Positions 1-64,000 of a stretch of 64,000 nt of DNA are shown here, one piece after another. This DNA comes from Acidimicrobiia bacterium (GTDB taxonomy: Bacteria; Actinomycetota; Acidimicrobiia; IMCC26256; JAENVU01). A model generated the notes under the pieces. That model was not told the DNA's origin and did no database searches. It saw only the letters and a list, made by a program, of their open reading frames with translations. The DNA is taken from the NCBI GenBank assembly GCA_031430375.1, contig JANPBJ010000149.1:16776-80775 (forward strand). The letters run 5' to 3'. The translations under genes and the position numbers were made by a program. How positions within the stretch are numbered: the stretch's first letter is position 1; the number at the start of each line of letters is the position of its first letter.

Positions 1-2496
<2,496 letters not shown>

Positions 2497-2500
<4 letters not shown>

Positions 2501-3153
2501 CGTTGCCCACGGCCCCGGCCGTCGTCGAACTCCAGATTGCCGACGAACCCGACGCGTGGCGCGCGGCGGGATTCACGGTGGTCGATGACATTGCACAGAT
2601 CGGTGCAATCACGATTCGACTCATCGGACGAGCCGAGGCGAAACGCATCCGGTCCTGGAGCTGGTCAGACCTTCCGGGCGATCCTCCCGACGATCCTGGC
2701 GGCACCGGGTCGATCGATGGCCTCGTCACTGCTGTCAAACCGTCGTCTCCGAACCCACCGGGTGCGCACGCGAACGGCAGCACGATCGTCGATCACGTGG
2801 TGGTCGTCACCCCGAACCTCGAGCGCACCACTTCCGCCTTCGCCGCGCGTGGACTCGACGTTCGCCGGGTACGCGACACCGATCAGTACGGTGCGCCGTT
2901 CCGCCAGGTGTTCTTCCGCGGCGGCGAGACGATCATCGAACTCATCGGTCCCGTAGAGCCTGCGAGCGACGACAGCCGGCCGGCGCACTTCTTCGGCTTG
3001 GCCTTCACCGTCGCGGATATCGATGCCACGGCCGCGCTCCTTGCTGACGGCGTCGGTCGGATCAAGGACGCGGTACAACCCGGTCGACGAATCGTCACCT
3101 TGCACCACGATCAGTACGACATCTCCGTTCCGATCGCGTTCATGAGCGCATAG
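2497..3153 (+). CDS. VOC/glyoxalase-like domain protein
   Basis: Track ORF with a TTG start overlapping the upstream TGA (TTGA). The C-terminal half (VDHVVVVTPNLERT...FFGLAFTVADIDA) resembles a glyoxalase/bleomycin-resistance fold. Confidence 0.55.
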
Positions 3154-3171
3154 CGGCTTCCCGAGTAGCGA

Positions 3172-4146
3172 TCACGAGACCGGCGGCTCCTCAACGGGCA
3201 GTGACCAGGCGACTCGGGTCTTGGTGCGCTCGTAACCCTGGCCTTCGTACAACGCGAGCGCACCGGTGGGATTCTCGGCATCCACGTCGAGGGCGGCGTA
3301 CTCCAGTCCCTCAACCGCAAACGCGCCCGCAGTCGCGCTCAGCAACGCGCGCGCCACACCCTGGCTACGCCAGGCGCGGCGCACCCCGAGTTGGTGGGTC
3401 CACCCTTCACGGAACCCAAGCGCGGGCCAATCGTCAGGGTGAATCGAGTTGAGCGCGTACCCCGCGATCGCGTCACCGTCGAGGACGAGATACGAGCAGT
3501 CGGGACGGAAGTTGTGGTGGCCGGTGACCCATGTGCCCCAGGTCTCGGCATCGAGTTCGCTCGACGCGAAATGATCCCGGAAGGCCTCGTTGTGAGCCAC
3601 CCGTATGGCGTCGTCACGGGTCACGTCGAAGGGTACGAGTTCCAGACCCTCGCGCAGCGCTATCGGCATCGCGCCGTCGGCGAGCGGGCGGCGCATCTCG
3701 TGGTAGTAGCGCAGCGGAGTGAACCCGAACGAGCGAAACAGATCGCTACGAGTGACATCGGCCTGTGATGCCGAAAGCTCCAACCATCCCGGACTCAACA
3801 ACTGCTGGTCGGCCGCGACCTCCCGCCCTCGTTCGGTCTGCCATGCCACCAGTTCCGCGCCCACGCCCATGCCGCGCACGTCCGGGACCACGGCACCGTC
3901 GAGCAACACGCGTCGTTGATGCGAGCTGGGAATACAGACCACCGTTCCCCAGCCGACTATTCGCCCGTCGCACCACCCCAGGCGCGCGTCGCGCGAGGCG
4001 TCGAAGTACGACAACCCCAGCTGTTCCTCCAGGTCGGCTCGCCCCAGCACCTCACCAGTTCGATCGACCGCCTCAACGATCGCGAGCGCGTCGACCCACT
4101 CATCCAGGTCGCCGTCAACCGGTGCCCGCCATTCCACCCGCATCAC
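3172..4146 (-). CDS. two-domain GNAT N-acetyltransferase (MshD-like architecture)
   Basis: 324 aa with two acetyltransferase-like halves joined by HEMRRPL. The second half carries the acetyl-CoA motif QLGVRRAWRSQGVARALL. The architecture recalls mycothiol synthase, but identity is not established. Confidence 0.7.
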   Translation of the reverse strand: MMRVEWRAPVDGDLDEWVDALAIVEAVDRTGEVLGRADLEEQLGLSYFDASRDARLGWCDGRIVGWGTVVCIPSSHQRRVLLDGAVVPDVRGMGVGAELVAWQTERGREVAADQQLLSPGWLELSASQADVTRSDLFRSFGFTPLRYYHEMRRPLADGAMPIALREGLELVPFDVTRDDAIRVAHNEAFRDHFASSELDAETWGTWVTGHHNFRPDCSYLVLDGDAIAGYALNSIHPDDWPALGFREGWTHQLGVRRAWRSQGVARALLSATAGAFAVEGLEYAALDVDAENPTGALALYEGQGYERTKTRVAWSLPVEEPPVS

Positions 4147-4182
4147 CTGATTCTGTCTGCTCCGATCCCTCGGATGGCGGAA

Positions 4183-5331
4183 CTACAGCCGTTCGATGAT
4201 CGTGACGTTCGCCTGGCCACCGCCTTCACACATCGTCTGGAGGCCGTAACGGCCGCCGGTGCGTTCCAGCTCGTTGAGGAGTGTGGTCATCAACCGCACG
4301 CCGGTGGCGCCCAATGGGTGACCGAGCGCTATTGCCCCACCGTTCACATTCACCTTGGCCATCTCCGCGCCGGTCTCCTTCGCCCATGCAAGGACGACCG
4401 ACGCGAAGGCCTCGTTGATCTCCACGAGGTCGATCTCGTCCAAGCTCATGCCGGATTTCTCGAGGGCGTAGGCCGTTGCCGGGATCGGTGCCGAGAGCAT
4501 GAAGATCGGATCGTCGCCGCGCACCGAGAGGTGATGGATGCGGGCCCGCGGCTTGAAGCCGTGTTCCTTCACCGCCCGCTCCGACGCGATGAGCATCGCG
4601 CTCGCGGCATCGGAAATCTGGGAGCTCACCGCCGCGGTGACCCGACCTCCTTCGATCAGCGGCTTCAGCGAACGGATCTTCTCCCAATTGGGTTCGCGTG
4701 GCCCTTCGTCAAAGGTCGCGTCGCCGAACGCAATGATCTCGTTCTCGAACCGTCCTTCGGCCCGAGCGCGGATCGCGCGCTCGTGGGATTGGACGGCGAA
4801 ATGTTCCATGTCGTCTCGGCTGATCCCCCACTTCTCTGCGATGAGCTCCGCACCGCGGAACTGACTCACCTCTTGGGTGCCGTACCGCTCCACCCAACCC
4901 GTGCTCGTGCTGAACGGATCGGTGAACCCGAACTGCTCGGCCACCGTCATCGCCGAGGAGATCGGGATCATGCTCATGTTCTGCACGCCCCCGGCGACCA
5001 CCACATCCTGGGTGCCACTCATCACGCCCTGCGCCGCGAAGTGCACGGCCTGCTGACTCGAGCCGCATTGCCGGTCCACCGTCGTTCCGGGGACCGACTC
5101 CGGGAGGCCCGCGGCGAGCCAACAGGTGCGGGCGATGTCGCCGGCTTGGGGACCAATCGCGTCGAGACACCCGAAGACCACGTCTTCTACGGCGGCGGGA
5201 TCGAAGTCGTTGCGCGTCACGATCTCTTTGAGCACGTGCGCGCCGAGATCGGCCGGGTGGACCTGGCTCAGCGAGCCGCCGCGTCGACCGACGGGAGTGC
5301 GGACGGCATCGATGATGTAAGCCTCGGACAT
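4183..5331 (-). CDS. acetyl-CoA C-acyltransferase (thiolase), FadA-type
   Basis: 382 aa. Motifs: VDRQCGSSQQAV (active-site Cys), NEAFASV, and NVNGGAIALGHPLGATG ... CEGGGQANVTIIERL. Confidence 0.9.
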   Translation of the reverse strand: MSEAYIIDAVRTPVGRRGGSLSQVHPADLGAHVLKEIVTRNDFDPAAVEDVVFGCLDAIGPQAGDIARTCWLAAGLPESVPGTTVDRQCGSSQQAVHFAAQGVMSGTQDVVVAGGVQNMSMIPISSAMTVAEQFGFTDPFSTSTGWVERYGTQEVSQFRGAELIAEKWGISRDDMEHFAVQSHERAIRARAEGRFENEIIAFGDATFDEGPREPNWEKIRSLKPLIEGGRVTAAVSSQISDAASAMLIASERAVKEHGFKPRARIHHLSVRGDDPIFMLSAPIPATAYALEKSGMSLDEIDLVEINEAFASVVLAWAKETGAEMAKVNVNGGAIALGHPLGATGVRLMTTLLNELERTGGRYGLQTMCEGGGQANVTIIERL

Positions 5332-5343
5332 GGTGTTCCCTTC

Positions 5344-5372
5344 TCAGGTGAGACGTCAGGTGAGACGTCAGG
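5344..5372. repeat. 12-bp tandem repeat TCAGGTGAGACG x2.4 filling the ACAD-thiolase intercistronic gap
   Basis: Read directly: tcaggtgagacg tcaggtgagacg tcagg. Each unit carries a minus-strand TGA, and the last is the stop codon of the upstream ACAD gene. Confidence 0.8.
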
Positions 5373-6336
5373 CGGGACGGTCAAGGATCGCACGAGCCAC
5401 GCGGTCGCGGTGCCACGCGGCATCGCCCCACGCGCCGGCGAGGGCCCACGTTCGCTTCATCCATAGGTGCAGATCATGTTCGTAGGAGTAACCGATCGCG
5501 CCGTGGCATTGCAGCGCGGTACTCGCCGCGAGCATCCCCGCGTCGGCAGCTTGGGCTTTGCCCATCGAGCAGTGCAGGGCCGCGTCGGGATCGTTGGTCG
5601 CGAGCGAGTGGGCCGCTCGGTACACAAGCGGGGCCGCAAACTCGAGCGCGATGCGTACGTTCGCGAGCTGGTGCTTGATCGCTTGGAATGACCCGATCGG
5701 CGAGCCGAACTGGCGGCGTTCGGTGGCGTACGCCACGGTCATATCGAGCATCTGGCGGGCGAGTCCGAGGAGCTGGGCGGAGTACCCGAGCGTTGCGCGC
5801 CAGAACGCGACCGAGATCTCGTCGCGTGTGAGCGGTCGGGAAGTGTTCGCTTCAACCAGGCGCGTGAGCCGACGGCTCGCGTCCACCGATGTGAGCGCCT
5901 CGAACGTCGCGCTCGAGCCGGTGGCGAGCTGCGCATCCGGCGCCAGTACCACGATCACATCGGCCGCGACTCCATACGGAATCACCGGATCGCCGGCGCT
6001 CACGGTCATCACACCATTCACGACATCAGGGTGTTCCAAGACCGCGAGGGGCGCACCCACCAACACATGCTCGACGAACGGCTCGGGCAACGCGACTCGC
6101 CCGGTCTCTTCTGCGAGCAGCACCACATCGAGTTCGCTCAGGCCGAGCCCGCCCGACACCTCCGGCACCAGAGCACCGAGCACCCCCATCTCGCCGAGCG
6201 CGTTCCACGCGCTCCCGCTGCGGCCGTCGGCGTTGCTCCAGGCGGCGCGCACCACACTCGGCGGACACTCCTTGGCGAGGAGATCGCGAACGGCGTCTCG
6301 AAACGCGAGCTGATCTTCGGTGAACGCGAACTGCAT
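5368..6336 (-). CDS. acyl-CoA dehydrogenase family protein, beta-type subunit of a heteromeric ACAD (FadE32/33-like)
   Basis: Track ORF 5368..6366. The likely start is ATG 6336 (MQFAFTEDQLAFRDAV), 4 nt after the upstream ACAD stop. ACAD C-terminal fold: RRQFGSPIGSFQAIKHQLA. Confidence 0.8.
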   Translation of the reverse strand: MQFAFTEDQLAFRDAVRDLLAKECPPSVVRAAWSNADGRSGSAWNALGEMGVLGALVPEVSGGLGLSELDVVLLAEETGRVALPEPFVEHVLVGAPLAVLEHPDVVNGVMTVSAGDPVIPYGVAADVIVVLAPDAQLATGSSATFEALTSVDASRRLTRLVEANTSRPLTRDEISVAFWRATLGYSAQLLGLARQMLDMTVAYATERRQFGSPIGSFQAIKHQLANVRIALEFAAPLVYRAAHSLATNDPDAALHCSMGKAQAADAGMLAASTALQCHGAIGYSYEHDLHLWMKRTWALAGAWGDAAWHRDRVARAILDRPA

Positions 6337-6340
6337 AGCG

Positions 6341-7483
6341 CTACTTTCTCGGTAGCCCGAGCACACGCTCGGCGATCACGTTGCGTTGGATTTCGTTGGT
6401 CCCGGCGTAGATCGGACCGGACAGCGCGAACTCGTAGCCCTTCATCCACGGCGATTCGAGCTCGGCTTCGTAGCCAAGGAGTGCCAGCGCAGTCTCGTGG
6501 AGACGCACGTCGAGCTCGGACCAGAACACTTTGGTCAGACTCGACTCGATTCCCGGCGGATCTCCGGCGGTCACACGCGTCACGGTCTGGAGGGTCTGCA
6601 GGCGGTACGCCTCGGCATCGATGTAGGCCCGGGTGACCTGATCGCGGAGGAGCGGATCCGGCGCGGCTCCAACACGATCCCGGTACAGCGCGACTAACCG
6701 GTCGGCCGTCGCGTTGAACCGACCGGGGCTGCGCAGGGTGAGGCCGCGCTCCGAGCCCGTGGTGGCCATTGCGACACTCCAACCCTGATCGACACCGCCG
6801 AGCACCAAGTCGTCGGTCACGAGTGCATCTTCGAAGAAGACTTCCGCGAACCCTTGGTCACCATCAAGACGACCAAACCCGCGCACGGTGACTCCGGGCG
6901 TGTCGAGCGGGACAAGGAAGTAGGTGAGGCCACGGTGGCGCTCCGCGGTGGGGTCGGTACGGAACAGTCCGAAGAGGTGGGTGCAGAACGCGCCGCGAGT
7001 GGTCCACGTTTTCTGGCCGTTGAGTCGCCAACCGCCGCCGGACTCGTCACGCGTTGCAGTGGATCGAATGGCCGCGAGATCGCTGCCCGCATCCGGCTCG
7101 GACCAGCCTTGACACCATGACTCTTCTCCGCTCGCCATTTTCGACAAGAAGCGATCCTGCTGATCCGCCGTCCCAAACTCGAACAGCGTGGGCGCGAGCA
7201 GGAAGATCCCGTTCTGGGTCACGCGTTGGGGCGCGGCCGCTCGGTAGTACTCCTCTTCGAAGATCAACCACTCCCACAGGCTGGCCCCGCGGCCGCCGTA
7301 CTGCTCGGGCCACGAAACGACGGCCCATCGAGCATCGAAGAGGGTTCGCTCCCACTCCAGATGGCGGGCAAATCCCTCGCGGGTGTCGCCACTCGGCAAC
7401 GGTTCGCCGGGAACATGCGCGGCCAGCCACTCCCGCAGCTCCGCCCGAAACGCCTGCTCCGCCGGGCTCCAGCTCAGCTCCAC
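6341..7483 (-). CDS. acyl-CoA dehydrogenase, alpha-type subunit (FadE31-like)
   Basis: 380 aa with a GTG start. Motifs: WCQGWSEPDAGSDLAAI, NGQKTWTT, YAGTNEIQRNVIAERVLGLP. Confidence 0.85.
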   Translation of the reverse strand: MELSWSPAEQAFRAELREWLAAHVPGEPLPSGDTREGFARHLEWERTLFDARWAVVSWPEQYGGRGASLWEWLIFEEEYYRAAAPQRVTQNGIFLLAPTLFEFGTADQQDRFLSKMASGEESWCQGWSEPDAGSDLAAIRSTATRDESGGGWRLNGQKTWTTRGAFCTHLFGLFRTDPTAERHRGLTYFLVPLDTPGVTVRGFGRLDGDQGFAEVFFEDALVTDDLVLGGVDQGWSVAMATTGSERGLTLRSPGRFNATADRLVALYRDRVGAAPDPLLRDQVTRAYIDAEAYRLQTLQTVTRVTAGDPPGIESSLTKVFWSELDVRLHETALALLGYEAELESPWMKGYEFALSGPIYAGTNEIQRNVIAERVLGLPRK

Positions 7484-7654
7484 GTCAACATCCGCCTCGG
7501 GTTCATACCGGCCGGGACGCTACCCGCCGACCTGACGAGCCATCAGATCGTCGGAGGGAGAGCGTCGAGGGGAGCGGGTCGAAGGACGACCGTGAACGTT
7601 GACCGAGTTCTGGGCGGGAGGAGACGCCCGAACCACTGGCGCGAAATCGGCGCG

Positions 7655-7760
7655 GGCCGATGTCAGATGACGTGACGCCTGGGTGGCCGTGCGACCTCGC
7701 TGACGAGCGCTTGTCGGATAAGTGGCGGTCAGCACCACCCACGCGACAAGCAGTCGCGGG
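7655..7760 (+). repeat. interspersed ~100-nt repeat, copy A (TTGTCGGATA box plus CGCGAC-AAGCA-GTCGCG hairpin)
   Basis: The 52-nt core 7681..7732 is 49/52 identical to the reverse complement of 23321..23372. Flanking TGACGTGACGCCTGGGTGG and the hairpin at 7742..7758 are also shared with locus B. Confidence 0.85.
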
Positions 7761-7820
7761 GGCCAGGTGTCATGAACGAACGCCTGGTTGACGCGATCGA
7801 TCGAGCGACGCCGAATCTGG

Positions 7821-7870
7821 CGTTCGTTGTCCGTACGTCCCTCCAGGGAAGGGAATCCGCACAATGAACA
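7821..7870. repeat. 50-nt hairpin element, copy P (10-bp AT-rich stem CGTTCGTTGT / ACAATGAACA)
   Basis: Same length and arms as 30268..30317. The interior starts CCGTA and ends CGC in both copies, with an inner hairpin TCCCT-ccaggga-AGGGA. Confidence 0.7.
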
Positions 7871-8075
7871 GCGCAGACGCGTCGCCGTTGTGGAGTGTGA
7901 TTGCCATTGGCGCTGCCGTAGACCCGCCCCGCGTGTCCTGCCACCAGCGCCAACGACACGCAAGCAGGCGTCGACCGACCCAGTGTGTGGGCCGCTTGAC
8001 CCATTTTCTCCGGTTTTCGACCCATATAGGGTGCTTCGCCAGGGATCGCAGGCGGCCGGTTGAAGGGGCACGAAC

Positions 8076-9947
8076 ATGTTGAAGTTCCGCGTTCGATTGT
8101 TGGCGATCGTCTGCGCGCTCGGTGCGGGGCTGGTCCCCGCGCTCGTCCTCGACACCAGCGCACCCGCCCTATCGAACCCGACGTTGCCCTACCTCACGGT
8201 GGACCACACCATCAGCTCCCAACCGTGGGTCCCGGTCGTGGCAGGGAGCACCACGAACGCGTTCGACCTCGACGGCGGCACATTCTTGCCCTTCGACAAC
8301 GCGTTCTGGTTCGTTGACGACGGCGGGAATCGAGCGTATGAAGTTGACCGCACGACCGGAAAACTCCGGCGCACCATCACACAATCTGCGTTCTCCGCGG
8401 CTCAGCCCGTCGGCGGCGGCACCGCGGCGGGTCTCGGCCGTTCGGATGCACTTCAGTCGGCTGCGTACGACGTGTTTACCGACAGCCTGTACATCTTTTC
8501 CGCCAACTGTTGCGGCGTCGCGCCCTTCCAACCAACTGCATTTCGACTCAAGCGCGACGGTGCTGGAAAGTTCCAAGTCGAGTCGTACCAAGCGCTTCCC
8601 GAAGGCACCAACCCTGCAGCCGCGGGCTACCGGTATGGCTCCGGCCTGTACTTCGGGAAGGGCACCAAGATCCGAACGTACGACTACGCGATGAACACCA
8701 TCGGACCCGACATCAACATCATCGGTGCAGGAACATCCATCACCGGAATGGATTTCCCCGACGCCGACACGCTGCTCCTCACCACGACGCTGAATCAGTT
8801 AGTGAAGGTCTCAACCGCAGACTGGACGGTGGTCAGCGGGTGGACGTTCGACCTCGGGCGTCTCGGAATCCTCGACCCACGATCGGTCGATGCGTCCGGC
8901 GATCAGATCTTTATCGCCGACGGCTACGACCTGCGACCACCCACGGACCCGCTGAAGTACGCGGTCTTCGTGCTGAACCTCAGTGAGACCCCGCCCCCCG
9001 TCGCGTCGTTCGCGCCCCACGTGACCCGCGGCGCGAGCCCGTTGGCGGTGTGGTTCGTCGATCACAGCATCCGCGCCGAAACCCACCTCTGGAACTTCGG
9101 CGACGGCTCTCCCACCTCCACCGAGATCAGCCCGGCGCACATCTACACCACCCCCGGCACCTTCACCGCGACGCTGCAGGTCACGAGCGTCGGTGGCACC
9201 GACAGCGCGAGCAAGGTCATCACCGTGTTGCCCGGAACCGCGCGTACCGGTGGATACACCCTCGACGGTTTCGGCGGTCTCCACCCGTTCAAAATCGGTA
9301 GCACGCCGGTCGCGCCCGCGGCCCGCGGCGCGGTCTACTGGCCGGGCTGGGACATCGCTCGCGGCGCGGCCAGCCTCCCCGACGGGTCCGGCGGCTACAC
9401 CCTCGACGGCTACGGCGGTCTCCACCCATTCCGGATCGGAGCCGGAACCACTCCGCCGGCCGCAAAGAACGGTCCGTACTGGCCCGGAGTCGACGTCGCA
9501 CGCGGCGTCGCACTCATGCCCAACGGTAAGGGCGGACTCTTGGTGGATGCCTACGGCGGGATCCACCGCTTCCGGGTCGGAGCCAGCGCCCTGCCTGGGC
9601 GGCCAACCGGGAGCCCGTACTGGTTGGGTCGGGACATTGCCCAAGGCATCACGATCCTGCCCGACGGATCCGGCGGTTACGTGATCGACCGGAACGGCTC
9701 GCTCCACGCGTTCACTATCGGTGCGAATCCCTCACCCCCCGCTCCGACCAACGTCTGGGCCGCACCGGCGAGCCGGCCCGGTCGGGGTGTGTCACTCCTC
9801 AGCACCGGGACCGGCGGCTACACCATCGACGGCACCGGTGGAGTTCACCGCTTCGCAGTCACGAAGATGCCGCCCGGAACCTCGGGGATCGCCACCTGGC
9901 CCGGGTGGGACATCGCCCGCGACATCGTCGTACTCCCCGCGAACTAA
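8076..9947 (+). CDS. secreted protein: N-terminal unknown domain, PKD domain, five ~47-aa C-terminal repeats
   Basis: Signal-peptide-like N-terminus MLKFRVRLLAIVCALGAGLVPALV. PKD signature WNFGDGSPTS...HIYTTPGTFTATLQVT at aa ~307-385. Five repeats of GGYTLDG-GGLHPF...YWPGWDIARG at aa 392-623. GAAGGGG lies 7 nt before the ATG. Confidence 0.8.
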   Translation: MLKFRVRLLAIVCALGAGLVPALVLDTSAPALSNPTLPYLTVDHTISSQPWVPVVAGSTTNAFDLDGGTFLPFDNAFWFVDDGGNRAYEVDRTTGKLRRTITQSAFSAAQPVGGGTAAGLGRSDALQSAAYDVFTDSLYIFSANCCGVAPFQPTAFRLKRDGAGKFQVESYQALPEGTNPAAAGYRYGSGLYFGKGTKIRTYDYAMNTIGPDINIIGAGTSITGMDFPDADTLLLTTTLNQLVKVSTADWTVVSGWTFDLGRLGILDPRSVDASGDQIFIADGYDLRPPTDPLKYAVFVLNLSETPPPVASFAPHVTRGASPLAVWFVDHSIRAETHLWNFGDGSPTSTEISPAHIYTTPGTFTATLQVTSVGGTDSASKVITVLPGTARTGGYTLDGFGGLHPFKIGSTPVAPAARGAVYWPGWDIARGAASLPDGSGGYTLDGYGGLHPFRIGAGTTPPAAKNGPYWPGVDVARGVALMPNGKGGLLVDAYGGIHRFRVGASALPGRPTGSPYWLGRDIAQGITILPDGSGGYVIDRNGSLHAFTIGANPSPPAPTNVWAAPASRPGRGVSLLSTGTGGYTIDGTGGVHRFAVTKMPPGTSGIATWPGWDIARDIVVLPAN

Positions 9948-9984
9948 AACCCCGCGAACTAAAACCCCGCGAACTAAAACCCGC
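9935..9984. repeat. 15-bp tandem repeat CCCCGCGAACTAAAA x3.3 spanning the stop codon of the PKD gene
   Basis: Read directly at 9935-9949, 9950-9964 and 9965-9979, plus a partial fourth unit. Each unit re-encodes P-A-N-stop in the gene frame. Confidence 0.85.
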
Positions 9985-9998
9985 AGGGGTCCTCGCCC

Positions 9999-11597
9999 TT
10001 ATGCCTGTTCCGTCGCAATGGCTTTGGCCCAGCGGTAGTCGGCCTTGCCCGACGGCGAGCGCACAATCTCATCGACGAGGTGCACTTCCTTCGGAACTTT
10101 GTAACCGGCGATGGAAGCACGGGCATGGTCCGCGAGGGATTGGACGGTGGGGGTGGTCGTCCCCCGTGCCTTGACCACTGCGGCGACGCGCTCGCCCCAA
10201 CGCTCATCAGGCACGCCGACGACGACGACGTCGAACACATCGGGATGCGACTTCAACGCGAGCTCAACCTCTTCGGGGAAGATCTTCTCGCCACCGGAGT
10301 TGATGCTGACCGACCCGCGCCCGAGCAACGTGATCTGGCCGTCGTCCTCTACCCGGGCCATGTCACCGGGCATCACCCACCGCTCGCCGTTGAGCACTAC
10401 AAACGTGGCCGCGGTCTTGGCCTCGTCCTTGTAGTAGCCGAGCGGCATGTAGCCCTTGCGCGCCAGGTGTCCGATCACTCCCGCACCCGGCACGAGCGGC
10501 ACACCCTGATCGTCGATCACCATGGTGTGGTCACCCATCGTGAAGCGCGGCTTGCCTTCGGCGTCCGAGCTGGACACCGAACCCTGGAAGCCGGTCTCTG
10601 ACGCACCGAGTGAATCCACGATCATCACGTTGGGGAGCACTTCACCGATCTTCTGTTTCACCGCGGGCGACAGAATCGCACCGCCGGACCCGATGACGAA
10701 GAACTTCGAGAGGTCGTACTCCACGCCTCCATCTTCGAGGGCCTCGATCAACGGTCGGGCCATCGCGTCGCCGACCAAGCTGATCGTCATCACGTCTTCT
10801 CGCACCACCGTGCGCCAGACCTCGTGCGGGTCCATCTTCTTCTGCGCGCTCAGCACCAACGTGTTGCCCTGGAGCAACAACATGAGCGCGACCCATTGGG
10901 CGGCTCCATGCATCAACGGCGCGATCGGGAACCCCACCAGCGTGCCGCCGTTTCGCGCCACCTCCACCACGGCATCAGGCGAGTCGAACACTCCGCCGCC
11001 GTTCATCAGGGCGCCGATCGTGGAGTGGAAGAAATCTTCCTGGCGCCACATCACACCCTTGGGCATTCCCGTGGTGCCGCCGGTGTAGAGCATGTAGAGG
11101 TCGTCACCGCTGCGCGGCAATGCGTACCGGTCCGGCGAGGCCGCCGAGAGCACGTGTTCGTACTCCACTGCTCCAATCGCGTCCAGGTCCTCATCCGTTC
11201 CGTCCTCGATCGACACGAAGGTCGTGAGTTTCGGAGCTTGATCGCGCACCGCCGCAATACGCGGGATGAACTCGCGACCGTGGACCAGCGCCACCAGATC
11301 CGCGTTGTCGAACAGGTACGCGAGTTCGGCCTCCACGTAGCGGTAGTTCACGTTGATCGGAACCGCACGGGCCTTCCACGCGCCGAACATCGCCTCGACC
11401 CATTCGACTCCGTTATAGGCATAGATGCCGACGTGGTCACCGACCTTGACGCCCGAGGCAATGAGATGGTTCGCGAGACGTGACGCGCGCTCGTCGAGTT
11501 CTGAAAACGTGAGGCGACGATCGCCACACACCACCGCGGTGCGATCTGGCACTGTGCTGGCGACCGCTTCGAACAAGTCGGCGAAGTTCCATTCCAT
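9999..11597 (-). CDS. AMP-forming acyl-CoA synthetase (FadD-type)
   Basis: 532 aa. Motifs: LYTGGTTGMPKGV (AMP-binding P-loop), GYYKDEAKT, GDMARVEDDGQITLLGRGS, SPSGKADYRW. Confidence 0.9.
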   Translation of the reverse strand: MEWNFADLFEAVASTVPDRTAVVCGDRRLTFSELDERASRLANHLIASGVKVGDHVGIYAYNGVEWVEAMFGAWKARAVPINVNYRYVEAELAYLFDNADLVALVHGREFIPRIAAVRDQAPKLTTFVSIEDGTDEDLDAIGAVEYEHVLSAASPDRYALPRSGDDLYMLYTGGTTGMPKGVMWRQEDFFHSTIGALMNGGGVFDSPDAVVEVARNGGTLVGFPIAPLMHGAAQWVALMLLLQGNTLVLSAQKKMDPHEVWRTVVREDVMTISLVGDAMARPLIEALEDGGVEYDLSKFFVIGSGGAILSPAVKQKIGEVLPNVMIVDSLGASETGFQGSVSSSDAEGKPRFTMGDHTMVIDDQGVPLVPGAGVIGHLARKGYMPLGYYKDEAKTAATFVVLNGERWVMPGDMARVEDDGQITLLGRGSVSINSGGEKIFPEEVELALKSHPDVFDVVVVGVPDERWGERVAAVVKARGTTTPTVQSLADHARASIAGYKVPKEVHLVDEIVRSPSGKADYRWAKAIATEQA

Positions 11598-11600
11598 TGA

Positions 11601-12800
11601 CTATTTCCTCACAATCACGCAGCTGCCATGACCGAACAGGCCCTGGTTTACCGTGAGCCCGACTCGGGCCCCTTCAACTTGTCGGGCGCCCGCCTCACCG
11701 CGGACCTGCCAGGCCAGTTCGCACACTTGGGCGATGGCCTGGGCCGGTACCGCTTCGCCGAAACACGCGAGTCCGCCGCTCGCATTCACCGGGATCCGCC
11801 CACCAATGGTGGTGTCGCCGTCACGCACCAGCCGTTCCGCCTCACCGGGCTTGCACAGCCCGATGTTCTCGTACCAGTCGAGTTCGAGCGCGGTCGAAAG
11901 GTCATACACCTCGGCGAGGTCGAGATCCTCAGGTCCGATCCCGGCCTGTTCGTAGGCGGCGTACGCAATCGAGTCGCGAAAGCCGCGCTCGGGAGGCGTG
12001 ACACCGAACGCAGAGTCGGTGGCGAAGTTCGGCATGTCGATCAGGGTGTTCGGGTAGCTCGGCGTCACGGTACTGACCCCTGCGACGCGCACCGGGTCGC
12101 TGATGCCGTGCGCCTTGGCGTAATCCATCGAACACACGATGAGCGCAGCCGCACCATCCGAGGTTGCGCAAATCTCGAGGAGGCGTAGCGGATCCGAGAC
12201 AATCGGCGACGCGGCCACATCTTCGAGCGTCACTTCCTTGCGGAACCGCGCGTAGGGGTTCTCGAACCCGTGACGCGCATTCTTGACCTTCACCGCGGCG
12301 AAGTCCTCCTGGGTTGCCCCGTGGAGTTCCATTCTCCGCCGTGCGTACATCCCGAAATAGGTGGGGTTCGTTGCACCGAGAAGACGGAATCGCAACCAAT
12401 CCGGATCGTCACCGCGCTCCCCCGCGTTGGGCGCGAGGAAACCCTTCGGCGTGGTGTCGGCACCAACCACCAACGCCACATCGACCATGCCCGCAAGAAT
12501 CTGGGCGCGGGCCGCGTTCAGCGCGGTCGCTCCGCTCGCACACGCGGCGTACGACGACGAGACCGAGGCGCCCTGCCATCCCAACGCCTGCGCGAACGTG
12601 GCGCCCGCGACGTATCCGGGATACCCGTTACGCATCGTGTCGGCGCCACACACCAGCTGCACGTCGCGCCAGTCGACGTTGGCATCGGCAAGCGCAGCAC
12701 GAGCCGCGACCACGCCGTACTCCACGAAGTTTTTGCCCCATTTTCCCCAGGGATGCATCCCCACTCCGAGGACTGCGATGTCGCGCGCGTTCTCGCTCAT
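11601..12800 (-). CDS. SCP-x/lipid-transfer-protein-type thiolase-like protein
   Basis: Track ORF 11601..12818. The likely start is ATG 12800 (MSENARDIAVLGVGMHPWGKW), which overlaps the upstream stop as ATGA. Thiolase-fold residues SSYAACASGATAL and NASGGLACFGEAV. Confidence 0.85.
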   Translation of the reverse strand: MSENARDIAVLGVGMHPWGKWGKNFVEYGVVAARAALADANVDWRDVQLVCGADTMRNGYPGYVAGATFAQALGWQGASVSSSYAACASGATALNAARAQILAGMVDVALVVGADTTPKGFLAPNAGERGDDPDWLRFRLLGATNPTYFGMYARRRMELHGATQEDFAAVKVKNARHGFENPYARFRKEVTLEDVAASPIVSDPLRLLEICATSDGAAALIVCSMDYAKAHGISDPVRVAGVSTVTPSYPNTLIDMPNFATDSAFGVTPPERGFRDSIAYAAYEQAGIGPEDLDLAEVYDLSTALELDWYENIGLCKPGEAERLVRDGDTTIGGRIPVNASGGLACFGEAVPAQAIAQVCELAWQVRGEAGARQVEGARVGLTVNQGLFGHGSCVIVRK

Positions 12801-13225
12801 GCGCTCACCGGCTTCCATTGCCAGATCACGAACTCACTGTCGTCGTCTTCGAAGAGGGTGCCCAGCGTGAGTTCAACTTCGGTCCCCACGGTGAGAGAAG
12901 CGGGGTCGAACTCGGGTGCCAGCGGCCCGAGCACCACCATCTGCTCGTCGGCGAGCTCGACCGCCACCACGGTGTACGGCACAAACGGGTCCGCGGCTAC
13001 ATACGGGGCGGGGGGTTGATAGTGGTTGGTAGTCCATGACCAGACCCGACCACGCCGGGAGAGCTCAACCTCCTCGAGTTCTTCGGTGGGCGCGGCAGGA
13101 TTGCGCGAGAAGGCCAGGTTCTTCGGGAAGAAGAAACTGCCGGTCTCCGCACCCCGACTCGCGAGCAGTGCGGGCTCGTCGCCGAGGGTGAACCAGCCAT
13201 CAACGGCGGCAACTCGGGTCTTCAT
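12797..13225 (-). CDS. DUF35 OB-fold protein (partner of SCP-x thiolase), Zn-ribbon cysteines absent
   Basis: 142 aa with the typical RGRVWSWTTNHY...YTVVAVELADE OB-fold core. The whole protein contains no Cys, so the usual CxxC...CxxC ribbon is degenerate. Confidence 0.75.
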   Translation of the reverse strand: MKTRVAAVDGWFTLGDEPALLASRGAETGSFFFPKNLAFSRNPAAPTEELEEVELSRRGRVWSWTTNHYQPPAPYVAADPFVPYTVVAVELADEQMVVLGPLAPEFDPASLTVGTEVELTLGTLFEDDDSEFVIWQWKPVSA

Positions 13226-13468
13226 GGCGGGGCAGCCTACAGAGCCAATCCCCGGAATCGTTCGGTCGGGGCGGTCGCCTCCGACGCGGCAATCACGGGC
13301 CCCAACTCGGCGGCGATCTGGCGGACCTACGCCAGGTACTTGGCGTTGATCCCCGTCTTCACCTCGAAGGGTTGTGTGGATTTTGTTGTCGGGATGTCGT
13401 GCAAACCTGACACGGGCGTCATACGATGCGCGAGCGGCGCCGGGGGGCCCGCACCAGGGGGTCGAAGC

Positions 13469-15064
13469 ATGAAGGTACGACGTCAGACAACGTTGCGGAC
13501 CGCGATCGTCGCCGGTATCGCGATCGGGACCGCGGTCCTGACCGGCTGCACTGGAGCCGATAGCAGCGGCGGGGGTGGTGACAACCTCCGCTATGGGTAC
13601 GACCTGGAGACCCAGTTCACCAACACCTTCGACCCGGGTGGGAAGAACGGGTCGACCGGTGATTGCGACACGATCGTGACGTCGTTCATCTACGACGGCC
13701 TACTGCGGCGCGACCAGGCAACCGGCGAGTCGATCCCCGGCATCGCGACGAGTTGGGAGGTGACCGGCGACGAGAAGCGCTCGATCACGTTCCACCTGCG
13801 TAACGACGTCGAGTTCTCCGACGGCGAGAAGCTCGATGCGGCTGCGGTGAAAGCGAGCTTGGATCACAACAACGAGAACGACCAACTTTCGGGGCTCGAC
13901 CACATCGACAATGTCGAGGTCGTGGATTCAACGACGGTCACGGTCAACCTCAAGGACGACCAGTCGACGCCGTTCATCTACAACATGGGCGCCGGGCGCG
14001 ACGGTCAGATCCTGTCGCCGAAGTCACTCAAGACCGCGGCCAAGAAGCCGGTGGGGTCGGGACCGTTCATGCTCGAGAGCTTCACGCCCGGCCAGGGCAT
14101 GGTGCTGGTCAAGAACCCGAAGTACTGGGACACCCAGAGCTATGACTTCCCCGGCATCGAGTTCGTGCAGGCCGGTACCGGACCGCCGGCAGTCCTGCGG
14201 TTCAAGGCCGGCGACCTCGATCTCGTGCGGTTCGAAGCCGAATCGCTGCCAGTCCTGCGCAAGGATGCCAACGCCAATGTGGTGATCAAGGCCACCGAGG
14301 CGTACCTCCAGTTTCAATTCCGGCTCGGCTACAACGACGGACGGACCACCCCGTTCGCGAATCCGCTCGTCCGTAAGGCGGTGCGGTTCGCGATCGATCC
14401 GAAGAAGATCAACGATCTCGTGCAACTCGGTGAAGGCGCGATCGCCACCCAGGCTCTTCCCGAGGAGTCGCCCGGTTACAACGGCGACATCGCAGATGAC
14501 TACGCCTATGACCCGGACGAGGCGAAGCGGTTGCTGACCGAGGCCGGTTACCCGGACGGGTTCGAGTTCACGATGGTGATCCCCGGTCCGGGCATCGAGA
14601 ACATGAACCGACAGGGCGAGCTCCTGCAAAACATGCTCGCGGATGTCGGGATTACCGCGAAGATCGTTCCGGTGCAAGGCAACGACATCGCGACCAACTA
14701 CTACATCAGCGGTGGCGGCGACGCGTTTGCCGCCGCGCGGTTGGCATCGAGCTTTTACCCCGGCGCGTACTTCGACCAGTTCGGCAAGTTCCAGTTCGTT
14801 CCAATCTGGAACAAGGCGCAGCGAGACGATATTGATGACCTCACGCTCCGAGCCCAGGGTTCGAAGGACCCCGCGGAGACTGCCCGGTTGACCCAGGAGG
14901 CGGCCAAGATCGTGAGCGACGAGGCGCTCGAAGTGCCGATCGCGTTCATGCCGCAGTTCCTCGCCACGGCGAAGGATCGCGTCGGTGGGGTCGTCGGCGG
15001 TCAGCGCAACATTTGTGACCCGCCCGATCTCTCGGGCTTGAAGATGAAGGCCGGGAAGACTTAG
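13469..15064 (+). CDS. ABC transporter substrate-binding lipoprotein, family 5 (peptide/nickel type)
   Basis: Track ORF 13340..15064. The likely start is ATG 13469 (MKVRRQTTLRTAIVAGIAIGTAVLTGCTG, lipobox LTGC) with AGGGGG 8 nt upstream. SBP_bac_5-like body. Confidence 0.85.
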   Translation: MKVRRQTTLRTAIVAGIAIGTAVLTGCTGADSSGGGGDNLRYGYDLETQFTNTFDPGGKNGSTGDCDTIVTSFIYDGLLRRDQATGESIPGIATSWEVTGDEKRSITFHLRNDVEFSDGEKLDAAAVKASLDHNNENDQLSGLDHIDNVEVVDSTTVTVNLKDDQSTPFIYNMGAGRDGQILSPKSLKTAAKKPVGSGPFMLESFTPGQGMVLVKNPKYWDTQSYDFPGIEFVQAGTGPPAVLRFKAGDLDLVRFEAESLPVLRKDANANVVIKATEAYLQFQFRLGYNDGRTTPFANPLVRKAVRFAIDPKKINDLVQLGEGAIATQALPEESPGYNGDIADDYAYDPDEAKRLLTEAGYPDGFEFTMVIPGPGIENMNRQGELLQNMLADVGITAKIVPVQGNDIATNYYISGGGDAFAAARLASSFYPGAYFDQFGKFQFVPIWNKAQRDDIDDLTLRAQGSKDPAETARLTQEAAKIVSDEALEVPIAFMPQFLATAKDRVGGVVGGQRNICDPPDLSGLKMKAGKT

Positions 15065-15095
15065 GTCTCGGTCTAGGTCGAGGAGCGCAGGAACA

Positions 15096-16043
15096 GTGGG
15101 GGCCTATGTAGCGCGCAGGCTCGGCGCTCTGGTCCCGCTGCTCGTCATCATCTCGTTCATTGTCTTCTCGCTCTCGCAACTGTTGCCCGGAGATCCGGCG
15201 ATCGTGCTCGCCGGTGGACAGAAGGCCACCCCGGAGGGCATCGCGCGCGCCCGCGAGAAGCTGCACCTGGACGAATCGTTCGTCGAGCAATACATCATCT
15301 GGCTCGGCGACACCGCGCAGGGTGATCTCGGTGAATCGTTCTTCGACCACCGTACCGTGGCGGAGTCCATCTCGAGTCGGTTTCCGGTCACGCTGTCCCT
15401 TGCGCTCGGTGCCTTGTTCTTGACGGTCCTCATCGGGGTTCCGCTCGGCATCCTGGCCGCGGTACGCCAAGGCGGCATCGTCGACCGACTCATCACCATG
15501 GTGTCGAGTGTCGCGCTCGCGATGCCGGACTTCTGGTTGGGAATGATCCTGATCTCGCTGTTTGCCGTGACCTTCCGGGTGCTGCCGTCGGGCGGCTATG
15601 AGGGACTGTTGAGCTCTCCAGCCGGGTGGGCCACCCACCTCTACCTGCCCTGGATCGCGATGGGTATCCCCGGCGGAGCGGGCCTGGCTCGCCAGGTCCG
15701 GGGCGCGATGATCGACGCGTTGGAACAGGACTACATCCGCACGGCCGAGTCCAAGGGGTTGCGACGGCGGGTGGTGGTGTTCAAGCACGCATTGAAGAAC
15801 GCGTCCCTCGCGCCGGTGACGGTTCTAGGTATCGGCTTTGCCTACATGCTCGGCGGCTCCGTGATCATCGAACGCATTTTCACGTTGCCCGGCATGGGCC
15901 AGTACTTCTTCATCGCGCTGTTCAAGAAGGACCTCCCCGTGATCCAAGGGGTCGTCCTCCTCAGCGCGTTGATCTTCGTCGTCCTCAATCTCGTCGTGGA
16001 TGTCCTGTACGCCTACCTCAACCCGAAGGTCAGGTTGGGATGA
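15096..16043 (+). CDS. ABC transporter permease (DppB/OppB-like)
   Basis: 315 aa, multi-TM, with the EAA-type loop YIRTAESKGLRRRVVVFKHALKNA. Confidence 0.9.
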   Translation: MGAYVARRLGALVPLLVIISFIVFSLSQLLPGDPAIVLAGGQKATPEGIARAREKLHLDESFVEQYIIWLGDTAQGDLGESFFDHRTVAESISSRFPVTLSLALGALFLTVLIGVPLGILAAVRQGGIVDRLITMVSSVALAMPDFWLGMILISLFAVTFRVLPSGGYEGLLSSPAGWATHLYLPWIAMGIPGGAGLARQVRGAMIDALEQDYIRTAESKGLRRRVVVFKHALKNASLAPVTVLGIGFAYMLGGSVIIERIFTLPGMGQYFFIALFKKDLPVIQGVVLLSALIFVVLNLVVDVLYAYLNPKVRLG

Positions 16044-16933
16044 CGGACGCAGCGCTGGAGCCCGACAAGCAGCTGGATGCGACCGGGCCCTCCCCGTGGG
16101 GCCGTGTCCTACGGCGCTTCGTGCGGAGCGGTCCGGCGATGACCGGGCTCGTGATCGTGGTGCTGCTGGTCTTGACGGCCCTGTTCGCGTCCGTGCTGGC
16201 GCCTTACGGTCAGGGCCCGGACTTCGAACCCGATCTCGGTCCAACGGCCAAGCATTGGCTCGGGACGAACAGCATCGGCCGGGACCTGCTGACGCGGCTG
16301 ATCTATGGCGCCCAGTCGTCGATGTTCGTCGCGTTCTTGGTCGTCACGATCGCAACGTCGATCGCGCTGGTGCTCGGATTGGTATCCGGCTATTTCGGCG
16401 GCTGGGTCGGCGCGGTCATTGACCGGTGTATGGACGCGCTGTTCACCTTCCCGCCGTTAACCCTCGCCCTGGCGATCGCCGCGCTGCTCGGCCCGAGCCT
16501 CACCAACGCGTCGCTTGCGATCGCGGTGGTCTTCGTCCCGGGGCTGATGCGGGTCATTCGTTCTCAAGTCCTGGCGGTTCGGGAGGAGTCGTTCATCGAG
16601 GCGGCTCGTTCGGTGGGGGCCAAGGATGCTCGGATGCTGCGCAAGCATGTACTGCCGAATGTGGTCTCTCCTGTGATCGTGCAGGCCGCGCTGGCCTTCG
16701 GGTACGCCATCAGCGCCGAGGCCGGCCTCTCGTTTCTCGGTTTGGGCGTGACCCAACCGACATCGAGCTGGGGCGTGATGTTGGCAGAGGCCTACGCCAA
16801 GATCCTCGAGTCCCAGTGGCTCCTGGTGCCTCCGGCGTTCGCGATTCTGTTGGCGATCCTCGCGTTCAACCTGGTGGGCGACGGCCTCCGCGACGCCCTC
16901 GGCCGTGAAGCCATCGCCGTGGAAGGACCGTGA
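16040..16933 (+). CDS. ABC transporter permease (DppC/OppC-like)
   Basis: 3' part of track ORF 15626..16933. ATG 16040 overlaps the upstream stop (ATGA). Sequence: MTDAALEPDKQLD...FIEAARSVGAKDARMLRKHVLPN. Confidence 0.9.
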   Translation: MTDAALEPDKQLDATGPSPWGRVLRRFVRSGPAMTGLVIVVLLVLTALFASVLAPYGQGPDFEPDLGPTAKHWLGTNSIGRDLLTRLIYGAQSSMFVAFLVVTIATSIALVLGLVSGYFGGWVGAVIDRCMDALFTFPPLTLALAIAALLGPSLTNASLAIAVVFVPGLMRVIRSQVLAVREESFIEAARSVGAKDARMLRKHVLPNVVSPVIVQAALAFGYAISAEAGLSFLGLGVTQPTSSWGVMLAEAYAKILESQWLLVPPAFAILLAILAFNLVGDGLRDALGREAIAVEGP

Positions 16934-19050
16934 CCGTGAGCGCGAGCGAGGTGCCGCTGCTAGAGGTCGTGGATCTCACAGTTGAGTTCGGTACCTCGGC
17001 TGGCACGGTGCGTGTCGTCGATGGTGTGAGCTTCGCGGTCAATCGCGGTCAGACCCTCGGTCTCGTCGGTGAGAGTGGTTGCGGGAAGAGCGTCTCCTCC
17101 CTCGCAGTCATGGGACTGATCCCGCGGCGGAACGCTCGCGTCCGTGCAACTACGCTCCGGTTAGGCGACCATGACCTCCGGACCATCGGCCACGCAGAGC
17201 TCCGCGCACTACGGGGTCCCGAGATGGCAATGATTTTCCAGGAACCGATGACGAGCCTGAACCCGGCGTTCACCGTCGGCAATCAGATCGCCGAGACGGT
17301 ACGCGCCCACCAGCGCGTCGGACGTTCGGCCGCCAATGCCAAGGCCGTGGAGATGCTCGACCGCGTAGGGATTCCCGATCCACACCGGCGGGTCAAGGAC
17401 TATCCGCACGCGTTCTCGGGAGGGATGCGGCAGCGGGCAATGATCGCGATGGCGCTGGCCAACGATCCGAAGTTGCTGATCGCGGATGAACCCACCACTG
17501 CGCTCGACGTCACGATCCAGGCTCAGATCCTCGAGCTGCTCCGGACCCTGCAACACGAGACCGGCATGGCGATCGTCTTCGTGACTCACGATCTCGGCGT
17601 GGTCGCCGACATCTGTGACCGGGTGGTGGTGATGTACGCGGGCCAGGTGGTGGAGGAGTCACCGCTCGACCCGCTGTACGCGTCACCCCGGCATCCGTAC
17701 TCCGCTGGGCTCCTGGCGTCGATGCCCCAAACCGCCTTGCCCGGCCAGCCGCTCACCGTCATTCGCGGTCAGGTCCCGAGCCCGCAGGATTGGCCCCATG
17801 GATGCCGGTTCGCCGAGCGTTGCGACCATTCCGAGCCTCGTTGTGTGGAGGATCCGGTGGCATGGACCGCAATGGCCGACGCCGGAGTCCGTTGCGCGCG
17901 CGCGGAGTCCATCACACTCGTTGGCACGGCCGAGCTCGGCGGATCGCGAACGAATTCGGCGCGTGGAGATTCGGCTCGGGGGGATTCGGCCGGTGTGGAT
18001 CCGGCTCGTGCGCCCGCGGATGCACTGGTCTCGGTCGTCGGTCTCGCCAAGGCGTTTCCGGTGCGCAGCGCGTTGTTGCGACGTCAGCTCGGCCTTGTGC
18101 GTGCCGTCGACGGTGTGGACTTCGAGATCGCCGCCGGGGAGACGCTGGGATTGGTCGGCGAGTCGGGGTCGGGCAAGTCCACGGTGGCGCGGCTCGTGTT
18201 GCGGTTGATCGAGCCGAGTGCAGGAAGGGTCTTGGTGGCCGGACTGGATGTCACGGCGCTCGCAAAGGGGCCCTTACGTAACGCACGCGGCGAGATGCAG
18301 ATGGTGTTTCAAGACCCCTACTCGTCACTCGATCCGCGCCAGACCATCGCCGAGGCGATCGGGGAGCCGATCGAAGTTCACCGCGGTGTGAAGGGCCGCG
18401 TGCGTGACCAACGCGTCACCGAGTTGCTTGCGCACGTGGGAATCGGCGCCGACGCCCTCCGCCGGTATGCGTACGAGTTCTCGGGCGGGCAACGTCAGCG
18501 CATCGCGATCGCTCGCGCGCTCGCCCTGGACCCGAAGCTCGTGGTGCTGGACGAACCGGTCTCATCCCTCGATGTGTCGACCCAATCGCAGGTGATCAAC
18601 CTACTCATCGATCTTCAGGATCGGCTCGGTCTCACGTATCTGTTCATCGCGCACGATCTTTCGGTCGTCCGCCATATCTCGGATCGCATCGCGGTGATGT
18701 ACCTCGGCCGTATCGTCGAGCAGGGACCGGCGGAAGAGGTCTATACCCGCCCGCGCCACCCCTACACCGAGGCGTTGCTCTCCGCGATTCCGCTTCCGGA
18801 TCCCCACTATCAACGCAACCGGCCGCGTATTGTTCTGCACGGCGATGTGCCCAGTCCGCTTGCGCCACCTTCCGGCTGCCGGTTCCGAACTCGGTGCCAG
18901 TACGCGATGGACGTGTGTGCGCACGAAGATCCCCCGGCGTTCAGTGCGCCGGGAGGAACCACGGTGGCGTGCCACTTGCACACCACCGGTCCCCAACTCG
19001 CAGGCGAACCCGTCACCGGGCTGGCCGTCGGGACAGGGACGCCACGGTGA
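16930..19050 (+). CDS. fused double ABC ATPase (DppD-DppF fusion)
   Basis: 706 aa with a GTGA overlap. Two Walker A motifs ([16 protein letters not shown]), two signature motifs ([16 protein letters not shown]) and two oligopeptide C-terminal domains ([16 protein letters not shown]). Confidence 0.9.
17953..18012 (+). repeat. degenerate 15-bp in-frame tandem repeat (4 units) in the inter-ATPase linker
   Basis: Units aattcggcgcgtgga / gattcggctcggggg / gattcggccggtgtg / gatccggctcgtgcg, encoding [20 protein letters not shown]. Confidence 0.7.
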
Positions 19051-19082
19051 CATGCGACCACGGTCGCAGAATGGGGAGAGAC

Positions 19083-19562
19083 ATGACCAAGTGGATGCGA
19101 CTGGTTGCCTGCTCCGGCGCGCTCGTGCTGGTGCTCGCGGCCTGCGGTAGCGACGACAAGAAGACGGACACACCACCCAAGACTGATCCGCCGACCACGA
19201 CCACGGAAGCGAAGTCCACGCTCATCGCGACCGCGGAGCCGACAACAGACCTCGCGGCCGGGACGACGGTCACGGTGAAGGTCGCCGGGTTCACCGCGGG
19301 CAAGACACTCGGGATCAACGAGTGCGCCCAAGCCGGAGAGGCCGAAGTCGGCCAGGCCGACTGTGATATCGGCGCGATCAAGGTCCTGACAGTGGGTGCC
19401 GACGGGACCGGCGAGGGAACGATCGCGGTCTCGAAGGGACCGATCGGTCAGAACGCGCACCTGTGTGGAACGCCGGACGTCCGGTGCTTCCTCAGTGTGG
19501 GTGAGCTGATCGAGGGTGAGTCCGAACGCGCCGAGGACATCGATCTGACGTTCGCGCCGTAG
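19083..19562 (+). CDS. neocarzinostatin-family (apo-chromoprotein fold) lipoprotein
   Basis: 3' part of track ORF 18894..19562. ATG 19083 is preceded by GGGGAGAG. Lipobox LVLAAC. The body TVTVKVAGFTAGKTLGINECAQ...CDIG...ADGTGEG...LCGTPDVRCFLSVG...IDLTFA follows the four-Cys pattern of neocarzinostatin/macromomycin apoproteins, as I recall them. Confidence 0.6.
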   Translation: MTKWMRLVACSGALVLVLAACGSDDKKTDTPPKTDPPTTTTEAKSTLIATAEPTTDLAAGTTVTVKVAGFTAGKTLGINECAQAGEAEVGQADCDIGAIKVLTVGADGTGEGTIAVSKGPIGQNAHLCGTPDVRCFLSVGELIEGESERAEDIDLTFAP

Positions 19563-19656
19563 CCGGATTGGTCAGCTGAAGAGGGCGGCGTGGGTGACCC
19601 GTGCGAGCCACGTCGCGAGCGCGGTGTAAGCCAGGGTGTCCTAAAACTGAACGCGC

Positions 19657-20634
19657 TCAGCCCGCAGCGCGCCGCACGGCATCCATCAGCCGCGCGACCT
19701 CCCGACCGTCGGCGAAGCTCGGCGTCTCGGCGCCAATCTCTCCCGAGCGGACCGCATCTCGCACGACCAGAGCCCACGCGGTCATCGCCACGAGATGCGG
19801 ATCGCGATTCCCCGAGTGGGGGCTGCTCCACTCGTCGCGCGAACCATCCCCGCATCGCATGACCACACTGCGATCCGCAACGATCTCCGCCACCGCGTGT
19901 GAGCCGGAGAGGAGGACGCGGGGTGCGACGGACGCGGCCGCCGCAAACGTGGAGTCGATCGCGACCGTTGCACCCGCATTCGTGACCAACCCGGCTCGAA
20001 ACGTGTCGTCCGCATCGCAGGGTCGGGGCTGCCCGCCAGCATCGGTACGTACAGGGATCTGAGTCTGAAGCTCGGCCCGGGTGACCACAAGATCCCCGAT
20101 CCACCAACGCAGCGTGTCGAGCGCATGGGAACCCCACGCGCCCAGCCAGCCTCCACCCGCGGCCCGTTCGAACAACCAACCCGCGGGTCGCAACGGCACC
20201 CGAGACCAGCTGCTGAAGTGGCTCCACGCGACGTGCTCGATGTCTCCGATCGTTCCCGCGCGAAGGAGTTCCCGAACGTGGACGCGCGCCGGTTCGTGAC
20301 GAAACTCGAAGTTCAACAGCGCGACCAGGCCCGTTGATTCGGCTGCGGCCACCATCCGTTCGGCGTCACCGAGGTTGCAACCAAAGGGTTTGTCGCACAG
20401 GACCGCATGCCGACCCGCCAGCGCGAGCTCCACGTGCTCCGCGTGCAGGAACGGCGGCGAATGCACCGACACGAGGTCGAGGTCCGGTCGTCGGCACAGC
20501 GCAGCCACCGCACTGGCATCGCGCGCTGAGACCACTTCCACCACGTCGCATCCGTCGGCGGCCGAGAACACCGGCGCGACCACCCGCGCGCCGAAGCCGG
20601 TGCCAATCACGCCAATGCGCAGCGCGGCACTCAT
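19657..20634 (-). CDS. Gfo/Idh/MocA family oxidoreductase
   Basis: 325 aa with the N-terminal Rossmann motif LRIGVIGTGFGARV and CDKPF. Confidence 0.8.
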   Translation of the reverse strand: MSAALRIGVIGTGFGARVVAPVFSAADGCDVVEVVSARDASAVAALCRRPDLDLVSVHSPPFLHAEHVELALAGRHAVLCDKPFGCNLGDAERMVAAAESTGLVALLNFEFRHEPARVHVRELLRAGTIGDIEHVAWSHFSSWSRVPLRPAGWLFERAAGGGWLGAWGSHALDTLRWWIGDLVVTRAELQTQIPVRTDAGGQPRPCDADDTFRAGLVTNAGATVAIDSTFAAAASVAPRVLLSGSHAVAEIVADRSVVMRCGDGSRDEWSSPHSGNRDPHLVAMTAWALVVRDAVRSGEIGAETPSFADGREVARLMDAVRRAAG

Positions 20635-20683
20635 TCGGCGAAGGTGGCCGACGGATCGGGGATGTTCGACGGCACCGGTGCGT

Positions 20684-21430
20684 TCACATCCGAGATGATC
20701 GCAGACCGGCGGCCGAGGCGGGTTCCAGGAATATGTGTGCGTGCGGCGTTCGCTGCATGATGGACGCCGGGCAGGCGGTGGTCATCGGACCTTCCAACGC
20801 GGCCGCGACCGGAACCGACTTTCGCGCGTCGGGGGCGATGACCATCACCGATCGGGCCCGGAGCAATGCGGGAATCGTGACCGTGATCGCCCGCGGCGGA
20901 ACCTGCGCCACCGTCGGGAAGTGGCCCTCGCCCACTTGTTGATTGCGGCACGCAAGATCCAGGTCGACGATCTTCACATCGAGCGGATCGGCAAAATCCG
21001 CGACGGGTGGATCGTTGAACGCGAGATGTCCATTCTCGCCGATGCCCATCACACAGAGATCCAAAGGGTTGTCGTGGAGCAGCCCCGCGTACCGAACGCA
21101 CTCGGTCTCCGTGGGCGCGAGACCGTCGATGAGATGAAAGGCCCGCGGCGACACGCGGCCCACAATCCGGTCGCGCATGTATCGAGCGAAGCTCGCCGGG
21201 TGATCGGCGCCGATCCCGACGTATTCGTCCATGTGGAATCCGATGACTCGGTCCCACTCGACTCGGCTCGACCCCACGAGCACATCGAGGAACGCCAACT
21301 GCGAGTTCCCCGATGCGAACATCACGTGCGCAACACCGCGTGCGCTCACCGCCGCCGCGATCGCTTCCACCGCGAACACCGCCGCGGCCCGTGCGAGCGC
21401 GTTCGGATCGGCCAGAACGTGGACGTTCAC
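20684..21430 (-). CDS. glucosamine-6-phosphate deaminase / 6-phosphogluconolactonase family protein (NagB-like)
   Basis: Track ORF 20684..21475. The family-consistent start is GTG 21430 (VNVHVLADPNALARAAA). Motifs FASGNSQL, GFHMDEY, MGIGENGHLAFNDP. Confidence 0.75.
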   Translation of the reverse strand: MNVHVLADPNALARAAAVFAVEAIAAAVSARGVAHVMFASGNSQLAFLDVLVGSSRVEWDRVIGFHMDEYVGIGADHPASFARYMRDRIVGRVSPRAFHLIDGLAPTETECVRYAGLLHDNPLDLCVMGIGENGHLAFNDPPVADFADPLDVKIVDLDLACRNQQVGEGHFPTVAQVPPRAITVTIPALLRARSVMVIAPDARKSVPVAAALEGPMTTACPASIMQRTPHAHIFLEPASAAGLRSSRM

Positions 21431-21437
21431 GGTTTCG

Positions 21438-22811
21438 TCACGCGAATTGCGGGAGCCACTCGGCGGTGGCGCCAAGCAGCTCGTCGGTCATGCGCTCCAA
21501 GGCCTCGAAGGCGATACGGCCCGCCAACGGGTCGGCGTGCATCGCAGCCAGGACCACGTCTCGATCCCCGGTGACGCCTGCCTCCACGGTGAGCTCCTGG
21601 GCGACCGAGACCCGGCGGAGCTGTTCGGCCAGCACCGTCGGCGCAATCGCTCGATCGCGCCCGCGCATGCCAGCACCGTCGACGGTGCAGATGCTCTCGA
21701 CCACAACGGCGTCGGGGAGGTCGGGGCATTGACCGGCGTTCGGCAGGTTGAGCGGGAGGTCCCGACGGTGACCGGTGATCAGCGAATCGATCGCGGCGGC
21801 CACCAGCTCGCCCGATGGCACCCGCGAGACCTCGGGGGTTGCGAACATCGCGTCGAGATCCGTGGCGTGCCCAACTTCAGACCGTTCGCGATCCTCGATC
21901 GTGGTGAGACGCACTCCCCACCGTTCACCCCACCCGGATTCGGCGGTGAGGAACCCGGGGAAGAACTCGGCGAGGTGACGGTCGCCCGCACCCGGGAGCG
22001 CTCCGAACCGTCGGAACAGATCGAACTTCAGGCGATTCGCGGCGATCAGATCGCCCTTGGTCCAGTGCTCACCCGGGGTCGGCTTTGCGAGGCCCAAACC
22101 TTCGGGAAGGTCCATCGCCAGCCGTTCGTCGGCGCGCCCGGGATCATCGAGGAGCTCGGCAAGGAGCTCGAAACCGTCGCGTCCTCCCACGGTGGCGCGC
22201 GTGACGATGGGAAAGTGATTGACGCCCGTGATCTCGAGATCAATGGATCGAAAGTCCACCTCGAGGAGGAGTGACAGGAGGAACTGCAACACCGTCACCT
22301 CGTGGCACAGGCCGACCGTGCGAATCGACGACTCACGCGTGACCGCGCGACAGATCGTGGTCATCGGATTCGTGATGTTGAGCATCCACGCGTCGGGACA
22401 CAGCTCCTCCATGTCCGCTGCGATACCGAGAAAGATCGGGATGTTGCGCAGCGCGCGCGTGATCCCTCCCGGACCGACCGAATCGCCGACGCTCTGCTCG
22501 ATCCCGAAACCGCGCGGGATTTCCAAGTCGTGACGCATGCTCGCGAACCCGCCGGTGGAAATGGTGACGACCACGTAGTCCGCACCGCCGAGCGCGTCAC
22601 GTTGATCGGTACTCGTGCGCACCGACAACGGGATGGACCGCCGCGCGGCCACGTGTTCCACCCACTCCGCCATCCGCGGCAACGGCGCCGGGTTGATATC
22701 GACGAGCACGATCTCGGCCCCAACCAGCGAGGGCGTGTTCGCGACGTCCACCACGAGATTGGGCACCCACTGGTAGCTCCCGCCGCCGATGACCACAATC
22801 CGCGGGCTCAC
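21438..22811 (-). CDS. glycoside hydrolase family 4 (NAD/Mn-dependent glycosidase)
   Basis: Track ORF 21438..22931. The family-typical N-terminus VSPRIVVIGGGSYQW starts at GTG 22811 with GAGG upstream (ATG 22853 is an alternative). Motifs NITNPMT and GLCHEV. Confidence 0.8.
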   Translation of the reverse strand: MSPRIVVIGGGSYQWVPNLVVDVANTPSLVGAEIVLVDINPAPLPRMAEWVEHVAARRSIPLSVRTSTDQRDALGGADYVVVTISTGGFASMRHDLEIPRGFGIEQSVGDSVGPGGITRALRNIPIFLGIAADMEELCPDAWMLNITNPMTTICRAVTRESSIRTVGLCHEVTVLQFLLSLLLEVDFRSIDLEITGVNHFPIVTRATVGGRDGFELLAELLDDPGRADERLAMDLPEGLGLAKPTPGEHWTKGDLIAANRLKFDLFRRFGALPGAGDRHLAEFFPGFLTAESGWGERWGVRLTTIEDRERSEVGHATDLDAMFATPEVSRVPSGELVAAAIDSLITGHRRDLPLNLPNAGQCPDLPDAVVVESICTVDGAGMRGRDRAIAPTVLAEQLRRVSVAQELTVEAGVTGDRDVVLAAMHADPLAGRIAFEALERMTDELLGATAEWLPQFA

Positions 22812-22851
22812 GTCAGCCTCGCTCTTGGCCCTGCCGGCCGGGCCGCTCCGC
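22812..22851 (-). repeat. leader/intercistronic element copy Z (short form), directly 5' of the GH4 start
   Basis: Sense strand reads GCGGAGCGGCCCGGCCGGCAGGGCCAAGAGCGAGGCTGAC then GTG. It shares the GCGGAGCGG box and the GGCCCGGCC...CAGGGCCAAGAG core with copies X and Y. Confidence 0.65.
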
Positions 22852-22878
22852 ATTCGGCGTGGCGTTGCCGCTGGACAC

Positions 22879-23331
22879 TCAGGATCCTTGCGATCCAGGG
22901 TCGAGGAGGGACTGCAAACCACCGTGCACATGACGAAGGTAGGCCGGACTCTCCCACGCCGCGGGGAAATGACCCAAGGCGGTTGTCAACACCCGGCCGG
23001 ATCCTTCGGAGAAACTCCAGGCGACGGGATATCCATAGGCGGGCGGTCGGGCGCCCTCCGCCGTCAGATCCAACTGTTCGACTGGGACCCGCACCAGGAT
23101 GTGCGCATCCGGTCGAAGGTCCCGAAATTGATACACCTCGTCGTGCCAACGCCACCGCGACCCGAGATGCGCCGTCGCCGGATGGCTCGCATCCACCACT
23201 TCGAGATCCACGGTCTGCGTCCAGGGATGCCCGTCGAAACGCGCGCCGACGATACGGCCGAGTCCTCCCAGCCGTGGCACGCATCGGCCGCCGCGTGGAT
23301 CGCGACGGCTTGTCGCGCGGGTGACCGCCAC
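22879..23331 (-). pseudogene. ThuA-domain protein, 5'-truncated fragment
   Basis: The 150-aa ORF carries only the C-terminal ~130 aa of a ThuA-like fold (FDGHPW...HPATAHL...DEVYQF...GRVLTTALGH...YLRHVHGGLQ). The N-terminal ~80-90 aa of the family are missing. The first ~20 codons of the ORF run into repeat copy B. Confidence 0.5.
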
Positions 23332-23505
23332 TTATCCGACAAGCGCTCGTCAGCAAGGTCGCACGGCCGCCCAAGGGCGCGGTCAGCACACCGACCCGGC
23401 GACCGTTTGTCGCCTGGGTGGCGCTCACCGATTGAATCCGCCGCCAGCTATCCGACAAACGCACCGGGGAGTGGGAGCTCCTCCACCCAAGCGTCACGTC
23501 ACTCG
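23299..23505 (-). repeat. interspersed ~100-nt repeat, locus B (two tandem units B1 and B2)
   Basis: B1 at 23299..~23375 has core 23321..23372 and hairpin CGCGAC-GGCTT-GTCGCG at 23301..23317. B2 at ~23376..23505 has box TATCCGACAAACGC at 23449..23462 and hairpin GGCGAC-CGTTT-GTCGCC at 23398..23414. Both are inverted relative to copy A. Confidence 0.8.
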
Positions 23506-23676
23506 AACGGGCTGCGTTCCGCGGAACGCATCGCCACCTGCGAACGCCCCAAGCGACACCGGCTCGATCACCACAACCGTGCGGGCCATGGTCTGACGGT
23601 TCTCCATTGCCATGAGTCCCGCAGGGAGGTCGGCAAGATCGACTTCTGGCTCGCGTGCCCGCATCGTTGCGATCAT
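23494..23676 (-). CDS. hypothetical small protein (60 aa), possibly a remnant of an MDR/zinc-dehydrogenase C-terminus
   Basis: Internal ATG of track ORF 23494..23886, preceded by a strong SD (CCGGAGGTCCCC-ATG), 14 nt after the ipdC-like stop. The peptide MIATMRAREPEVDLADLPAGLMAMENRQTMARTVVVIEP resembles the C-terminal strand of quinone-oxidoreductase-type proteins. The 3' end lies in repeat B. Confidence 0.3.
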   Translation of the reverse strand: MIATMRAREPEVDLADLPAGLMAMENRQTMARTVVVIEPVSLGAFAGGDAFRGTQPVRVT

Positions 23677-23690
23677 CGGGACCTCCGGAG

Positions 23691-24764
23691 TCAGACGGAT
23701 CCGAGGCGAGCCAAGGTTTCGGTGGCTTCGCGCATCACGCGTTCGATGATGGTGGCGACTGTGGGCAACTCGTCGACGACGCCGACTACCTGGCCGGTGG
23801 GCAACACCCCGGTGTCGAGCCGGCCGTCGACCAACGCGGCCTTCGTGAGCATCGGCGCGTTGGCGGCCATAGCCACCTGAGCCCAACTCAAGCCCTGGCT
23901 CTTCTTCATCGCGATGCCTTCTTGCGCGAGGTCACGCAGGGACCGTCCGCTCAGCGACCGGAACCGCAGCGCGTTCGCGAGTGATCGAGGCAGCGCGCTG
24001 ATCCGACCCGCTCCGTCGAGATGGTCGACGAGTTCCGTGCGGATCACGCGCTGCGGATGCCCGTCGACCTGCTTGGTAACAACGGTGTCGGTGACCGACG
24101 CTTCGAGATACCGGGCTTTCACTGCGTCGGGTACCCGGCTCTCCGCAGAGAGGAGGAACCGTGTCCCCATCGCGATCCCGGACGCTCCGTACGCGAGCGC
24201 GGCGACCAGCCCGCGACCATCGAAGAACCCACCGGCCGCGATGACCGGGATGTCGACCGCGTCACACACTTGCGGCAGGAGCAGCGAGGTCGGGACCGTC
24301 CCGGTATGCCCGCCGCCTTCCGCACCCTGGGCGATCACTGCGTCGACACCCCACTCGGCCACCTTCTCGGCGTGGCGCCGAGCGCCGACCGTCGGTATCA
24401 CAACCACTCCCTGGTCCTTGAGCGTCTTCACCAACCGCTCGCCCGGAGCCTGAGCGAAGCTCGCGACCTTCACGCCCTCTCGCACCATCAGGCCGATGCG
24501 GTCGTCGACATCCGGTTGATCCGAACGCAGGTTCACGCCGAACGGCTTGTCGGTCCGGTCCTTCACCGACGCGATCGCGGTCGTGAGTTCGGGCACGCTC
24601 ATCGTGGCGCTGGCGAGGATGCCGAGCCCACCGGCCGCACTCGTCGCCGCGGTGAGCCGGGCGCCGGCGACCCAGCCCATCCCCGTCTGGACGATCGGGA
24701 ACTCCACGCCGAACAGCTCACACGCGCGGGTATGCAACGCCGCGTTGGTCGGGCCGCCGCTCAT
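23691..24764 (-). CDS. ipdC: NMO-family FMN enoyl reductase (nitronate monooxygenase fold), IpdC-like
   Basis: 357 aa. Motifs FPIVQTGMGWVA and AQGAEGGGHTG. It is the last gene of a hydratase / CoA-transferase A / CoA-transferase B / NMO operon, the same order as M. tuberculosis Rv3550-Rv3553. Confidence 0.7.
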   Translation of the reverse strand: MSGGPTNAALHTRACELFGVEFPIVQTGMGWVAGARLTAATSAAGGLGILASATMSVPELTTAIASVKDRTDKPFGVNLRSDQPDVDDRIGLMVREGVKVASFAQAPGERLVKTLKDQGVVVIPTVGARRHAEKVAEWGVDAVIAQGAEGGGHTGTVPTSLLLPQVCDAVDIPVIAAGGFFDGRGLVAALAYGASGIAMGTRFLLSAESRVPDAVKARYLEASVTDTVVTKQVDGHPQRVIRTELVDHLDGAGRISALPRSLANALRFRSLSGRSLRDLAQEGIAMKKSQGLSWAQVAMAANAPMLTKAALVDGRLDTGVLPTGQVVGVVDELPTVATIIERVMREATETLARLGSV

Positions 24765-24813
24765 CCCTCCCCCTCTTGGCCCTGCGGGCCGGGCCGGTCA
24801 GGCCCCGCTCCGC
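24765..24813 (-). repeat. leader/intercistronic element copy X, directly 5' of the ipdC-like start
   Basis: Sense strand reads GCGGAGCGGGGCCTGACCGGCCCGGCCCGCAGGGCCAAGAGGGGGAGGG then ATG. It is 39/42 identical to copy Y over the first 42 nt. Confidence 0.8.
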
Positions 24814-24849
24814 CTGCCGGGCGCGGCCGCAGCTGCCGTACGGCGTCGC

Positions 24850-25623
24850 TCATGGGTTCGGCACTTCCTTGTCCCGGAGACCGTGCGGGTCGATGACCTC
24901 GCGGATCAGCTCGAGTTCGTCCGGGGTGGGTGCCCGGGTCTCGGGGACATCGCTCGGCATCGCGAGTTCGAACCCGGTCGCGGCCACGATGTCGTCGACG
25001 CTCACCCCGGGATGCACCGACCGCAACCGCATGTGGTGATCCTCGGTCTCGAAATCGAGTACACCAAGATTGGTCACCACATGACGCAAGCCGTGGAACC
25101 GACCCGCCGCACCCAGCTTCGCGGCCCGGTCGTATCCGACACCCGTGACCACATCCACCTTGGGCACGAACACCCGGGCTGAGTGATTGGGAATCCAGTA
25201 GCTCGTGATGTTCTGGATCGTGTTCCCAGCTGCGCCACGGAAGCCCAGTAACTGCGCCTTGGGCTGGTCCCAGTCGCCGACGAAGGCAAAGTTCTGGTTG
25301 CCGAACGCGTCGATCTGGCTGCCACCCATCATCACGTGGCGGCGACCCGACCACACCAAGTCAAACATCGAGCGATACGGATTCCACGCTTCGATCGTCT
25401 TGGGCTGATCCGTCGGACCCACCGGGTAGGGGCCGGCGATGAGCAGCGCCTCGCCGTCGGTCATGACGAGGTCGGGCGAGAAACTCGCGCGGGCCAACCG
25501 TCCCCCGATCATCGGGACGGTGCCGATCGGATTGCACAGAATCTCGCCGTCGCCGCGGAAACATTCCGCCACCGCGATCACGCAGTACTCCGCGCGGGTG
25601 ATGAGATCGTTGGTACTGCTCAT
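24850..25623 (-). CDS. ipdB: CoA-transferase subunit B (IpdB-like)
   Basis: Track ORF 24850..25788. The real start is ATG 25623 (MSSTNDLITRAEYCVIAVAECFRGDGEILCNPIGTVPMIGGRLA), typical of 3-oxoacid/glutaconate CoA-transferase beta subunits. Confidence 0.7.
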   Translation of the reverse strand: MSSTNDLITRAEYCVIAVAECFRGDGEILCNPIGTVPMIGGRLARASFSPDLVMTDGEALLIAGPYPVGPTDQPKTIEAWNPYRSMFDLVWSGRRHVMMGGSQIDAFGNQNFAFVGDWDQPKAQLLGFRGAAGNTIQNITSYWIPNHSARVFVPKVDVVTGVGYDRAAKLGAAGRFHGLRHVVTNLGVLDFETEDHHMRLRSVHPGVSVDDIVAATGFELAMPSDVPETRAPTPDELELIREVIDPHGLRDKEVPNP

Positions 25624-25676
25624 ACACCTCTCCCGCTCTTGTGCCTTCGGCACAGGCCGCTCGGGCCCCGTTCCGC
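25624..25676 (-). repeat. leader/intercistronic element copy W, between CoA-transferase A and B genes
   Basis: Sense strand reads GCGGAACGGGGCCCGAGCGGCCTGTGCCGAAGGCACAAGAGCGGGAGAGGTGT then ATG. It has the same 5' box and the same CAAGAG-SD end, with a different perfect hairpin (TGTGCC-GAA-GGCACA) in between. Confidence 0.7.
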
Positions 25677-25715
25677 TGGCGTCTTGGCTGCAAGCGTCGT
25701 TACGTTCCGCTCCAC

Positions 25716-26585
25716 TTAGGCCCCGACCACCTTCCGGTATTCGTTGTGGTCGCCGCAGTCGAGATACTTCGCCCGCCACTCGTTCCACGCTTCGGGCGTC
25801 TTCGCGCTCGCGGCGTAGGCGCGTTGGAACTCTTCGTCACGCGGGTAGTCGGGAACGCACTCGGTGAAGTGGGCGCCGTGCGGTGCCTCGATCACGCCGT
25901 CGGTCATCAAACGGTTGATCTTCAGCGACTGCACCGGTCCGCCCGCGGCCAAGTCGTCGGTGTCGACGATCTTCTCCACACTCATGAAGCGCCGATCGGC
26001 CGCCATGCAGAAGAGGTCGTCGAAATAGGGATCGACGTTGAGGTACTGACCGTTCCCGCGCCGATCGCCCCGGTGCATGTGAATCAGCGCAACATCCAGG
26101 TGCAGCGCCGGTGCGGCCACCAACTCCTCGCCGTCGTCATACGGCGAGACGACGGTGCGGATCTCGTCTTGGCGCTCGAGCAGATCGGAGCCGAGGCCCA
26201 CCCGGGTGGGGATGAATGGCACCCGCCACGCCGCGGCCTGCAGACCGAGCAGGAACATTCCCTCATCCATTTCGAGGGTGGAAACCGCACCGGCCTGACG
26301 CGCCTTCCGGAAATGCGGTTCGAGCGCGATCGAGTCGAGCGAGCAAAACGCGTAGACGGCCTTGCGCACCTTGCCGGTGGCGCACAACAAGCCGAGATCG
26401 GGGCCGCCGTAGGACACGACCGTGAGGTCTTTGACATCGCTCTGCGCGATCGCTCGCACGAGGCTCATCGGCTTCCGGCGTGAGCCCCAGCCGCCGATGC
26501 CGATCGTCATACCGTCGAGGAGCTCGGCGACCACATCCGCTTCGGTGACAACTTTCGAGGACGGCTGCGCCAAGGTGAGACTCAC
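25716..26585 (-). CDS. ipdA: CoA-transferase subunit A (IpdA-like)
   Basis: 289 aa. The GTG start overlaps the upstream stop (GTGA). Sequence DGMTIGIGGWGSRRKP, a typical alpha-subunit glycine-rich loop. Confidence 0.7.
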   Translation of the reverse strand: MSLTLAQPSSKVVTEADVVAELLDGMTIGIGGWGSRRKPMSLVRAIAQSDVKDLTVVSYGGPDLGLLCATGKVRKAVYAFCSLDSIALEPHFRKARQAGAVSTLEMDEGMFLLGLQAAAWRVPFIPTRVGLGSDLLERQDEIRTVVSPYDDGEELVAAPALHLDVALIHMHRGDRRGNGQYLNVDPYFDDLFCMAADRRFMSVEKIVDTDDLAAGGPVQSLKINRLMTDGVIEAPHGAHFTECVPDYPRDEEFQRAYAASAKTPEAWNEWRAKYLDCGDHNEYRKVVGA

Positions 26586-27343
26586 TTGGTGACGTCCGTG
26601 TCGCGCTTGGCGACGAAGGCGTCGCGGTGTTCGTCGGCCACGCCGGAGAGATTCAGCTCGAACGTGAACCCTTGCTCGAATCGATAGGAACGCTTCACGT
26701 CGATCGGGTCGATGCCATTGAGAGACTCCTTCGCGGCGCGGATAACGGTGGGACTCTTCGCGGCAATGTCGCCCGCCACCGCGAACGCGGCGTCACGCAA
26801 CTCCGCGAGGGGCACCACCTGCAGCACCGAGCCGAAATGATGCAGCTCCTGTGCGGTGATCGTGGCTGCGGTGTACACCATCGCTCGCATGCGGTGTTGG
26901 GGAACGAGGCGCGCCAGGTGGGTGGCCGCGCCCAACGCACCCCGATCCACCTCAGGGAGACCGAAGGTGGCGTCGTCACTGGCTATCACGATGTCGGCGT
27001 TGCCCACCAGGCCAACACCACCGCCGAGGCAGAAGCCGTTGACCGCGGCAATCACCGGTACCGCGCACTCGTAGACCGCGGCGAAGGCCGCGACGCACCC
27101 CCGGTTCGCGCCGATCAGGGCATCGAACCCCTCGGTGTTCTGCATCTCTTTGATGTCCACCCCGGCGTTGAAGCCACGGCCCTCGGCTCGCAGCACCACC
27201 ACGTGCACGGCCGGATCCTCACCGAGCGCACGGATCATCCGCGCCAGTTCGAACCAGCCGGCCACGTTCAGGGCGTTCACCGGCGGGTTGTCCATCACCA
27301 CCTCGGCAATGCCGGCAGCGTCGACGATTTGGGTGATCGGCAT
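26582..27343 (-). CDS. echA20: enoyl-CoA hydratase/isomerase (crotonase fold), EchA20-like
   Basis: 253 aa. Motifs NPPVNAL, RAEGRGFNAGVDIKEM, AAVNGFCLGGGVGL. First gene of the ipd-like operon. Confidence 0.65.
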   Translation of the reverse strand: MPITQIVDAAGIAEVVMDNPPVNALNVAGWFELARMIRALGEDPAVHVVVLRAEGRGFNAGVDIKEMQNTEGFDALIGANRGCVAAFAAVYECAVPVIAAVNGFCLGGGVGLVGNADIVIASDDATFGLPEVDRGALGAATHLARLVPQHRMRAMVYTAATITAQELHHFGSVLQVVPLAELRDAAFAVAGDIAAKSPTVIRAAKESLNGIDPIDVKRSYRFEQGFTFELNLSGVADEHRDAFVAKRDTDVTK

Positions 27344-27375
27344 GGGCGCACCCCAGAGAAAAGAGGGAAGAGTTT

Positions 27376-27390
27376 CTGACGGGTCGTCAG
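27376..27390. promoter_or_regulatory. perfect inverted repeat CTGACG-GGT-CGTCAG in the echA20-like / SDR divergent promoter region (candidate operator)
   Basis: Read directly. It sits 33 nt upstream of the echA20-like start and 112 nt upstream of the SDR start. No cognate regulator gene is in the window. Confidence 0.3.
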
Positions 27391-27452
27391 ATCGGGGAAA
27401 CTTACCCGCATGAGTGAAGCGAGCCCTACCCCCAGCCTGTACCGATCATCTC

Positions 27453-27501
27453 GCGGAACGGGGCCTGTCCGGCCCGGCCCGCAGGGTCAAGAGGACAAGC
27501 C
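27453..27501 (+). repeat. leader element copy Y, directly 5' of the SDR start
   Basis: GCGGAACGGGGCCTGTCCGGCCCGGCCCGCAGGGTCAAGAGGACAAGCC then ATG. It lies on the opposite chromosomal strand from X, W and Z, but like them is in sense orientation to its downstream gene. Confidence 0.8.
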
Positions 27502-28272
27502 ATGAGCGATGAACTGGACATGTCGGGCCGCGTCGTCCTGGTGACGGGAGGAGCGCGCGGGATCGGTCGCGGGATCGCCGAGGCGTTCCTCGGCCGAGGT
27601 GCGAACGTCATCGTGTGCGGTCGGACCGAGCCCGACGAGCTCCCGACAGCGGCCGCTCACTCCGCCGTCTTCCTCGCCGCCGACGTGCGTGACGCCGACG
27701 CCGTCGACGCGCTCGTGACCGAAACCGTGGCGCGGTTCGGACACCTCGACGTGTTGATCAACAACGCGGGCGGATCACCATGGGCCGACTCCGCGACGGT
27801 GTCGCCCAAGTTCTCGCGGTCGATCATCGAACTCAACCTGCTGGCGCCGCTCGTGTGCGCGCAACGCGCCAACGCGGTCATGCAAACCCAAGCCGACGGC
27901 GGTTCGATCATGAACATCGCGAGCGTGAGTGGACTACGACCATCGCCCGGCACCGCAGCGTACGGCGCGGCCAAGGCGGGGTTGCTCAACCTCACGCAAA
28001 CGCTCGCGGTCGACTACGCCCCGCTCGTTCGCGTCAACGCGGTGAGTGCAGGCCTGATTCGCACCGAGCAATCACATCTTCACTACGGCGACGAAGCCGG
28101 GATTGCCGCGGTCGGCGCGACGGTGCCGCTCGGGCGCATGGGGACTCCGGCCGACATCGCGAACGCGTGCATCTTCCTCGCGTCTCCGCTCGCGGCATAC
28201 GTTTCCGGAGCAAACCTCACCGTCCACGGAGGCGGCGAAGCCCCCGCCTACCTCGACGCCGCGAGCACTTGA
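27502..28272 (+). CDS. SDR family oxidoreductase
   Basis: 256 aa. Motifs VTGGARGIGRGIA, NNAG, YGAAKAG. It is divergent from the echA20-like gene, as Rv3549c/Rv3548c are in M. tuberculosis. Confidence 0.85.
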   Translation: MSDELDMSGRVVLVTGGARGIGRGIAEAFLGRGANVIVCGRTEPDELPTAAAHSAVFLAADVRDADAVDALVTETVARFGHLDVLINNAGGSPWADSATVSPKFSRSIIELNLLAPLVCAQRANAVMQTQADGGSIMNIASVSGLRPSPGTAAYGAAKAGLLNLTQTLAVDYAPLVRVNAVSAGLIRTEQSHLHYGDEAGIAAVGATVPLGRMGTPADIANACIFLASPLAAYVSGANLTVHGGGEAPAYLDAAST

Positions 28273-28299
28273 CGCGGCCGTCTGACTCGGCCGCCAGGT

Positions 28300-30237
28300 T
28301 TGACACCCGCGGATCCAACCGAGAGCATGCGGAGCATGACGCATCCCCTGGCCATGCTCACTGGTGACGAGATCTCACACGCCAGTCGGATAGTGCGCGA
28401 GTCTCCGCAGTGGACCGAGGGTGCGACGTTCGTCCATGTGATCCTCGACGAGCCCCACAAGGATGAGACCGCGCGCGGCACGGCCGGAGAGCCTGTCGAT
28501 CGCCGGGTCCAAGTCCAGTTGGTGACGGGTCCCGAGATCGACGTCACCGAAATCGTCGTCTCGCTGACGAGCAACACGGTGCTGCGCTGGGACGTCGTCC
28601 CGGGCATGCGGCCTACGTTGCTGTTCGGCGAGGCAGCCCACGCCATCTTCACTACCAAGGAGCATCCCGACTACATCGCCGCGCTGGCTCGCCGCGGTAT
28701 CACCGACATCGACAACGTGCAGATCGACCCCTGGCCGGCGGGCGCGTTCGGTTACGAAGCCGAGCGGGGTCGCCGGATCGCTCGGTGCATCTCATTTCTC
28801 CGCACCGACCCGCAGGACAATGGCTACGCGCGACCCATCGAGGGTCTCATCGTGCACTTCGATCTCGGCCGCAAAGAAGTCATCGAAGTCATCGATCACG
28901 GGATCGTCACGCTGCCCACCGAACATGGGCGCTACTTCGCCGCCGACTCCGAACCGCTGCGCACCGACCTCAAACCCATCGAGATCACGCAACCCGAAGG
29001 CCCCAGCTTCACCGTCGACGGCAACTTCGTGCAGTGGCAAAAGTGGTCGGTCCGGCTCACGTTCGACCCCTACGAGGGGCTCGTGCTCCATCAAGTGTCG
29101 TACAACGACGCGGGACGCGAACGGTCGATCTTGCACCGGGCGTCGATCACCGAAATGGTGGTGCCGTACGGGGATCCCGCCGAGACCCAAGGCTTCAAGA
29201 ACGCCTTCGACGTGGGCGAGTGGGGTCTCGGCCGGATGACCCAGTCGCTCACGCTCGGGTGTGATTGCCTCGGCGAGATTCATTACTTCGACGTGGCCCT
29301 TACGCGAGAAGACGGCGAGCCGTACACGATCAAGAACGCGATCTGCATGCACGAGGAGGACTACGGAATCCTCTGGAAGCACGTCGACCTGTTCGGTGGC
29401 ACGAGCGAAGTGCGCCGCAGCCGCCGGCTCGTGGTGAGTTTCATCTCCACCGTCGGCAACTACGAGTACGGCTTCTTCTGGTACTTCTACATGGACGGCA
29501 ATATTCAGCTCGAGGTGAAGCTCACCGGCATCGTCTCGCCGATGGCCATCGAACCGGGGACCACTCCCGAGTATGCGAACGTCGTTGCCCCGGGCGTGGC
29601 GGCACCGAATCACCAGCACATGTTCAGCGCACGTCTCGACTTCGACGTCGACGGCACCACCAACGAGGTCTACGAGGTCGAGGCCGAGCGCGTGGCCACC
29701 GGGCCCGAGAACCCGTGGGGCAATGCGTTCCGCGCGCGGTCGACGCGCCTCGACTCGGAACTGGTGGCGCAGCGCGACACAAACTCAGCCACCTCGCGCT
29801 CGTGGCGCATCGTGAACCCGGACGCACACAACGGACTCGGGCAACCGACGGCCTACAAGCTCATCCCGACGATGAGCACGCCCACGCTCCTCGCGCAACC
29901 GGACTCCAGCGTCGGCCAACGCGCGGGATTCGCCCAGCACAACATCTGGGTGACGCCGTACGCGCCGGACGAGCGCCGCGCCGCGGGCAACTATCCGAAC
30001 CAGCACGACGGCGGCGACGGCCTCCCCCACTGGACCGCGGCTGATCGGTCACTCGTCGATACCGATGTGGTGGTCTGGTACTCCTTCGGCATCACGCACT
30101 TCGTGCGTCCCGAAGACTGGCCGGTCATGCCGGTGGAGTACACCGGGTTCCTGCTCACACCGTTCGGCTTCTTCGACCGCAACCCCGCGCTCGACGTGCC
30201 GCCGTCCGACGGCGGCCACTGCCACTCGAACGAATAG
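28300..30237 (+). CDS. copper-containing primary amine oxidase (TPQ cofactor)
   Basis: 645 aa, collinear with Arthrobacter globiformis amine oxidase as I recall it. TPQ consensus TVGNYEYGFFWYFY. Cu-ligand regions HQHMFSARLD and WYSFGITHFVRPEDWPVMP. The start is ambiguous: TTG 28300, ATG 28327 or ATG 28336. Confidence 0.9.
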   Translation: MTPADPTESMRSMTHPLAMLTGDEISHASRIVRESPQWTEGATFVHVILDEPHKDETARGTAGEPVDRRVQVQLVTGPEIDVTEIVVSLTSNTVLRWDVVPGMRPTLLFGEAAHAIFTTKEHPDYIAALARRGITDIDNVQIDPWPAGAFGYEAERGRRIARCISFLRTDPQDNGYARPIEGLIVHFDLGRKEVIEVIDHGIVTLPTEHGRYFAADSEPLRTDLKPIEITQPEGPSFTVDGNFVQWQKWSVRLTFDPYEGLVLHQVSYNDAGRERSILHRASITEMVVPYGDPAETQGFKNAFDVGEWGLGRMTQSLTLGCDCLGEIHYFDVALTREDGEPYTIKNAICMHEEDYGILWKHVDLFGGTSEVRRSRRLVVSFISTVGNYEYGFFWYFYMDGNIQLEVKLTGIVSPMAIEPGTTPEYANVVAPGVAAPNHQHMFSARLDFDVDGTTNEVYEVEAERVATGPENPWGNAFRARSTRLDSELVAQRDTNSATSRSWRIVNPDAHNGLGQPTAYKLIPTMSTPTLLAQPDSSVGQRAGFAQHNIWVTPYAPDERRAAGNYPNQHDGGDGLPHWTAADRSLVDTDVVVWYSFGITHFVRPEDWPVMPVEYTGFLLTPFGFFDRNPALDVPPSDGGHCHSNE

Positions 30238-30267
30238 CGAACCTGCTCAAGCGCGACCCGATTGCAT

Positions 30268-30317
30268 CGTTCATTGTCCGTATTCCACGGGTGGAGGGGA
30301 CAGACGCACAATGAACG
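30268..30317. repeat. 50-nt hairpin element, copy Q (perfect 10-bp stem CGTTCATTGT / ACAATGAACG)
   Basis: Located between the convergent stops of the amine oxidase (30237) and the SDR (30346). The interior CCGTA...CGC has an inner hairpin TCCA-cggg-TGGA. Same 10+30+10 layout as copy P. Confidence 0.7.
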
Positions 30318-30345
30318 CCAAATATGGGCGGGGTCGTCCCCCAGA

Positions 30346-31119
30346 CTACGGGTGCTGGCTACTCACGCTGACGACTTCGCCCGTCATGTAGCTCGAATAG
30401 TCCGAGGCGAGGAAGACGATCACGTTGGCGATCTCCCACGGTGCTGCGGCGCGGCCGAACGCTTCACGTGCAGTCAACTCCTCCAGCACTTCGTCGCTCG
30501 TTACCTTGGAGAGGAACGGATGCATCGCGAGCGACGGCGCCACGGCGTTCACGCGCACGCCGTACAACGCGGCTTCCACCGCGGCACAACGCGTCAAGGC
30601 CATCACCCCGGCCTTCGCGGCTGCGTAATGCGCCTGGCCGCGTTGCGCGCGCCATCCGAGCACCGACGCATTGTTGACCACCACACCAGCGTGCCGCGGC
30701 TGCATGTGGCGCAGGGCGGCGCGCACGCACCGGAAGGTTCCATTGAGCGTGACGTCGAGCACCTTCATCCACTGCTCGTCGGTCATGTCCACGAGGTCGG
30801 CCGTACCACCGAGCCCGGCGTTATTCACAACAATGTCGACTTCACCGACCGCCGCGACCGCGCCCGCGAACATCGCCTGCACCTGCTCCTCGACGGTCAC
30901 GTCGCACGGCAACGCCGCGGCCACGCCGTCGCCGAGCTGCTCGGCCGACTCGGCCAGGCGCCGCTCGTGCGCGTCGCTGATCACGACCGTCGCACCTTCG
31001 GCAATACAACGCTCGGCGGTCGCGAACCCGATGCCGGTTCCGGCGGCTGCCGTGACCAGCACCCGCTTGCCGGTCAGGAGCCCATGCGCGGGAGGAATCG
31101 TCGGATCTTGTTCGTTCAC
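30346..31119 (-). CDS. SDR family oxidoreductase (IpdF-like by synteny with the upstream ACAD)
   Basis: 257 aa. Motifs VTAAAGTGIGFATA, NNAG, YAAAKAG. Confidence 0.8.
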   Translation of the reverse strand: MNEQDPTIPPAHGLLTGKRVLVTAAAGTGIGFATAERCIAEGATVVISDAHERRLAESAEQLGDGVAAALPCDVTVEEQVQAMFAGAVAAVGEVDIVVNNAGLGGTADLVDMTDEQWMKVLDVTLNGTFRCVRAALRHMQPRHAGVVVNNASVLGWRAQRGQAHYAAAKAGVMALTRCAAVEAALYGVRVNAVAPSLAMHPFLSKVTSDEVLEELTAREAFGRAAAPWEIANVIVFLASDYSSYMTGEVVSVSSQHP

Positions 31120-31173
31120 GTCATTCCCCCGCTCGACGAACGTGGCACCGATTCGGATTGCATGACATGTCGC

Positions 31174-32361
31174 TCACGCGGTCACCTTGGGTTCGGGCGG
31201 CAGGCCGAGGACCCGCTCGCCGATGATGTTGCGTTGAATCTGATTTGAGCCGCCGTAGATCGTGTCGGCGCGGGTGTAGAGGAACATTCGCTGCGCGAGC
31301 GTCAGGTCGTACGGCAAGGCCTCGCCCACCTGTGACCACGGCCCGCGAATGTCCATCGCCAGCTCGCCCATCCGTCGGTGCAATCCGGCCCAGAAGAGTT
31401 TGCCGATCGATGTCTCGCGCGTCACGTCGCCTCGCGCCATCGCGGTGAGCCCGCGCATCGCGGTATACCGCATGATCTCGAGTTCGATCCACGTCTGCGC
31501 CAGGCGTTGGCGGATCACGGGGTCCTCCGCGATCTCGCGCTCACGCGCCACGGCCACCATCTCGTGCCACTCGTTGACGAAGTTGAGCTGCTGGCCGAGC
31601 GTGAGCGCGCCCCGTTCGAACGCGAGGGTGCCCATCGCGACCTTCCACCCACCGTTCACCTCGCCGATCACGTTCTCGGCGGGGGTGCGCGCGCCGTCGA
31701 AGAAGACCTCGTTGAACTCTGACGTACCAGTGATCTGCTCGATCGGCCGCGTCTCGATCCCCGTCTGCGCCATGGGAACGAGGAGATACGAAATGCCCCG
31801 GTGACGCGGCGCGTCACGGTCGGTACGAGCGAGGACGAAACACCACTGTGCCCAGTGCGCGAGTGACGTCCAGACCTTCTGACCGTCGATCACCCACTCA
31901 TCGCCATCGAGGACCGCTCGGGTTGAGAGGTTTGCGAGGTCGGAGCCCGCGTTCGGTTCGGAGTAGCCCTGACACCAGAGCTCTTCGCCACTCGCGATGG
32001 GCGGGAGAAACCGAGCGCGTTGGGCGTCGGTGCCGTAGTGCAGGATCGTTGGCCCAATGAGTCCTTCGCCCACGAGTCCCACGCGCCCGGGTCCCCCGGC
32101 ACGCGCGTACTCCTCGTAGAAAATTACCTGTTCGAGCAGCGTTGCGTCGCGCCCTCCGTACTCACGCGGCCAAGACAGGCAGGTCCAGCCCGCCGCCCCG
32201 AGCGCACGCTCCCACGCGTGACGTTCCCCGAAGAGGGCGTGCTCGTCACCGGGTCCACCTCGTCCCCGAACCATGCGGAACTCACCCTCGAGGTGCGACA
32301 CCAGCCAGTCGCGCGCTTGCCCGCGAAACGCGTCGTGCTCGGCCGAGAAGTGCAGGTCCAC
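31174..32361 (-). CDS. acyl-CoA dehydrogenase (FadE30-like by synteny)
   Basis: 395 aa with a GTG start. Motifs WCQGYSEPNAGSDLANL, DGQKVWTS, YGGSNQIQRNIIGERVLGLP. Confidence 0.85.
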   Translation of the reverse strand: MDLHFSAEHDAFRGQARDWLVSHLEGEFRMVRGRGGPGDEHALFGERHAWERALGAAGWTCLSWPREYGGRDATLLEQVIFYEEYARAGGPGRVGLVGEGLIGPTILHYGTDAQRARFLPPIASGEELWCQGYSEPNAGSDLANLSTRAVLDGDEWVIDGQKVWTSLAHWAQWCFVLARTDRDAPRHRGISYLLVPMAQTGIETRPIEQITGTSEFNEVFFDGARTPAENVIGEVNGGWKVAMGTLAFERGALTLGQQLNFVNEWHEMVAVAREREIAEDPVIRQRLAQTWIELEIMRYTAMRGLTAMARGDVTRETSIGKLFWAGLHRRMGELAMDIRGPWSQVGEALPYDLTLAQRMFLYTRADTIYGGSNQIQRNIIGERVLGLPPEPKVTA

Positions 32362-32367
32362 GGTGGG

Positions 32368-32862
32368 TCAGCGCGGCCGATAGAACGGGTTCCACGGGTC
32401 CGTTCGCGCGTTGAGAACTTCCTCCACCGGCGGGTCACCCCGAACGCCGGCCAGCAGGGCCAACCGAACCGACCGACGGTTGTTCTCGAAGACAAGTTTG
32501 GCATCCGCGGCGTTGGGATTGACCCAGACCGCGGCGATCAACAGCAGCTTGCCCACCCGATCCGTCGGAATGATGTCATCCGCGAGCGCGTCGGCCACCC
32601 CGGCGGCGACCCCCGCTTGTGCTGCACCCCAGGTCATCTCAGCGTGGCGTTCGCCCGTGATGCCCGCCTTGTTGACGAAGAGCGTGGGCGGCTGGACCAG
32701 CAGCCCCGGCTGGATCACCGCCACAAACGGCGCGTGGCCGCGCGATGGTGACGCGAGCGCGGAAGCCCACGCGGTCCCCACCGGGCCGGAGCGTTCGCCC
32801 AGCACCGTGTTGACGTGAGCGGCCTCATTGCCGTCACCGATGAAGCTCTCCCCGATCTGCAC
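32368..32862 (-). CDS. formaldehyde-activating enzyme (Fae)-like protein
   Basis: 164 aa with a GTG start. IGESFIGDGNEAAHVNTVLGERSGPVG...FVAVIQPGLLVQPPTLFVNKAGI...GAAQAGVAAGVADALADDIIP...AVWVNPNAADAKLVFENNRRSVRLAL is collinear with Methylorubrum Fae ([25 protein letters not shown]...[23 protein letters not shown]...) as I recall it. Confidence 0.7.
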   Translation of the reverse strand: MQIGESFIGDGNEAAHVNTVLGERSGPVGTAWASALASPSRGHAPFVAVIQPGLLVQPPTLFVNKAGITGERHAEMTWGAAQAGVAAGVADALADDIIPTDRVGKLLLIAAVWVNPNAADAKLVFENNRRSVRLALLAGVRGDPPVEEVLNARTDPWNPFYRPR

Positions 32863-33322
32863 CGCCGCATGCTGCCAGACGGCGACGCGCCCGGGCGAGT
32901 AGCGCGGTCACCGTGGCCGCCAGCGCCACCCCCGCCGCGAGTTCGGTCCGGAGCCCCTCTGGCGATTCCCGTTGGATCTGCTTGTGCAGTTGGTCCACCC
33001 ACCCCGGCAACGGATTCACGCCGAAGAAGAACTCCCCGGGCTTGTCGGAATCCAAGATGGCGGCGCCGGCGATGCCCGCGAGGAGAGCCCGCCGGGGTGG
33101 GACCCCGGCGACCGTGACCAACGCGACGGTGGCCAGCCCGAGCCATCCGTCTCGTTTCGCAACCTCATAGAAGCCGTCCTTGTCCAGCTGTGGGTTTCCC
33201 CAGTGTGGGGTTAAATCCATGACGACGTGCGTCGCAAACCCCACGCCGAACGCGGCTACCGGCCGCCGCCGACACAGGCTGCCCGCGATTGTGCCGGCAA
33301 GGACGTGGTTGGTGATGAACAT
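32834..33322 (-). CDS. membrane-bound metal-dependent hydrolase-like protein (YdjM/DUF457-like)
   Basis: Track ORF 32834..33424. The likely start is ATG 33322 (MFITNHVLAGTIAGSL). It has the His-rich pattern THVVMDLTPHW and several hydrophobic segments. Its 3' end overlaps the Fae-like start by 29 nt. Confidence 0.5.
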   Translation of the reverse strand: MFITNHVLAGTIAGSLCRRRPVAAFGVGFATHVVMDLTPHWGNPQLDKDGFYEVAKRDGWLGLATVALVTVAGVPPRRALLAGIAGAAILDSDKPGEFFFGVNPLPGWVDQLHKQIQRESPEGLRTELAAGVALAATVTALLARARRRLAACGGADRGELHR

Positions 33323-33417
33323 CGCTTCGGTAGTGTGCCGCGCCGGTCCACCGACGCGGACCATGCTCGCCGCGTCAACGGATTCGGGTCTATGGATTTG
33401 AGTCAACGGAGGAACGA

Positions 33418-34173
33418 ATGGCATTCAAAGTCGGAGTACAGCTTCACCCCCAGGTCGGAACCGTCGACGAACTCCGCGCGGCATGGAAGGCCGCAGATGC
33501 GTTGGGCGCCGACAGCATCTGGATTTGGGACCACTTCTTCCCGCTCTACGGCGACCCGGATGCGAACCACTACGAGGCGTACACCTTGCTCGCGGCGATG
33601 GCCGTCGACACCCAACATGCGCACATCGGCGCGCTCGTCACCTGCAACTCATACCGCAACCCGCAACTGCTCGCCGACATGTCGCGCACGATTGATCTCC
33701 TGAGCCACGGCCGCTTCGTGCTCGGTATCGGGTCAGGCTGGTTCGAGCGGGACTACACCGAATACGGCTACGACTTCGGAACCGCAGGAGAGCGGCTCGC
33801 GCAGCTCGGCACCGCGCTGCCAGTCATTGCCGACCGGCTCGGCGCGCTCGTGCCACCACCCGACGGCGACGTACCAATTCTCATCGGTGGCTCCGGTGAG
33901 AAGGTCACGCTCAGACTCGTAGCGGAGCACGCCGATGCGTGGAACACCTTCGGCCCGCCCGACAACTTCGCGAAGAAGAACGCGATACTCAACACCTGGT
34001 GCGAGAAGTTGGGACGCGCCCCGCGTGAGATTGAACGGACCGTCGCGATTCAACCCCAAGAGGTGGGCGACATCGACGCGTACGTCGCGGCGGGCGTCGA
34101 GCACTTCATCGTGATGGTGGGAGCGCCGTACGACCTCGCGCCGCTCGAGACCCTCATCACCGAGCGGGGTTGA
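33418..34173 (+). CDS. LLM-class F420-dependent oxidoreductase (Mer/luciferase superfamily)
   Basis: 251 aa with GGAGG before the ATG. Sequence MAFKVGVQLHPQ...SIWIWDHFFPL...LGIGSGWFERDYTEYGY. Confidence 0.8.
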   Translation: MAFKVGVQLHPQVGTVDELRAAWKAADALGADSIWIWDHFFPLYGDPDANHYEAYTLLAAMAVDTQHAHIGALVTCNSYRNPQLLADMSRTIDLLSHGRFVLGIGSGWFERDYTEYGYDFGTAGERLAQLGTALPVIADRLGALVPPPDGDVPILIGGSGEKVTLRLVAEHADAWNTFGPPDNFAKKNAILNTWCEKLGRAPREIERTVAIQPQEVGDIDAYVAAGVEHFIVMVGAPYDLAPLETLITERG

Positions 34174-34296
34174 CCCGACCCCAGCTCCTCCCGCCGGGCA
34201 CTGCTCACGAGCCATGCAACAAGACTCTCGGACCTGATCGCCCGCCGGCAGCCCCCCGACGCCGCAGGAGATGAGGCACGGATCAAGGCCGCGGCG

Positions 34297-34557
34297 ATGC
34301 TCGTGATGGAACGTTGGCAGGCGAGCGAGGGCGTGATCGTGCACTGCCACGGCGGCCGGGGGCGGACCGGAGCGGTACTGGGAGCTGCCCTGGTGTTCAT
34401 GGGCCACGATTCCGAGGTGGTGGTGGACTGGCTCCACCGAGTCCAACGAACGCGAGGGCGTCGAGGATGGCCCGAACAGCGCTGGCAGGCCGACGTCGTC
34501 CACCGAGCCCAGCAGCAAGTTGACCCAGTGTCACCGGACGTCCCCCACCTTCCGTGA
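34297..34557 (+). pseudogene. dual-specificity/PTP-like phosphatase fragment (P-loop HCHGGRGRTG), apparently 5'-truncated
   Basis: The 86-aa ORF has VIVHCHGGRGRTGAVLGAALVFMG (HCX5R[ST] signature) and a WPEQRWQ tail. The reading frame stays open upstream to the TGA of the LLM gene (same frame) without an ATG/GTG/TTG. The family's N-terminal half is missing. Confidence 0.35.
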
Positions 34558-34579
34558 GGTGTCTTCGCGCGCTCCGCGC

Positions 34580-34603
34580 GAACCGGGCAAAGAACCGGGC
34601 AAA
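34580..34603. repeat. 12-bp tandem duplication GAACCGGGCAAA x2 upstream of the sortase gene
   Basis: Read directly. Confidence 0.7.
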
Positions 34604-34745
34604 AACTCGCGACTTGCACGACTGGTTCGATACCTCCCGCTTGCCTCACCGCGGCGCATCGACTATCAAAGTGACCCGGCCAGTGTCCGAGTCGCGCGGC
34701 GGAGTACGACGCGACACCTTCTCGGATCCCAGTCTCAAGGACGCA

Positions 34746-35483
34746 ATGCGCGCAGCTTCCCCGACAACCGCGGGAACTGCCGCGGCGGTACGCCGCGGGC
34801 GGTTCCGGTTCATAGTGATGCTCGTGGCCGCGTTCGTGGCGATGCTTGCCGCGCTCATCCTCACCGATAGCCCCGCCAAGTCGGGGCCCGTAGCTCACGG
34901 GATCCTGCCGCGAACCGCATCCAGTCCCATTCTTCGTGTCCAACCGGCCGGCGCCGTCGAGCTGGCGTCCTCCTCCACGTCCACGACGTCGACCACCACC
35001 CCGCGCCCGCGGCCCGTCGCCCCGGCATCGACGCCGGTGGAGGACACCACACTGCTCAGCCCGGAGGACGTCCCGGAGCCAAACGTCATCCTGCCGATCC
35101 AACTCATCGGCCGCATCCAGATTCCGAAGATTGGCCTCGACACCGACCTGCGCGACCAAATAACGCAGGAGTCGATTGATCTCGGGCCGTCACACTGGCC
35201 CGGGACCGCGAGGCCGGGAGGATATGGGAACGCGGTGATTGCCGGGCACCGCAATAGCCATAGCGCGCCGTTCCATGACCTCGAAAATCTGGCGCCCGGC
35301 GACACCATCAGCCTCGTCACCGACAACCGCACGCACACCTACACCGTGACCGAGCTGTTCGTCGTGACACCCGAGGCGGTGTGGATCACCGAACAGACAC
35401 CCGGTCACACCCTCACGTTGTTCACGTGTCACCCCCTCGGCGAAGCGACGCAACGACTCGTTGTCCGCGCCACACTCGCCTGA
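34746..35483 (+). CDS. class E sortase
   Basis: Track ORF 34554..35483. The likely start is ATG 34746 (MRAASPTTAGTAAAVRRGRFRFIVMLVAAFVAML, a TM anchor). It has a Thr/Pro-rich linker, the catalytic motifs IAGHRNSH and LTLFTCHP, and a late conserved Arg (RLVVRA). Confidence 0.8.
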   Translation: MRAASPTTAGTAAAVRRGRFRFIVMLVAAFVAMLAALILTDSPAKSGPVAHGILPRTASSPILRVQPAGAVELASSSTSTTSTTTPRPRPVAPASTPVEDTTLLSPEDVPEPNVILPIQLIGRIQIPKIGLDTDLRDQITQESIDLGPSHWPGTARPGGYGNAVIAGHRNSHSAPFHDLENLAPGDTISLVTDNRTHTYTVTELFVVTPEAVWITEQTPGHTLTLFTCHPLGEATQRLVVRATLA

Positions 35484-35546
35484 CCGCGGCGCACCCGAAG
35501 TCCGACGCCGTTCGCCGGCAGCCGCCGGGGCGCGTACGGTCACGTC

Positions 35547-36329
35547 ATGACCGACCTCACCCGACGCCTCGACGGCATGCGGATCCTGGTGGTCGGTGCC
35601 GGGACACAAGCCACCGGTGATCCCGATGCACCGATCGGTAATGGCCGGGCCATCGCGGTGCGGGCAGCGCAGGAGGGCGCGACCGTTATCTGCGCCGACC
35701 GCGATCGGGAGCTGGCGGAGCAGACCGCACGGCTCGTGACGGAAGCGGGCGGTCAGAGCTCGGTCGTCGTTGGTGATGTGTCGTCTCCCGAAGGCTGCGC
35801 CAAGATTGTGGACGGCGCGTTCGATGCGACCGCACCACTCGATGGCCTCGTCCTGAACGTAGGAATCGGCAGGGGCGCCGGCCTACGCGGCACCACCGTC
35901 GAAGATTGGGATCTCACCCTCGACGTGAATCTCCGGGCTCACTTCTTGATCTCGCAGCTCATCATCGACCGTATCAACGAGGGCGGGGCGATCGTGTACA
36001 TCAGCTCCGTCGCCGGATTGAAGCCTGGTAGCCGACTGCCGGCGTACGACGCGTCGAAGGCGGGGCTCATCGGGTTGTGTCGCAACGTGGCGCTGGAAGG
36101 CGCCCGCCGGCGGATCCGAGCCAACGTGGTCGCGCCCGGCCTCATCGACACCCCGCTCGGCCGATGGGCCTCGGGCGGTCGGCCGTCACGCGAGCGCACT
36201 CCGGTACCACTCGGCCGCCAAGGCACCGCGTGGGAAGTCGCGGCAACCGTGGCGTTCTTGTTGTCGTCCGACGCGAGTTACATCACCGGCCAGACCATCG
36301 CGGTCGACGGCGGGCTCACGCTCATCTGA
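35547..36329 (+). CDS. SDR family oxidoreductase
   Basis: 260 aa with YDASKAG and a C-terminal ITGQTIAVDGG. The cofactor loop is atypical: VVGAGTQATGDPDAPIGNGRAIA. Confidence 0.8.
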   Translation: MTDLTRRLDGMRILVVGAGTQATGDPDAPIGNGRAIAVRAAQEGATVICADRDRELAEQTARLVTEAGGQSSVVVGDVSSPEGCAKIVDGAFDATAPLDGLVLNVGIGRGAGLRGTTVEDWDLTLDVNLRAHFLISQLIIDRINEGGAIVYISSVAGLKPGSRLPAYDASKAGLIGLCRNVALEGARRRIRANVVAPGLIDTPLGRWASGGRPSRERTPVPLGRQGTAWEVAATVAFLLSSDASYITGQTIAVDGGLTLI

Positions 36330-36347
36330 GGAGATAAGGTCGCACCA

Positions 36348-36445
36348 GTAACGCGGGAGTCCGGTGCGCCGGGCTGAGAGGCGGGCACGCAGCCCTCGAC
36401 CGTCACCACCTGATCCGGATCATGCCGGCGCAGGGAGTCTTCGCA
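36348..36445 (+). promoter_or_regulatory. TPP (THI-box) riboswitch
   Basis: GGGAGUCCGGUGCGCCGGGCUGAGAGG ... ACCUGAUCCGGAUCAUGCCGGCGCAGGGAG matches the conserved CUGAGA and ACCUGAUCnGGnUnAUnCCnGCGnAGGGA cores. It lies immediately upstream of the thiamine genes. Confidence 0.85.
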
Positions 36446-36489
36446 GCCTTCCGTACGCGTCGGTGAGTCCACTGACCCTGAGGACGAGC

Positions 36490-37128
36490 ATGCACGCCAT
36501 CGTGGCTGCGGGCGGTGATCCCCTCGACGAGATGTGGCACGCCGCGCTGCCAGCCGATTCACTCATCATCGCGGCGGACTCAGGGCTCGCGCACGTGTAC
36601 GCACTCGGACTGACGCCGAACGTGGTCGTCGGCGACTTCGATTCCGTGGATTCGAAGCAGCTCGATCGTGCCAACCGAGCGGGCGCCAGAATCGAGCGTC
36701 ATCCCACCGACAAAGACGCGACCGACCTGGAACTCGCACTGCTCGTGGCACGCGAGAGCGGCGCCACGGATGTCACGGTGATCGGTGGAGGCGGCGGCCG
36801 CCTCGACCACGCGCTGGCCAACGTCGCGCTCCTCGCCGACCCGACGTGGGCGGGCATGCGCATCGAGGCCTTCCTCGGAACGGCGCGCCTGACGGTCGTG
36901 CGAGACCACGCGGCGATCGAGGGAACCATCAACAGCCTGGTGACCCTCCTCGCGGTGGGCGGGGTGGCCGGAGGGATCACCACCATCGGGCTCCGCTGGG
37001 CGCTGACCGGCGACGACCTCGCGCCCACCGCGTCCCGGGGCGTGAGCAACGAAATCGTCCGAAGCCCCGCGTCCGTCACCGTAGGTACTGGAACGTTGCT
37101 CGTGATCCAACCCACCGGAGGCCGCTAG
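36490..37128 (+). CDS. thiamine pyrophosphokinase
   Basis: 3' part of track ORF 36364..37128, ATG 36490. Motifs ADSGLAHV, VVGDFDS, HPTDKDATDLELAL, GGGGGRLDH. Confidence 0.8.
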   Translation: MHAIVAAGGDPLDEMWHAALPADSLIIAADSGLAHVYALGLTPNVVVGDFDSVDSKQLDRANRAGARIERHPTDKDATDLELALLVARESGATDVTVIGGGGGRLDHALANVALLADPTWAGMRIEAFLGTARLTVVRDHAAIEGTINSLVTLLAVGGVAGGITTIGLRWALTGDDLAPTASRGVSNEIVRSPASVTVGTGTLLVIQPTGGR

Positions 37129-38187
37129 ATGCACGCCCGAAGCTTGAGCCTCATCACCGCAGTCGCGCTCCTCACCGTTGGCGCGTGCGGCTCCGAGATC
37201 GGGGCCACGGGCGGCCGCGGGTCCAAGACCGTCACCCTCGTCGCCCACGACTCCTTCGCGGTATCGAAGTCGGTCTTCCAGGCGTTCACCCGCCAGACCG
37301 GATGGAAGGTGCGCGTCCTCAAGAACGGCGACGCGGGCGCGGCGCTCAACCAGGCGATCCTCACGAAGGACGCGCCGCTCGGTGATGCGTTCTTCGGTGT
37401 CGACAACACGTTCCTCACACGCGCCCTCGATGCTCACGTCTTCACTCCGTACCGGGCGCGCGAACTCGACCGTGTGCCGCGCCGCCTGCGACTCGACCCC
37501 ACCAGTCACGTCACCCCGATCGACTTCGGTGACGTGTGCGTCAATGCCGATCGGAAGTGGTTCGCGACCCACAACATCGCGATCCCGCGCACCCTCGATG
37601 ACCTCACCGCGCCGGAGTACAAGGACCTCCTCGTGGTGGAGAATCCCGCGACTTCATCGCCCGGTCTCGCATTCGTCGCCGCGACTGTGGCGCAGTTCGG
37701 CGACGGCTGGCTGGACTATTGGGACCGCCTGCGGGCCAATGGTGTGAAGGCCGTCGACGGGTGGGAGCAGGCGTACACTGGTGAGTTCTCCGGCGCGGCC
37801 GGCAGTACCGGTGACCGTCCTCTCGTCGTGAGCTACGCGTCCAGTCCGCCCGCCGAGGTCTTCTTTGCGGATCCGCCAACCGCCGATGCACCGACGGTGT
37901 CCCTTGACCGCACCTGCTTCCGCCAGGTCGAGTTCGCCGGCGTGCTGCGCGGCGCAACCCACCCGGACGGAGCCCGCCGGCTGATCGACTTCATGCTCAG
38001 CCAACGCTTCCAGCGCGACCTGCCCCTCACGATGTTCGTGAACCCGGCCGTCGCGGGCACTCCGCTCCCGCCGGCGTTCACCAAGTTCGGCACGGTTCCG
38101 GCGGATCCGTTCACCATCCCCGCCAACCAGATCGGTCGCGACCGCGAAGCGTGGATCAAACAGTGGACCGCGCACATCCTCCGATGA
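37129..38187 (+). CDS. thiB: thiamine ABC transporter substrate-binding lipoprotein
   Basis: 352 aa with lipobox LTVGAC and a family-1 SBP body. Assignment rests on the TPP riboswitch and TPK context. Confidence 0.7.
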   Translation: MHARSLSLITAVALLTVGACGSEIGATGGRGSKTVTLVAHDSFAVSKSVFQAFTRQTGWKVRVLKNGDAGAALNQAILTKDAPLGDAFFGVDNTFLTRALDAHVFTPYRARELDRVPRRLRLDPTSHVTPIDFGDVCVNADRKWFATHNIAIPRTLDDLTAPEYKDLLVVENPATSSPGLAFVAATVAQFGDGWLDYWDRLRANGVKAVDGWEQAYTGEFSGAAGSTGDRPLVVSYASSPPAEVFFADPPTADAPTVSLDRTCFRQVEFAGVLRGATHPDGARRLIDFMLSQRFQRDLPLTMFVNPAVAGTPLPPAFTKFGTVPADPFTIPANQIGRDREAWIKQWTAHILR

Positions 38188-39788
38188 TCGTCGCACCGCG
38201 CATCTACCGGCGGGTCGGTCGCGCGCTGTTGGTGGGCGCGCCGCTGGTGTTTCTCGGCGTGTTCTTCCTCTGGCCGGTCGGCGCGATCCTGGGTCGTGGT
38301 CTCAGCGCGCATGGCACCATCGACCTCTCCCCGATCACCGAGGTGCTCAGAGATCCCAGCTTGCGCGGGGTCGTGCTCTTCACCATCTGGCAAGCCGCGC
38401 TGTCCACCCTGGTGACGCTGGCCATCGCCCTCCCGGCCACCGCGGCGCTGAGCCGGTTCCGATTCCGTGGTCGAGGCCTCATCGTGGCAGCCCTGACGAT
38501 GCCATTCGTCCTGCCGACCGTGGTAGTCGCCACGGCATTTCGCGGGCTCGGAATCCAAGGGTCACTGCTCGCGATCGTTGTGGCTCACGCATTCTTCAAC
38601 GTCGCGATCGTGGTGCGGGTGGTTGGGGCATCGTGGGTCAGCCTCGATCGGCGGGAAGCAGACGCTGCCCGCACCCTCGGGGCCGGACCCGTCCGGACGT
38701 TGACGTGGATCACGCTCCCCGCGCTCCGTCCCGCGATCGTGGCCGCATCTTCGATCGTCTACCTCTTCTGCTTCACGTCCTTCGGCGTGATCCTCGTGCT
38801 CGGCGGTCCCCGGTTCGCGACCCTCGAGACCGAGATCTACCGCCAGACTGCGCAACTTCTCGACCTACGGACCGCGGCGGCACTCTCGATCCTCCAACTC
38901 GTCGCGGTCGTGGCCGCGCTGCTCATTGCCGGGAGAGCCACCGGACACGCTCGCCGTCAGATCATCGGTTCGCAGTTCCGTCACCCACCCCGAGCCGGGC
39001 GCGAGCGACTCGTCGTCGCCATCGCATTGAGCCCGGCGCTAGTACTCGTGGGGATCCCGCTCCTCGACCTGGTCCGGCGATCATTCGCGCACGACGCGGC
39101 CGGCTACCGCCACCTCAGCGAAACCCCGCTCGGTGCCGCGAGTTCCAGTCTGCACGCGCTTGGAACATCACTGGAAGTCGCCACCGCGGCTACCGCGATC
39201 GCCGTGGTACTCGGCCTGGCGCTGGCCACCTCGGTCACCCGGCCCGGGCAGCGGAGCCGAAGTGCGCGTTTTGCCGAACTGTTCGTGGTCTTGCCTCTCG
39301 GAGTATCCGCGGTGACCGTGGGTTTCGGGTTTCTCATCGTGTTCGACACTCCTCCCCTCGACCTCCGCACGTCCTGGTGGATTATTCCCATCGCGCATGC
39401 GCTCGTAGCTCTTCCCTTTGTGGTTCGCGCCACCGTCCCGGCTTTGCGCGCCATCGACCCCCACCAACGCGAGGCAGCCGCGCTCCTCGGCGCCCGACCC
39501 ACACAGGTATGGCGAGAGATCGATCTGCGCGTGGTTGCTCGTGCTGCAGGAGTCGCCGCCGGGTTCGCGTTCGCTATCTCCTTGGGCGAGTTCGGCGCGA
39601 CCCTCTTCATCGTCCGCCCCGAAACCACAACCGTCCCTGTCGCGATCTTCCGGTTTCTGAGCCACCCCGGCGCGACCAACGTGGACCAGGCCATGGCCCT
39701 CGCGACCATCCTCATGGCGATCACTGGACTCATCGCCCTGGCGGGCGAACGATTTCATCGCGTGGGCCGCACGGGAAGTGTCCTCTGA
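38184..39788 (+). CDS. thiP: thiamine ABC transporter permease (duplicated two-domain permease)
   Basis: Track ORF 38151..39788, ATG 38184 overlaps the upstream stop (ATGA). About 535 aa with two tandem permease modules, the layout of ThiP/FbpB-type permeases. Confidence 0.75.
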   Translation: MIVAPRIYRRVGRALLVGAPLVFLGVFFLWPVGAILGRGLSAHGTIDLSPITEVLRDPSLRGVVLFTIWQAALSTLVTLAIALPATAALSRFRFRGRGLIVAALTMPFVLPTVVVATAFRGLGIQGSLLAIVVAHAFFNVAIVVRVVGASWVSLDRREADAARTLGAGPVRTLTWITLPALRPAIVAASSIVYLFCFTSFGVILVLGGPRFATLETEIYRQTAQLLDLRTAAALSILQLVAVVAALLIAGRATGHARRQIIGSQFRHPPRAGRERLVVAIALSPALVLVGIPLLDLVRRSFAHDAAGYRHLSETPLGAASSSLHALGTSLEVATAATAIAVVLGLALATSVTRPGQRSRSARFAELFVVLPLGVSAVTVGFGFLIVFDTPPLDLRTSWWIIPIAHALVALPFVVRATVPALRAIDPHQREAAALLGARPTQVWREIDLRVVARAAGVAAGFAFAISLGEFGATLFIVRPETTTVPVAIFRFLSHPGATNVDQAMALATILMAITGLIALAGERFHRVGRTGSVL

Positions 39789-40804
39789 TGCTCACCGTCG
39801 GGAACGTTTCGGTTCGGTACGGATCGACGATCGCAGTCGACGGGGTTGACCTCACCGTGCTCGACGGCGAGATCGTGGCAGTCCTCGGGCCGAGCGGGAG
39901 CGGGAAGACCAGTTTGCTCCGGGCGATCGCCGGCCTCGAACCGATCAGCTCAGGCACCGTGCGTTGGAACGACCTCGACGTCACCAATGTTGCGGCCCAT
40001 CGCCGTGACTTTGGTTTGATGTTCCAAGACCACGCGCTCTTCGGTCACCGGGACGTGCTCGGCAATGTGAACTTCGGGCTCCGGATGCGCAACGAGAGCC
40101 GCAATCGTCAGATCGCACGATCCGTGGAGATGCTCGCGCTCGTGGGACTCTCCGGATACGAGCACCGCAGCGTCGATCAACTCTCTGGGGGTGAGCAACA
40201 ACGCGTGGCCCTCGCCCGCGCGCTCGCACCTGCGCCGCGGCTCCTCATGCTCGATGAGCCCCTCGCGTCGGTCGACCGTGAACGCCGGCAGCAACTCGCA
40301 ACAGAACTCCACCGCATCATCCGCGCCAGCGCGACCCCCACGCTGCTCGTAACCCACGACCTCGACGAGGCATTCACCCTGGCCGACTCGGTGGTGATCT
40401 TGGACCGAGGCCACGTTGAACGCGCCGGCAACGCCCGGGACGTCTGGCGTAATCCGGGATCGATCACCGCGGCGCGCTTCCTCGGCGTGGCGAGTGAGTG
40501 GACCTTCACCATCCACGGGTCCATCGAGGGGAGCACCGTCATCACGCCATGGGGACCCATCCCGGCGCCCGACGCGACGCAACGGCAGGCGTGGGTCGGG
40601 TTCCGGCCCGTCGATCTGCGCATCGACCGCGCCGGTCCCGTCGATGGGACCGTACGCGCCACATGGTTTCGCGGCGACCACTTCGTGAGCGAGATCGACA
40701 CCGCATTCGGACCGTTGACCGCGGTGAGTCGAACATCACCCGACCTTCATTCGAAGGTCTCGATCGCCGCCGATCTCGATGCCGCGGTGGTGCTCGGCGC
40801 ATAG
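39788..40804 (+). CDS. thiQ: ABC transporter ATP-binding protein with C-terminal TOBE-like domain
   Basis: 3' part of track ORF 38633..40804, ATG 39788 (TGATG overlap). Walker A GPSGSGKT, signature LSGGEQQR, Walker B LLMLDEP. Confidence 0.75.
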   Translation: MLTVGNVSVRYGSTIAVDGVDLTVLDGEIVAVLGPSGSGKTSLLRAIAGLEPISSGTVRWNDLDVTNVAAHRRDFGLMFQDHALFGHRDVLGNVNFGLRMRNESRNRQIARSVEMLALVGLSGYEHRSVDQLSGGEQQRVALARALAPAPRLLMLDEPLASVDRERRQQLATELHRIIRASATPTLLVTHDLDEAFTLADSVVILDRGHVERAGNARDVWRNPGSITAARFLGVASEWTFTIHGSIEGSTVITPWGPIPAPDATQRQAWVGFRPVDLRIDRAGPVDGTVRATWFRGDHFVSEIDTAFGPLTAVSRTSPDLHSKVSIAADLDAAVVLGA

Positions 40805-40815
40805 TCTCGCCGGTC

Positions 40816-42504
40816 ATGGCTGCCCCTCGGTTCGATCACCTCCATACCTACGCCGAGTTGAGCGCGGCCTTGGAATCACTCGCCGCGGCCGCGCCCGAGC
40901 TCATGAGCCTCGAGCACGCGGGAACATCGCACGAAGGTCGGCCCATCTGGCTCGCGACCGTCACGAACACCGCGACCGGACCGCATCATGAGAAGCCGGC
41001 AGTGTTCGTGGAAGCGAACATCCATGCCACCGAGGTCACCGCGTCGACCGCGGCCCTCCACCTCCTCCATCACTTGACCACCCGGTACGGCACCGATGCC
41101 GCCGTGACCCGAGCTCTCGATACCCGCACGTTCTATGTGATGCCACGTGTCAATCCCGATGGGGTGGAACTCGCCCTCGCGGATGATCCGATCTATCTGC
41201 GCTCCTCCACTCGCGCGTACCCGCGGCCCGATCAACAGCCCGGGCTCGTCGAGCGCGACGCCGACGGTGACGGCCGTGTCCTCTGGATGCGGGTGCAGGA
41301 TCCCGACGGCGCGTGGATCATCCACCCCGACGAACCGCGGCTGATGATCGCTCGACCGTTCGACGACGTGACCGACGGTCCGTTCTACCGCCTGCTCCCC
41401 GAAGGTCTCGTCCACGAGTTCGATGCCGACCGAGTCCCGATCGCTCGGTCGTTGCATGGCCTCGACTTCAACCGCAACTTCCCCCAGGATTGGCTCCCGG
41501 AGGGGAGCCAACGCGGTGCAGGCGAGTTCCCAACCTCGGAGCCCGAGGTGCGCGCCGTCGTGGAGGCGGTCGGCGCGCGGCCGAACATCGGGGTCTACTT
41601 CGCCCACCACACCTTCGCCGGAGTCATCCTGCGCCCGTACGGCGGACACGCGGATGATCACTTCCCCACCGCAGACCTCGTCATGTACAAGACCATGGGT
41701 CGGCGCGCCACCGAAATTACCGGCTACGAGACCGCGTCGGTGTTCCACGAGTTCAAGTACGACCCCAAGACTTCGATCACCGGTTGCGGCGATGAGTGGG
41801 CGTACGACTACCTCGGCGTGTTCGGCTGGACCACGGAGTTCTGGAGCCCACTGCGCGCCGCGGGGATCGAGCACAAGTACATCGAGTGGTACGACGAGCA
41901 TCCGGTCGCGGATGATCTCGCCCTCCTCGCGTGGAATGACGACGTCTTGGATGGCGCGGGCTTCGTGGACTGGTACGCGTTTGAGCATCCGCAGCTCGGG
42001 CCGGTGGAGCTGGGCGGCTGGGACACGTTCCGCACCTGGAGCAATCCGCCCGCGGCGCTGATGGAGGCCGAGATCGCTCCGCACAGCACTTGGGCCGTCG
42101 CCCAAGCTCTCGCGCTCCCGGAACTCGCAATCCACGATGTCCACACCACCCTGCTGGCCGACGGCGCGTACCTCGTACGAGCGGTCGTGAAGAACATCGG
42201 TTGGCTGCCAACCAACGTGACGAAAAAGGCGATCGAACGCAAGGCGGTCCGGCCGGTGGAGGTCACAATTTCGGTCGATGAGTCCGTTGAGCTGGTGAGC
42301 GGTCGCGCCACCATTGAACTCACCCAGCTCCCCGGCCGGGCCCGCGCTCGCACGATGATGGCGGCCCACGATGGAGTCTTTGACCCGAGCACCGACCGGG
42401 CGTTCGCGGAGTGGGTTGTGCGCGGTCCCCGTGGTGCGACCATCGAGATCACGGCATCACACAGCCGCGCCGGCGTGGCGCGCGCCACACGGGACCTCGC
42501 ATGA
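40816..42504 (+). CDS. M14-family zinc carboxypeptidase
   Basis: 3' part of track ORF 40498..42504, ATG 40816. HxxE zinc motif in VEANIHATEVTAS, RVNPDG, and a second zinc His region (FAHHTFAGVIL). Confidence 0.8.
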   Translation: MAAPRFDHLHTYAELSAALESLAAAAPELMSLEHAGTSHEGRPIWLATVTNTATGPHHEKPAVFVEANIHATEVTASTAALHLLHHLTTRYGTDAAVTRALDTRTFYVMPRVNPDGVELALADDPIYLRSSTRAYPRPDQQPGLVERDADGDGRVLWMRVQDPDGAWIIHPDEPRLMIARPFDDVTDGPFYRLLPEGLVHEFDADRVPIARSLHGLDFNRNFPQDWLPEGSQRGAGEFPTSEPEVRAVVEAVGARPNIGVYFAHHTFAGVILRPYGGHADDHFPTADLVMYKTMGRRATEITGYETASVFHEFKYDPKTSITGCGDEWAYDYLGVFGWTTEFWSPLRAAGIEHKYIEWYDEHPVADDLALLAWNDDVLDGAGFVDWYAFEHPQLGPVELGGWDTFRTWSNPPAALMEAEIAPHSTWAVAQALALPELAIHDVHTTLLADGAYLVRAVVKNIGWLPTNVTKKAIERKAVRPVEVTISVDESVELVSGRATIELTQLPGRARARTMMAAHDGVFDPSTDRAFAEWVVRGPRGATIEITASHSRAGVARATRDLA

Positions 42505-43379
42505 CCACGCCGGTGCGGGTGGGTCTCGCCGGCGCGGGTCCGTGGGCGCGCATCGTCCACGCGCCGCTCCTCGCTGCCGGCCCCGAAACCGAACTGGTTG
42601 GGGTGTGGTCCCGCACCCCGGAGCACGCGTCCGCGCTCGCCGTTGAGATGCACGTCGCGGCGTTCGCATCGTTCGATGCGATGTTGGAGCAGGTGGATGC
42701 AGTCGCGCTGGCCGTCGTCCCGGCAGCTCAGCCCGGCCTCGCGGTCCGCGCCGCCAACGCCGGCAAGGCACTCCTCCTCGAGAAGCCACTCGGAGTCGAC
42801 GTTGACGGCGCCCGGCGCATCGCCGAGGCCGTCGCCGCCAACCAGGTGGGGTCCGTGATGCTCCTCACCTACCGCTTCGCCGATGTGGTCCGCGAGTTCC
42901 TCGCCGAGGCCGCGACCATGCAGCCCACCGGTGGTCGTGCGTGCTTCATCTCCGGCGCGTTCCTGGGCGGTGCCTTCGCGGGTGGCTGGCGGCTCGAGCT
43001 TGGAGCACTCCTCGATGTTGGGCCTCACATCCTCGATCTCGTGGAGGCGGCGCTCGGTCCGGTCAGGGAGATCCAGGGTCACGGTGATCCCCGCAGCTGG
43101 GTCGGTCTGCTCCTCACCCACGAGTCCGGCGCATGCAGCGAGGTCACGTTGTCGTGCGCAAGTGCGATCGAACCGAGTCGCACGGAGATCGAGATCTACG
43201 GTCGCGATCGATCGCTGTTCGTCGACGCGCGTTCGGCCGCGCGCGCCGACTCGTTCGCGCGGATGCGCGCCGAGTTCGCGCATGTCGCACGCACGGGCGA
43301 CGCCCATCCCTGTGATGCGGCACGAGGTCTGGTGCTCCAAGAGCTCATCGCTCGTGCCCAGCAAGCGCTCCAGGTCTAA
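42501..43379 (+). CDS. Gfo/Idh/MocA family oxidoreductase
   Basis: Track ORF 42411..43379, ATG 42501 overlaps the upstream stop (ATGA). Sequence VRVGLAGAGPWARIVHAP and EKPL. Confidence 0.75.
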   Translation: MTTPVRVGLAGAGPWARIVHAPLLAAGPETELVGVWSRTPEHASALAVEMHVAAFASFDAMLEQVDAVALAVVPAAQPGLAVRAANAGKALLLEKPLGVDVDGARRIAEAVAANQVGSVMLLTYRFADVVREFLAEAATMQPTGGRACFISGAFLGGAFAGGWRLELGALLDVGPHILDLVEAALGPVREIQGHGDPRSWVGLLLTHESGACSEVTLSCASAIEPSRTEIEIYGRDRSLFVDARSAARADSFARMRAEFAHVARTGDAHPCDAARGLVLQELIARAQQALQV

Positions 43380-43389
43380 AGCCGCACCG

Positions 43390-43791
43390 ATGGCCGCCCT
43401 GATCGTCGCCGCGATCGCCGTCATCGGCCTGGTTGGCAGCGCGATCGGGGGCCGGCACCTCTACTTACGACTCGACCGACCGGGTGGATTCGAATGCTCA
43501 CTCCGCGTCACCCACGGAGACATGGTCGGGCTCGGACCAACGTTTCGAGCGGGCTACGCCGGACCGGAAGTCCACGAGCTTCTGTGGCGGCGCATCGCGT
43601 GGCCGGGCGAGGGTGTGCGGATCCCCTTCCGTTGCGTCCGCATCGATCGGGAACGCCGACTCACGCCGCGTGAACGGCTACGGATTCCCGCCTCGTTCAG
43701 CGTGCTGCCCATCGAGTTCGCCGACGGCACCATCCTCGAGCTCGCGATCGCCCGTCGGCGCATCGCGCGCCTCGTCGCACTCTTGAGCTGA
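43390..43791 (+). CDS. DUF2550-like small membrane-anchored protein
   Basis: 3' part of track ORF 42883..43791, ATG 43390. N-terminal TM MAALIVAAIAVIGLVGSAI followed by GGFECSLRV...LWRRIAWPG, which matches my recollection of DUF2550. Confidence 0.5.
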   Translation: MAALIVAAIAVIGLVGSAIGGRHLYLRLDRPGGFECSLRVTHGDMVGLGPTFRAGYAGPEVHELLWRRIAWPGEGVRIPFRCVRIDRERRLTPRERLRIPASFSVLPIEFADGTILELAIARRRIARLVALLS

Positions 43792-43820
43792 CCGACGTCC
43801 GTTCCCGCTACCCTCGCCGC

Positions 43821-45455
43821 GTGCCCAGGGATCCGCTCGATGTCGTCGTCATCGGGGGCGGCCACAACGGCCTCGTCGCCGCGGGATTACTGGCCAAACG
43901 CGGCGCCCAGGTCACGGTGCTCGAACGTCGTGACGTTGTGGGTGGCGCGGCAATCACGGAACAGCCTTGGGGTCCCGACTTCAAGATGACCGCCTTGTCG
44001 TATGTGGTCAGCCTGATGCCACCGACGATCCTGCGAGAACTCGAACTCGCGAGGCACGGCTACAGAATCCATCCCCAAGGTCCGTACTTTGCGCCCCGGC
44101 CCGACGGCCCAGCACTGCGACTCCCCAACGACCCGGCCGCCCGTCATTCCGCGATCGCGCGATTCTCGGCGCGCGACGCCGACGCGTACGAGCAATGGGA
44201 AATGTGGCTCGGCGGGCTGGCCGAGGTGCTCGCTCCGCTGCTGACCGAAACCCCGCCCCGGCTCGGGTCGCATCGCCCGTCGGATCTCGTGGCCCAGGGA
44301 AAGTTTGGCTGGCTGGCGAGGGATTGGGACCAACGTGCCATCGCCGACATCACGCGCCTCTTCACCATGAGCATCGCCGATCTCGTGGAGGAGCGATTCG
44401 AGTCCGACGCGATGCGCGGCGTGCTCTCGGTGAGCGGTGTCATCGGTACGTGGGCTGGGCCGCGATCAGCGGGCACTGCATACGTGATGGCCCACCACAA
44501 GATCGGTGAGGTCGGCGGCGGACAGCTCGGCGCGTGGGGATTCCCCGAGGGGGGCATGGGTGCCGTCACTGGAGCCCTGCGCGATGCCGCGCTCTCGTTC
44601 GGCGCGACCGTCCGCACGAACGTCGACGTCGCTCGCATTCTCGTTCGCAACGGTGAAGCGCGCGGCGTGGTCACCGCCACCGGCGAAGAGATCCGCGCCA
44701 GCTGCGTGATTGCCGCGACCCATCCCCAGATCACGTTTCTTCAGCAGCTCGACCCATCGGAACTCCCGGACCAGTTCGTGGACGACATCAAACGATGGAA
44801 GACGCGCAGCGGAACTGTGAAGGTGAACCTCGCGCTCGACCGACTTCCCGAGTTCAGCGCTGCTCCCGGGTTCGACCCTGACGTCCATGGCGGCACGATC
44901 GTGATTGCCCCCAGCCTCGATCACGTGGAGAACGCATTTCAGGACGCGGTCGCCGGGCGACCCGCAGCCGCACCGTTCGCCGACATCTGCATCCCGTCGG
45001 TCTTTGACAAAACACTGGCGCCCGATGGCAAGCACGTGATGTCGATGTTCACCCAATGGGTACCCTGCGCGTGGTCCGCAGAGCCGCGGTACGACGAACT
45101 CGACGCCTACGCCGACCGGCTGATCGCGCAAGTCGAAGCGGTCGCACCCGGGTTCACCAGTTCGATCCTGCACCGCCAGGTCATCGGCCCGTACGACATG
45201 GAACACACATACGGATTGGTCGGCGGGAACATCTTCCACGGCGAACTCTCACCGTCCCAGCTGTTCCACATGCGTCCCGCGCCGGGCTATGCCGACTACC
45301 GAACGCCGATCGCGGGCTTGTACCAAGCGTCGAGCGCAACCCACGGCGGCGGCGGCGTGACCGGTATTCCCGGGCTCAAGGTGGTGGAGCAGATCGTCAG
45401 CGACCGCTCCACCACGCGCGACCGCGTCCGCCGCGCCGTCTCCCGCCGCCCATAA
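43821..45455 (+). CDS. phytoene-desaturase-family NAD(P)/FAD-dependent oxidoreductase (CrtI/PYROXD2-like)
   Basis: 544 aa with dinucleotide motif VVVIGGGHNGLVAAGLLAKRG and C-terminal GGGVTGIPG. Confidence 0.8.
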   Translation: MPRDPLDVVVIGGGHNGLVAAGLLAKRGAQVTVLERRDVVGGAAITEQPWGPDFKMTALSYVVSLMPPTILRELELARHGYRIHPQGPYFAPRPDGPALRLPNDPAARHSAIARFSARDADAYEQWEMWLGGLAEVLAPLLTETPPRLGSHRPSDLVAQGKFGWLARDWDQRAIADITRLFTMSIADLVEERFESDAMRGVLSVSGVIGTWAGPRSAGTAYVMAHHKIGEVGGGQLGAWGFPEGGMGAVTGALRDAALSFGATVRTNVDVARILVRNGEARGVVTATGEEIRASCVIAATHPQITFLQQLDPSELPDQFVDDIKRWKTRSGTVKVNLALDRLPEFSAAPGFDPDVHGGTIVIAPSLDHVENAFQDAVAGRPAAAPFADICIPSVFDKTLAPDGKHVMSMFTQWVPCAWSAEPRYDELDAYADRLIAQVEAVAPGFTSSILHRQVIGPYDMEHTYGLVGGNIFHGELSPSQLFHMRPAPGYADYRTPIAGLYQASSATHGGGGVTGIPGLKVVEQIVSDRSTTRDRVRRAVSRRP

Positions 45456-45461
45456 CCCGCA

Positions 45462-45509
45462 GCGTTTGTCGAGCAGGTAGCGCTGAGCGCACACAATCCG
45501 ACAAGCGCC
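45462..45509. repeat. inverted pair of GCGYTTGTCG(GAT) boxes related to repeats A/B, between convergent genes
   Basis: GCGTTTGTCGAG at 45462..45473 and, on the other strand, GGCGCTTGTCGGAT at 45496..45509, with an internal GCGC-TGA-GCGC hairpin. Confidence 0.5.
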
Positions 45510-45535
45510 GGCGTGGATGGTTGTGGTCGGGGACG

Positions 45536-46792
45536 TCAGGCCGTCGCGACGAGCGCGGCTTCGAAGGCCGCCAGGGCGCGATCGATCTCAGGCTCGGTGA
45601 CCACCAGCGGAGGCATCCACCGCAACACGTTGCCTGCGGTCCCGGCATTTATCAGGAGCAAACGGCCCTGCTCGCGGCAGTGCGCCCCGATGGCGGCGAC
45701 CCGCGCCGCGTCGGGCGTGCCCTCGACGGTCATGAGTTCACACCCCACCATCAGCCCGGGGCCCCGGACATCACCGATCGCGGAATGGGTGCGAGCCAGC
45801 GCCCTGAGACCGGCCCGCAACTGCTCACCCCGGGCGTTGACGTTCTCCATGAAGCCCGGTGCGGTGAGCACGTCGATCGTCGCCAGCGCCGCGGCACAGC
45901 CGATCGGGTTGCCGCCATACGTTCCACCGTGCGCCCCCACCGGCCAGCGGTTCATGATCGCGGCCGACGCGCCGATCGCGGAGATCGGAAACCCCGAGGC
46001 GATGCCTTTGGCCATCACGACAATGTCCGGGACCACGCCCATGGCATCGATCGCAAACATCGAACCGGAGCGGCCGAATCCCGACTGCACCTCGTCGGCC
46101 ACGTACAGGATTCCGTGCTCGACACAGCGCGCTTTGATGCCCAGCGCGAACCCGGCGGGCGCGGGCACATACCCTCCCTCCCCCAACACCGGTTCCATCA
46201 CAATGGCCGCCGTTTCGCCCGGCGCGGTCTGCGACGCAAGGAGAAGATCGAAGGCCACCAACGCGCGAGAGGTTGCCTCGTCGTCACTGATGCCGTCGCG
46301 GAACGCATACGGAAACGGCGCCACGAAGATGCCACTTGGCAGCGGCTGGTATCCGGCGCGGTAGCCCGTCTTCGACGTGGTCATCGCCATGGTCAGATGC
46401 GACCGACCATGGAACGAGCCCTGGAACACAATGATGTTCGGTCGTCCGGTGGCGTGCTTCGCGAGCTTCACCGCGGCCTCGGTGGCCTCCGCCCCGGAGT
46501 TGGCAAAGAAGAACGTATCGATCCCACTCGGCGAGATACCGGCCAAGCGTTCCGCGAGTTGCTCGAGCAGCGGGTGTCGATAGCAGTTGACCTGCGCGTG
46601 GATGAAACGCGCGGCTTGCTCCTGGATCGCCGAGACCACCGCGGGATGGCAGTGCCCGGTGCTCGTGACCGCGATTCCGCTGGTGAAGTCGAGATACTCG
46701 GTGCCGTCGGCCGTGGTCACCGTGCATCCTGAACCTGACACCACCGCGAGGTCGGTGACCTGAAACCAAACGTCGGCAAGATGTGAACCCAT
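45536..46792 (-). CDS. class III (GabT/ornithine-type) aminotransferase
   Basis: 418 aa. Motifs FANSGAEATEAAVKLA, DEVQSGFGRSG, and PLP-Lys region DIVVMAKGIASGFP. Confidence 0.9.
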   Translation of the reverse strand: MGSHLADVWFQVTDLAVVSGSGCTVTTADGTEYLDFTSGIAVTSTGHCHPAVVSAIQEQAARFIHAQVNCYRHPLLEQLAERLAGISPSGIDTFFFANSGAEATEAAVKLAKHATGRPNIIVFQGSFHGRSHLTMAMTTSKTGYRAGYQPLPSGIFVAPFPYAFRDGISDDEATSRALVAFDLLLASQTAPGETAAIVMEPVLGEGGYVPAPAGFALGIKARCVEHGILYVADEVQSGFGRSGSMFAIDAMGVVPDIVVMAKGIASGFPISAIGASAAIMNRWPVGAHGGTYGGNPIGCAAALATIDVLTAPGFMENVNARGEQLRAGLRALARTHSAIGDVRGPGLMVGCELMTVEGTPDAARVAAIGAHCREQGRLLLINAGTAGNVLRWMPPLVVTEPEIDRALAAFEAALVATA

Positions 46793-46826
46793 AAGCGCGC
46801 AGGTTACGCGCCCAGTCCGCTTCGAG

Positions 46827-47375
46827 CTAAGCCTCCAGCGCCCAGGCCGCGTTGGCCTCCGCGAAGAGCCGGAGCGTGCCGTTCATATCGCGCGGTCGCT
46901 CCTCCAGGCTTTCGGCATCCCACTCCGAGCGCTGGGCGTCGAAGAAATCGCCGCCGTATACGTGCAACGCGACTGCGTATTCACGTCTCGGATTGGCCAC
47001 GGCGTGGATCGCATCGTGACCCATCACCAGCACCTCGCCCGCGACGAGCTCGCGCCCGCCGCTCGGTTCCAACCCGTGATCGCCGCGGCGGAAGAATGCA
47101 TTGTCCTCCTGCCCGCCGTACATCCCGACGACCGCGAACATCGCGTGCTCGTGCGGGTTCAATCTCATGCCCGGAGTCCACGCAAGATGGAGGACCGTGA
47201 GGTCGGAGGCGCGGTGCAGTACCACGATTCCCCCCTCAGTGATCGGCCCGATTGCGGCGCGGAGCGCGTTCGGGTCGCGCACCAGTTCAGCGAGTGCATC
47301 ACGCACCGCAAGCTGCGGCGTGTGCTCGCCGATCGCCTGCACACAACGGTCCACGATCGCATCGGTGTCGAGCAC
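46827..47375 (-). CDS. cupin-fold (cysteine-dioxygenase-like) metalloprotein
   Basis: 182 aa with the His pattern NPHEHAMFAVVGMYGG ... HAVANP, typical of double-stranded beta-helix metal sites. Confidence 0.5.
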   Translation of the reverse strand: MLDTDAIVDRCVQAIGEHTPQLAVRDALAELVRDPNALRAAIGPITEGGIVVLHRASDLTVLHLAWTPGMRLNPHEHAMFAVVGMYGGQEDNAFFRRGDHGLEPSGGRELVAGEVLVMGHDAIHAVANPRREYAVALHVYGGDFFDAQRSEWDAESLEERPRDMNGTLRLFAEANAAWALEA

Positions 47376-47398
47376 GCCCCGAGACTACGACGGCGGGT

Positions 47399-48523
47399 CT
47401 AGCGAGGGCGCAGGTTCGTGAGCGGGCGGCCATACGTCCACGCCGCGGCGTCGCCGGGCTCCCAGCGTCCGGAACCAAACGGATGGCCCGCGATGCGTTC
47501 ACGGGCTATGCGCTCGGCGGCTCGACCCGGCGGGACCGACCATTCCCGTCCGAGCGCGAACACCGTGGCCGCCGTGTCCTCGATTCGGGCAGTCGACGCG
47601 ATCGCGTGATCACGCGAATATCCGCCGAACTCTTCCGCGATATTCAGGATTCCACCGCCGTTGACCACGAAGTCAGGTGCGTAGAGAATCCCGCGAACGG
47701 CAAGCGCGTCGTCCATCGCTTCTGATTCGAGTTGATTGTTGGCGCCGCCACAGATCACCTCGCACCGGAGAGCCTCAATCGTGGTCTCGGTCACGACCGC
47801 GCCGAGCGCGCACGGCGCGAGCACATCGCACTCGGCGCTCAGTGCCGCGTCGGGTGCCAGCACCGCGACTCCTAGTTCGTTGCCGACGGCCTGCGCCCGG
47901 GCCGGGTCGAGATCGCAGATCGACACCCGCGCGCCGTCCGCGACGAGCGAACGGGCCAGACTCGATCCGACCTTTCCGGCGCCTTGAATCATCACGTGGC
48001 GATCGGCGAGCGACGTGTTCCCCCATCGGTGCTGCGCGGCGGCGCGCATTCCGGCCCACACGCCAAAGGCAGTAATCGGCGATGGGTCCCCTGATCCGCC
48101 CAACGCCGCACTCACGCCGGTCACCCATGGCGTGAACTCGGCGATGCCATCCATGTCGGCGGTGGTCGCGCCCACGTCTTCGGCGGCCAGGTAGCGCCCA
48201 CCCAGCTCATCGATCGCGCGCCCGAGCACCTCGAGCTGGGCGGGCGAACGCATGGCCGTTGGGTCGTCCCACTGAACGACCGCCTTGCCGCCGCCGAGCG
48301 GCAACCCCGCAACCGAGGCCTTGAGCGACATCGCTTCGGCAAGCCGGAGCGCATCCGCGATCAGCGCATCGTCATCGGAGTAGTCCCAGAACCGGATTCC
48401 ACCGAGCGCCGGCCCGAGCGCGGTGGAATGAATAGCGATCACGGCCCGGATGCCCGCATCGGCATCGACGACACGCACCACCTGCTCGTGACCATCGGGT
48501 ACTTCGACCTCGGTGATCTTCAT
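47399..48523 (-). CDS. Glu/Leu/Phe/Val dehydrogenase family (leucine/valine dehydrogenase-like)
   Basis: Track ORF 47399..48862. The real start is ATG 48523 (MKITEVEV). Motifs LGPALGGIRF, LPLGGGKAVV (catalytic Lys), and NAD loop IQGAGKVGSSLA. Confidence 0.85.
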   Translation of the reverse strand: MKITEVEVPDGHEQVVRVVDADAGIRAVIAIHSTALGPALGGIRFWDYSDDDALIADALRLAEAMSLKASVAGLPLGGGKAVVQWDDPTAMRSPAQLEVLGRAIDELGGRYLAAEDVGATTADMDGIAEFTPWVTGVSAALGGSGDPSPITAFGVWAGMRAAAQHRWGNTSLADRHVMIQGAGKVGSSLARSLVADGARVSICDLDPARAQAVGNELGVAVLAPDAALSAECDVLAPCALGAVVTETTIEALRCEVICGGANNQLESEAMDDALAVRGILYAPDFVVNGGGILNIAEEFGGYSRDHAIASTARIEDTAATVFALGREWSVPPGRAAERIARERIAGHPFGSGRWEPGDAAAWTYGRPLTNLRPR

Positions 48524-48700
48524 AGCTGCAAAGGTAGGCCGATGGAGATCGCACACCCGCACGGCCGGGCGCAGCACTGGTCCAACTGCACCGCAAAACC
48601 GTCGCGCCCTCACCCTGGCGATGGTCCGCGCCGCCGATGACCGCCCGACGACCGGTGACCCACAAGCTGTTTCGGTGCTCGGGGTCCTACGATCGGCTCC

Positions 48701-49810
48701 ATGACGGACCTGCCCGGGCTCGACCGCGCGACCACGCTGCCCGCCTCGGCGTATCGCGACGACGATTGGTATGAGCAGGAACGCCGCGCGATCTTCGCCA
48801 CCACCTGGCAACTCGCCGGATTCCGAGCCCAGCTGACCGAACCGGGCGACTACGTCACCCATGAGATCGCGGGATGGCAGATCGTCGTGCTGCTCGATGA
48901 CGACGGCTCACTCCGCTCGTTCCACAACGTATGCCGCCACCGCGCCGGACCACTGGTGACCGACGATGGCGGACACTGCGCGGCCATCGTCTGTGGATAC
49001 CACGGCTGGCGTTACGCACTCGACGGCAGCCTGGCGAATGCCCGCGACTTTGGAGCAGCGGCGGACTTCGACCCCAACGACTTTGGTCTGCTCCCACTCG
49101 ACGTCGACGAATGGCGCGGCCTCATCTTTGTTCGCATCACTCGCGGTGGGCCCACCCTCGTGGAGTCGCTCGGTGGACTCGTCGGTCGCAGCACCGACCA
49201 ACCAATCGAATCGTTGACCTACAGCCATCGCGTGACGCACATCGTCGACGCCAACTGGAAGACGTACACCGACAACTACGGTGAGGGGTACCACGTTCCC
49301 TTCGTACACGCGGAGCTCAACCTCCAGATCGATGCTCGCGCATACCAGGTAGCAGTTCATGACCGCTGGGTCGAGCACACCGCGCCAACCCGCGACGGGG
49401 CGGTCACGGCCGGGGCGTGGCTTTGGCGGTATCCGAACTTGGGCCTCAACCTCTACCCCGAGGGGATGAACGTGGAGCGCTGGTTGCCCGACGGCCCACG
49501 CCGAACGCGCGTGATCTACGACTTCTTCTTCACCGACACCTCACCCGTTGCCGCCACGACGAACGCGGAGATCGAACGGCTCGGCATTGAGGTGCTCCAA
49601 GAAGACCGCCGTATCTGCGAACGGGTCCAACGGAATCTCGAATCGGGCATCTACGGATTCGGTCGGCTCAGCCCGCGTCACGAGAACGGTGTCCACGCTT
49701 TCCAAACCTGGGTCCGAGACGACCTCGCCCGCTACGAATCAGCCCGCGACGAATCAGCCCGCGACGAATCCGCGGGATCAAGGTCGAGTGCGAGGGAGTT
49801 CACGCAGTAG
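48701..49810 (+). CDS. Rieske [2Fe-2S] aromatic-ring-hydroxylating oxygenase alpha subunit-like
   Basis: 369 aa. Rieske motif CRHRAGPL...CGYHGW and mononuclear iron region [12 protein letters not shown]. The C-terminal tail [14 protein letters not shown] is encoded by a tandem repeat. Confidence 0.85.
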
Positions 49811-50172
49811 CGAAGGCCGGTCGGTCCCGGTCCGTCGGGGAACACGTGACCCAGGTGACCACCACAGCGAGCACACAGGATCTCGGTCCGGACCATGCCG
49901 TGGGCCGTATCGGTGCGTTCCTCGATCGCCCCTTCTTTAGCCGCGGCCCAGAACGACGGCCAGCCGCTGCCGGAATGGAACTTCGTGTCGGAAGAAAACA
50001 GCTCGGCCTGACACCCTGCGCAGCGATAGGTCCCGGGATCTTCGATGTCGTTGTACTCACCGGTGAAGGCGCCTTCGGTGGCCGCTCGGCGCAACACGGC
50101 GAACTGATCGGGACTCAAGCGCGCGCGCCAGTCGTCATCGGTCAGGGTGGTGGGATCCACAGAATCAGTCAT
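49732..50172 (-). CDS. msrB: peptide-methionine (R)-S-oxide reductase
   Basis: 146 aa. Zinc CxxC pairs ([18 protein letters not shown]) and catalytic RYCVNS. After the family-typical end, a 12-17 aa tail ([15 protein letters not shown]) derives from the tandem repeat. Confidence 0.9.
49735..49777. repeat. 15-bp tandem repeat CGAATCAGCCCGCGA x2.9 inside the overlap of two convergent CDS
   Basis: Units at 49735-49749, 49750-49764 and 49765-49777 (partial). It encodes ESARD units on the plus strand and SRADS units on the minus strand. Confidence 0.85.
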
Positions 50173-50193
50173 TTCTCCAGGTTACGGGCTCAT

Positions 50194-50211
50194 CTCCACA
50201 CAATCTCCACA
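50194..50211 (+). promoter_or_regulatory. direct repeat CTCCACA-N4-CTCCACA (11-bp phasing) upstream of the response-regulator gene; candidate autoregulatory site
   Basis: Read directly at 50194-50200 and 50205-50211, about 45-60 nt upstream of the GTG at 50256. Direct repeats at helical phasing are the usual OmpR/PhoB-family site architecture. Confidence 0.3.
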
Positions 50212-50255
50212 GTCCGAGGCCCACACTCTCACCTGCTCATTCGTATCCTTGGTAG

Positions 50256-51005
50256 GTGCCTTCGACCACCGTCTTCGCGCCCTCCGCGCGAACGATCCTC
50301 GTGGTGGAGGACGAAGCCCCCATCGCCGATGCGGTGGCCGCCCGGCTCCGCTCCGAGGGTTACCTCGTGGAGATCGCGGCCGACGGTCCTGACGGCGTGC
50401 GCCGCTGCCAGGAACTTCGCCCCGATCTCGTGATCCTCGACCTCATGCTGCCCGGCCTCGACGGGCTCGAGGTCTGCGAACGGATCCAGGCCGAACGTCC
50501 CGTTCCCGTCTTGATGCTCACCGCCCGTGACTCCGAACGTGATCTCCTCGTGGGTCTGAGCGTGGGCGCGGATGACTACATGACCAAGCCGTTCAGCAGC
50601 CGGGAACTCGTCGCTCGCATTCACGCGTTGCTCCGCCGGGTCGAACGATCCCGCGCCGACGGCGACGCCGGCTCCGCCAAGCTGCGCGCAACCCTCACAG
50701 TGGGTGCGATCGCGATCGACCCCACCACCCGCCGCGTGCATCACACCGGCGAACAGGTGCACCTCACACCTACCGAGTTCGATCTGGTCCTCTTCCTCGC
50801 CGAAACTCCCGGGGTGGTCTTTACCCGTGAAGATCTTCTGGAACAGGTGTGGGGATACGACATCGCGTCGGGCGTTCGGACCGTCGACTCCCATGTTCGT
50901 GCAGTGCGTCGCAAGCTCGGCAACGACGTCATCCGAACCGTCCACGGCGTGGGCTACGCGTTCGGCGACGCGTTGGCCGATCCCGTGGCCGAAGAGCCCG
51001 CGTGA
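50256..51005 (+). CDS. OmpR/PhoB-family response regulator
   Basis: 249 aa. Receiver domain (ILVVEDE, DLVILDLMLPGLDG, DDYMTKPF) plus winged-helix output (LTPTEFDLVLFLA...RTVDSHVRAVRRKL...VHGVGY). Confidence 0.9.
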   Translation: MPSTTVFAPSARTILVVEDEAPIADAVAARLRSEGYLVEIAADGPDGVRRCQELRPDLVILDLMLPGLDGLEVCERIQAERPVPVLMLTARDSERDLLVGLSVGADDYMTKPFSSRELVARIHALLRRVERSRADGDAGSAKLRATLTVGAIAIDPTTRRVHHTGEQVHLTPTEFDLVLFLAETPGVVFTREDLLEQVWGYDIASGVRTVDSHVRAVRRKLGNDVIRTVHGVGYAFGDALADPVAEEPA

Positions 51006-52069
51006 GACGCATGCGTCAAGTTCCTCACGTCCCCGACCGTCCGCTCGACGCGCTCACATCTATCAAGGTGAAGCTCGCGACCCTCATCGTGGGTGCGGTG
51101 AGCATCACGGTCTTCGTGTTCTGGTTCGGGGTTCGCATCCTGCATGTCTGGCCCAGCCTGGCCGGAATCATCGCCGCGGCCTTTGCACTCCTTCTCGTCA
51201 GCCGGTTGGCGCGCGGCATGACGTCACCACTGCGCGAGATGGCCGCGGCAACACAAGCGATGGCCAAGGGCGACTACACCCAACGCATCACCGCAACGTC
51301 TCACGACGAAGTTGGTCGCCTCGCAAATGCGTTCAATCAGATGGCGGGTGAACTCGCCGAGACCGACCGGGTTCGCCGCGATCTCGTGGCCAACGTGAGT
51401 CACGAGCTCCGCACACCTCTCACCGCGCTCCAGGCCACGCTCGAGAACCTCGTTGACGGAGTTGCCGCCGCGGACCCCAAGACGCTTCAGACCATGCTCA
51501 ATCAGGTAGAGCGCCTAGGCCGGCTCGTGGCGCAGCTCCTCGACCTTTCCCGTCTCGAAGCAGGCACGGTTCCGCTCGACCGCCACGCGTTCGCAGTCGA
51601 ACCCGTGCTCGCCCACGCGGTGCGGGAACAACAACTGAACGACGCCGGCATTGCGATCGAGATGAGCGTCGACGATCACGACCTCGCGGCCGACGGCGAC
51701 CCTGAACGGGTGCACCAGGTGGTGGCCAACCTGCTCGAGAACGCGGTCCGCCACTCGCCGCGCGGCGCATCCGTCCAGGTTCGGGCCCATCGCAGCAGCA
51801 CCGGTGTCACCATCGAAGTGCTCGACGAAGGACCGGGCATCGCGGCCGTCGACGCGCAGCGCGTCTTCGAGCGCTTCTACCGTGCCGATACGGCACGGGC
51901 ATCCTCTGATGGTGGCGCCGGGCTCGGCCTGGCCATCGCCCGCTGGATTGTCGACCTGCACGGCGGCGACATCCACCCCGAACCTCGCGAGCCGCACGGT
52001 TGTCGAATGGTCGTCACCCTGCCGCGCGCTTCATCGCAAACCAGCCCGACCCGGGAGGCCATCCAATGA
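51002..52069 (+). CDS. sensor histidine kinase (TM-HAMP-HisKA-HATPase)
   Basis: Track ORF 50849..52069. GTG 51002 overlaps the RR stop (GTGA); ATG 51011 is an alternative. H-box VSHELRTPL, N-box NLLENAVRH, G-boxes DEGPGI and GGAGLGLAI. Confidence 0.85.
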   Translation: MRRMRQVPHVPDRPLDALTSIKVKLATLIVGAVSITVFVFWFGVRILHVWPSLAGIIAAAFALLLVSRLARGMTSPLREMAAATQAMAKGDYTQRITATSHDEVGRLANAFNQMAGELAETDRVRRDLVANVSHELRTPLTALQATLENLVDGVAAADPKTLQTMLNQVERLGRLVAQLLDLSRLEAGTVPLDRHAFAVEPVLAHAVREQQLNDAGIAIEMSVDDHDLAADGDPERVHQVVANLLENAVRHSPRGASVQVRAHRSSTGVTIEVLDEGPGIAAVDAQRVFERFYRADTARASSDGGAGLGLAIARWIVDLHGGDIHPEPREPHGCRMVVTLPRASSQTSPTREAIQ

Positions 52070-52731
52070 ACTTCGCAACGATCGACGAAGCCCTACGCCG
52101 CATTCGCCGGGGCGAGATGGTGCTCGTTGCCGACGACGAGGACCGCGAGAACGAAGGCGACCTCACCATGGCCGCCGAGTGCATCACGCCCGAAGCGATC
52201 AACTTCATGTTGCGCTGGGCTCGCGGACTTGTGTGTATGCCCACGCATCCGAGCTATCTGGATCGCCTGGAGATTCCCCCGATGGTGCCACCGGATGTTG
52301 CCGGCAACGACACCCCGTTCGCCGTCTCCATCGATCACGTTGACGCGGGCAGCGGCATCGGTGCGGCGGATCGAGCACACACAGTCCGGCGGTTCCTGGA
52401 CCCAAACGCCACTCCGGAGGAGTTTCTCCGACCCGGTCACGTGTTTCCGCTGCGAGCCCGTAGTCGCGGCGTCCTCGAGCGCCGAGGCCATACCGAAGCC
52501 GCGGTTGACCTCGCGCGCCTCGCGGGTCTTTCGCCCGTCGCGGTGATTTGCGAGGTGTTGCACGACGATGGTTCCCCCGCTCGCTTGCCCTTCCTGCAAC
52601 TATTCGCCGAGGAGCACCGCATCGCGATCATCTCGGTGGCTCAGCTCGTGGACCACATCGAGGCCAACGGTTCAGCAACCGCCAACGGCCAGCTCGCCAG
52701 CACCGCCAGCCGCGCCCCACTGCTCCTGTAA
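52066..52731 (+). CDS. ribB: 3,4-dihydroxy-2-butanone-4-phosphate synthase (stand-alone)
   Basis: Track ORF 52000..52731. ATG 52066 overlaps the kinase stop (ATGA) with GGGAGG upstream. Motifs VADDEDRENEGDL, PGHVFPL, RRGHTEAAVDLARLAG. Confidence 0.85.
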   Translation: MNFATIDEALRRIRRGEMVLVADDEDRENEGDLTMAAECITPEAINFMLRWARGLVCMPTHPSYLDRLEIPPMVPPDVAGNDTPFAVSIDHVDAGSGIGAADRAHTVRRFLDPNATPEEFLRPGHVFPLRARSRGVLERRGHTEAAVDLARLAGLSPVAVICEVLHDDGSPARLPFLQLFAEEHRIAIISVAQLVDHIEANGSATANGQLASTASRAPLLL

Positions 52732-52790
52732 GAGGGCGAGCGGGGTTCGTGCCACGCCCCCGGCCACCGACGTCCGAACCGACGCAGGAC

Positions 52791-53048
52791 TTACGGTTCT
52801 TCGCCCACCTCTCTGAGCGCCGCGGCAATCGCGGCACGCATTCGGCGGGCGGTACTGGGTGCGAGATGGGCCACAAGGCCGTAGCCCGCACCGCCGCGCT
52901 CCTCCAAGGTCAGGCTCACGCGCGGTTCGCCGTCATCGGACGCGCCGGGGTCGTCACTCAATCCGACCATCCATGAGATGGGCGGGAACTCATCATCGGC
53001 AGGATGATCGTCCAGGGAGTCGTCGATCGAGCGGCGCACGCCGCGCAC
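52791..53048 (-). CDS. hypothetical small acidic protein
   Basis: 85-aa ORF with a GTG start (an internal ATG gives 59 aa). Non-artefactual composition (…EPRVSLTLEERGGAGYGLVAHLAPSTARRMRAAIAAALREVGE). No recognisable family. Confidence 0.3.
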   Translation of the reverse strand: MRGVRRSIDDSLDDHPADDEFPPISWMVGLSDDPGASDDGEPRVSLTLEERGGAGYGLVAHLAPSTARRMRAAIAAALREVGEEP

Positions 53049-53228
53049 GATACCGGCATCGCGAAGGAGCAGTTCATTTCGAAGCTCCGTTCCTGGTCGG
53101 CTTGCACACAGGACTTTTCTGTAAGAAGCTGCTTACATCGGTGATGTTCGGATGGGTACCGTCATTCCTGATGCGTCGAGCAATGACGTCTTCACTCGCG
53201 AAGGATCTCGCCCGCCTCGAACTCGCGA

Positions 53229-53858
53229 TCAGGTCGTGAGTGACACCACTAAGAGTGCCTGCGCGACGTGATACGTCACGATGATCGCGATGGGTTGCCC
53301 CGGACGCGCCTGCACGAACCGGTCTTCCCCAATCAGCGCATCTGACGTCATGAAGAACAACGCGCCGACCGCACCCAACGCGTTCCCGCTGGCGACCGCG
53401 CTACTCACCATGACAAGGATCGTAAGCACGTAGGCAACGACCGGAGCCACCAGTTCGCGATGGCCCTTGGCGCGGATACCGCGGAGGAGTCGCGTGCCCA
53501 AGATCGTGGCCACCACCACCACGGGAATCGCGAACAACCAATGTCCGTCGGTGTCCTGGTTCAGACCCACCACATAAGCAACGTGTCCCAGCAGAAACGA
53601 TGCGAGCCCCGGAACAAACGCGTCGATCGGCAACATCAGGAACACATCGCCCGCGAGTGAGAGCACCAGCGCGATCACGAACCAGGTCCGAGCCGTCGAT
53701 GACAACGGGTCCAGCGCGACCGCGGCTCCGATCATCAGCACCAGGGTGAGCGGTTTGAAGATGTAGATGCCCAGCCGGACCCGACGGGCCACGGAAATCC
53801 AATTGCCAGCCGCGGCGAGGCCAGCCAGCGTCATCAGCGCGACCGCCAAGCCGTTCAT
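53229..53858 (-). CDS. YhhN/lysoplasmalogenase-family membrane protein
   Basis: 209 aa with about 7-8 TM segments. The conserved SLAGDVFLM and FFMTSDALI motifs match the YhhN family as I recall it. Confidence 0.7.
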   Translation of the reverse strand: MNGLAVALMTLAGLAAAGNWISVARRVRLGIYIFKPLTLVLMIGAAVALDPLSSTARTWFVIALVLSLAGDVFLMLPIDAFVPGLASFLLGHVAYVVGLNQDTDGHWLFAIPVVVVATILGTRLLRGIRAKGHRELVAPVVAYVLTILVMVSSAVASGNALGAVGALFFMTSDALIGEDRFVQARPGQPIAIIVTYHVAQALLVVSLTT

Positions 53859-53938
53859 CGATTGATCCTCATCGACCGGTCATCATCGACTGGGCTTCAT
53901 CAATATCCTCGGGCCCGCACCGTGTCACCATACGCGCC

Positions 53939-54760
53939 ATGTCCCTTCGTGAGCGTCTCAATCACGCGCGGCGCGTTGTACTACGAACCGGAACACTCGT
54001 TCAGGAACGCTTCTCCTCCGAGCGGGGAGAGAACCTCGCGGCCGCGATCAGTATGCGCGCGTTCTTGGCACTCTTTCCGATCGTCCTCCTCGCGATCGCG
54101 GCAGTCGGCTTTGCCGGTGGCAGCCCGAAGATCGTGGCTCGTGATGTTGCGGACGCACTCGGGCTTGGACGCGACTTCGGAAACACGCTGACGCAAAGCC
54201 TCACGACCGCGAGGGAGGGGCGGGTTGCGTCGAGTGTCGTGGGCGTGCTCGGTCTGATCTGGACCGGCACCGGACTCAGCGCTTCGGTCAATGCGGCATG
54301 GGACGCGGCGTGGTCCATTCGCGGTGGAGCCTTTCGCGGGCGAGCCCTCGGTGCGGTTTGGCTCGTCGGCGGGCTGATCTTCCTCGCGATCACCGCCGCC
54401 ACCACCGTGCTGTTGCAAAGGGCCAACATCCGCATCGAACTCGGTGTCATCGGCGGGGTCCTCGCCAACTCGCTGTTCTGCTTCTGGACCGCGCTCACCC
54501 TTCCGGCCCGACGGATCCCGTGGCGGGCCATGGTCAAGCCCGCGATCATCGGTGGAATCGCGTTCGAGATCTTGCGGGTCGTCGGCGCGTTCGTCGTGCC
54601 CGCGCTGGTTCGCCGTTCGTCGAACGTCTACGGAACGATCGGCGCGATGTTCGCCCTTCTCGTCTGGCTTCTCATCATCGGACGGATCGTGGTCTACATC
54701 GCGATTCTCGAACGCGTTCGGTGGGAACGCGCCGGTGGGAACGTGGGCACTACGGGCTGA
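53939..54760 (+). CDS. YihY/BrkB-family membrane protein
   Basis: 273 aa, multi-TM, with N-terminal AAISMRAFLALFP and C-terminal YGTIGAMFALLVWLLIIGRIVVY, typical of the family. Confidence 0.7.
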   Translation: MSLRERLNHARRVVLRTGTLVQERFSSERGENLAAAISMRAFLALFPIVLLAIAAVGFAGGSPKIVARDVADALGLGRDFGNTLTQSLTTAREGRVASSVVGVLGLIWTGTGLSASVNAAWDAAWSIRGGAFRGRALGAVWLVGGLIFLAITAATTVLLQRANIRIELGVIGGVLANSLFCFWTALTLPARRIPWRAMVKPAIIGGIAFEILRVVGAFVVPALVRRSSNVYGTIGAMFALLVWLLIIGRIVVYIAILERVRWERAGGNVGTTG

Positions 54761-55364
54761 GGCGTTGGATGGTCCAGCCGTCCGGTGTCAGCCTGTACGC
54801 AACGCGGTCGTGCACGCGATCATCTCGGTTGCGCCAGAACTCCAAGCGGTCAGGGTGAATGCGATAGCCACCCCAGTGCGGCGGCCGCGGGACCACTTCT
54901 GGGAACCGGGCTTCGACCGTTTCTACCTGGGCCTCGAGCGTCGCTCGATCCGCGACCACTTCACTTTGGCGTGACGCCCACGCACCGATCTGATGACCGC
55001 GGGGCCGACCAGTGAAGTACGTGTCGGACTCGGCCGCGGCAATGCGGGTCGCGAAACCCTCGATCCGGACTTGGGCATCAAGCTGGGGCCAGTAGAACAG
55101 CGCCGCGACTGGCGCGCGATCGCCCACTTCCACACCCTTGCGGCTCTCGTAGTTGGTGAAGAAGACGAAACCGCGAGCGTCGATCCCTCGCAACAGCACG
55201 ACCCGCGAGGAGGGTCGACCATCGGTGTCCACCGTGGCCACGGTCATCGCCGCCGCACGGCCATCCGTTGCTGCCACGGCGGTGTCGTACCACCGAGAGA
55301 ACTGCGCGATCGGATCCGGATCGACAGTGCGCTCATCCAAGGGATCCAACTGATTGGGGGTCAT
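54750..55364 (-). CDS. pdxH: pyridoxamine 5'-phosphate oxidase
   Basis: 204 aa. Motifs PSSRVVLLRGIDARGFVFFTNYESRKG, QVRIEG, and C-terminal EFWRNRDDRVHDRVAY...W.IQRLSP. Confidence 0.9.
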   Translation of the reverse strand: MTPNQLDPLDERTVDPDPIAQFSRWYDTAVAATDGRAAAMTVATVDTDGRPSSRVVLLRGIDARGFVFFTNYESRKGVEVGDRAPVAALFYWPQLDAQVRIEGFATRIAAAESDTYFTGRPRGHQIGAWASRQSEVVADRATLEAQVETVEARFPEVVPRPPHWGGYRIHPDRLEFWRNRDDRVHDRVAYRLTPDGWTIQRLSP

Positions 55365-55437
55365 CCCCCGACGGTACGCCGCCGCAGATGTGAGGTGGGT
55401 ACTTGCTCAAGCGGCCAGGAACCGGGAGAATCCCAGG

Positions 55438-55962
55438 ATGGGCTTTCATCACCTCGCCATCGCCACCCGTGACCTCGAAGCGAATCACACCTTCTATACC
55501 GAGGCCATGGGGTTCACGCTCGAACGCACCAGCGTCGCGCCGACCGACACCGGCGGCTGGGCGCGCCACGTGTTCTACGACACCGGGAACGGCGAAATGA
55601 TCGCGTTCTGGGATCTGCACGATCCCACGATCGGCGACTTCGAGCCATCGATCTCGCAGGGGCTCGGACTCCCGCAGTGGACGAACCACATCGCGTTCAA
55701 CGCGCCGACGATCGACGCCCTGGCCGTGGCTCGCCAACGTTGGCAGGACCACGGGCACTACGTGTACGAGATCGACCACGGCTGGTGCACGTCGATCTAC
55801 ACCACCGACCCGAACGGGATCATGGTGGAGTTCTGCACCACGACGGTCGTGGCAACCGACGCGGACCGCACCGACGCTCTCCGACTGCTGCGCGAGGTAA
55901 CACCTCAGCTCGAAGCCGCACCCACCGGCACTCTCTACTCGCCTACGCCCGCCCCGGTCTGA
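55438..55962 (+). CDS. VOC family protein (glyoxalase/dioxygenase fold)
   Basis: Track ORF 55354..55962, ATG 55438 (MGFHHLAIATRDLEANHTFYTEAMGF). Confidence 0.75.
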   Translation: MGFHHLAIATRDLEANHTFYTEAMGFTLERTSVAPTDTGGWARHVFYDTGNGEMIAFWDLHDPTIGDFEPSISQGLGLPQWTNHIAFNAPTIDALAVARQRWQDHGHYVYEIDHGWCTSIYTTDPNGIMVEFCTTTVVATDADRTDALRLLREVTPQLEAAPTGTLYSPTPAPV

Positions 55963-57167
55963 CCGCTCACTCCGGCGATGACGCCATCGGCGTGGAGCGC
56001 GGCGAGCGTCGCTGTGTCGAGATCGAGGAGCGCCACGAGCACCGCGTCAGTGTGTTCTCCCAGCGCGGGCCCGACTGTGCGGATGGCGCCCGGCGTACGC
56101 GACAGCTTCGGAACAATCCCCGTCATCGGGACCGCCCGCTCAAAACCAGCCGCCAAGCGAACGATCATCTCGCGCGCCGCAACGTGTGAATCGGCCGCGA
56201 TATCAGGTGCGGTGTTGATAAGCCCAGCCGGGATCGAGTGCGCCTCGAGCTGATGCAACACTGCGGTGGCCGGGAGGGTCACCGTCCAAGCGGCAACCTC
56301 GGAATCAAGCGCGATCTGGCCGGCCGCACGTGCGGCATGCGTGGCATACGGCGCGGCCAACTCCGGCCGATTCATCGCATCCGTGAGGCGAGCGAAGACC
56401 GCGTCGGCATTCGCGGCGATCACGACGTCACGCCCATCCGCGGTGGGATACGCGTTCGACGGTGCGACGCCGGGCAGATAACCGCCGCTGCGACCACGGA
56501 CGATTCCACCGAGCTCAAAGTCGGCAACCGTCGATTCCATGAGCGCCATCACCGCTTCGTAGATCGCCACATCCACTTCCTGGCCGAGTCCGGACCGATG
56601 CCGTTCGTTGACGGCCGCCAACGTCCCGATCACCGCGAACAGCGCCGCCAGGGCATCGCCCAAGGAGATGCCGGCCCGCGCCGGCGGACGATCCGGATCG
56701 CCGGTGGTATGACGGATCCCACCCATCGCTTCGCCGATGGCGCCGAACCCTGGCTCGTGGGCCCGTGGCCCGTCCTGACCGAAACCGGACACGTGCGTGA
56801 GAATCAGGCGCGGGTTCACGGCACTCAGCGCGTCGTATCCAAGCCCCCACTTCGCCAAGGTCCCAGGCTTGAAGTTCTCGATCACCACGTCGCAGCGGCC
56901 GGTGAGCGACCGCACCAAGTCCCGGCCCCGGTCGCTGCGAAGGTCGATCGCGATCGATTGCTTGTTGCGTGCGATCGCCGGCCACCACAACGAGCGACCG
57001 TCGAGCGTTACCCCCCACCCGCGCATCGGGTCACCCGATCCCGGCGCCTCGACCTTGATCACCTCGGCCCCGAGGTCACCCAACAGCTGTGCCGCGAACG
57101 GGCCCGCGATGAATGAACCGAGTTCGAGTACTCGCAGACCGGCGAGCGGCGGTGATGCGTCCGTCAC
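55935..57167 (-). CDS. family III CoA-transferase (CaiB/BaiF)
   Basis: 410 aa with a GTG start. Motifs LRVLELGSFIAGPFAAQLLGDLGAEVIKVE, VVIENFKPG, and the catalytic Asp region. Confidence 0.85.
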   Translation of the reverse strand: MTDASPPLAGLRVLELGSFIAGPFAAQLLGDLGAEVIKVEAPGSGDPMRGWGVTLDGRSLWWPAIARNKQSIAIDLRSDRGRDLVRSLTGRCDVVIENFKPGTLAKWGLGYDALSAVNPRLILTHVSGFGQDGPRAHEPGFGAIGEAMGGIRHTTGDPDRPPARAGISLGDALAALFAVIGTLAAVNERHRSGLGQEVDVAIYEAVMALMESTVADFELGGIVRGRSGGYLPGVAPSNAYPTADGRDVVIAANADAVFARLTDAMNRPELAAPYATHAARAAGQIALDSEVAAWTVTLPATAVLHQLEAHSIPAGLINTAPDIAADSHVAAREMIVRLAAGFERAVPMTGIVPKLSRTPGAIRTVGPALGEHTDAVLVALLDLDTATLAALHADGVIAGVSGQTGAGVGE

Positions 57168-57188
57168 AGCCGCCTAGCCTGCCACTTC

Positions 57189-58424
57189 ATGCCACGCGCA
57201 CCCGCCACTCGGATCGGTCGCTACGAGAATCCATACCTGGTGGCGGAGTGGCACCGGGATCCGCCCTCGGGAACGCACTGCACCGCGCTGGTCCTCGAGA
57301 CTCAGGACCATGCGATCGCGCACGGGTGGCTTTACGCCCGCGGTGGCGAGTCCACCGTGGCGGTGCTGATGCACCCGCGGGCCAACTTCTCGCACCACTA
57401 CGTGACACCAGGCCTGCTCGAAGCGGGAATCGCCGTGCTCAACGTCACGAGTCGTTGGCTCAATAACGATGCAACGTTGATTCACGAACAGGTGTTGCTC
57501 GACGCGGCGGCCGCCGTCTCCGCCGCCCGGGCACGGTACGAACAGGTTGTGCTCATCGGCAACAGCGGTGGCGCGTCGCTGTTCACGTTCTACCTCCATC
57601 AAGCGCATGCTCCTTCCGGGGCGCGCCTCACCCACACCGCGGCAGGCGACCCCTTCGACCTCAACCAGTTCGAGCTTCCCGGTGCGGATGCGATGGTGTA
57701 TCTCGCCGGTCATGCAGGTGAGGGGCACTACCTGCTCCACGCCATCGACCCTTCGGTCACCGATGAGAACGATCCCATATCGTGCGATCCTGAACTCGAT
57801 CTGTACGACCCCCGCAACGGCTTCGTGGAGCCACCAGGCCTTTCTCGATACGCGCATGCGTTTCTCGGCCGATATCGCGCGGCCCAGCGCGCGCGCGTCG
57901 AACGGATCGACGCCCACGCCCGCGAACTCGTCGCGGCGAAGCGGGCGGCGAAGGCCGCCTGGGCCGAGGGCCGGAACACCAAAGATCGTCGCGCTTCGAT
58001 CGCGACGCATTTCCTGCACGTTTACCGGACCGACGCCGACCCACGGGCCGTTGATCTGTCCTTGGACCCGTCGGCGCGCGACTACGGGTCGTTGTGGGGA
58101 CGGCGGCCGGATTGGATCAACTACGGAGCCGTGGGATTCGGGCGAGTGGTCGCACCCGAGGCGTGGCTGTCCACCTGGTCCGGACTTTCATCTCAGGCGG
58201 AGATCTCGGTCACGGGAAGCCGCATGACGCTCCCGGCGCTGCAGGTGGTCTACTCCGGCGACAACTGCATCTATCCCTCGGACGATGAACTGATCGCCTC
58301 ATCGCTCGCGACCACGCGGCTCGACCATGCCAGCGTCGACGGCGATCACTATGGCTTTCCGGCCGAGGCCGGACGCGACCCCGCGACCCGCATCGTGGCC
58401 GACTGGATCACGGCTCAGTCATGA
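57189..58424 (+). CDS. alpha/beta-hydrolase-fold protein
   Basis: 411 aa with nucleophile-elbow-like VVLIGNSGGAS. No closer family recognised. Confidence 0.55.
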   Translation: MPRAPATRIGRYENPYLVAEWHRDPPSGTHCTALVLETQDHAIAHGWLYARGGESTVAVLMHPRANFSHHYVTPGLLEAGIAVLNVTSRWLNNDATLIHEQVLLDAAAAVSAARARYEQVVLIGNSGGASLFTFYLHQAHAPSGARLTHTAAGDPFDLNQFELPGADAMVYLAGHAGEGHYLLHAIDPSVTDENDPISCDPELDLYDPRNGFVEPPGLSRYAHAFLGRYRAAQRARVERIDAHARELVAAKRAAKAAWAEGRNTKDRRASIATHFLHVYRTDADPRAVDLSLDPSARDYGSLWGRRPDWINYGAVGFGRVVAPEAWLSTWSGLSSQAEISVTGSRMTLPALQVVYSGDNCIYPSDDELIASSLATTRLDHASVDGDHYGFPAEAGRDPATRIVADWITAQS

Positions 58425-59314
58425 AGGTTCGGATCGGGTACGGGTTCGGCGCGCAACGCGGGTTCACCGCCGCAGGTTTCGCGGTGATGGTCGACGCTCT
58501 CGAGGCACTCGGATTCGATTCACTTTGGCTTTCCGAACGTATCAACGCGGAGGCACCCGACCCTGTCATTGGTCTCGCCGTCGCGGCCGGTCGCACCTCG
58601 CGCATGAAGCTCGGCACGAGCGTGCAAGTACTCCCCGGTCGCAACCCGGCGGTGCTCGCCAAGGAACTCGCGAGCCTCGACGTCCTCTCGGGCGGGCGCT
58701 TCCTTCCCGCGTTCGGACTCGGAATAGCGCACCCCGCCGAGCAGCAGGCATTCGGGATCGAGCGGTCCGAGCGCGCCGCGTGGTTCGAGGAAGCCCTTCC
58801 GCTCCTGCGCCGCATGTGGACCGAGGACGCCGTCGATCACGACGGAGACCGATTCCACTACGAGCAGTTGCGAGTTCGGCCCCACCCCCTCCAGCAACCC
58901 TTCGACGTCTGGCTCGGTGGTCGCGCGCCGGGAGAACTTCGCCGCGTTGGTCGATTGGCCGATGGATGGCTGGCGTCGTTCTCGATGCCGGCCGAGTGTG
59001 CCAAGGGCCGGGACGCGATCGATGAAACCGCCGCGGCGAATAATCGGGCGATCGATCCGGAACACTTCGGCGCGATGGTCTTCTACTCTGACGGACCCGT
59101 ACCCGAACCGATCCAGAAATTGATCGCGGCGCGCTCCCCGGACACCGACCCAGAAGACCTGGTGCCCGGAAGCCCCGGCGCGCTGGCGACCCGACTTCAG
59201 GAATACATCGACGTCGGCTTCTCGAAACTCGTCCTCGTGCCATTGCACAGCCCCGATGACTGGATCGCCGAACTCGAACCGTTGGCCCGAGACCTGCTGA
59301 CACTCCAGAGTTGA
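58421..59314 (+). CDS. LLM-class F420-dependent oxidoreductase
   Basis: 297 aa with an ATGA overlap onto the upstream gene. Sequence MKVRIGYGFG...FDSLWLSERI...FGLGIAHPAE. Confidence 0.8.
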   Translation: MKVRIGYGFGAQRGFTAAGFAVMVDALEALGFDSLWLSERINAEAPDPVIGLAVAAGRTSRMKLGTSVQVLPGRNPAVLAKELASLDVLSGGRFLPAFGLGIAHPAEQQAFGIERSERAAWFEEALPLLRRMWTEDAVDHDGDRFHYEQLRVRPHPLQQPFDVWLGGRAPGELRRVGRLADGWLASFSMPAECAKGRDAIDETAAANNRAIDPEHFGAMVFYSDGPVPEPIQKLIAARSPDTDPEDLVPGSPGALATRLQEYIDVGFSKLVLVPLHSPDDWIAELEPLARDLLTLQS

Positions 59315-59336
59315 GCCAACAACGCCGGTGGCGCGG

Positions 59337-60230
59337 CTAGGGCGCGGCGGGGGTAATCGGCGGATGGCCCGGGAGATCGTCATGATCTCCGGCCACAAAA
59401 GGCGAGCGCGCCAAGCGAATCACCCCGACCAGCATCACCACTACCGCCATCCCGACGATCCCATATTGCAACAGTCCGTGGGCCTTGAGCTGCTCCTCGA
59501 AGATGAACACGCCGAGGAATGACGACAAGATCGGATTCGTCACCGCGAGGGCCGGGAGTGATGCCGCAAGGTGGCCGGCATTGAACGCGCTCTGGTTCAA
59601 GATCAGCCCGCCAATAGCGAACACTGCGAGCGCGTAGACCGGCCAACGCTGGAACAACGACGCAACGCTGTGGTCTTCGAGTATTCCCACAACCTGCTTC
59701 GTGAGCGCGGCAGTACAGGCGTAACAGGCGCCGGTCGCGACCCCCAGGCCGAGCGCTCGGTTATGCGGTTGGGCGCCCCGCGTGACCAGCACCATCAAGA
59801 CCACGATAAGGACGCAGAACCCAAAACCCGCAGCCCACTCCCAACTCGTGGCGTTCCGTGTCCCTCCAACGGGCTCGCCCACTCCAAGGAAGACCGCGAT
59901 CCCCACGGCGACGGCCGCCGCGGCCAACCATTCCGAACGCCCGGGCCGCGACACCTTTCCGATCGCGGAAAGTGGCAGTGCGAAGAGGAGTCCGCTCACC
60001 ATCAACGTCTGCACGACCACCAGCGATCCCACGGAGAGGGCTGCGGCTTCGAGGAAGTAGGCGGCGAAATCGAGACCGACCCCGAAGAGCCACATCGGAT
60101 GTTTGATCAGGACGAGGAGCAGACCGGGCCGCAGCGACATGTGCTCGGGCGCGGCGGCCGCAACCTTGTGTTGGAAGACTGACGCGATGGCGTAACACAG
60201 ACCCGCTCCGAGCGCGAAGACAAATACCAT
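59337..60230 (-). CDS. DMT-like polytopic membrane protein
   Basis: 297 aa with about 9-10 hydrophobic segments. Weak resemblance to drug/metabolite transporter (EamA-like) repeats. Confidence 0.55.
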   Translation of the reverse strand: MVFVFALGAGLCYAIASVFQHKVAAAAPEHMSLRPGLLLVLIKHPMWLFGVGLDFAAYFLEAAALSVGSLVVVQTLMVSGLLFALPLSAIGKVSRPGRSEWLAAAAVAVGIAVFLGVGEPVGGTRNATSWEWAAGFGFCVLIVVLMVLVTRGAQPHNRALGLGVATGACYACTAALTKQVVGILEDHSVASLFQRWPVYALAVFAIGGLILNQSAFNAGHLAASLPALAVTNPILSSFLGVFIFEEQLKAHGLLQYGIVGMAVVVMLVGVIRLARSPFVAGDHDDLPGHPPITPAAP

Positions 60231-60235
60231 TTCAG

Positions 60236-60991
60236 TTAGGCCGCAAAGCGTTCTGCGATCGAGATCCCGTGTTCGCCCACCGGCCCGACGCGAAGCGACC
60301 GGTCCGAAAGTTCAGCCGCTAGTGCGGGAAGGGCGTGAAGGGTCGAGTGCCAACACTCCGGCGCAGATGTGCAATCGGAATCGTGTAATAAGACGGTTCC
60401 GCCATCGAGATACCCACCTAAGACATCAGCAACCACCGACTCGGGTGTCGACTCTGCGCGCCAGTCGCGACCCCAAGCGGTCCAGAGCACCGTGCGCAAT
60501 CCCACCCGCCGCGCGCCGCGCACTCCGCCCAAGGACAACGTGCCATAGGGCGGCCGAAACCACACCGGCATGACGCCGGACGCATCGGCCACCGAGTCCC
60601 GCGCGCGGGCGATGTCGTCCGCGACCACGCGTGGCGACAGCCGCAGCTGCGATCGGTGGATGTGACCGTGGACGCCAACCTCGTGGCCCGCAGCCACGAC
60701 CTCGGCCGCGAGGCCGGGCGCACGCCGGGCCATATCTCCCAACATGAAGAACGTGGCATGCCAGCCGAGGGTGTCGAGGACACGGAGAAACTCTGGGGTC
60801 GAAGACGGGTCCGGACCGTCGTCGAAGGTGAGGGCCACGTGCCCCGTTTCGCCGACTCCGGCGAGTCCGGGTGAGAGGTAACGGCCAATCGGCGAGAGCG
60901 CTACCAGAGACGGCGCCGCGTGGATCGCGAGTCCGGCGGCGACGACTGCGCCCGCTCCGGCTCCCGCGATGACGACCGGGTGGACGTTCAT
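60236..60991 (-). CDS. polysaccharide deacetylase (NodB homology domain)
   Basis: Track ORF 60236..61336. ATG 60991 overlaps the upstream stop (ATGA). N-terminal TM, then NodB motifs LTFDDGP, HEVGVHGHIH, RPPYG. Confidence 0.8.
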   Translation of the reverse strand: MNVHPVVIAGAGAGAVVAAGLAIHAAPSLVALSPIGRYLSPGLAGVGETGHVALTFDDGPDPSSTPEFLRVLDTLGWHATFFMLGDMARRAPGLAAEVVAAGHEVGVHGHIHRSQLRLSPRVVADDIARARDSVADASGVMPVWFRPPYGTLSLGGVRGARRVGLRTVLWTAWGRDWRAESTPESVVADVLGGYLDGGTVLLHDSDCTSAPECWHSTLHALPALAAELSDRSLRVGPVGEHGISIAERFAA

Positions 60992-62763
60992 CGGAGCTCC
61001 GACAATGGTGAGGAAACCAGATTCTCGTCCGCGAGCTGACGCTCGAGGACGCCCAATGCGTTGCGGGTTGCTTCCACGGTAGATCCGCGCCCATCCAACA
61101 CGTAGATTCCGCGATCGCGCAACACGGCCGGAAGCGTCTCCGGCTCGATCAAGTAGTCGGGCCGCACGAGGCGTTGGCCGCGGCGGCGGGCGTAGATCTG
61201 ATCGAATGCATCGAAGCGCCGACCCGGTACGAACTCCAGAACCTTTGCGCCCGAGACAGTCTTCGTAATCGCATCCGTCGACTGCACCACGTCGGTCGCG
61301 GCACGCAAGAGCCGAAACGGTCGGCCCTGACCCCATCCGCCGTTGCCGAGGTCGACCTCACGATCAACCAAGGCCTGGACCGCCGAACCATTTGACGCCT
61401 GCGCAATCTCCCCATCGAGAATTGCAGTCGCGTGCATCCGGTCGAGGACGGCTCGGATCGCCGGGTGCTCGACCTCTGCCTTGCTGAGGCGTACGCCGAA
61501 AAAAACCTTGTGGTGGGCCGCATGTGGCGGTTCAGCCACACCGATTCCGAACGCCGAGATGCCTTGCGCTCCGAGGGTCAACAACCCGTACATCGCCAAC
61601 GTCACCAACGTGAGCACGCGCAGGCGATGCGGCAGCTTCGGCATTTGGACCGGCATCTCGATTCCATCGCGCAGGCGGCGAGCCGCCTCTGCCACAACAT
61701 CGTCGGTTGCGTCACCCGCGAACAATGCGTGGGCCCGAGCGATCTGTTCCTGGTGGGCGACGCTCGGACGACACAGGTCGGTCAACGCGACTCGTAACTC
61801 ACCTGTGGTGCGGGCGTAGCGGCTGACGCCGATCGCCGACATGCCTTCCGCGTTATCGCGGCCATGGCCGGCGATCGGCAGGAAGGTCACCACGGGCAAC
61901 CCAACTGCGAACGCCTCATTCGCGGTCAGGCCTCCGGCATTCTCAACCATCACGTCGCAGGCAGCCATCAGGCGAGGCATGTCGTCGGTCCAACCGAGGA
62001 TCGAACCTCTGCCGCGCCGTTCGAGTACATCCTTGAGGGCGGTATCGCGAGCGCACACCACGACCGGGTGGAAATCCCCGGCCGCGCAGATCGCGTCGTA
62101 GGTCCCGGTGACGTCACCGACCCCCCAGGATCCGGCCACCACCAGCACCGCGCGCATGTCGTCGGTCAGCCCGAGCTCCGCGCGACCGGTAGCTCGGATG
62201 GAGGCGCCGGCAGGGAGAAACCGATCCGCCACAAGCGGTCCCGGCGCGCGGGCGTCTTCTCCACCGCGTCGGCGCGCGGTGGCGGCCGCGAACTCGCTCG
62301 TTGCGAGATGCACATCCACGTGGGGGTGTACCCACAATGGATGGATCGCAAAGTCAGTGAGGTACGTCATGACGGGAACCTTGAGCCAACGCTTCTTGCG
62401 CATGTTCCCGAGCACCAGGGATGACAACGGATAGGTGGACACCACAACGTCGGCGTCGGTCTCCGAGATGGCCCGGCGGATGCGGCGTCCCGCAATCAAC
62501 GTGTCGAGCCGAACGATGAAACCCCACGCCGAGGGCATCTTGTACCAGAGCCGGTAGGTGAGCTCGTAGCTCCAGGGTGCTACCCGCAATTGGACGAGGT
62601 AGCTTCACCTGATGAACCAGCCAATGCCGAACGGACAACAGTCGAGAAAGTCGACAACCCGCACGACGTGTCCCTGTGCTTCCAGCCGCTTTCGAAGCTC
62701 GTGCGCCGCGCCATCGTGGCCGGCGCCCATCGACGCAGAAATGATCAGAATCCGCCGGGCCAT
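60988..62763 (-). pseudogene. GT28 MGDG-synthase/UgtP-like glycosyltransferase fused to a C-terminal TM plus NodB-like domain, interrupted by an in-frame TGA
   Basis: Track ORFs 62605..62844 (N-terminus MARRILIISASMGAGHDGAAHEL from ATG 62763) and 60988..62589 are in the same frame, separated only by TGA at 62605..62607 (…GIGWFIR*SYLVQLRVAPWSYELTY…). Confidence 0.7.
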
Positions 62764-62882
62764 GGAAGGCCGAGCGTACTGCGCACCCTGAGATATTTGG
62801 TGGTTCTCTTGACGCGTGCGGGAGCGGGATTCGAGGCCGTGCACACTCCGTCACGCTCGACCCGCGACCAGGATGCGACTCG

Positions 62883-63899
62883 CTACCAGCCGAGGATCGC
62901 GCCGGCGATCATGCCGAGGATCAGCAGCCCACCGGCCCGACGGGTGAGCAGAAACGAGTGGGGCGCAAACCACAGCGGCCAGACCGGATTTGGCATCGGT
63001 GACTCGGCCGGCTTCGGCTCGCCGTAGGTCTTCCAGACGCGCACCAAGAGCGGGATCGACGCGAAGACCAGGAGTGTGGCGACGGGGAGGATCTGGGCGA
63101 TGACCAGGCCAACGGTCATCGCGTAAAACGCTACGAACATGGCGCGGGTGACCTGGCGCGCCGGACGGTCGCCAAGGATAACGGGCAGGGTGCGGGTGCC
63201 CGCCGGACCATCCCACGGTGCCTTGTCGATGTGCTTTCCCATGAGGACGGTGGTGCACAGGATCGCGTAGGGCAGCGACGCCAGGATTACCGCGCCGGGA
63301 ATCGCGCCGGTGGCCGCGTAATACACGCCGCCGACCATCAGCGGACCCCACACGACCACGACCGTGGGCTCGCCGAGCCCGCGCTTCTTGAGCCGAATCG
63401 GCGGCGCGGTGTAGGCGGCGGAGAGCACAAACCCGCCGAGCGCGAAGCCGATGATCGCGGGACCGCGTTCGATCGTCAGGCAGATCATGATCCCAAGACA
63501 CAGAACGTTGACGACCAGCGCATATACCGCTAGGCGGCCGCGGGTGACCACGCCCGAGATCACAGGGTGCGGCGAGTAGAGGTTACGCGGGTAGTCCTTC
63601 GTATCCGTGCCCACTTCAAGGTCGAAGAGGTCGTTCATGATGTTGTTCGCCATGTGTGCGAGCACAATGCCCGCACCGGCAACCACGAACAGGCCCCAGT
63701 GCACATCGGCGCCGCGAAATACGGCGAGCAGACCCGCAAGTCCCGCTGCGACCAGTGTCATCGGCAGGACACCCGCTCGGGTCAACCACAACCATTTCGA
63801 CACCGGGTCGAGTTTGCCCTTGGGTGGGTTCGTGGTCGCGAGAACATAGAGCCACTTCTTCGGGAGGCTCTCACGACGATCGAGCGCAGCGTCGGTCAT
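62883..63899 (-). CDS. UbiA-family prenyltransferase (MenA-like)
   Basis: Track ORF 62883..63947. The likely start is ATG 63899. Polytopic, with the Asp-rich motif NNIMNDLFDLEVGTD and a second conserved region. Confidence 0.8.
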   Translation of the reverse strand: MTDAALDRRESLPKKWLYVLATTNPPKGKLDPVSKWLWLTRAGVLPMTLVAAGLAGLLAVFRGADVHWGLFVVAGAGIVLAHMANNIMNDLFDLEVGTDTKDYPRNLYSPHPVISGVVTRGRLAVYALVVNVLCLGIMICLTIERGPAIIGFALGGFVLSAAYTAPPIRLKKRGLGEPTVVVVWGPLMVGGVYYAATGAIPGAVILASLPYAILCTTVLMGKHIDKAPWDGPAGTRTLPVILGDRPARQVTRAMFVAFYAMTVGLVIAQILPVATLLVFASIPLLVRVWKTYGEPKPAESPMPNPVWPLWFAPHSFLLTRRAGGLLILGMIAGAILGW

Positions 63900-64000
63900 G
63901 GGTCCGAGGCTACCGCTGAGCGCGCTGCCCACGTCACCCTCGCGCAACGAGAGACCACCCGTTCAACCGCCATAGTTCATCCGGGTGTCCTCCATCCTCA

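Follow-up and report, generated by a model that had tools for sequence, protein, structure and literature searches.

A C-terminal 47-residue repeat module in a putatively secreted Acidimicrobiia protein: a predicted five-bladed beta-propeller and candidate glycan-binding module

The 623-residue protein encoded at 8076..9947 of a 64,000-nucleotide stretch of Acidimicrobiia DNA (hereafter, the window) ends in five tandem repeats, and structure prediction strongly supports a five-bladed beta-propeller fold for this C-terminal module. We propose, with a probability of about one half, that the propeller is a non-catalytic, multivalent glycan-binding (lectin- or CBM-like) module, most likely for wall peptidoglycan or a wall glycopolymer. 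In the predicted layout of the whole protein, a Sec signal peptide precedes an N-terminal propeller with some five blades, which a PKD spacer joins to the five-bladed C-terminal propeller. The features discussed below are as follows (positions are those of the window).

8062..8068 (+): Shine-Dalgarno-like GAAGGGG, 7 nt before the ATG, read off the sequence
8076..9947 (+): complete CDS with ATG start, 623 aa and TAA stop
8076..8168 (+): Sec-type signal peptide, aa 1-31, predicted cleavage after APA (heuristic)
8169..8975 (+): predicted N-terminal beta-propeller, aa 32-300, about five blades by strand count (AF2, Foldseek)
8976..9239 (+): PKD domain, aa 301-388 (Pfam match aa 324-384 = 9045-9227; Pfam, PDB)
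9249..9389 (+): blade repeat 1, aa 392-438, canonical GGYxLDGxGGLHPF ... YWPGWDIARG (single-blade HMM, 81.5 bits)
9390..9530 (+): blade repeat 2, aa 439-485, canonical (single-blade HMM, 84.0 bits)
9531..9671 (+): blade repeat 3, aa 486-532, canonical with substitutions, YWLGRDIAQG (HMM, 65.4 bits)
9672..9812 (+): blade repeat 4, aa 533-579, hairpin kept, YW-x-G-W-D-I-A-R loop lost (HMM, 55.2 bits)
9813..9944 (+): blade repeat 5, aa 580-623, 44 aa, protein end, TWPGWDIARD...LPAN (HMM, 65.0 bits)
9935..9982 (no strand): perfect 15-bp tandem repeat CCCCGCGAACTAAAA x3.2 (TRF score 96, 100% matches)

The C-terminal repeats and their predicted fold

Five tandem C-terminal repeats of about 47 residues had been noted in a preliminary description of the sequence, and they are borne out here. 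A new repeat begins every 47 aa, at aa 392, 439, 486, 533 and 580; identity lies between 30 and 62% in all ten pairs (z = 7.0-24.6 against shuffled sequence), and a single-blade HMM finds exactly five units in the protein, each scoring 55-84 bits. The repeat consensus reads GGYVLDGYGGLHPF-x7-PP-x6-YWPGWDIARGVALLPDG. In the consensus over 1,449 blades, a loop with Y, W, W, D and R residues recurs from blade to blade. Within the protein itself, the loop is intact or nearly so in blades 1, 2, 3 and 5 and lost in blade 4, a loss common to all five-blade arrays (44/44) of the orthologue/paralogue group, while the hairpin is retained in 86-100% of blades. The loop is dispensable for the predicted fold.

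AlphaFold2 (AF2) modelling of aa 386-623 gave a confident repeat fold (pLDDT 96.2, pTM 0.92) in which a strand pattern is repeated five times, and the model stays confident across blade 4 despite the lost loop. Foldseek returned 286 PDB matches at E<=1e-3, and the best 50 of the 286 are all beta-propellers; among the matches listed, these are mostly WD40, G-beta and LRP6 YWTD propellers, and the similarity is not close (TM <=0.55). Structure matches of the module in BFVD are all generic propellers. Collectively, the predictions strongly support the earlier suggestion that the repeats are blades of a small beta-propeller.

Most of the propellers among the matches listed are protein-interaction platforms. 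The C-terminal propeller might likewise serve protein-protein interaction or self-assembly (surface-layer or envelope docking, oligomerisation) and bind no sugar at all. Its conserved H, D and W residues could form a structural network, and the family is frequently fused to Ig-like, TIG, FN3, FG-GAP and DUF5122 domains, which are typical of adhesins. Nevertheless, the identity among the repeats and their shared loop resemble multivalent lectin propellers more than asymmetric protein-binding ones, and the exchange of the module for bona fide carbohydrate-binding modules in homologues (see below) also speaks against this reading, which we consider quite improbable.

Sequence searches of Pfam, NCBIfam, PHROGs and the PDB gave no match to the repeats, and a 34-sequence profile did no better. 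The 34 module sequences searched against Pfam at E<=10 gave no match to WD40, Kelch, NHL, FG-GAP, PQQ, YWTD/Ldl_recept_b or DUF5122. A match to a well-annotated Pfam family had been named beforehand as a finding that would refute the earlier reading; no Pfam family matches them. The statement that they have no characterised function holds for all four databases, and the accompanying mention of similar repeats in actinobacterial surface proteins was right in spirit, the home of the family being Acidimicrobiia and other Actinomycetota. Literature searches found nothing for the motif string GWDIARG and, across work on propellers, the cell wall and Acidimicrobiia, nothing on the 47-aa repeat family. 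The "single-motif propeller" family of Frankia was considered and rejected, as the supplement shows WD40 motifs, a different repeat (Smock et al. 2016).

The remainder of the protein and its locus

The N-terminus consists of MLKFRVRLLAIVCALGAGLVPALVLDTSAPA followed, across the predicted cleavage site, by LS. On a heuristic reading, K/R residues, a hydrophobic core (12-aa Kyte-Doolittle mean 2.6) and an A-x-A site bear out the signal peptide that had been claimed; there is no usual-form lipobox and no twin-arginine motif. The cleavage-site consensus in homologues is xAxA before the cut and LSNP after it, and a signal-peptide-like N-terminus is present in 168/219 Met-started members of the repeat family. 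From these sequence features we infer that the protein is secreted.

The ~270-aa region that follows had been described as lacking any nameable motif. It is instead, by its predicted structure, a second beta-propeller of a distantly Phytase-like/SdiA-regulated type. The AF2 model is confident (pLDDT 93.1, pTM 0.91), and Foldseek matched it to propellers only, with top TM-scores for YjiK (3qqz, TMt 0.61) and SMP30 (4gnc, TMq 0.57). The N-domain of the window has no significant Pfam match to PF13449 or PF06977; PF13449 is matched by 15/25 aligned homologues (best E 7.2e-10), and P0044 scores 36.6 bits at a cut-off of 27.6. The Phytase-like (PF13449) and SdiA-regulated (PF06977, YjiK 3qqz) families share with the N-domain a propeller fold, predicted in the latter, and their biochemical function is not well established. 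We suggest that the N-terminal propeller might be the working end of the protein, as a carbohydrate-active or ligand-specific domain. The single PKD domain named earlier is confirmed over aa 324-384 by PF18911 (45.7 bits, cut-off 27) and PF00801 (33.9 bits, cut-off 23.5), with PDB support from 2kzw and ColH PKD matches; it would act as a spacer between the two propellers.

The exact protein sequence has no entry on record. Full-length orthologues occur in Acidimicrobiia MAGs at 38-85% identity and with conserved synteny, and the closest genome match over the C-terminal module (L003) is 86% identical. No further copies of the repeat module were found elsewhere in the window. The orientation of the neighbours agrees with a monocistronic gene, as had been stated: an acyl-CoA dehydrogenase gene lies 5' on the minus strand, and a convergent gene for an AMP-binding enzyme (9999..11597, minus strand) lies 3' beyond a 51-bp spacer. 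These flanking genes are of beta-oxidation type and uninformative on the function of the protein.

The upstream region is not repeat-rich, contrary to the preliminary description: 7484-8075 has no direct-repeat families, and all that it contains is a pair of modest inverted repeats and a single weak TRF row (14-bp x2.9). A riboswitch or other RNA in this 592-bp spacer was considered and rejected: the whole window gave no Rfam match at gathering score, and the only hit to appear was a chance-level snoRNA (E 0.42). A decayed SDR gene was also considered, as an orthologous locus (L001) has an SDR gene at this position; tblastn found no remnant here. The stop-codon-containing tandem repeat at the gene end is, on the other hand, real, and runs from the last codons through the stop codon and across most of the 51-bp spacer. 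Read on the minus strand, it places terminator-like hairpins and T-runs directly past the stop of the convergent gene, at a hairpin count equal to the shuffle expectation. The L001 orthologue has just two imperfect copies of it.

A repeat family and its candidate role at polysaccharide surfaces

An exhaustive profile search of 1.84 billion representatives found the repeat in about 1,900 clusters (50% identity). Where members are named, their sources are uncultured Acidimicrobiia, Thermoleophilia, Frankiales and Dormibacterota. Without exception, the clusters carry either the label "hypothetical" or a name taken from some other domain of the protein. Each MAG has 4-7 loci, and multiple loci per genome are likewise typical of other wall-anchor module families. 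In 241 family proteins, contiguous arrays have five blades in 178 cases and six in 73 (blades per protein: 5 in 124, 6 in 70, 10 in 21), and 194 of the proteins (80%) have the module no more than 25 aa from their C-terminus.

Fusion partners include peptidoglycan-active domains (M23, CHAP, GH25, GH18/YaaH-like, SpoIID, YkuD and the PF01522 deacetylase) together with S8 proteases, GH5/GH9/GH43, phosphatases, CAP, Ig-like domains and other propellers. In an unbiased census, the commonest are other propellers (DUF5122, 18/131), S8 proteases and Ig-like domains, and clearly peptidoglycan-directed domains were present in only ~13% of representatives. Such a spectrum suits a general surface or substrate tether no less well than binding to peptidoglycan specifically.

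Enzymes are common among five-bladed propellers; their active site is single and asymmetric, and their sequence repeats little internally. The blades here, being 30-62% identical, are unlike them; moreover, the module is accessory to more than 20 different catalytic domains, its blade number varies (5 or 6), and 34 members matched no Pfam enzyme family at E<=10. Catalysis by the C-terminal propeller itself, in the manner of five-bladed GH43/GH32/GH62 glycosidases or glutaminyl cyclases, is consequently highly improbable, even though the propeller of phage phi11 Gp45 matched that of glutaminyl cyclase by HHpred (PMC4876445).

After the PKD domain, homologues of the N-domain carry CBM96 (P0113, P0081, P0023) or CBM_4_9 (P0101) in place of the repeat module. 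This replacement by known carbohydrate-binding modules, together with the domain architecture, gives indirect support to the earlier proposal of a cell-surface binding module; binding itself is something that we infer.

The same slot would suit a module that binds exogenous polysaccharide (such as chitin, cellulose, an alginate-like or other exopolysaccharide, or glycans from necromass) and concentrates the enzyme on food polymers, rather than anchoring it to the producer's own wall. The GH5, GH9, GH43 and GH18 partners are consistent with such a role. A working domain, a PKD domain and a C-terminal binding module also make up the classical layout of secreted polysaccharide degraders, which the protein displays. 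A single-substrate module would, however, be unexpected on YkuD L,D-transpeptidases, SpoIID, M23, CHAP, S8 proteases and phosphatases, and the broad partner range points to a shared surface more than to one nutrient polymer; we regard a food-polymer module as unlikely.

On our preferred reading of a glycan-binding module, the propeller would tether this protein and many other module-bearing exoenzymes to a polysaccharide surface. The likeliest surface is peptidoglycan or a wall glycopolymer associated with it, either on the producer or on cells nearby. Each blade would have the near-universal GYxLD..G.LH hairpin as its structural core, and the YW-x-G-W-D-I-A-R loop, with its aromatic, acidic and basic residues, might provide up to one putative sugar site per blade. 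H, D and W residues that are conserved from repeat to repeat may be kept for structure alone, as those of the WD40 tetrad are, and hence conservation of the loop alone is no proof of such sites. The module was absent from phage lysins and from tail or receptor-binding proteins (tblastn of 50,697 phage genomes; PHROGs; IMG/VR), a negative result limited by the sparse sampling of Acidimicrobiia phages, and an independent line of support for wall binding is thus missing.

If binding holds true, the repeats would define a new family of carbohydrate-binding or wall-anchoring modules with a propeller fold, improve the annotation of hundreds of secreted enzymes in abundant uncultured soil and freshwater Acidimicrobiia, and offer a handle on Acidimicrobiia cell-envelope chemistry. 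The protein itself would no longer be just a "PKD domain-containing protein" but one with a layout open to testing, in which a spacer separates a working propeller from a targeting propeller. More tentatively, and with considerable doubt, the 47-aa repeat might represent a second, independent class of five-bladed propeller lectin ("PropLec5B") that recognises a lineage-specific wall glycopolymer and is the main means by which Acidimicrobiia and related uncultured Actinomycetota and Dormibacterota fix exoproteins non-covalently to the wall. It would then have the function that SLH, CWB2 or choline-binding modules have elsewhere, in a lineage with a scarcely explored envelope.

Wall-targeting modules and propeller lectins compared

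SLH, LysM, SH3b, GW, CWB2, choline-binding and LGFP modules, which target proteins non-covalently to Gram-positive cell walls, are repeat-based, mostly terminal, and present as many paralogues per genome; within a genome, numerous secreted enzymes share them, peptidoglycan hydrolases above all. The 47-aa repeat family shows the same distribution pattern as these modules. Its fold and sequence differ from those of all seven, none of which it matched in Pfam.

CBM96 and CBM_4_9 have non-propeller folds unrelated to the 47-aa repeat module, and the ligands of CBM4/9 are glucans and xylans. The two nevertheless occupy the slot of the repeat propeller, C-terminal and after the PKD domain, and CBM96 is alginate-specific (PMC9971899). 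Gp45 of phage phi11 is a five-bladed propeller that binds GlcNAc-decorated wall teichoic acid (PMC4876445). It resembles our module in blade number, and its target is a Gram-positive wall glycopolymer; it is, however, a viral baseplate protein, and phage collections hold no sequence relative of our module.

Beta-propeller lectins are built from repeats of 40-50 residues with one recognition motif each (PMC11186620). Tachylectin-2 (PropLec5A, PDB 1TL2) shares with our module five 47-residue repeats and, as predicted here, a five-bladed propeller; it has a GlcNAc/GalNAc site in each repeat and recognises bacterial surface glycans. Homology between the two was considered and rejected: hhalign of the module profile (A1) against 1TL2 gave a probability of 0.13% over 8 aligned columns, the Tachylectin Pfam family matched none of 34 members, the PDB profile search (E<=10) did not return 1TL2, and 1TL2 is not among the best 50 of the 286 Foldseek matches. 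We therefore keep tachylectin-2 only as an analogy, in which our module would bind sugars multivalently through one site per blade. Were this the case, it would provide a second natural, highly symmetric five-bladed scaffold beside tachylectin-2, of use in lectin engineering and in studies of propeller evolution. Tachylectin-2 is a stand-alone animal lectin with other motifs, whereas the propeller described here is an accessory of multidomain bacterial exoproteins.

Layout of the protein and its C-terminal repeats

The open reading frame of the preliminary description is real, and its features and neighbours are as follows.

8076..9947, + strand: coding sequence, ATG start, 623 aa
7 nt 5' of the ATG, + strand: Shine-Dalgarno-like GAAGGGG
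8508-8513 (aa 145-146), + strand: vicinal Cys-Cys, from the N-propeller alignment
Upstream: acyl-CoA dehydrogenase pair (- strand), and thiolase
Downstream, convergent gene 9999..11597 (-): AMP-binding enzyme, with a thiolase-like gene

By heuristic inspection, the N-terminus (MLKFRVRLLAIVCALGAGLVPALVLDTSAPA followed by LS) is laid out like a Sec signal peptide, with a charged stretch, a hydrophobic stretch and an A-x-A site, consistent with the earlier proposal, and lacks both the usual lipobox and a twin-arginine motif. The single PKD domain described earlier was recovered as the sole Pfam domain (aa 324-384; PF18911, 45.7 bits; PF00801, 33.9 bits); PDB sequence matches were PKD domains as well, and an NCBIfam search returned no significant match.

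The five C-terminal repeats start at aa 392, 439, 486, 533 and 580, a period of 47 aa. Identity is 30-62% in all ten pairs (z = 7.0-24.6 versus shuffles), hence the repeat lies far above chance. We aligned 34 five-repeat modules from orthologues and unrelated architectures (alignment A1). The AlphaFold2 model of the C-terminal module built from A1 (pLDDT 96.2, pTM 0.92; all five models at least 95.5) is all-beta, with one strand pattern recurring five times, which bears out the guess of a beta-propeller. Membership of a well-annotated Pfam family did not emerge: none of the 34 A1 members matched a propeller, lectin or wall-binding family at E ≤ 10. The A1 profile found nothing meaningful among PDB sequences (best E 0.34), and a PHROGs search with the module was empty.

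A single-blade HMM was built from 170 blades (consensus GGYVLDGFGGLHPFAIGSGAAPPAATGGPYWPGWDIARGVALLPDGT). Across 1,449 blades, conservation is highest at G2, Y3, L5, D6, G7, G9, G10, H12 and F14 of a hairpin, P22, and Y30, W31, G33, W34, D35, I36, A37 and R38 of a loop and the beginning of the final strand. In 44 five-blade arrays from proteins sharing the whole N-propeller, PKD and repeat layout, the hairpin is retained in 86-100% of blades, and the YW...DIAR loop (strict pattern) in 86%, 93%, 59%, 0% and 25% of blades 1-5; in other architectures, the loop is retained in 64-73% of blades 2-4. Blade 4 of the window protein has no loop and is confidently modelled nonetheless; the model thus indicates that the loop is dispensable for folding. 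Loop loss would fit functional sites that vary in number from one propeller to the next, as in propeller lectins (PMC11186620). The conserved H, D and W may instead be structural, as in WD40 repeats.

The gene and its surroundings

The gene stands alone on the + strand between minus-strand and convergent neighbours, in agreement with its description as monocistronic. Synteny is kept in orthologous contigs of 85%, 63% and lower identity, and the neighbours are uninformative on function. Window positions 1-20000 hold the acyl-CoA dehydrogenase pair, thiolases and an AMP-binding CoA ligase, and the orthologous contig L002 also carries a ChsH2-like OB-fold protein and CoA-transferases; the locus resembles a lipid or steroid side-chain beta-oxidation cluster with a secreted-protein gene inserted on the opposite strand.

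The tandem repeat reported at the stop codon is a perfect 15-bp unit (CCCCGCGAACTAAAA, 3.2 copies, 9935-9982) that takes in the final four codons and the TAA and fills most of the 51 bp separating the gene from 9999..11597(-). Because an in-frame TAA is present in each copy, gain or loss of copies would leave the protein unchanged. In the orthologue of 85% identity, just two imperfect copies are seen (L001 7926-7950), hence the expansion looks recent from this sequence comparison. Read on the minus strand, the repeat gives terminator-like hairpins with T-runs directly after the stop of 9999..11597(-); the hairpin scan count equals shuffle expectation.

The upstream spacer had also been called repeat-rich, a claim that did not hold: direct-repeat families are absent from it, and the inverted repeats (two) and the TRF row (one) are weak. 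No credible ORF was found in this 592-bp spacer (7484-8075, especially 7559-7985); at gathering score, no Rfam family was found across the whole window, and nothing credible in the spacer. In the corresponding stretch of L001 (5005-5982) lies a 249-aa SDR gene, of which the window holds no detectable remnant. The spacer of L003, another orthologous contig, is similar in length, and its conserved part is a 55-bp island only (window 7656-7710, 85% identity).

The N-terminal propeller, module exchange and family extent

The AlphaFold2 model of the N-terminal region (alignment A2, 25 sequences; pLDDT 93.1, pTM 0.91) has about five four-stranded blades by strand count. Foldseek returned propellers only, with the best TM-scores for the E. 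coli YjiK C-terminal domain (3qqz, TMt 0.61) and SMP30 (4gnc, TMq 0.57), and luciferin-regenerating enzyme and NHL domains also among the best matches. Phytase-like PF13449 is matched by 15 of the 25 homologues (best E 7.2e-10) and SdiA-regulated by 2; the window sequence itself matches neither in Pfam. A2 contains invariant polar and aromatic residues. We also noted a nearly invariant vicinal Cys-Cys (S-A/G-N-C-C; SGNCC; A2 positions 118-119). Disulfides between vicinal cysteines are uncommon and, in extracellular proteins, often lie beside ligand sites. Collectively, these residues would be in keeping with a ligand or active site.

Among the results on architecture, the one that tells most about the C-terminal module is a positional exchange. 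Homologues with the N-terminal propeller and PKD domain end in CBM96 (P0113, P0081, P0023) or CBM_4_9 (P0101), in the exact slot of the five 47-aa repeats; in position, the repeat propeller is therefore interchangeable with genuine carbohydrate-binding modules. Alginate binding by CBM96 has been defined experimentally (PMC9971899). Three proteins (P0023, P0048, P0075) carry two N-propeller copies with PKD domains between them, which argues for the N-propeller as working unit and for C-terminal modules that can be interchanged. CBM96 between the copies was confirmed in P0023 and comes from precomputed Pfam annotation only in P0048 and P0075.

Fusion partners of the C-terminal module (number of proteins)
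Word-indexed search, proteins sharing this module only: GH18 (YaaH-like) 12; Peptidase M23 9; CHAP 5; DUF5122 4; GH25 3; PF01522 deacetylase 2; Peptidase S8 2; CAP, C39-like, FN3 and others, fewer
Unbiased set, 131 representatives: DUF5122 propeller 18; Peptidase M23 7; Peptidase S8 7; TIG 6; FG-GAP 5; PQQ-type propellers 4; CHAP 3; GH5 3; GH18, SpoIID, YkuD and CAP 2 each; GH25, GH9 and GH43 1 each; phosphatases, several

The spectrum is wider in the unbiased set, and both sets show the module to be a promiscuous accessory of secreted proteins, among whose partners peptidoglycan-active enzymes are conspicuous, yet not the sole kind.

The A1 profile was also searched exhaustively with HMMER against 1.84 billion representatives clustered at 50% identity; at the thresholds E ≤ 1e-3, 1e-10 and 1e-30, it matched 1,887, 1,335 and 756 proteins, respectively. 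The single-blade HMM, applied to 241 family proteins, found 178 contiguous arrays of five blades and 73 of six, so one repeat may build both 5- and 6-bladed propellers. Per protein, five blades occur in 124, six in 70 and ten in 21, the last being doubled modules. In 194/241 proteins, the module lies at most 25 aa from the C-terminus, and of the 219 members that start with Met, 168 have an N-terminus resembling a signal peptide.

In a scan of GTDB species genomes, 557 stretches were confirmed; the 80 best loci fall in ~30 MAGs, nearly all uncultured Acidimicrobiia and Dormibacterota, and a MAG has 4-7 of them. Those distant members that are named belong to Acidimicrobiia, Solirubrobacteraceae, Frankiales and Candidatus Dormibacteria, and are labelled "hypothetical protein" or after their other domain. 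The family is otherwise centred on Acidimicrobiia, and close homologues with 45-66% identity over the module in MAGs labelled Bifidobacteriaceae, Bifidobacterium breve or Burkholderiales (L009, L026, L031, L034, L039, L042, L055, L063, L076) look like mislabelled or contaminated bins, not true occurrences. The family is confined to poorly known Gram-positive lineages.

Proposed function and comparison with known systems

The original observation is real, and what is new is a sizeable, uncurated propeller-repeat family in these lineages, a modest but genuine novelty; the propeller fold and accessory-module logic are ordinary. The family behaves like a carbohydrate-binding or wall-anchoring module. 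Architecture and analogy make it rather likely that the module binds carbohydrate of some kind; that it serves specifically as a wall or glycan tether is about an even bet (probability roughly 0.5). As such a tether, it would bind glycans multivalently and thereby hold exoenzymes on a wall or polysaccharide surface.

A literature search retrieved no paper with the motif string of the repeat, and the Frankia motifs of Smock et al. 2016 were ruled out as relatives, being WD40 repeats. The layout of five 47-residue repeats is common to the module and tachylectin-2 (PropLec5A), the only recognised five-bladed lectin class (PMC11186620); homology is excluded (hhalign probability 0.13%, no Pfam match). 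The module was not found in phages (phage genomes, PHROGs, IMG/VR). Its closest functional analogues are SLH, LysM, SH3b, GW, CWB2 and choline-binding modules, which target the wall non-covalently and none of which its sequence matches in Pfam. A further functional analogue comes from phage phi11, whose Gp45 has a five-bladed propeller that binds GlcNAc-teichoic acid (PMC4876445).

Follow-up and report, generated by a model that had tools for sequence, protein, structure and literature searches.

The window analysed here, a stretch of 64,000 nucleotides from an uncultured member of the Acidimicrobiia, contains a truncated thuA-like ORF and a GH4 glycosidase gene, followed along the numbering by an ipdC-like gene, ipdB and ipdA on the minus strand and an ipdF-like SDR gene on the plus strand. 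An earlier note on this DNA had claimed that the GH4, ipdC-like, ipdB and SDR genes are each directly preceded by a copy of one related element. The composite pattern GCGGARCGG-N15-40-CAAGAGS has exactly four matches in the 64 kb, compared with 0.01 in shuffled sequence, and these stand where the four copies had been placed (22821-22851, 24772-24813 and 25635-25676 on the minus strand; 27453-27494 on the plus strand). Taken alone, the box GCGGARCGG occurs 8 times against 5.7 expected and is not over-represented. The units to which the matches belong are laid out below, with bit scores from a covariance model and SD denoting a Shine-Dalgarno-like sequence.

22882..22812, minus: unit Z, 71 nt (92 minus 21), degenerate, hairpin 1 deleted; intercistronic; 26.8 bits
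22881-22879, minus: stop TGA of the thuA-like ORF, inside CTGA; the GH4 GTG is at 22811
22879-23331: truncated thuA-like ORF, upstream of Z
22839..22827, minus: Z, remnant of hairpin 2
22826..22822, minus: Z, SD, AAGAG
22882..22808, minus: Z, frame, still ending on the TGA that overlaps the GH4 GTG
24853..24765, minus: unit X, 89 nt, between ipdB and the ipdC-like gene; 61.7 bits
24852-24850, minus: ipdB stop TGA, overlapped by X's own ATG (24853); the ipdC-like ATG is at 24764
24853..24761, minus: X, mini-ORF, MSDAVRQLRPRPAGGAGPDRPGPQGQEGEG*; its stop is the TGA overlapping the ipdC ATG
24792..24804, minus: X, hairpin 1, GGCC-UGACC-GGCC
24778..24790, minus: X, hairpin 2, GGCCC-GCA-GGGCC
24777..24773, minus: X, SD, AAGAG, 8 nt before the ATG
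25715..25624, minus: unit W, 92 nt, between ipdA and ipdB; 66.7 bits
25718-25716, minus: ipdA stop TAA, directly followed by W's own GTG (25715); the ipdB ATG is at 25623
25715..25620, minus: W, mini-ORF, VERNVTTLAAKTPAERGPSGLCRRHKSGRGV*; its stop is the TGA overlapping the ipdB ATG
25655..25667, minus: W, hairpin 1, GGCC-CGAGC-GGCC
25641..25653, minus: W, hairpin 2, GUGCC-GAA-GGCAC, a compensated variant of GGCCC-GCA-GGGCC
25640..25636, minus: W, SD, AAGAG, then GGGAGAGG, then the ATG
27410..27501, plus: unit Y, 92 nt, inserted where the ipdF-like SDR starts (ATG 27502); 57.2 bits
27410, plus: Y, own ATG, occupying the SDR start position of empty-site relatives
27410..27505, plus: Y, mini-ORF, MSEASPTPSLYRSSRGTGPVRPGPQGQEDKP*; its stop is the TGA overlapping the SDR ATG
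27462..27474, plus: Y, hairpin 1, GGCC-UGUCC-GGCC
27476..27488, plus: Y, hairpin 2, GGCCC-GCA-GGGUC, with one G.U pair
27489..27494, plus: Y, SD, AAGAGG

The reported likeness among the copies holds: X and Y are identical at 39 of 42 positions despite lying on opposite strands, W has its middle exchanged for UGUGCC-GAA-GGCACA where others have GGCCC-GCA-GGGCC, and Z, described as a shorter form, proves to be a 71-nt deletion form without hairpin 1, of a kind that also occurs at 475-517 of relative L035. The length of 40-53 nt given to the element spans only the conserved 3' half of the full unit, CAAGAGS lies 7-11 nt, not 7-14 nt, before the start codon, and the count of two intercistronic copies, correct for X and W, is incomplete, as Z is intercistronic as well. 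The GH4 start at GTG 22811 likewise amends the previous description. Open frames run to 24 codons in Z and to 30-31 codons in X, W and Y, and all four mini-ORFs overlap the resident start codon. Every unit sets in at the stop/start junction of the gene upstream. What had been overlooked is the unit's 5' half, the logic of the RTGA junction, and the mini-ORF that bridges the genes under a 2-mod-3 rule of length.

Across the family, the full unit measures 86, 89 or 92 nt, and a 53-nt short form is found outside the window. The unit opens with its own start codon within RTGAGYG, which supplants the resident start and overlaps with the stop upstream, and continues through a 5' arm that is variable and unrelated between subfamilies to the conserved box GCGGAGCG(G/T). 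Two short G+C-rich hairpins follow, GGCC-N5-GGCC and then G-NN-CC-G(C/A)A-GG-NN-C, and the unit closes with a Shine-Dalgarno-like A(A/G)GAG about 8 nt 5' of the resident start codon. The whole constitutes a single open mini-ORF whose stop TGA overlaps the resident ATG or GTG. Its ends, RTGAGCG... and ...GAGCGGNA, are direct rather than inverted; written as RTGAGCGR... and ...ARGAGCGGRA, they share GAGCGG as a direct repeat. The direct repeat at the flanks is short, mostly TGA to TGAGC (2-5 nt; range 2-15 nt), and it is indistinguishable from the element's own RTGAGYG end.

A covariance model trained on 126 relatives and then run over the window scored all four copies, Z with E = 0.0012, and the search returned no credible window match beyond them; the next match, at 39886-39908, was dismissed as Walker A codons in a gene for an ABC ATPase. 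Rfam yielded no matches over the whole window at the gathering score, and none between 22700 and 27600 at E ≤ 1, in agreement with the previous remark that the element belongs to no nameable RNA family. Chance likeness of G+C-rich low-complexity DNA might be suspected from the unenriched box and from the model's response to Walker A codons, but this reading is refuted by the composite pattern (4 versus 0.01), model scores of 57-67 bits for X, W and Y, and the dispersal scan, covariation and frame permutations described below, and we grant it practically no probability.

Scanning a 596-Gb collection with the exact pattern recovered at least 112 stretches. Among the 112 matches listed, 110 derive from about 40 high-G+C Acidimicrobiia-type MAGs and 2 (Sphingomonas, Devosia) are chance-like, both lacking the flanking features; all credible matches among those listed fall in Acidimicrobiia-type MAGs. 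Single MAGs carry at least 6-11 copies each, flanking DNA holds further copies at roughly 1 per 80 kb, and tandem arrays with periods of 51, 53, 86, 90, 92, 93 and 99 nt occur in L013, L058, L060, L063, L071, L080, L083, L100 and L115, although such raw counts overstate the number of events because the copies are phylogenetically non-independent. The sense orientation noted in the window holds family-wide, with a sense gene directly downstream of 104 of 130 copies (~80%) and a sense gene also ending just upstream, an intercistronic placement, in 61 of the 130. Under a GC3 filter, a downstream sense start accompanies 69% of copies, compared with 29% of random positions and 13% in antisense, and the distance from GAG to the start has its mode at 8 nt (45 of 102 copies). 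Among the ~20% of copies that lie away from starts are units inside arrays and copies flanked by converging genes.

At orthologous sites, the unit is present in some relatives and absent from others. The ipdA/ipdB junction is a 4-nt overlap in 60 of 78 loci and holds a filling of 80-105 nt in 13; at the ipdB/ipdC-like junction, L007 and 25 of 62 relatives have no insert (-4 overlap); and the Y site is empty in L002 and L007 and filled in L003 and L004. Empty sites are 4-nt ATGA/GTGA overlaps, and filled sites carry RTGA at both ends. The closest relative, L007 (92% IpdB identity), is without W, X and Y and has a copy of its own at echA20|ipdA, flanked by TGAGCGAGACG. Different subfamilies occupy the ipdA/ipdB junction in the window and L005, in L143, in L158, in L144 and L140, and in L126.

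These distributions bear on the possibility of a cis-regulatory RNA or protein operator dedicated to the steroid ring-degradation (ipd/KstR2-type) regulon, a reading encouraged by the fusion of the element to the ribosome-binding site and by the crowding of three of the four copies into 4.7 kb at the echA20-ipdABC / SDR locus. The fourth copy, however, lies in an unrelated sugar operon, thuA-GH4; in about 40 MAGs, at least 100 copies stand before a wide variety of reading frames (annotated genes being the window's own only); close relatives have plain 4-nt overlaps at the same junctions of the same operon; and Rfam is without a match even at E ≤ 1. A separate palindrome, TCTGACGGGTCGTCAGA (27375-27391), conserved in all relatives seen, is the likelier operator. 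A TetR-type (KstR/KstR2-like) operator was also considered and rejected, the element being neither palindromic overall nor present in the relatives' promoters. The varied downstream frames, and the absence of copies from the same ipd junctions of close relatives, do not support a regulon-specific operator or riboswitch-like leader, which we regard as very improbable.

Having measured d, the distance from the unit's RTG to the resident start, in 50 copies, we found it to be 86, 89 or 92 nt in 43 and 2 mod 3 in 44, with the mini-ORF stop falling exactly on the overlapping TGA in 36. The length of the 5' arm and the 3' spacing compensate each other, and a count of 44 was reached in none of 10,000 permutations. 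At filled ipd junctions, all 8 true family copies bridge the two genes, compared with 5 of 19 unrelated spacers of similar length, and resident starts read NTGA in 76% of cases against a crude background of ~27%. Openness of the frame alone does not discriminate in DNA of 66-73% G+C (the three frames are open in 76, 68 and 55 of 86 copies). A gene caller has annotated a 29-aa ORF in L005 and L006. That annotation and the open frames of all four window copies could point to a functional micropeptide family; against this, relative to the conserved core, the bridging frame lies in each of the three phases (39, 15 and 11 copies), so that the same DNA encodes unrelated peptides (GPDRPGPQGQE versus ERGPSGLCRRHK), and the 5' arms are unrelated between subfamilies, which makes such a family extremely improbable.

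The 5-bp hairpin adjoining the ribosome-binding site shows many compensatory changes, one variable pair of hairpin 2 being GC in 87 cases, CG in 30, UA in 3 and GU in 2, and the other CG in 87, GC in 16, UA in 16 and AU in 1. A base in the loop of hairpin 1 covaries with a base 25 nt downstream (GC 83, CG 34, AU 3, GU 3), and in Y the loop GUCC is complementary to the GGAC after AAGA (core positions 32-35). None of 500 shuffles reached the observed covariation, and RNAalifold predicts the same two hairpins, bearing out the earlier suggestion that a structure, not a sequence, is kept 5' of the Shine-Dalgarno. The stem of hairpin 1 was fixed by the search pattern and is therefore uninformative for covariation, although two variants with U.G wobbles on the sense strand were found; single-sequence folds showed no extra stability over shuffles (z -1.7 to +1.4).

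Examination of the stem exceptions reveals G.U and A.C in about equal number (2 versus 2), and thus no clear RNA signature. C-G-closed G(C/A)A triloops are, moreover, characteristic of DNA hairpins of very high stability, such that the conserved structure may serve DNA rather than RNA. The hairpins could accordingly be signals for movement of the DNA, as in REP/RAYT- or IS200/IS605-like single-strand transposition, an alternative that overlaps with a MIRU-like reading and in which the start codon, open frame and Shine-Dalgarno would be the residue of purifying selection among random insertions. Presence/absence polymorphism, the repeated striking of one junction, the short direct repeat at the flanks and a loop base that covaries with a distant one, recalling guide-type recognition, are consistent with such signals. 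However, terminal inverted repeats and a REP-type GT[AG]G head are absent, the ends are direct, the sense-strand U.G wobbles of hairpin 1 would be A.C mismatches on the opposite strand, and the strict 2-mod-3 compensation between two arms is a constraint at the level of translation, whatever moves the DNA. We hold movement signals to be possible but rather improbable, and the same degree of doubt attaches to the residue of selection.

REP/BIME elements in malEFG or hisJQMP are models for intercistronic stability hairpins, and the present element might have been co-opted as an mRNA stability or processing hairpin that tunes neighbouring cistrons, with coupling secondary. A stable, covarying hairpin does lie on the transcribed strand immediately 5' of the Shine-Dalgarno, three of the four window copies are intercistronic, and for the copies between convergent genes only a 3'-end role is plausible. 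Yet close relatives do without the element at the same junctions, it is accompanied by no U-tract and by nothing like a terminator, and its own start codon, frame rule and 8-nt start spacing would be left unexplained; we judge this account unlikely.

The reading we prefer, and consider likely, is that the four sequences are members of a non-autonomous, MIRU-like interspersed and tandem repeat of uncultured Acidimicrobiia that preserves translational coupling. Dispersal, empty and filled junctions, arrays and sense orientation all favour this reading, which the earlier note had listed third, as a small mobile intergenic repeat carrying its own Shine-Dalgarno. The repeat appears to spread by settling on RTGA start/stop junctions, and hence on start codons, always in the sense of the gene. 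We infer that ribosomes arriving at the end of the upstream gene, or initiating on an mRNA with a short leader or none, would translate the mini-ORF and thereby melt the hairpins, and termination on ATGA would lead to re-initiation on the resident gene, aided by the Shine-Dalgarno of the element. Bridging by the mini-ORF followed by re-initiation would make insertion nearly neutral for operon expression, and the gene behind each copy is probably hardly disturbed, thanks to the unit's own start, mini-ORF and ribosome-binding site. The hairpins may insulate the Shine-Dalgarno from its sequence context or stabilise the mRNA, and could, additionally or alternatively, be required as DNA for mobility.

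A more speculative proposal, to which we assign a low probability, casts the core as an active, portable coupling cassette in which a pseudoknot enforces coupling and a hairpin, as single-stranded DNA, is the recognition signal of an enzyme. Hairpin 2 and the covarying contact of the hairpin-1 loop (core positions 8-9) with positions 32-33, located at and beyond the Shine-Dalgarno's end, would together form a small pseudoknot that silences the resident start until opened by a ribosome translating the mini-ORF, imposing obligate coupling on any gene that hosts the element; the G(C/A)A-triloop hairpin would be recognised by a putative enzyme targeting RTGA junctions. To our knowledge, the movement of MIRU-type elements has never been worked out, and, were this proposal true, the family would offer a second, independent system for solving it.

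As far as the literature searched shows, MIRUs are the only described start-codon repeat that preserves translation through an overlapping mini-ORF. A second family, unrelated in sequence and from a distant, uncultured class of Actinomycetota, would suggest that the design is a general or an old solution, and adds testable features in the 2-mod-3 rule achieved by two-arm compensation, the covarying hairpin adjacent to the Shine-Dalgarno and the repeated capture of one operon junction by distinct subfamilies. Gene callers will mis-annotate such junctions, producing, for example, spurious 29-aa genes or wrong starts, and strain typing in metagenomes could draw on the tandem arrays as VNTR markers.

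Several known repeat classes share parts of this design. Like MITEs and the Correia (NEMIS), ERIC, RUP and RPE repeats, of which RPE repeats insert in frame, the family is non-autonomous, dispersed and polymorphic for insertion between strains; unlike them, it targets an RTGA start/stop junction rather than TA or similar, and both its orientation and its reading frame are constrained. MITE membership was rejected, with no terminal inverted repeats and a flanking repeat of variable length (2-15 nt). Some repeats of this kind carry ORFs, such as ERIC/RU-1 (PMC2759123). REP/BIME elements, mobilised by RAYT in proteobacteria, are also short, G+C-rich hairpin repeats of transcribed intergenic regions, sometimes clustered, and can act as mRNA stabilisers, but each consists of one imperfect palindrome headed by GT[AG]G; they lie mostly after genes, in either orientation, and lack any logic of start codon, ORF or Shine-Dalgarno. 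Membership in that class was likewise rejected, since the present unit has two hairpins preceded by GCGGAGCG and is in 80% of cases in sense, directly 5' of a start.

The closest parallels are with MIRUs, described by Supply et al. (1997) as relayed in PMC12548453 and PMC3184786. These are units of 40-100 bp in 40-50 copies, with tetranucleotide direct repeats and ORFs overlapping the flanking genes (PMC3184786), which "insert themselves at start codons" with the ORF coupled at -4 nt (PMC12548453). The Acidimicrobiia family similarly has units of tens of nucleotides in tens of copies, dispersed and in VNTR-like tandem, sense-oriented at start codons and between cistrons, with a small ORF overlapping the neighbouring stop and start (-4 nt) and with empty and filled sites bearing a short (~4 nt) direct repeat, here inseparable from the RTGAGYG end; its 53-nt short form is exactly as long as the 53-bp MIRU class. 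The MIRU292 unit (PMC7977185) obeys the same arithmetic, with 53 nt, ATGA at its start and its stop on the next ATGA; like the Acidimicrobiia unit, it begins with ATGA, has a length of 2 mod 3 and ends in AGGAGCGG-N5 before the next ATGA. Only ATGA and AGGAGCGG-N5 are shared between MIRU292 and the short forms, and in global alignments of this one MIRU unit with three 53-nt short forms, 144-508 of 2000 shuffles scored equally, so that overall likeness in sequence is not significant. The families differ in host (Acidimicrobiia, not Mycobacterium), in the two hairpins of the Acidimicrobiia core with their compensatory changes and covarying loop-to-tail pair, and in its several unrelated 5' arms. 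A final resemblance is to the translation cassettes of synthetic bicistronic design (BCD) noted in PMC12548453, in which a short leader ORF likewise holds the gene's Shine-Dalgarno and ends overlapping its start, so that the ribosome unfolds local structure and reaches the start codon. The Acidimicrobiia unit differs in being natural, mobile and multi-copy, with a coupling function that we infer, and would represent a natural counterpart to these engineered expression cassettes.

Four copies of a repeat that an earlier note had placed directly ahead of four genes are all present in the window when the sequence is reread: units Z (22882-22812), X (24853-24765) and W (25715-25624) on the minus strand, and unit Y (27410-27501) on the plus strand.

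Genes around the four units
21438-22811, minus strand: GH4 glycosidase
22879-23331: thuA-like ORF, 5′-truncated, upstream of the GH4 gene
23691-24764, minus strand: NMO-family ipdC-like gene
24850-25623, minus strand: ipdB
25716-26585, minus strand: ipdA
26582-27343, minus strand: echA20-like enoyl-CoA hydratase
27502-28272, plus strand: divergent ipdF-like SDR

The pattern GCGGARCGG-N15-40-CAAGAGS has four matches in the window where chance predicts 0.01; the 9-nt box GCGGARCGG by itself shows no enrichment there (8 occurrences versus 5.7 expected). X and Y agree at 39 of 42 positions, as had been claimed, and W carries the reported hairpin swap, reading GUGCC-GAA-GGCAC where the X/Y type has GGCCC-GCA-GGGCC. 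The element as first described is real, but it makes up only the conserved 3′ half (the core) of a longer unit. A covariance model built from 126 family relatives detects only the four copies within the window, at 66.7, 61.7, 57.2 and 26.8 bits; its next-best match (39886-39908; 14.3 bits, E = 0.54) was rejected as the GPSGSGKT Walker A codons of an ABC ATPase, which imitate the two GAGCGG-bearing flanks of the element. Searched against Rfam, the whole window gave no match at the gathering score, and 22700-27600 gave none at E ≤ 1; a blastn search of a plasmid collection with unit W was likewise negative, and a promoter and terminator scan placed no such site on the elements. The intercistronic placement noted earlier holds for W and X, and also for Z, since the truncated thuA-like ORF, which retains only Pfam ThuA positions 100-207 of 209, precedes the GH4 gene; Y sits at the start of the divergently transcribed SDR gene. 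The host is an uncultured Acidimicrobiia-type actinobacterium, its best IpdB matches (92% identity) being in metagenomes and in Acidimicrobiia-labelled MAGs; an exact-match look-up with the SDR protein found none.

Comparison of orthologous loci, collected via IpdB homologues (two JGI loci through their gene tables only), reveals gene junctions both with and without the unit. At ipdA|ipdB, the genes overlap in loci L002, L004 and L007 (ATGA or GTGA) and by 1 nt in L003, and the 92-nt W spacer is present in the window and L005/L006. At ipdB|ipdC, L007 has a 4-nt overlap, X is found in L002, L005 and the window, and L003 contains an unrelated 46-nt spacer. At the SDR start, L002 and L007 have no insert; the window, L003 and L004 have Y. 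L007, the closest relative, is without W, X and Y and has a copy of its own at echA20|ipdA, flanked by TGAGCGAGACG, where the window shows a GTGA overlap. A further survey took in 80 more metagenomic ipdB loci, 78 of which supply the figures for ipdA|ipdB: an overlap (−4) is found in 60/78 and a filler of 80-105 nt in 13/78, with only three spacers between those sizes (5, 5 and 26 nt), and one locus has a gap of 267 nt. The model search identified family members at this junction in L143, L158, L144, L140 and L126, which differ from W in 5′ arm and hairpin variant, indicating that the junction has been occupied independently more than once.

The family is, in addition, dispersed. With one genome taken per species, an exact-pattern scan in which stem positions were left free except for the hairpin 1 stem fixed by the search pattern returned at least 112 stretches, mostly from Acidimicrobiia-type MAGs. 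Among the matches listed, all but two lie in high-G+C MAGs labelled Acidimicrobiia, Actinomycetes or Actinomycetota, at least 6-11 were obtained from single MAGs, and the two outliers, Sphingomonas and Devosia, are without the flanking features of real copies. Across 447 kb of flanking sequence the model search adds about 11 copies, a density of roughly one independent copy every 80 kb, and tandem arrays occur at several loci, their periods being 51, 53, 86, 90, 92, 93 and 99 nt. Some family-carrying contigs are labelled Bifidobacteriaceae despite a G+C content of 65-72%. Labels of ‘uncultured Bifidobacteriaceae’ or ‘Bifidobacterium breve’ attach to L018, L026, L032, L033, L039, L053, L060, L064, L070, L109 and others, with many copies; either these labels look wrong or the contigs look mis-binned.

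In the core alignment, the full unit consists, in this order, of RTGAGYG, a variable 5′ arm, GCGGAGCG(G/T), GGCC-N5-GGCC, C, G-NN-CC-G(C/A)A-GG-NN-C, A(A/G)GAG, about 8 nt, and the resident RTG, which is the start codon of the gene behind the unit. The 5′ arms form several unrelated subfamilies, some with a hairpin of their own; 53-nt short forms (L048, L060, L075) have ATGAGCGGAGCGG fused straight to the core, and hairpin 1 is absent from Z and from L035 475-517. A sense ORF starts no more than 30 nt downstream in 102 of 132 copies, and the GAG-to-start distance has a sharp maximum at 8 nt (45 copies). After GC3 filtering, 69% of copies have a downstream sense start, as against 29% of random positions and 13% in antisense. 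With neighbor genes classified by a crude criterion, GC1 > GC2 (an earlier upstream-gene classifier, misled by antisense-strand shadow ORFs, was replaced), a sense gene lies downstream of 104 of 130 copies, and for 61 of these another sense gene ends 15-140 nt upstream; the other ~20% comprise units inside arrays and copies flanked by convergent genes. A long-5′-hairpin-arm subfamily (GAGGCCGACGCC...GGCGKCGGCCGT) with the same core, found in L017 (e.g. 5415-5466), L020, L026, L049, L055, L072 and L087, often adjoins apparent stop codons of opposite-strand, convergent genes rather than starts, so that any role there must differ. Dispersal, empty and filled sites, and start-adjacent sense placement together support the earlier suggestion of a MIRU-type mobile repeat carrying its own Shine-Dalgarno sequence (SD).

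In all four window copies, a frame entered from the upstream-gene junction (ATGA for X and Y, TAA-GTG for W, CTGA for Z) ends on a TGA overlapping the resident start. In the 50 copies where a 5′ RTGAGYG and a gene downstream are both present, the distance d from the unit's RTG to the resident start is 86 nt in 8, 89 nt in 12 and 92 nt in 23; d equals 2 mod 3 in 44/50, and in 36/50 the overlapping TGA is the exact stop of the unit's own reading frame, or mini-ORF. Although the 5′ arm ranges over 45-55 nt and the 3′ spacing over 4-12 nt, each offsets the other such that their sum stays at 2 mod 3. Permuting the spacings brought 26.6 copies of 50 into phase on average and 38 at most, and 44 was reached in 0 of 10,000 permutations. 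Z is in phase as well, because its 71 nt are 92 minus 21 nt. At filled ipd junctions, bridging is seen in 8/8 true family copies versus 5/19 unrelated spacers of similar length, and resident starts beside copies read NTGA in 76% of cases versus ~27% in a crude background, and RTGAGY in 40% versus 6%. Openness of the frame and its open length had been considered as evidence for the mini-ORF and were rejected as non-discriminating by themselves at this G+C content; the test of length and phase took their place. Relative to the core, the bridging frame occurs in each of the three phases (39, 15 and 11 copies), which argues that the constraint is on being translated and not on the peptide, and a micropeptide reading was dropped on this ground. 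A public gene caller reports a 29-aa protein-coding gene that coincides with the bridging mini-ORF of unit X at L005 7925-8014 and L006 1718-1807; in these genomes, calls of this kind are likely to be systematic artefacts of annotation, or else translated spacers that have gone unrecognised.

The earlier view that a structure, rather than a sequence, is kept just 5′ of the SD is borne out by covariation in an alignment of 126 distinct copies. The free stem pairs of hairpin 2 are distributed as GC87/CG30/UA3/GU2 and CG87/GC16/UA16/AU1, and core position 8, in the hairpin 1 loop, covaries with position 33, the first base past GAG (GC83/CG34/AU3/GU3). These are the top three pairs by mutual information; covariation as strong was seen in 0/500 shuffles, and slid controls collapse. 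RNAalifold recovers the same two hairpins. Hairpin 1 shows U.G wobbles in two off-pattern copies, its stem being otherwise fixed by the search pattern. The 8-33 contact, with three pair types only and with neighboring positions that pair in the GUCC/GGAC subfamily only, is suggestive of a pseudoknot. Single-sequence fold energies are no better than those of shuffles, so it is covariation that carries the structural claim; A(A/G)GAG is left unpaired in these predicted folds.

A reading of the element as an operator or riboswitch is not supported. The echA20/SDR divergent region of the window contains a palindrome, TCTGACG-GGT-CGTCAGA (27375-27391), conserved in L002, L003 (one central base changed), L004, L005 and L007, and this is probably the operator of the local repressor. 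The idea that the element is a KstR2-type operator was dropped because of that separate conserved palindrome and the element's absence in relatives. In empty-site relatives the SDR ATG lies ~20 nt past the palindrome, and the SDR mRNA may therefore be leaderless or very short-leadered; unit Y would then provide a start codon at the same position. For the element itself, the most likely mechanism is one in which translational coupling, which we infer along with translation and the mode of movement, would be kept across the insertion by the mini-ORF and the element's own SD. The hairpins would act as a context insulator or stabiliser in RNA, as a mobility signal in DNA, or both.

Fillers unrelated to the core occupy ipdA|ipdB in L146 and L192, echA20|ipdA in L138, and L003 10774-10831; they, too, start at RTGA or CTGA and form a bridge to the following start codon, and those of L146 and L138 have a common 5′ GCGAGCGAAGCGAGCG. 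The 46-nt spacer of L003, flanked by CATGACGCA, has no further copies among the loci compared. At the SDR start of L005 (5307-5373), Y's place in the window, lies a different insert of ~60 nt, GGGACCCGCAGAACCCGGCCCGATCCCGACCGGGCCCGAACCCGCACTCAGGAGACGAACG, with its own hairpin and a GGAG ahead of the ATG, and no other copy among the loci compared. More MIRU-like families may exist in these lineages. Within the window, a ~55-nt repeat occurs twice (23322-23373 and 23441-23501) in the 360 nt before the thuA-like ORF (region 22879-23690); one copy matches 7680-7731 on the other strand (region 7668-7750) at 96% identity, and the repeat weakly resembles 45466-45508. It may be a remnant of another repeat or mobile element; the 52-nt form at 7680/23322 has no further copies among the loci compared. 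A 141-nt unit (47 codons) repeated five times head-to-tail at 9215-9854, with 64-71% identity to the reference copy, looks like a repeated protein domain within a gene.

A literature search returned nothing relevant on MIRU-like elements outside mycobacteria or on repeats in Acidimicrobiia. The element falls outside the REP and MITE definitions because it has no GT[AG]G head and no terminal inverted repeats, and is constrained in orientation. According to an earlier review (PMC3184786), MIRUs are intercistronic units of 40-100 bp in 40-50 copies; their sites can be empty or filled, and they show tetranucleotide direct repeats and ORFs overlapping the genes next to them. The 53-bp MIRU292 unit, ATGACTCGCGCCGACGACGATGCAGAGCGCAGCGATGAGGAGGAGCGGCGCAG on the sense strand (PMC7977185), starts with ATGA, is 2 mod 3 in length, and codes for MTRADDDAERSDEEERRR, with its stop on the next ATGA; its end, AGGAGCGG-N5, is the same as that of many Acidimicrobiia copies. 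Homology is not supported by this one published unit, which overall aligns with the 53-nt short forms no better than shuffles do. Thus, while not demonstrably a MIRU by sequence, the element is MIRU-like in its working.

Follow-up and report, generated by a model that had tools for sequence, protein, structure and literature searches.

REP/BIME elements, known from Enterobacteria and Pseudomonas and including the REPINs mobilised by the RAYT Y1 transposase, whose gene usually has REPs at its flanks, number tens to hundreds in each genome. Mycobacteria have MIRU-type interspersed minisatellites, 40-100-bp units arranged in tandem at dispersed intergenic loci within operons, with small ORFs that overlap the stop and start codons of adjacent genes. 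Together with MITEs (Correia/NEMIS, RUP) and integron attC sites, these are the described systems with which we compare a short intergenic repeat from an uncultured Acidimicrobiia bacterium. The repeat lies in a 64-kb stretch of DNA (hereafter the window; G+C 66%), where it is present in four copies, three of them full units and one hairpin-only. We see about an even chance that these copies are lineage-restricted, low-copy extragenic palindromic repeats of REP/BIME-like type.

The copies, their parts and an adjacent palindrome are as follows, with helices labelled P2 to P4:

7652-7759, + strand: unit A, a full unit (covariance model 82.5 bits)
7652-7686, + strand: left direct-repeat module of unit A, with TGGGTGG at its end (7680-7686)
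7707-7728, + strand: box of unit A
7709-7716 with 7744-7751, and 7722-7725 with 7735-7738: outer stem (P2) and inner stem (P4) of the long hairpin of unit A
7742-7747 with 7753-7758: P3 of unit A, the 6-bp hairpin of the original prediction, overlapping the 3′ arm of P2
7760-7792, + strand: partial second unit 3′ of A, the left module repeated and nothing else (GGGGCCAGGTGTCATGAACGAACGCCTGGTTGA)
23283-23396, - strand: unit B1, a full unit (66.1 bits), its core 96% identical to A and its left module degenerate (TTGGGCGG)
23325-23346, - strand: box of unit B1
23337-23344 and 23308-23315: P2 arms of unit B1, with P3 at 23301-23317
23397-23512, - strand: unit B2, a full unit (68.7 bits)
23483-23502: left module of unit B2 (GTGACGTGACGCTTGGGTGG)
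23441-23462, - strand: box of unit B2
23453-23461 and 23404-23412: P2 arms of unit B2, 9 bp, with T-A where A and B1 have C-G
23398-23414: P3 of unit B2, closed by a G-C pair in place of the C-G of A and B1
23513-23530: perfect 18-nt palindrome TGCGTTCCGCGGAACGCA, directly upstream of B2
45462-45509, - strand: copy C, hairpin only (62.1 bits)
45462-45471 (GCGTTTGTCG) with 45499-45508 (CGACAAGCGC): outer stem of copy C, 10 bp with one G-U pair on the + strand, enclosing an inner GCGC stem with a 3-nt loop

The repeat is real, and the similarity among its copies is far beyond chance. The longest inverted repeat of the window joins 7680-7731 to 23322-23373 (52 nt, 96%), which bears out the 52-nt core that the original prediction had assigned to loci A and B. 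The 22-nt box GCGYTTGTCGGATARNTGGCGG occurs three times in the window against 0.00 expected. Sensitive BLAST within the window matched A to B1 (80% over 106 nt, E 1e-20) and to B2 (68% over 124 nt, E 5e-11), and BLAST also matched A to 45456-45508, the place of copy C (76% over 55 nt, E 1.5e-4; nhmmer E 6.6e-5). A three-unit profile searched with nhmmer recovered the same four places and no others in the window. Likewise, a covariance model gave 62-82 bits to the four copies, which are the same ones used to build it, and at most 17 bits to the rest of the window. An independent Logan contig (L001, SRR20217180), in which the NMO (nitronate-monooxygenase-like, ipdC-like) protein is identical, contains B2 and the beginning of B1, differing by a single SNP; thus, the B array is not an assembly artefact. 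A weaker box had also been proposed at 13385, upstream of the ABC transporter. To match, it requires an indel; it lacks a partner arm and is missed by both nhmmer and the covariance model, and we attribute it to chance, as we do a weak BLAST match at 12943-12981 inside the ChsH2_C gene.

The alignment demonstrates that GCGYTTGTCG, the left part of the box, is complementary to a downstream CGACAARC in all copies. This partner consists of the 5′ half and the loop of P3, whose sequences read as originally predicted (CGCGAC-N5-GTCGCG in A and B1, GGCGAC-N5-GTCGCC in B2). The box had been described as a motif beside the hairpin; it is indeed conserved, but it is not separate, being the 5′ arm of an 8-10 bp stem. 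All four copies share one architecture, in which an outer stem P2 of 8-10 bp (arms GCTTGTCG / CGACAAGC) is followed by an internal loop, GAUAA-like on its 5′ side and CCNNG on its 3′ side, and by an inner stem P4 of 4-5 bp. The apical loop measures 3, 9, 18 or 3 nt across the four copies. Length differences are confined to this loop, the stems being free of indels, and the arms are complementary throughout at spacings of 21, 27, 27 and 40 nt. The stem is preceded on its 5′ side by GACGAGC, GGTGC or GCCGGC. Exactly four TTGTCG-N(21-40)-CGACAA pairs exist in the window, namely those of A, B1, B2 and C, against a shuffle mean of 0.4, and none in about 64 kb of relatives' DNA. The element at 45462-45509, predicted to be an inverted pair of boxes, is related to the units, but its two arms form the same long hairpin that every unit contains.

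The conserved core is therefore a hairpin of 45-60 nt, which the full units supplement with a 5′ module (GTGACGTGACGCYTGGGTGG) and a short hairpin on the 3′ side. Because the 3′ arm of P2 and P3 use the same CGAC bases, these two helices are mutually exclusive. A further candidate helix, P1 (TGGGTGG/CCACCCA), which competes with P4, is preserved in A and in B2, where it reaches 10 bp, and not in B1. At its boundaries each unit has an imperfect direct repeat some 30-38 nt long (GGSCSRNTGT..TGACGNGACGCYTGGGYGG), which yields head-to-tail arrays of about 1.35 units at A and about 2.2 units at B with a period of 106-116 nt, so the predicted repeat stands with units longer than the suggested length of about 100 nt. 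Conservation is block-wise: the box is retained at 19-22 of 22 positions and the stem arms are intact, whereas the spacers of B2 cannot be aligned with those of A and B1. The box of A and that of B1 each read as an imperfect palindrome, CTTGTC-G-GATAAG (an alternative fold in B1), which B2 and C lack.

The copies are related in a mosaic fashion. Across spacer, box and hairpin, A is almost identical to B1, while the 5′ module of A is identical to that of B2 at 18 of 19 positions and to that of B1 at 13 of 19, and the most divergent pair is formed by the neighbours B1 and B2. Judged from the alignments, such a pattern fits dispersal or conversion among members better than a recent local tandem duplication, and exchange of this kind hints that further copies may exist elsewhere.

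Structure statistics support the helices only weakly. Isolated hairpins from all four copies fold as an outer plus an inner stem, with dG from -16 to -23.5 kcal/mol; relative to shuffles, the hairpin of A (dG -20 kcal/mol) has a z of -3.2 and that of copy C a z of -3.3. Whole-unit folding, which the original prediction had put forward as a check, hardly does better than shuffles (z -0.02 to -2.7), and the minimum-energy fold alternates between P2+P4 and P1+P3 according to the strand and flanks. The covariation is anecdotal. In P2 a single position is compensated (C-G in A and B1, U-A in B2); there, copy C shows a mismatch on the unit strand and a G-U pair on the other. P3 likewise has one compensated pair, C-G in A and B1 versus G-C in B2. 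Neither is significant: for P2+P4, with four sequences, 240 of 500 shuffles equalled the observed value, and for P3, with three to four sequences, 132 of 500 did so, which removes the weight that had been placed on the compensatory change in the P3 stem. Arms that stay complementary despite a spacing of 21-40 nt, together with stems free of indels, make a better argument for the hairpin than covariation does.

All four copies lie between genes, in three settings (divergent, co-directional and convergent). A coding or gene-fragment origin was ruled out, as no reading frame is conserved among the units: the spacers differ by lengths not divisible by three, B1 is shifted in frame relative to B2, and A and B2 read through the hairpin region in different frames. 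Six-frame translations of A and B gave no match among 5.8 billion predicted proteins at E values up to 10, arguing against both a duplicated gene fragment, the alternative named with the original prediction, and copies hidden as spurious ORFs. Rfam returned no match over the window at the gathering score, and at E up to 10 its best match (E 0.098) was to a eukaryotic snoRNA model and represents noise. A remnant of a tRNA or att site was excluded because the window contains no tRNA or tmRNA genes. No sigma-70-like promoter consensus was found near the units. No T-tract follows any of the hairpins and the intrinsic terminator consensus was not found, which counts against a terminator role. The operator of KstR2, the TetR regulator of the ipd/fadE steroid regulon, is a 14-bp palindrome, AnCAAGnnCTTGnT (PMC3068626); no unit is among the 30 matches with at most two mismatches to it.

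The window contains a cluster of steroid-ring-degradation type, with ipdAB-like CoA transferases, NMO, enoyl-CoA hydratase, thiolases, several acyl-CoA dehydrogenases, an acyl-CoA ligase and a ChsH2_C protein, and homologues of NMO are annotated as uncultured Acidimicrobiia. The gene contexts are those originally described (divergent genes, downstream of the ipd-like operon, convergent genes). Both full loci lie in lineage-specific DNA:

7559-7985: lineage-specific block of 427 nt, holding unit A and an unrelated palindromic repeat (7822-7870)
13227-23656: lineage-specific island of 10.4 kb, encoding an Opp-type ABC transporter, a Gfo/Idh/MocA oxidoreductase, a NagB-like protein and GH4

The 427-nt block sits between the divergent genes for an acyl-CoA dehydrogenase and a PKD-repeat protein. 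One relative, L017, whose PKD protein is 85% identical, has a 978-nt block carrying an SDR gene between the same flanks, and conservation restarts at window position 7986, about 230 nt downstream of A. In L009 and L021 the entire spacer between these two genes measures 176 and 139 nt, respectively. Some 145 nt separate the B array from the right end of the 10.4-kb island, within which it lies. The distance from the NMO stop to the start of B2 is about 180 nt, and that from the end of B1 to the GH4 start is 368 nt. The island fills a hypervariable slot between the NMO and ChsH2_C genes, which is empty in L019 and L020, contains an alcohol dehydrogenase gene in L021, that gene and two others in L007, a cNMP-binding acetyltransferase gene in L009 and several kb of other DNA in L008; the sequence of L006 breaks off just past the beginning of this alcohol dehydrogenase gene. 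After the NMO stop, only the first ~34 nt of the window align with the relatives, corresponding to the start of the alcohol dehydrogenase gene. Remnants of the alcohol dehydrogenase and methyltransferase genes of L007 in the B spacer were considered and rejected, with no alignment beyond these ~34 nt and only noise in tblastx. Units A and B are co-oriented with the next downstream gene (the PKD-repeat secreted protein and the GH4 sugar operon, respectively), 316-368 nt away. Copy C is flanked by the stops of two convergent genes, that of a + strand oxidoreductase gene 7 nt before its start and that of an aminotransferase gene 27 nt past its end.

Orthologous places in the relatives are without the units, but the precise empty sites proposed as a check were not seen, since it is whole blocks (427 nt and 10.4 kb) that differ in the relatives. 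There is no target-site duplication at the loci and no hairpin copy at the other border of the 10.4-kb island. The window also holds two further families of short intergenic repeats, one of which shows clean filled/empty insertion polymorphisms, indicating that the lineage accumulates such elements. Of these, family 3 is nearer to the MIRU pattern than the hairpin repeat is.

To describe the distribution of the repeat, we used exact scans with GCGYTTGTCGGATANNTGGCGG against 185,579 species-representative (GTDB) genomes and JGI metagenome contigs, collections without the source genome. Four genome and four metagenome matches were obtained, all due to chance (unrelated taxa or coding, with dissimilar flanks), and thus a widespread family was ruled out for the collections searched; the scans demand an exact box, and diverged copies would escape them. 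Viral contigs contained no match to the box or to the 5′ module, and BLAST found none in plasmids and phages. The covariance model identified no members in 64 kb of relatives' DNA. Across the window and the relatives, nhmmer and the unfiltered covariance model revealed no diverged members beyond the four copies and one fragment in L008 (15837-15887). This fragment matches the 5′ module of B2 (the palindrome TGCGTTCCGCGGAACGCA plus GTGACGTGAYGCYTGGGTGG) at 82% identity and is without box and hairpin. The profile matches nothing else in 103 kb of orthologous sequence covering loci of nine relatives. The fragment is apparently non-coding, has the orientation of B2 with respect to NMO, and sits in the variable slot of L008 itself. 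Beyond the window, public matches are limited to the same strain (the Logan contig) and this partial 5′ module. Neither the GH4 nor the acyl-CoA dehydrogenase protein has an identical database entry that would point to another assembly of the strain. The L008 fragment indicates that the family, or at least one module of it, predates the species and is rare and restricted. The interspersed family originally predicted thus comes down to two full loci and one partial copy in 64 kb, with no more in the public collections searched, which exclude the source genome beyond the 64-kb window; within those data, this is the outcome that the original prediction had itself named as counting against it. In the literature, the motif appears only in unrelated papers, apparently as oligonucleotide sequences (judged by title), and we found none on REP elements in Acidimicrobiia.

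We then propose a model for the repeat as a REP/BIME-like element. The hairpin would form in RNA or in single-stranded DNA. The copies at gene 3′ ends, B after the ipd/NMO operon and C, could act as 3′-end stabilisers or terminator-insulator hairpins. Copies may have spread or been homogenised via recombination, gene conversion or a putative enzyme, and such spread would place them in recently remodelled intergenic DNA. A 3′-end role is at odds with copy A, which lies between divergent genes, where a hairpin of this kind has no obvious job. The whole-unit folds close to shuffles and the covariation of one event per helix also count against the REP-like reading. It is tempting to speculate further that the hairpin is the recognition site of a single-strand-DNA recombinase (HUH/Y1-like or other) and marks the borders of cassette-like gene exchange in Acidimicrobiia. 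This idea arises from the position of the full loci just inside lineage-specific DNA, at two hypervariable slots of a syntenic steroid-catabolic cluster, and from the module fragment that L008 retains in its own version of one slot; we consider it very improbable. A weaker variant would take the two mutually exclusive helices as a bistable RNA switch.

Alternatively, the copies might be functionless relics, that is, non-coding DNA duplicated or converted between sites 15.5 kb apart during the rearrangements of the island and the 427-nt block, and now decaying. Both full loci lie within lineage-specific DNA at rearrangement junctions, the copy number is very low with none in the searched collections, L008 has the fragment alone in seemingly degenerate non-coding DNA, and the structure statistics are weak. 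However, the block-wise conservation of the box and stem arms is unlike uniform neutral decay, copy C, 22 kb off, retains the hairpin alone and paired, and both variable stem positions show compensation. We regard decay from such a duplication as possible but unlikely. The conserved box, including its unpaired GGATA, is the best conserved block of the unit, and in A and B1 it has the palindromic form described above; with A and B co-oriented with the next downstream gene, this could suggest a lineage-specific protein that binds the box and/or the TTGTCG motifs (in both orientations) and controls the GH4 operon and the PKD gene. Several observations argue against such a binding module, and we find it improbable. 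The palindrome is missing from B2 and C, copy C lies between convergent genes where there is no promoter, and the PKD promoter is read as near 8000-8035, in the stretch conserved in L017 from 7986 onwards. The island is also without a regulator gene, and the units do not match the KstR2 motif within two mismatches. Furthermore, the arm spacing of 21-40 nt is not that of a simple dimeric operator, which, along with the three intergenic settings, agrees with the original preference for a structured non-coding repeat.

The overlap of the helices raises the question of whether the repeat is a structured RNA that adopts either of two incompatible folds (P2+P4 or P1+P3), acting as an sRNA or as a cis-acting switch. 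CGAC is common to P2 and P3, each of which has one compensatory change, the minimum-energy folds switch with strand and flanks, and P1 extends to 10 bp in B2. An RNA of this kind is nevertheless doubtful: Rfam gave nothing but noise at E values up to 10, no promoter-like or terminator-like signal is present, B1 lacks P1, copy C lacks both P1 and P3, and relatives do not share the element upstream of these genes. A REP/BIME-like repeat remains the reading that we prefer.

The window shows three short intergenic repeat families in Acidimicrobiia. These repeats mark spots of gene-content change between close relatives, they can break metagenome assemblies, and their variable-number arrays could serve as strain markers. 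Their importance is modest.

Compared with known systems, the repeat resembles integron attC sites in having an imperfect palindrome with a conserved outer stem, a variable centre and a variable length, located at borders of variable gene content. Unlike attC sites, it is without RYYYAAC / GTTRRRY cores, and no integrase is encoded in the window. With MITEs it shares a size of about 100-150 nt, a non-coding, hairpin-forming sequence and its absence from orthologous sites of relatives. However, its ends are imperfect direct repeats and not terminal inverted repeats, and it has neither target-site duplication nor precise empty site nor parent IS, so of the REP/MITE-like character suggested in the original prediction, the REP-like half is plausible and the MITE half is not. 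The fit to MIRU is loose: the host is also a member of the Actinomycetota, units of about 100 nt form short head-to-tail arrays at more than one intergenic locus, and the B array is co-oriented with its flanking genes, whereas the units lie 180-370 nt from coding sequence without stop/start codon overlap and contain a strong palindrome.

The Acidimicrobiia repeat differs from REP/BIME elements in several respects. Its hairpin is longer (45-60 nt) and its clustered copies are direct, not inverted. No GTAG-type tetranucleotide stands at the head of or beside the palindrome on either strand, no RAYT or transposase-like domain was found among 40 window proteins, and the known copies are three full and one hairpin-only (a density of four per 64-kb window), with none elsewhere in the searched collections; these points weigh against the REP-like reading. 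The likeness lies in a short imperfect palindrome that is strictly extragenic, that stands alone or in small groups having conserved linker modules, that is restricted to its species, and that is found at gene 3′ ends and points of genome plasticity. In this company, the repeat looks like an ordinary, species-specific kind of feature that does not challenge current understanding.

A second palindromic repeat family, which reads GTTCATTGTCCG..N24-26..CGCACAATGAAC, is present in two copies in the window:

7822-7870, copy 1, directly after unit A (a full copy of the ~110-base hairpin repeat) and within the 427-nt lineage-specific block
30268-30318, copy 2, between convergent genes

The two copies match at 71% over 89 nt (E 2e-7). 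The site of the second copy is occupied by a GGDEF/EAL gene in the orthologous contig L009 and by an unrelated G+C-rich spacer in L008. The place of unit A is taken in another relative, L017, by an SDR gene, which lies 3' of the following element:

L017 5090-5125, perfect palindrome AAACTATACGGGCGTATAGTTT, upstream of the SDR gene

This palindrome looks like a repressor operator.

The gene at 8076-9947 encodes a PKD-domain protein and is associated with two further sets of repeats:

9215-9854, five 141-nt (47-residue) repeats, inside the gene
9935-9982, perfect 15-nt tandem repeat CCCCGCGAACTAAAA, 3.2 copies

The tandem repeat covers the stop codon of the gene and the short spacer before a convergent acyl-CoA ligase gene. 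A GGYTLDGxGGLHPF-like motif characterises the 47-residue repeats, for which Pfam gave no match. In the homologue list, similar C-terminal repeats appear to be fused to M23 peptidase, CHAP, GH18 and GH25 domains, an arrangement suggestive of a cell-wall-binding module.

The slot between the nitronate-monooxygenase-like (NMO, ipdC-like) gene and ChsH2_C is hypervariable: among close relatives it holds anything from no DNA at all to several kb. The window contains at this slot:

13227-23656, 10.4-kb sugar-utilisation island, filling the NMO-ChsH2_C slot
23494-23676, minus strand, 60-codon ORF, beginning 15 nt past the NMO stop codon

The island encodes an Opp-type ABC transporter, a neocarzinostatin-family-like ORF, a Gfo/Idh/MocA oxidoreductase, a NagB-like protein and GH4, with no regulator or mobility gene within it. 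When the 60-codon ORF is compared with the zinc alcohol dehydrogenase located 3' of NMO in L006, L007 and L021, only the first few codons match (M..TMRA). The ORF is the stump of a gene that the island truncated. It ends at a stop codon within the 5' module of unit B2, another full copy of the hairpin repeat.

A third repeat family lies in the ipd cluster, where three genes each have a copy directly upstream:

24741-24848, copy 1, core 24758-24813
25610-25719, copy 2, core 25636-25676
27453-27508, copy 3, core 27453-27508

Its sequence, GCGGAACGGGGCC..GGCCCG..AAGAGG, precedes the start codon and supplies a ribosome-binding site to the three genes. Comparison with the orthologous loci of relatives reveals a clean filled/empty polymorphism. 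The ~93 nt in the ipdA-ipdB gap of the window are missing from L006, the closest relative. The ~98 nt in the ipdB-NMO gap are present in both the window and L006 and missing from L007, L008, L009 and L018-L021, in which ipdB and NMO overlap by 4 nt. The insert has (A/G)TGAGCG on each side. This third family is arguably of greater interest than the ~110-base hairpin repeat, and its pattern is MIRU-like or MITE-like.

Follow-up and report, generated by a model that had tools for sequence, protein, structure and literature searches.

An orphan Fae-family gene of an Acidimicrobiia lineage represents a deep and uncharacterised branch of the formaldehyde-activating enzyme family

The formaldehyde-activating enzyme (Fae) serves as a marker of tetrahydromethanopterin (H4MPT)-linked formaldehyde oxidation in the annotation of genomes and metagenomes. 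A gene of this family lies in the 64-kb stretch of Acidimicrobiia DNA analysed here (hereafter the window), in the vicinity of a copper amine oxidase, an F420-dependent oxidoreductase and steroid-type catabolic genes (Table 1). The locus raises the question of whether the gene product is a Fae in the enzymatic sense, and whether it works together with the genes that surround it.

Table 1. Coordinates of the Fae-family gene and its neighbours in the window.
Feature	Coordinates	Strand	Remarks
Copper (TPQ) primary-amine oxidase	28300..30237	+	Pfam 539 bits; NF008559 920 bits; NYEY TPQ-type motif
SDR (IpdF-like, PRK07831)	30346..31119	-	Last of the same-strand run; NF005880 435.6 bits
Acyl-CoA dehydrogenase (ACAD; FadE30-like)	31174..32361	-	Three ACAD Pfam domains; start 6 nt past the Fae stop
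Fae-family gene, clade B	32368..32862	-	164 aa, GTG start; assigned by profile search, tree and predicted fold
Small membrane ORF	32834..33322	-	About 162 aa from Met35 of the longest ORF (to 33424); 29-nt overlap of its stop with the start of Fae
F420-dependent LLM oxidoreductase (TIGR03856 / MSMEG_2906 family)	33418..34173	+	Divergent from the membrane-ORF/Fae operon

The preliminary description of this DNA had read the product as collinear with Fae and proposed a profile search as a check, and both the reading and the check held up. The protein, whose N-terminus is MQIGESFIGDGNEAAHVN, matched the Pfam family PF08714 (Fae) with 171.1 bits against a cutoff of 27 (E = 2.4e-50, profile positions 1–156 of 159), with the key His and Gln present, and its residues 1–160 are collinear with the Fae of Methylorubrum extorquens AM1 (EC 4.2.1.147; PDB 1Y5Y, E = 2e-29), a small alpha/beta protein that forms a homopentamer. 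An AlphaFold model (pLDDT 91) superposed on 1Y60/1Y5Y with TM scores of 0.88–0.91 and an rmsd of 1.3–1.7 Å, and Foldseek returned no other significant match to this model in the PDB. Homologues starting with MQIGES or VQIGES agree with the GTG start, and an exact-sequence lookup of the protein gave no match. The ORF is real, belongs to the Fae family and is kept by purifying selection, as evidenced by dN/dS values of 0.07–0.23 against orthologues at a dS of about 1 and by a 164-codon frame that is intact in 17 MAGs. A decaying relic that has no current function in the lineage might be suspected from the faster evolution of Fae relative to its neighbours (72–82% versus 83–98% identity, with a dN/dS about 1.5–2 times that of the ACAD) and from its loss in at least two sublineages; however, the intact frame, the low dN/dS and the invariance of the catalytic residues described below make this extremely improbable.

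Family membership alone does not settle the function. The protein also passed the NCBIfam model TIGR03126, with 149.1 bits against a cutoff of 118, while the Fae proteins encoded in H4MPT islands scored 255–261 and M. extorquens Fae scored 261. A Fae2-type protein without the catalytic His reached 141.6 bits, which is above the cutoff; the TIGR03126 cutoff is therefore not discriminating for function. In a neighbor-joining tree, the family split into one group, termed clade B here, and the rest with bootstrap values of 100/100, and the window Fae fell inside clade B and hence failed to group with the characterised Fae. Averaged over clade B its identity was 0.51, as against 0.34 for the island clade, and it shares 37% identity with M. 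extorquens Fae; the latter showed an identity of 0.32 to clade B and of 0.44–0.69 to all other groups, the proteins of Fae-fusion length included. Members of clade B that are 48–66% identical to the window Fae occur on the megaplasmids of Streptomyces clavuligerus, in Kibdelosporangium persicum and Planosporangium thailandense, and in Burkholderia, Caballeronia and Hydrogenophaga. All these copies are pipeline-annotated as "formaldehyde-activating enzyme" and are uncharacterised. Literature searches on Fae in Acidimicrobiia, Streptomyces or Actinobacteria and on PF08714/TIGR03126 turned up no study that characterises clade B. Judged from the alignments and the tree, clade B is a deep, uncharacterised branch of the Fae family.

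The phylogenetic comparison that the preliminary description had called for was run against Fae and Fae2, and Fae3 was compared by its description only. Fae2 of Methylobacterium aquaticum 22A (Maq22A_1p31155) belongs to the same Pfam family and is a paralogue of unknown biochemical role, but it is only 26% identical to the window Fae, has a Met at the His22 position where the window Fae keeps the His, groups with another type (L038) in the other superclade, and is found in methylotrophs with a full H4MPT pathway. Fae3 (Methyloversatilis universalis, Methylophilaceae) is, by description, a distant paralogue of Fae with no assigned function, induced by methylamine, and all descriptions of it come from methylotrophs that have the H4MPT pathway. 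Its induction recalls the genes for methylamine and betaine that lie near some of the clade-B fae genes.

The likeness of the window protein to M. extorquens Fae comprises the Pfam family, the length, the fold, His22 and Gln88, and a C-terminal "(H/N)PF" arm. In the alignment, its His16 and Gln82 correspond to His22 and Gln88, the residues reported as catalytic in the abstract of the Fae structure paper, His22 being the proposed acid catalyst; both are invariant across 32 relatives. Other positions have been exchanged throughout clade B, namely (in M. extorquens numbering) F38W, N59G, Q79H, F84W, F119W, H121N/D, Y135R and H164N. Phe38, Asn59, Phe84, Phe119, His121 and Tyr135 are conserved throughout the Fae/Fae-fusion superclade, whereas the window Fae carries Trp32, Gly53, Trp78, Trp113, Asn115 and Arg129 at these positions, respectively, and in addition an Asn for Asp24. 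The carriers named above share this signature, i.e., the His, the Gln, the three Trp residues and Asn158. The exchanged residues presumably have a role in H4MPT binding in the pocket of Fae. We infer that the pocket-lining residues of clade B have been systematically rebuilt relative to Fae.

An ordinary Fae (EC 4.2.1.147), acting with H4MPT or a close analogue while the rest of the formaldehyde-oxidation pathway is encoded elsewhere in the genome, would agree with the Pfam and TIGR03126 scores, the retention of His22 and Gln88 and a fold identical to that of Fae. We turned to the genomic association of the gene with H4MPT functions. The preliminary description had stated that no mtd, mch or fhc gene is present in the window; a tblastn search with 20 island proteins and Pfam searches of about 50 window ORFs bear this out. 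The same 20 proteins, taken from an Azospirillum island (L039), detected no H4MPT or methanofuran (MF) homologue in approximately 540 kb of actinobacterial flanks of related loci, so that the search covered window and flanks (about 600 kb); likewise, the precomputed neighbourhoods held no H4MPT/MF Pfam family. The island-type fae of Azospirillum is linked to mch, mtdB, fhc and mptG, unlike the window fae. At the level of replicons, mch was present on those of Azospirillum, Paraburkholderia, Rhizobium and Phyllobacterium that carry island-type fae, and was found neither on any of the 17 Streptomyces plasmids nor on the Burkholderia replicons with clade-B fae; a comparison based on mptG gave the same ten leading genera. 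Overall, the window, the flanks and the Streptomyces plasmids yielded no association of this type of Fae with mch, mtd, fhcABCD or mptG.

Linkage is an imperfect guide, since a bona fide fae is sometimes unlinked to the island: an H4MPT island was found in the Azospirillum context (H40) and not in the plasmid contexts of Methylocystis (H32) and Burkholderia RPE67 (H57), and the Methylocystis plasmid provides a precedent for unlinking. Moreover, Actinomycetes are among the phyla with some H4MPT/MF genes (Chistoserdova, 2016), and "fae" is already a RefSeq annotation for Streptomyces plasmids and for Kibdelosporangium, which indicates that the earlier view of Fae as unusual in actinobacteria was overstated. 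A clade-B Fae was also located on a contig labelled Rhodoluna (L024). Rhodoluna genomes are very small, about 1.4 Mb. When this small-genome occurrence is considered together with a separate clade at 100/100 whose distance from M. extorquens Fae exceeds that of the fusion-length groups, a TIGR03126 score below that of island Fae under a cutoff that a protein lacking the catalytic His also passes, the H4MPT-free window, flanks and plasmids, and the deletion of the gene in sister genomes, an ordinary Fae appears unlikely.

The immediate neighbours were then considered as potential partners. The membrane gene upstream of Fae overlaps it as had been described, but its "hydrolase-like" label could not be upheld, as the only Pfam match at E <= 10 was YdjM with E = 0.64. 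This ORF belongs to a family that is restricted to this Acidimicrobiia group (286 clusters, all labelled "hypothetical") and shows a dN/dS of 0.06–0.17. The fadE30- and ipdF-like genes follow Fae in the order previously reported, and the SDR is conserved at 90–98% across L001–L017. No terminator-like site was found in the gap between Fae and the ACAD; a promoter scan returned 0 promoters, and the terminator-like sites lay inside coding sequence. Fae and the ACAD are probably co-transcribed, which does not imply a functional link.

Such a link would exist if Fae worked with the fadE30/ipdF-like genes in the catabolism of steroid rings C/D (HIP) or of related CoA thioesters. The short gap without a terminator, the Fae-ACAD-SDR adjacency wherever Fae is present in the lineage, L033 included, and the HIP-type cluster that fills the left half of the window (an ipdAB-like CoA-transferase, an echA20-like ECH, NMO, thiolases and FadD) are consistent with this role. 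Nevertheless, we consider it improbable, as the ACAD-SDR pair stays intact, next to the membrane ORF, where Fae has been deleted, and the clade-B Fae of all other lineages lack such neighbours. Scanning for a KstR2-type operator (CAAGNNCTTG) gave 0 matches, a weak negative given that the motif is that of mycobacteria, and no step in the catabolism of HIP is known to require carbinolamine chemistry.

The preliminary description had further suggested an aldehyde-scavenging module, in which the copper amine oxidase would set free formaldehyde, or some other aldehyde, from methylamine or a primary amine, Fae would bind it to a pterin or thiol acceptor, and the LLM protein would serve as a Mer-like reductase. 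The TPQ oxidase itself was confirmed by both profiles and by its motif (Table 1), the three genes are within 6 kb of one another, an arrangement seen again in many MAGs of Acidimicrobiia; the methylamine induction of M. universalis Fae3 also indicates that a response to amines is possible among Fae paralogues. The identification of an F420-type LLM oxidoreductase stood as well, with 332.8 bits to TIGR03856 (cutoff 243.7). Its reading as Mer was rejected: TIGR03856 is the best match, and the Mer models NF002619 (59.9 bits, cutoff 276) and TIGR03555 (45.6 bits, cutoff 348.7) scored far below their cutoffs. LLM genes are common in the window, which contains three in 64 kb. The oxidase gene lies on the other strand and converges on the Fae operon, and is therefore not co-transcribed with Fae; its distance from Fae varies from 3.2 to 6.7 kb, L033 lacks it, and in L006 there is none within 8 kb of Fae.

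The recurring arrangement reflects collinearity of the whole block, in which a sortase, TPK and a thiamine-type ABC transporter are included. The LLM, membrane ORF, ACAD, SDR and amine-oxidase block also occurs in L041, L042 and L043, which lack Fae, and the oxidase is retained in L041 and L043. In L043 a scar of the Fae deletion is preserved and the ACAD adjoins the membrane ORF; conversely, L033 has Fae without the membrane ORF. Since the block persists without Fae and the scar is still visible, a module of amine oxidase, Fae and LLM is not supported. Clade-B Fae in other lineages share no neighbours with the window block, neither an amine oxidase nor an LLM gene. The module is thus very improbable and largely refuted by presence/absence. 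The link of Fae to the amine oxidase and the F420 oxidoreductase is inherited gene order and not a functional module, and Fae is accessory and dispensable in this lineage, having been deleted in sister genomes.

Outside the window's lineage, clade-B Fae has partners of its own. In other actinomycetes and in Burkholderiales, the gene heads a cassette that includes an ABC transporter, an enolase-superfamily enzyme, aldehyde dehydrogenases, a beta-hydroxyacid dehydrogenase (beta-HAD) or aldo/keto reductase (AKR), and an Fe-ADH. The constant partners are the beta-HAD/AKR and an SSADH-type aldehyde dehydrogenase, whereas the enolase-superfamily enzyme often accompanies them, as do the Fe-ADH and an ABC transporter of betaine or peptide type. 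Among 13 clade-B loci outside the lineage with enough flank to be counted, 12 encode the beta-HAD or AKR on the strand of Fae and no farther than 3.4 kb from it, and 10 loci have an MR_MLE enzyme at +0.6 to +0.8 kb. The constant partners are predicted to act on semialdehydes. No cassette partner matched an NCBIfam equivalog above its cutoff, and therefore no substrate is assigned to the cassette; choline/betaine, gamma-butyrobetaine, acid-sugar and ergothioneine routes were considered and none is favoured over another. In contrast to the S. clavuligerus type, which heads the dehydrogenase cassette, the window fae is placed between the membrane ORF and the ACAD, and none of the cassette partners was found within 8 kb of Fae in the window, in L001–L017 or in L033. 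The Fae of this lineage is an orphan copy detached from the cassette, and a sequence identity of 62–66% is the sole basis for transferring a function to it.

With slightly better than even confidence, we propose that the window gene encodes a functional clade-B protein with the Fae fold, Fae-type chemistry and a non-H4MPT acceptor or substrate, which persists in the lineage as an orphan copy. With family, fold, clade, residue pattern, selection, synteny and presence/absence as the direct basis, we infer the chemistry, the acceptor and the co-transcription. Fae-type chemistry appears most likely because the counterparts of His22 and Gln88, His16 and Gln82, have been retained. H4MPT is probably not the acceptor or substrate, since the pocket residues are rebuilt and the gene was not found with H4MPT/methanofuran genes in any of the loci searched. 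The enzyme would catalyse the acid-catalysed dehydration or hydration of a carbinolamine, as in Fae, whereby an aldehyde (formaldehyde or another short aldehyde) would be condensed with a nitrogen nucleophile, or released. In the window's lineage, the membrane ORF, Fae and the fadE30/ipdF-like genes would probably form a single transcript. A functional analogy is offered by the glutathione-dependent Gfa of Paracoccus denitrificans, which speeds a reaction in which formaldehyde condenses spontaneously with a non-pterin carrier; having an unrelated fold and family and no sequence similarity, Gfa is a precedent for carrier diversity and not a relative.

For the clade as a whole, we consider it possible, at a level just short of even, that the clade-B "Fae" constitutes a distinct enzyme family that combines the Fae fold and a His acid catalyst with a substrate or acceptor other than H4MPT. 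Its role may be the making or breaking of an aldehyde-amine adduct (carbinolamine or aminal) within a catabolic pathway, as yet undescribed, that degrades betaine-type or other nitrogenous compounds, and a semialdehyde product would then pass to the conserved beta-hydroxyacid/AKR and SSADH-type partners. The earlier suggestion of a Fae paralogue with a new function is thereby supported, by the clade of its own at 100/100, the distinct partners and the consistent lack of linkage to H4MPT genes, though it is unproven.

For the window itself, these results describe an accessory, dispensable and orphan copy of Fae, and the story of an amine oxidase and an F420 enzyme around it is unsupported. In wider terms, clade B is a large, well-separated branch that occurs commonly in Actinomycetota and also in Burkholderiales, and that passes the marker thresholds yet is never found with H4MPT genes. 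PGAP names its members "formaldehyde-activating enzyme", and one MAG study lists TIGR03126 in its table of markers. If the substrate of clade B differs from that of Fae, the "formaldehyde oxidation" calls for Actinomycetota that numerous MAG studies base on TIGR03126- or K10713-type markers would be wrong, the C1 inferences for many actinobacterial MAGs would need correction, and a new catabolic cassette would be open to study in tractable hosts such as Streptomyces clavuligerus and Burkholderia.

The Fae-like open reading frame of 164 codons put forward in the preliminary description is present on the reverse strand (see table), and its product matched the PF08714 (Fae) profile from end to end with 171 bits against a cutoff of 27. 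It also scored 149 bits on NCBIfam TIGR03126 (cutoff 118) and could be aligned with the solved Fae of M. extorquens over residues 1–160 (E = 2e-29). An AlphaFold model based on 32 relatives (pLDDT 91) superposed on the Fae structures 1Y60/1Y5Y with TM scores of 0.88–0.91 and an rmsd of 1.3–1.7 Å, and a PDB search with this model returned no significant match besides these entries. The window has a G+C content of 66%; the MAG closest to it belongs to the Acidimicrobiia and shares 96% identity in Fae and 82–97% in the neighbors. The gene is under purifying selection (dN/dS 0.07–0.23 at dS ~1), and it is very improbable that it represents a decaying relic.

When 1.84 billion cluster representatives were searched, 986 matched at E <= 1e-3, and full-length representatives were kept from these. 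A neighbor-joining (NJ) tree was built from 75 sequences chosen among the matches most similar to the window protein, with the Fae from the H4MPT/methylofuran island of Azospirillum brasilense, Methylocystis Fae, M. extorquens Fae and Fae2 of M. aquaticum 22A as references, the last being the sole Fae-family match on the plasmid named in the Fae2 paper. Two superclades were observed. The first holds M. extorquens Fae, island-type Fae, the Fae2 type and fusion proteins of 377–428 aa that are probably Fae-Hps. The second, clade B, unites the window protein with all actinobacterial sequences and a Burkholderia/Caballeronia/Hydrogenophaga group, and was split from the first in 100 of 100 NJ bootstraps. 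M. extorquens Fae has a mean identity of 32% to clade B versus 44–69% to every other group. For the window protein, the values are 37% to M. extorquens Fae and, on average, 51% to clade B. Scores on TIGR03126 were 255–261 bits for island Fae, 138–165 for clade B and 115–142 for Fae2-types. This "equivalog" model is over-inclusive: since a Fae2-type protein with Met replacing the catalytic His (locus L038) reached 141.6 bits, above the 118-bit cutoff, passing the cutoff is no evidence of Fae activity. Clade B is not Fae2, because the latter has Met at position 22 (M. extorquens numbering) and 26% identity to the window protein; the literature knows Fae2 and Fae3 only from methylotrophs with a complete H4MPT pathway, as paralogues to which no role has been assigned.

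His22 and Gln88, which we take to be the two residues named in the abstract of the Fae structure paper, are kept on both sides of the superclade split, and 32 close relatives show no variation at either. Clade B departs systematically from the other superclade at positions where conservation in the latter is 84% or higher. These include three aromatic switches to Trp (Phe38, Phe84 and Phe119), together with His121 to Asn/Asp, Tyr135 to Arg, Asn59 to Gly, Gln79 to His, His164 to Asn, Pro86 to Ala and Ala94 to Gly. Compared with M. extorquens Fae, clade B retains His22 and Gln88 and carries a rebuilt set of aromatic and polar residues that are conserved elsewhere.

The statement in the preliminary description that the window lacks mtd, mch and fhc was borne out. 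Using 20 Azospirillum island proteins as tblastn queries, among them FhcA-D, MptG, MtdB, Mch, MfnB-like and ATP-grasp/RimK proteins, no homologue besides Fae was detected in the window and all actinobacterial loci (607 kb), and Pfam assigned none of ~50 window ORFs to C1, H4MPT or folate C1 metabolism. In the plasmid collection, mch is present on replicons of Azospirillum, Paraburkholderia, Rhizobium and Phyllobacterium that carry island-type fae, and mptG has the same leading genera; mch was found on none of 17 Streptomyces plasmids with clade-B fae and on none of the Burkholderia replicons with clade-B fae. Absence of H4MPT genes at the genome level is suggested by these replicon- and flank-level data and is, to our knowledge, the general picture for Streptomyces and Rhodoluna. 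The window Fae could instead be an ordinary H4MPT-dependent enzyme with its pathway encoded elsewhere in the genome; part or all of the H4MPT gene set is carried by some Actinomycetes (Chistoserdova, 2016), and we regard this explanation as unlikely, though the most serious of the rivals.

The preliminary description had also suggested that Fae could form a module with a copper amine oxidase and a luciferase-like F420-type oxidoreductase (LLM). The neighbors are as it described, except that the amine oxidase is convergent and not co-oriented. The region is collinear in 17 Acidimicrobiia loci, and since the block takes in unrelated housekeeping genes, it reflects inherited gene order and is no evidence of a module. 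Within the block, Fae is the least conserved gene (72–82% identity versus 83–98% for its neighbors). The amine oxidase lies 3.2–6.7 kb from Fae across relatives; in L006 it was not found within 8 kb of Fae, and L033 lacks it. The latter is a locus of the same lineage whose Fae is 62–63% identical to that of the window and whose layout is LLM / Fae-ACAD-SDR (ACAD and SDR being the FadE30-like and IpdF-like genes of the window), without the small membrane ORF found upstream of Fae. Because the SDR genes flanking the oxidase directly adjoin in L033 and its distance from the operon varies, the data suggest a lineage-specific insertion into a steroid-type cluster. Three LLM genes occur in the 64 kb, so it means little in this genome if one of them adjoins a particular gene.

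The membrane ORF family is restricted to this Acidimicrobiia group, always lies divergent from the LLM of the TIGR03856 family and evolves under purifying selection. Its longest ORF (196 aa) probably reaches beyond the true start; homologues begin near Met35. The membrane ORF overlaps Fae by 29 nt and 6 nt separate Fae from ACAD; in the window's lineage, the membrane ORF, Fae, ACAD and SDR probably share one transcript. A role for Fae together with these fadE30/ipdF-like genes seems improbable to us. Among divergent members of the membrane ORF family, a YkuD gene occupies the place of Fae in L041 and L042, and L043 has the order LLM / membrane ORF-ACAD-SDR ... amine oxidase with Fae absent. 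The spacer in L043 is a Fae deletion scar: ~400 nt of Fae are missing, and ACAD starts ~60 nt past the remnant of the gene. The Fae-less loci and this scar indicate that Fae was ancestral at the site and repeatedly lost, with every proposed partner kept. In view of the whole-block collinearity, the variable or absent amine oxidase and the retention of LLM and amine oxidase in Fae-less L043, the module was not sustained and is, in our judgment, quite improbable.

Coordinates of features in the window and in related loci
Feature	Location	Strand	Description
Fae-family ORF	window 32368..32862	-	164 codons, GTG start, N-terminus MQIGESFIGDGNEAAHVN
Membrane ORF family	window 32834-33424	-	286 clusters, ~150 aa, no Pfam domain, "hypothetical protein"
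Cu amine oxidase	window 28300-30237	+	between two SDR genes
LLM genes	window 1187-2500, 33418-34173, 58421-59314
Collinear block, side 1			TPK, sortase, PTP, LLM (17 Acidimicrobiia loci)
Collinear block, side 2			membrane ORF, Fae, ACAD, SDR, Cu amine oxidase, SDR, ECH, CoA-transferase A/B
HIP/steroid-ring-type cluster	window 4183-27343		thiolases, FadE-type ACADs, FadD-like ligase, ChsH2-OB/Ltp-type pair, NMO (IpdC-like), IpdAB-like CoA-transferase, EchA20-like ECH
Peptide ABC transporter	window 13340-19050		interrupts HIP-type cluster
GH4, glucosamine-6-P isomerase, GFO genes	window 19657-22931		interrupt HIP-type cluster
Rieske ring-hydroxylating oxygenase alpha subunit	window 48701-49810	+	possibly KshA-like or demethylase; adjoins Glu/Leu/Phe/Val dehydrogenase and class-III aminotransferase
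Spacer, membrane ORF to ACAD	L043:6457-6565		110 nt; Fae upstream sequence and first 14 nt GTGCAGATCGGGGA kept, identical to window
Fae2-type gene	L038:11923-12456
Clade-B Fae cassette	L028:6675-16543, L018:41-8062, L022:6553-15210, L025:2339-10474, L034:6502-13778; L036:14983-19457
MtbB-like ORF pair	L031:18786-20504, L032:18858-20504		PF09505 (dimethylamine methyltransferase), in-frame TAG between (gggttgTAGgtgggt)
Fae cassette with lyase genes	L030:1496-18215		aromatic amino-acid lyase, urocanase homologue, amidohydrolase, M20 peptidase, rhodanese; Opp-type transporter

According to the Pfam annotation of the ~50 ORFs, the left part of the window is a HIP/steroid-type beta-oxidation cluster and the right part consists of housekeeping genes.

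None of the window's neighbors recurs at clade-B loci outside its lineage, where Fae heads a different, conserved catabolic cassette. Its hosts are Streptosporangiaceae, Kribbellaceae, Planosporangium, Kibdelosporangium, Streptomyces and MAGs of 50–57% G+C (one labelled Rhodoluna). There, an ABC transporter of betaine type (OsmF-like) or Opp type is followed in order by Fae, an enolase-superfamily enzyme, a PuuC/BADH-like aldehyde dehydrogenase, a beta-hydroxyacid dehydrogenase (beta-HAD), an Fe-ADH and an SSADH-like aldehyde dehydrogenase, and an IclR regulator is often present; the order in Burkholderia and Hydrogenophaga is Fae, aldo/keto reductase (AKR), SSADH, MFS. A same-strand beta-HAD or AKR gene lies within 3.4 kb of Fae in 12 of the 13 loci with enough flank, the exception (L026) being a truncated Fae match, and the enolase-superfamily gene is found at +0.6 to +0.8 kb in 10 loci. 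No partner reached an NCBIfam equivalog cutoff, so the pathway counts as undescribed. Methylamine or quaternary-amine genes lie near Fae in some of these contexts; examples are genes for an FMO-like flavoprotein, for an MtbB-like methyltransferase accompanied by a corrinoid protein, and for an aromatic lyase/urocanase.

In L031 and L032, the adjacent MtbB-like ORFs are followed by a gene for a B12-binding corrinoid protein, the layout of a pyrrolysine-type methyltransferase, and a clade-B Fae of actinobacterial type is encoded on the L031 contig as well. The L030 neighborhood resembles histidine- or ergothioneine-type catabolism.

On balance, we lean toward the view that the window Fae performs Fae-type carbinolamine chemistry with a non-H4MPT acceptor or substrate and persists here as a cassette-detached, dispensable copy. 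The enzyme would condense or release an aldehyde at a nitrogen nucleophile; clade-B members in general may likewise work on something other than H4MPT as acceptor or substrate, and in the cassette lineages dehydrogenases or reductases of semialdehyde type may take over the aldehyde. In the window's own lineage, Fae stands apart from the cassette and is dispensable.

The Fae family is known, standard pipelines would name the window protein "formaldehyde-activating enzyme", and RefSeq already applies this name to clade-B relatives. We found no description in the literature of the actinobacterial and Burkholderiales Fae as a separate deep clade, of its residue signature or its own conserved gene partners, or of its missing H4MPT linkage. 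Within clade B, the copy in the window is an orphan and not remarkable in itself; the interest lies in clade B itself and in the risk that clade-B fae is miscounted as a C1 marker.
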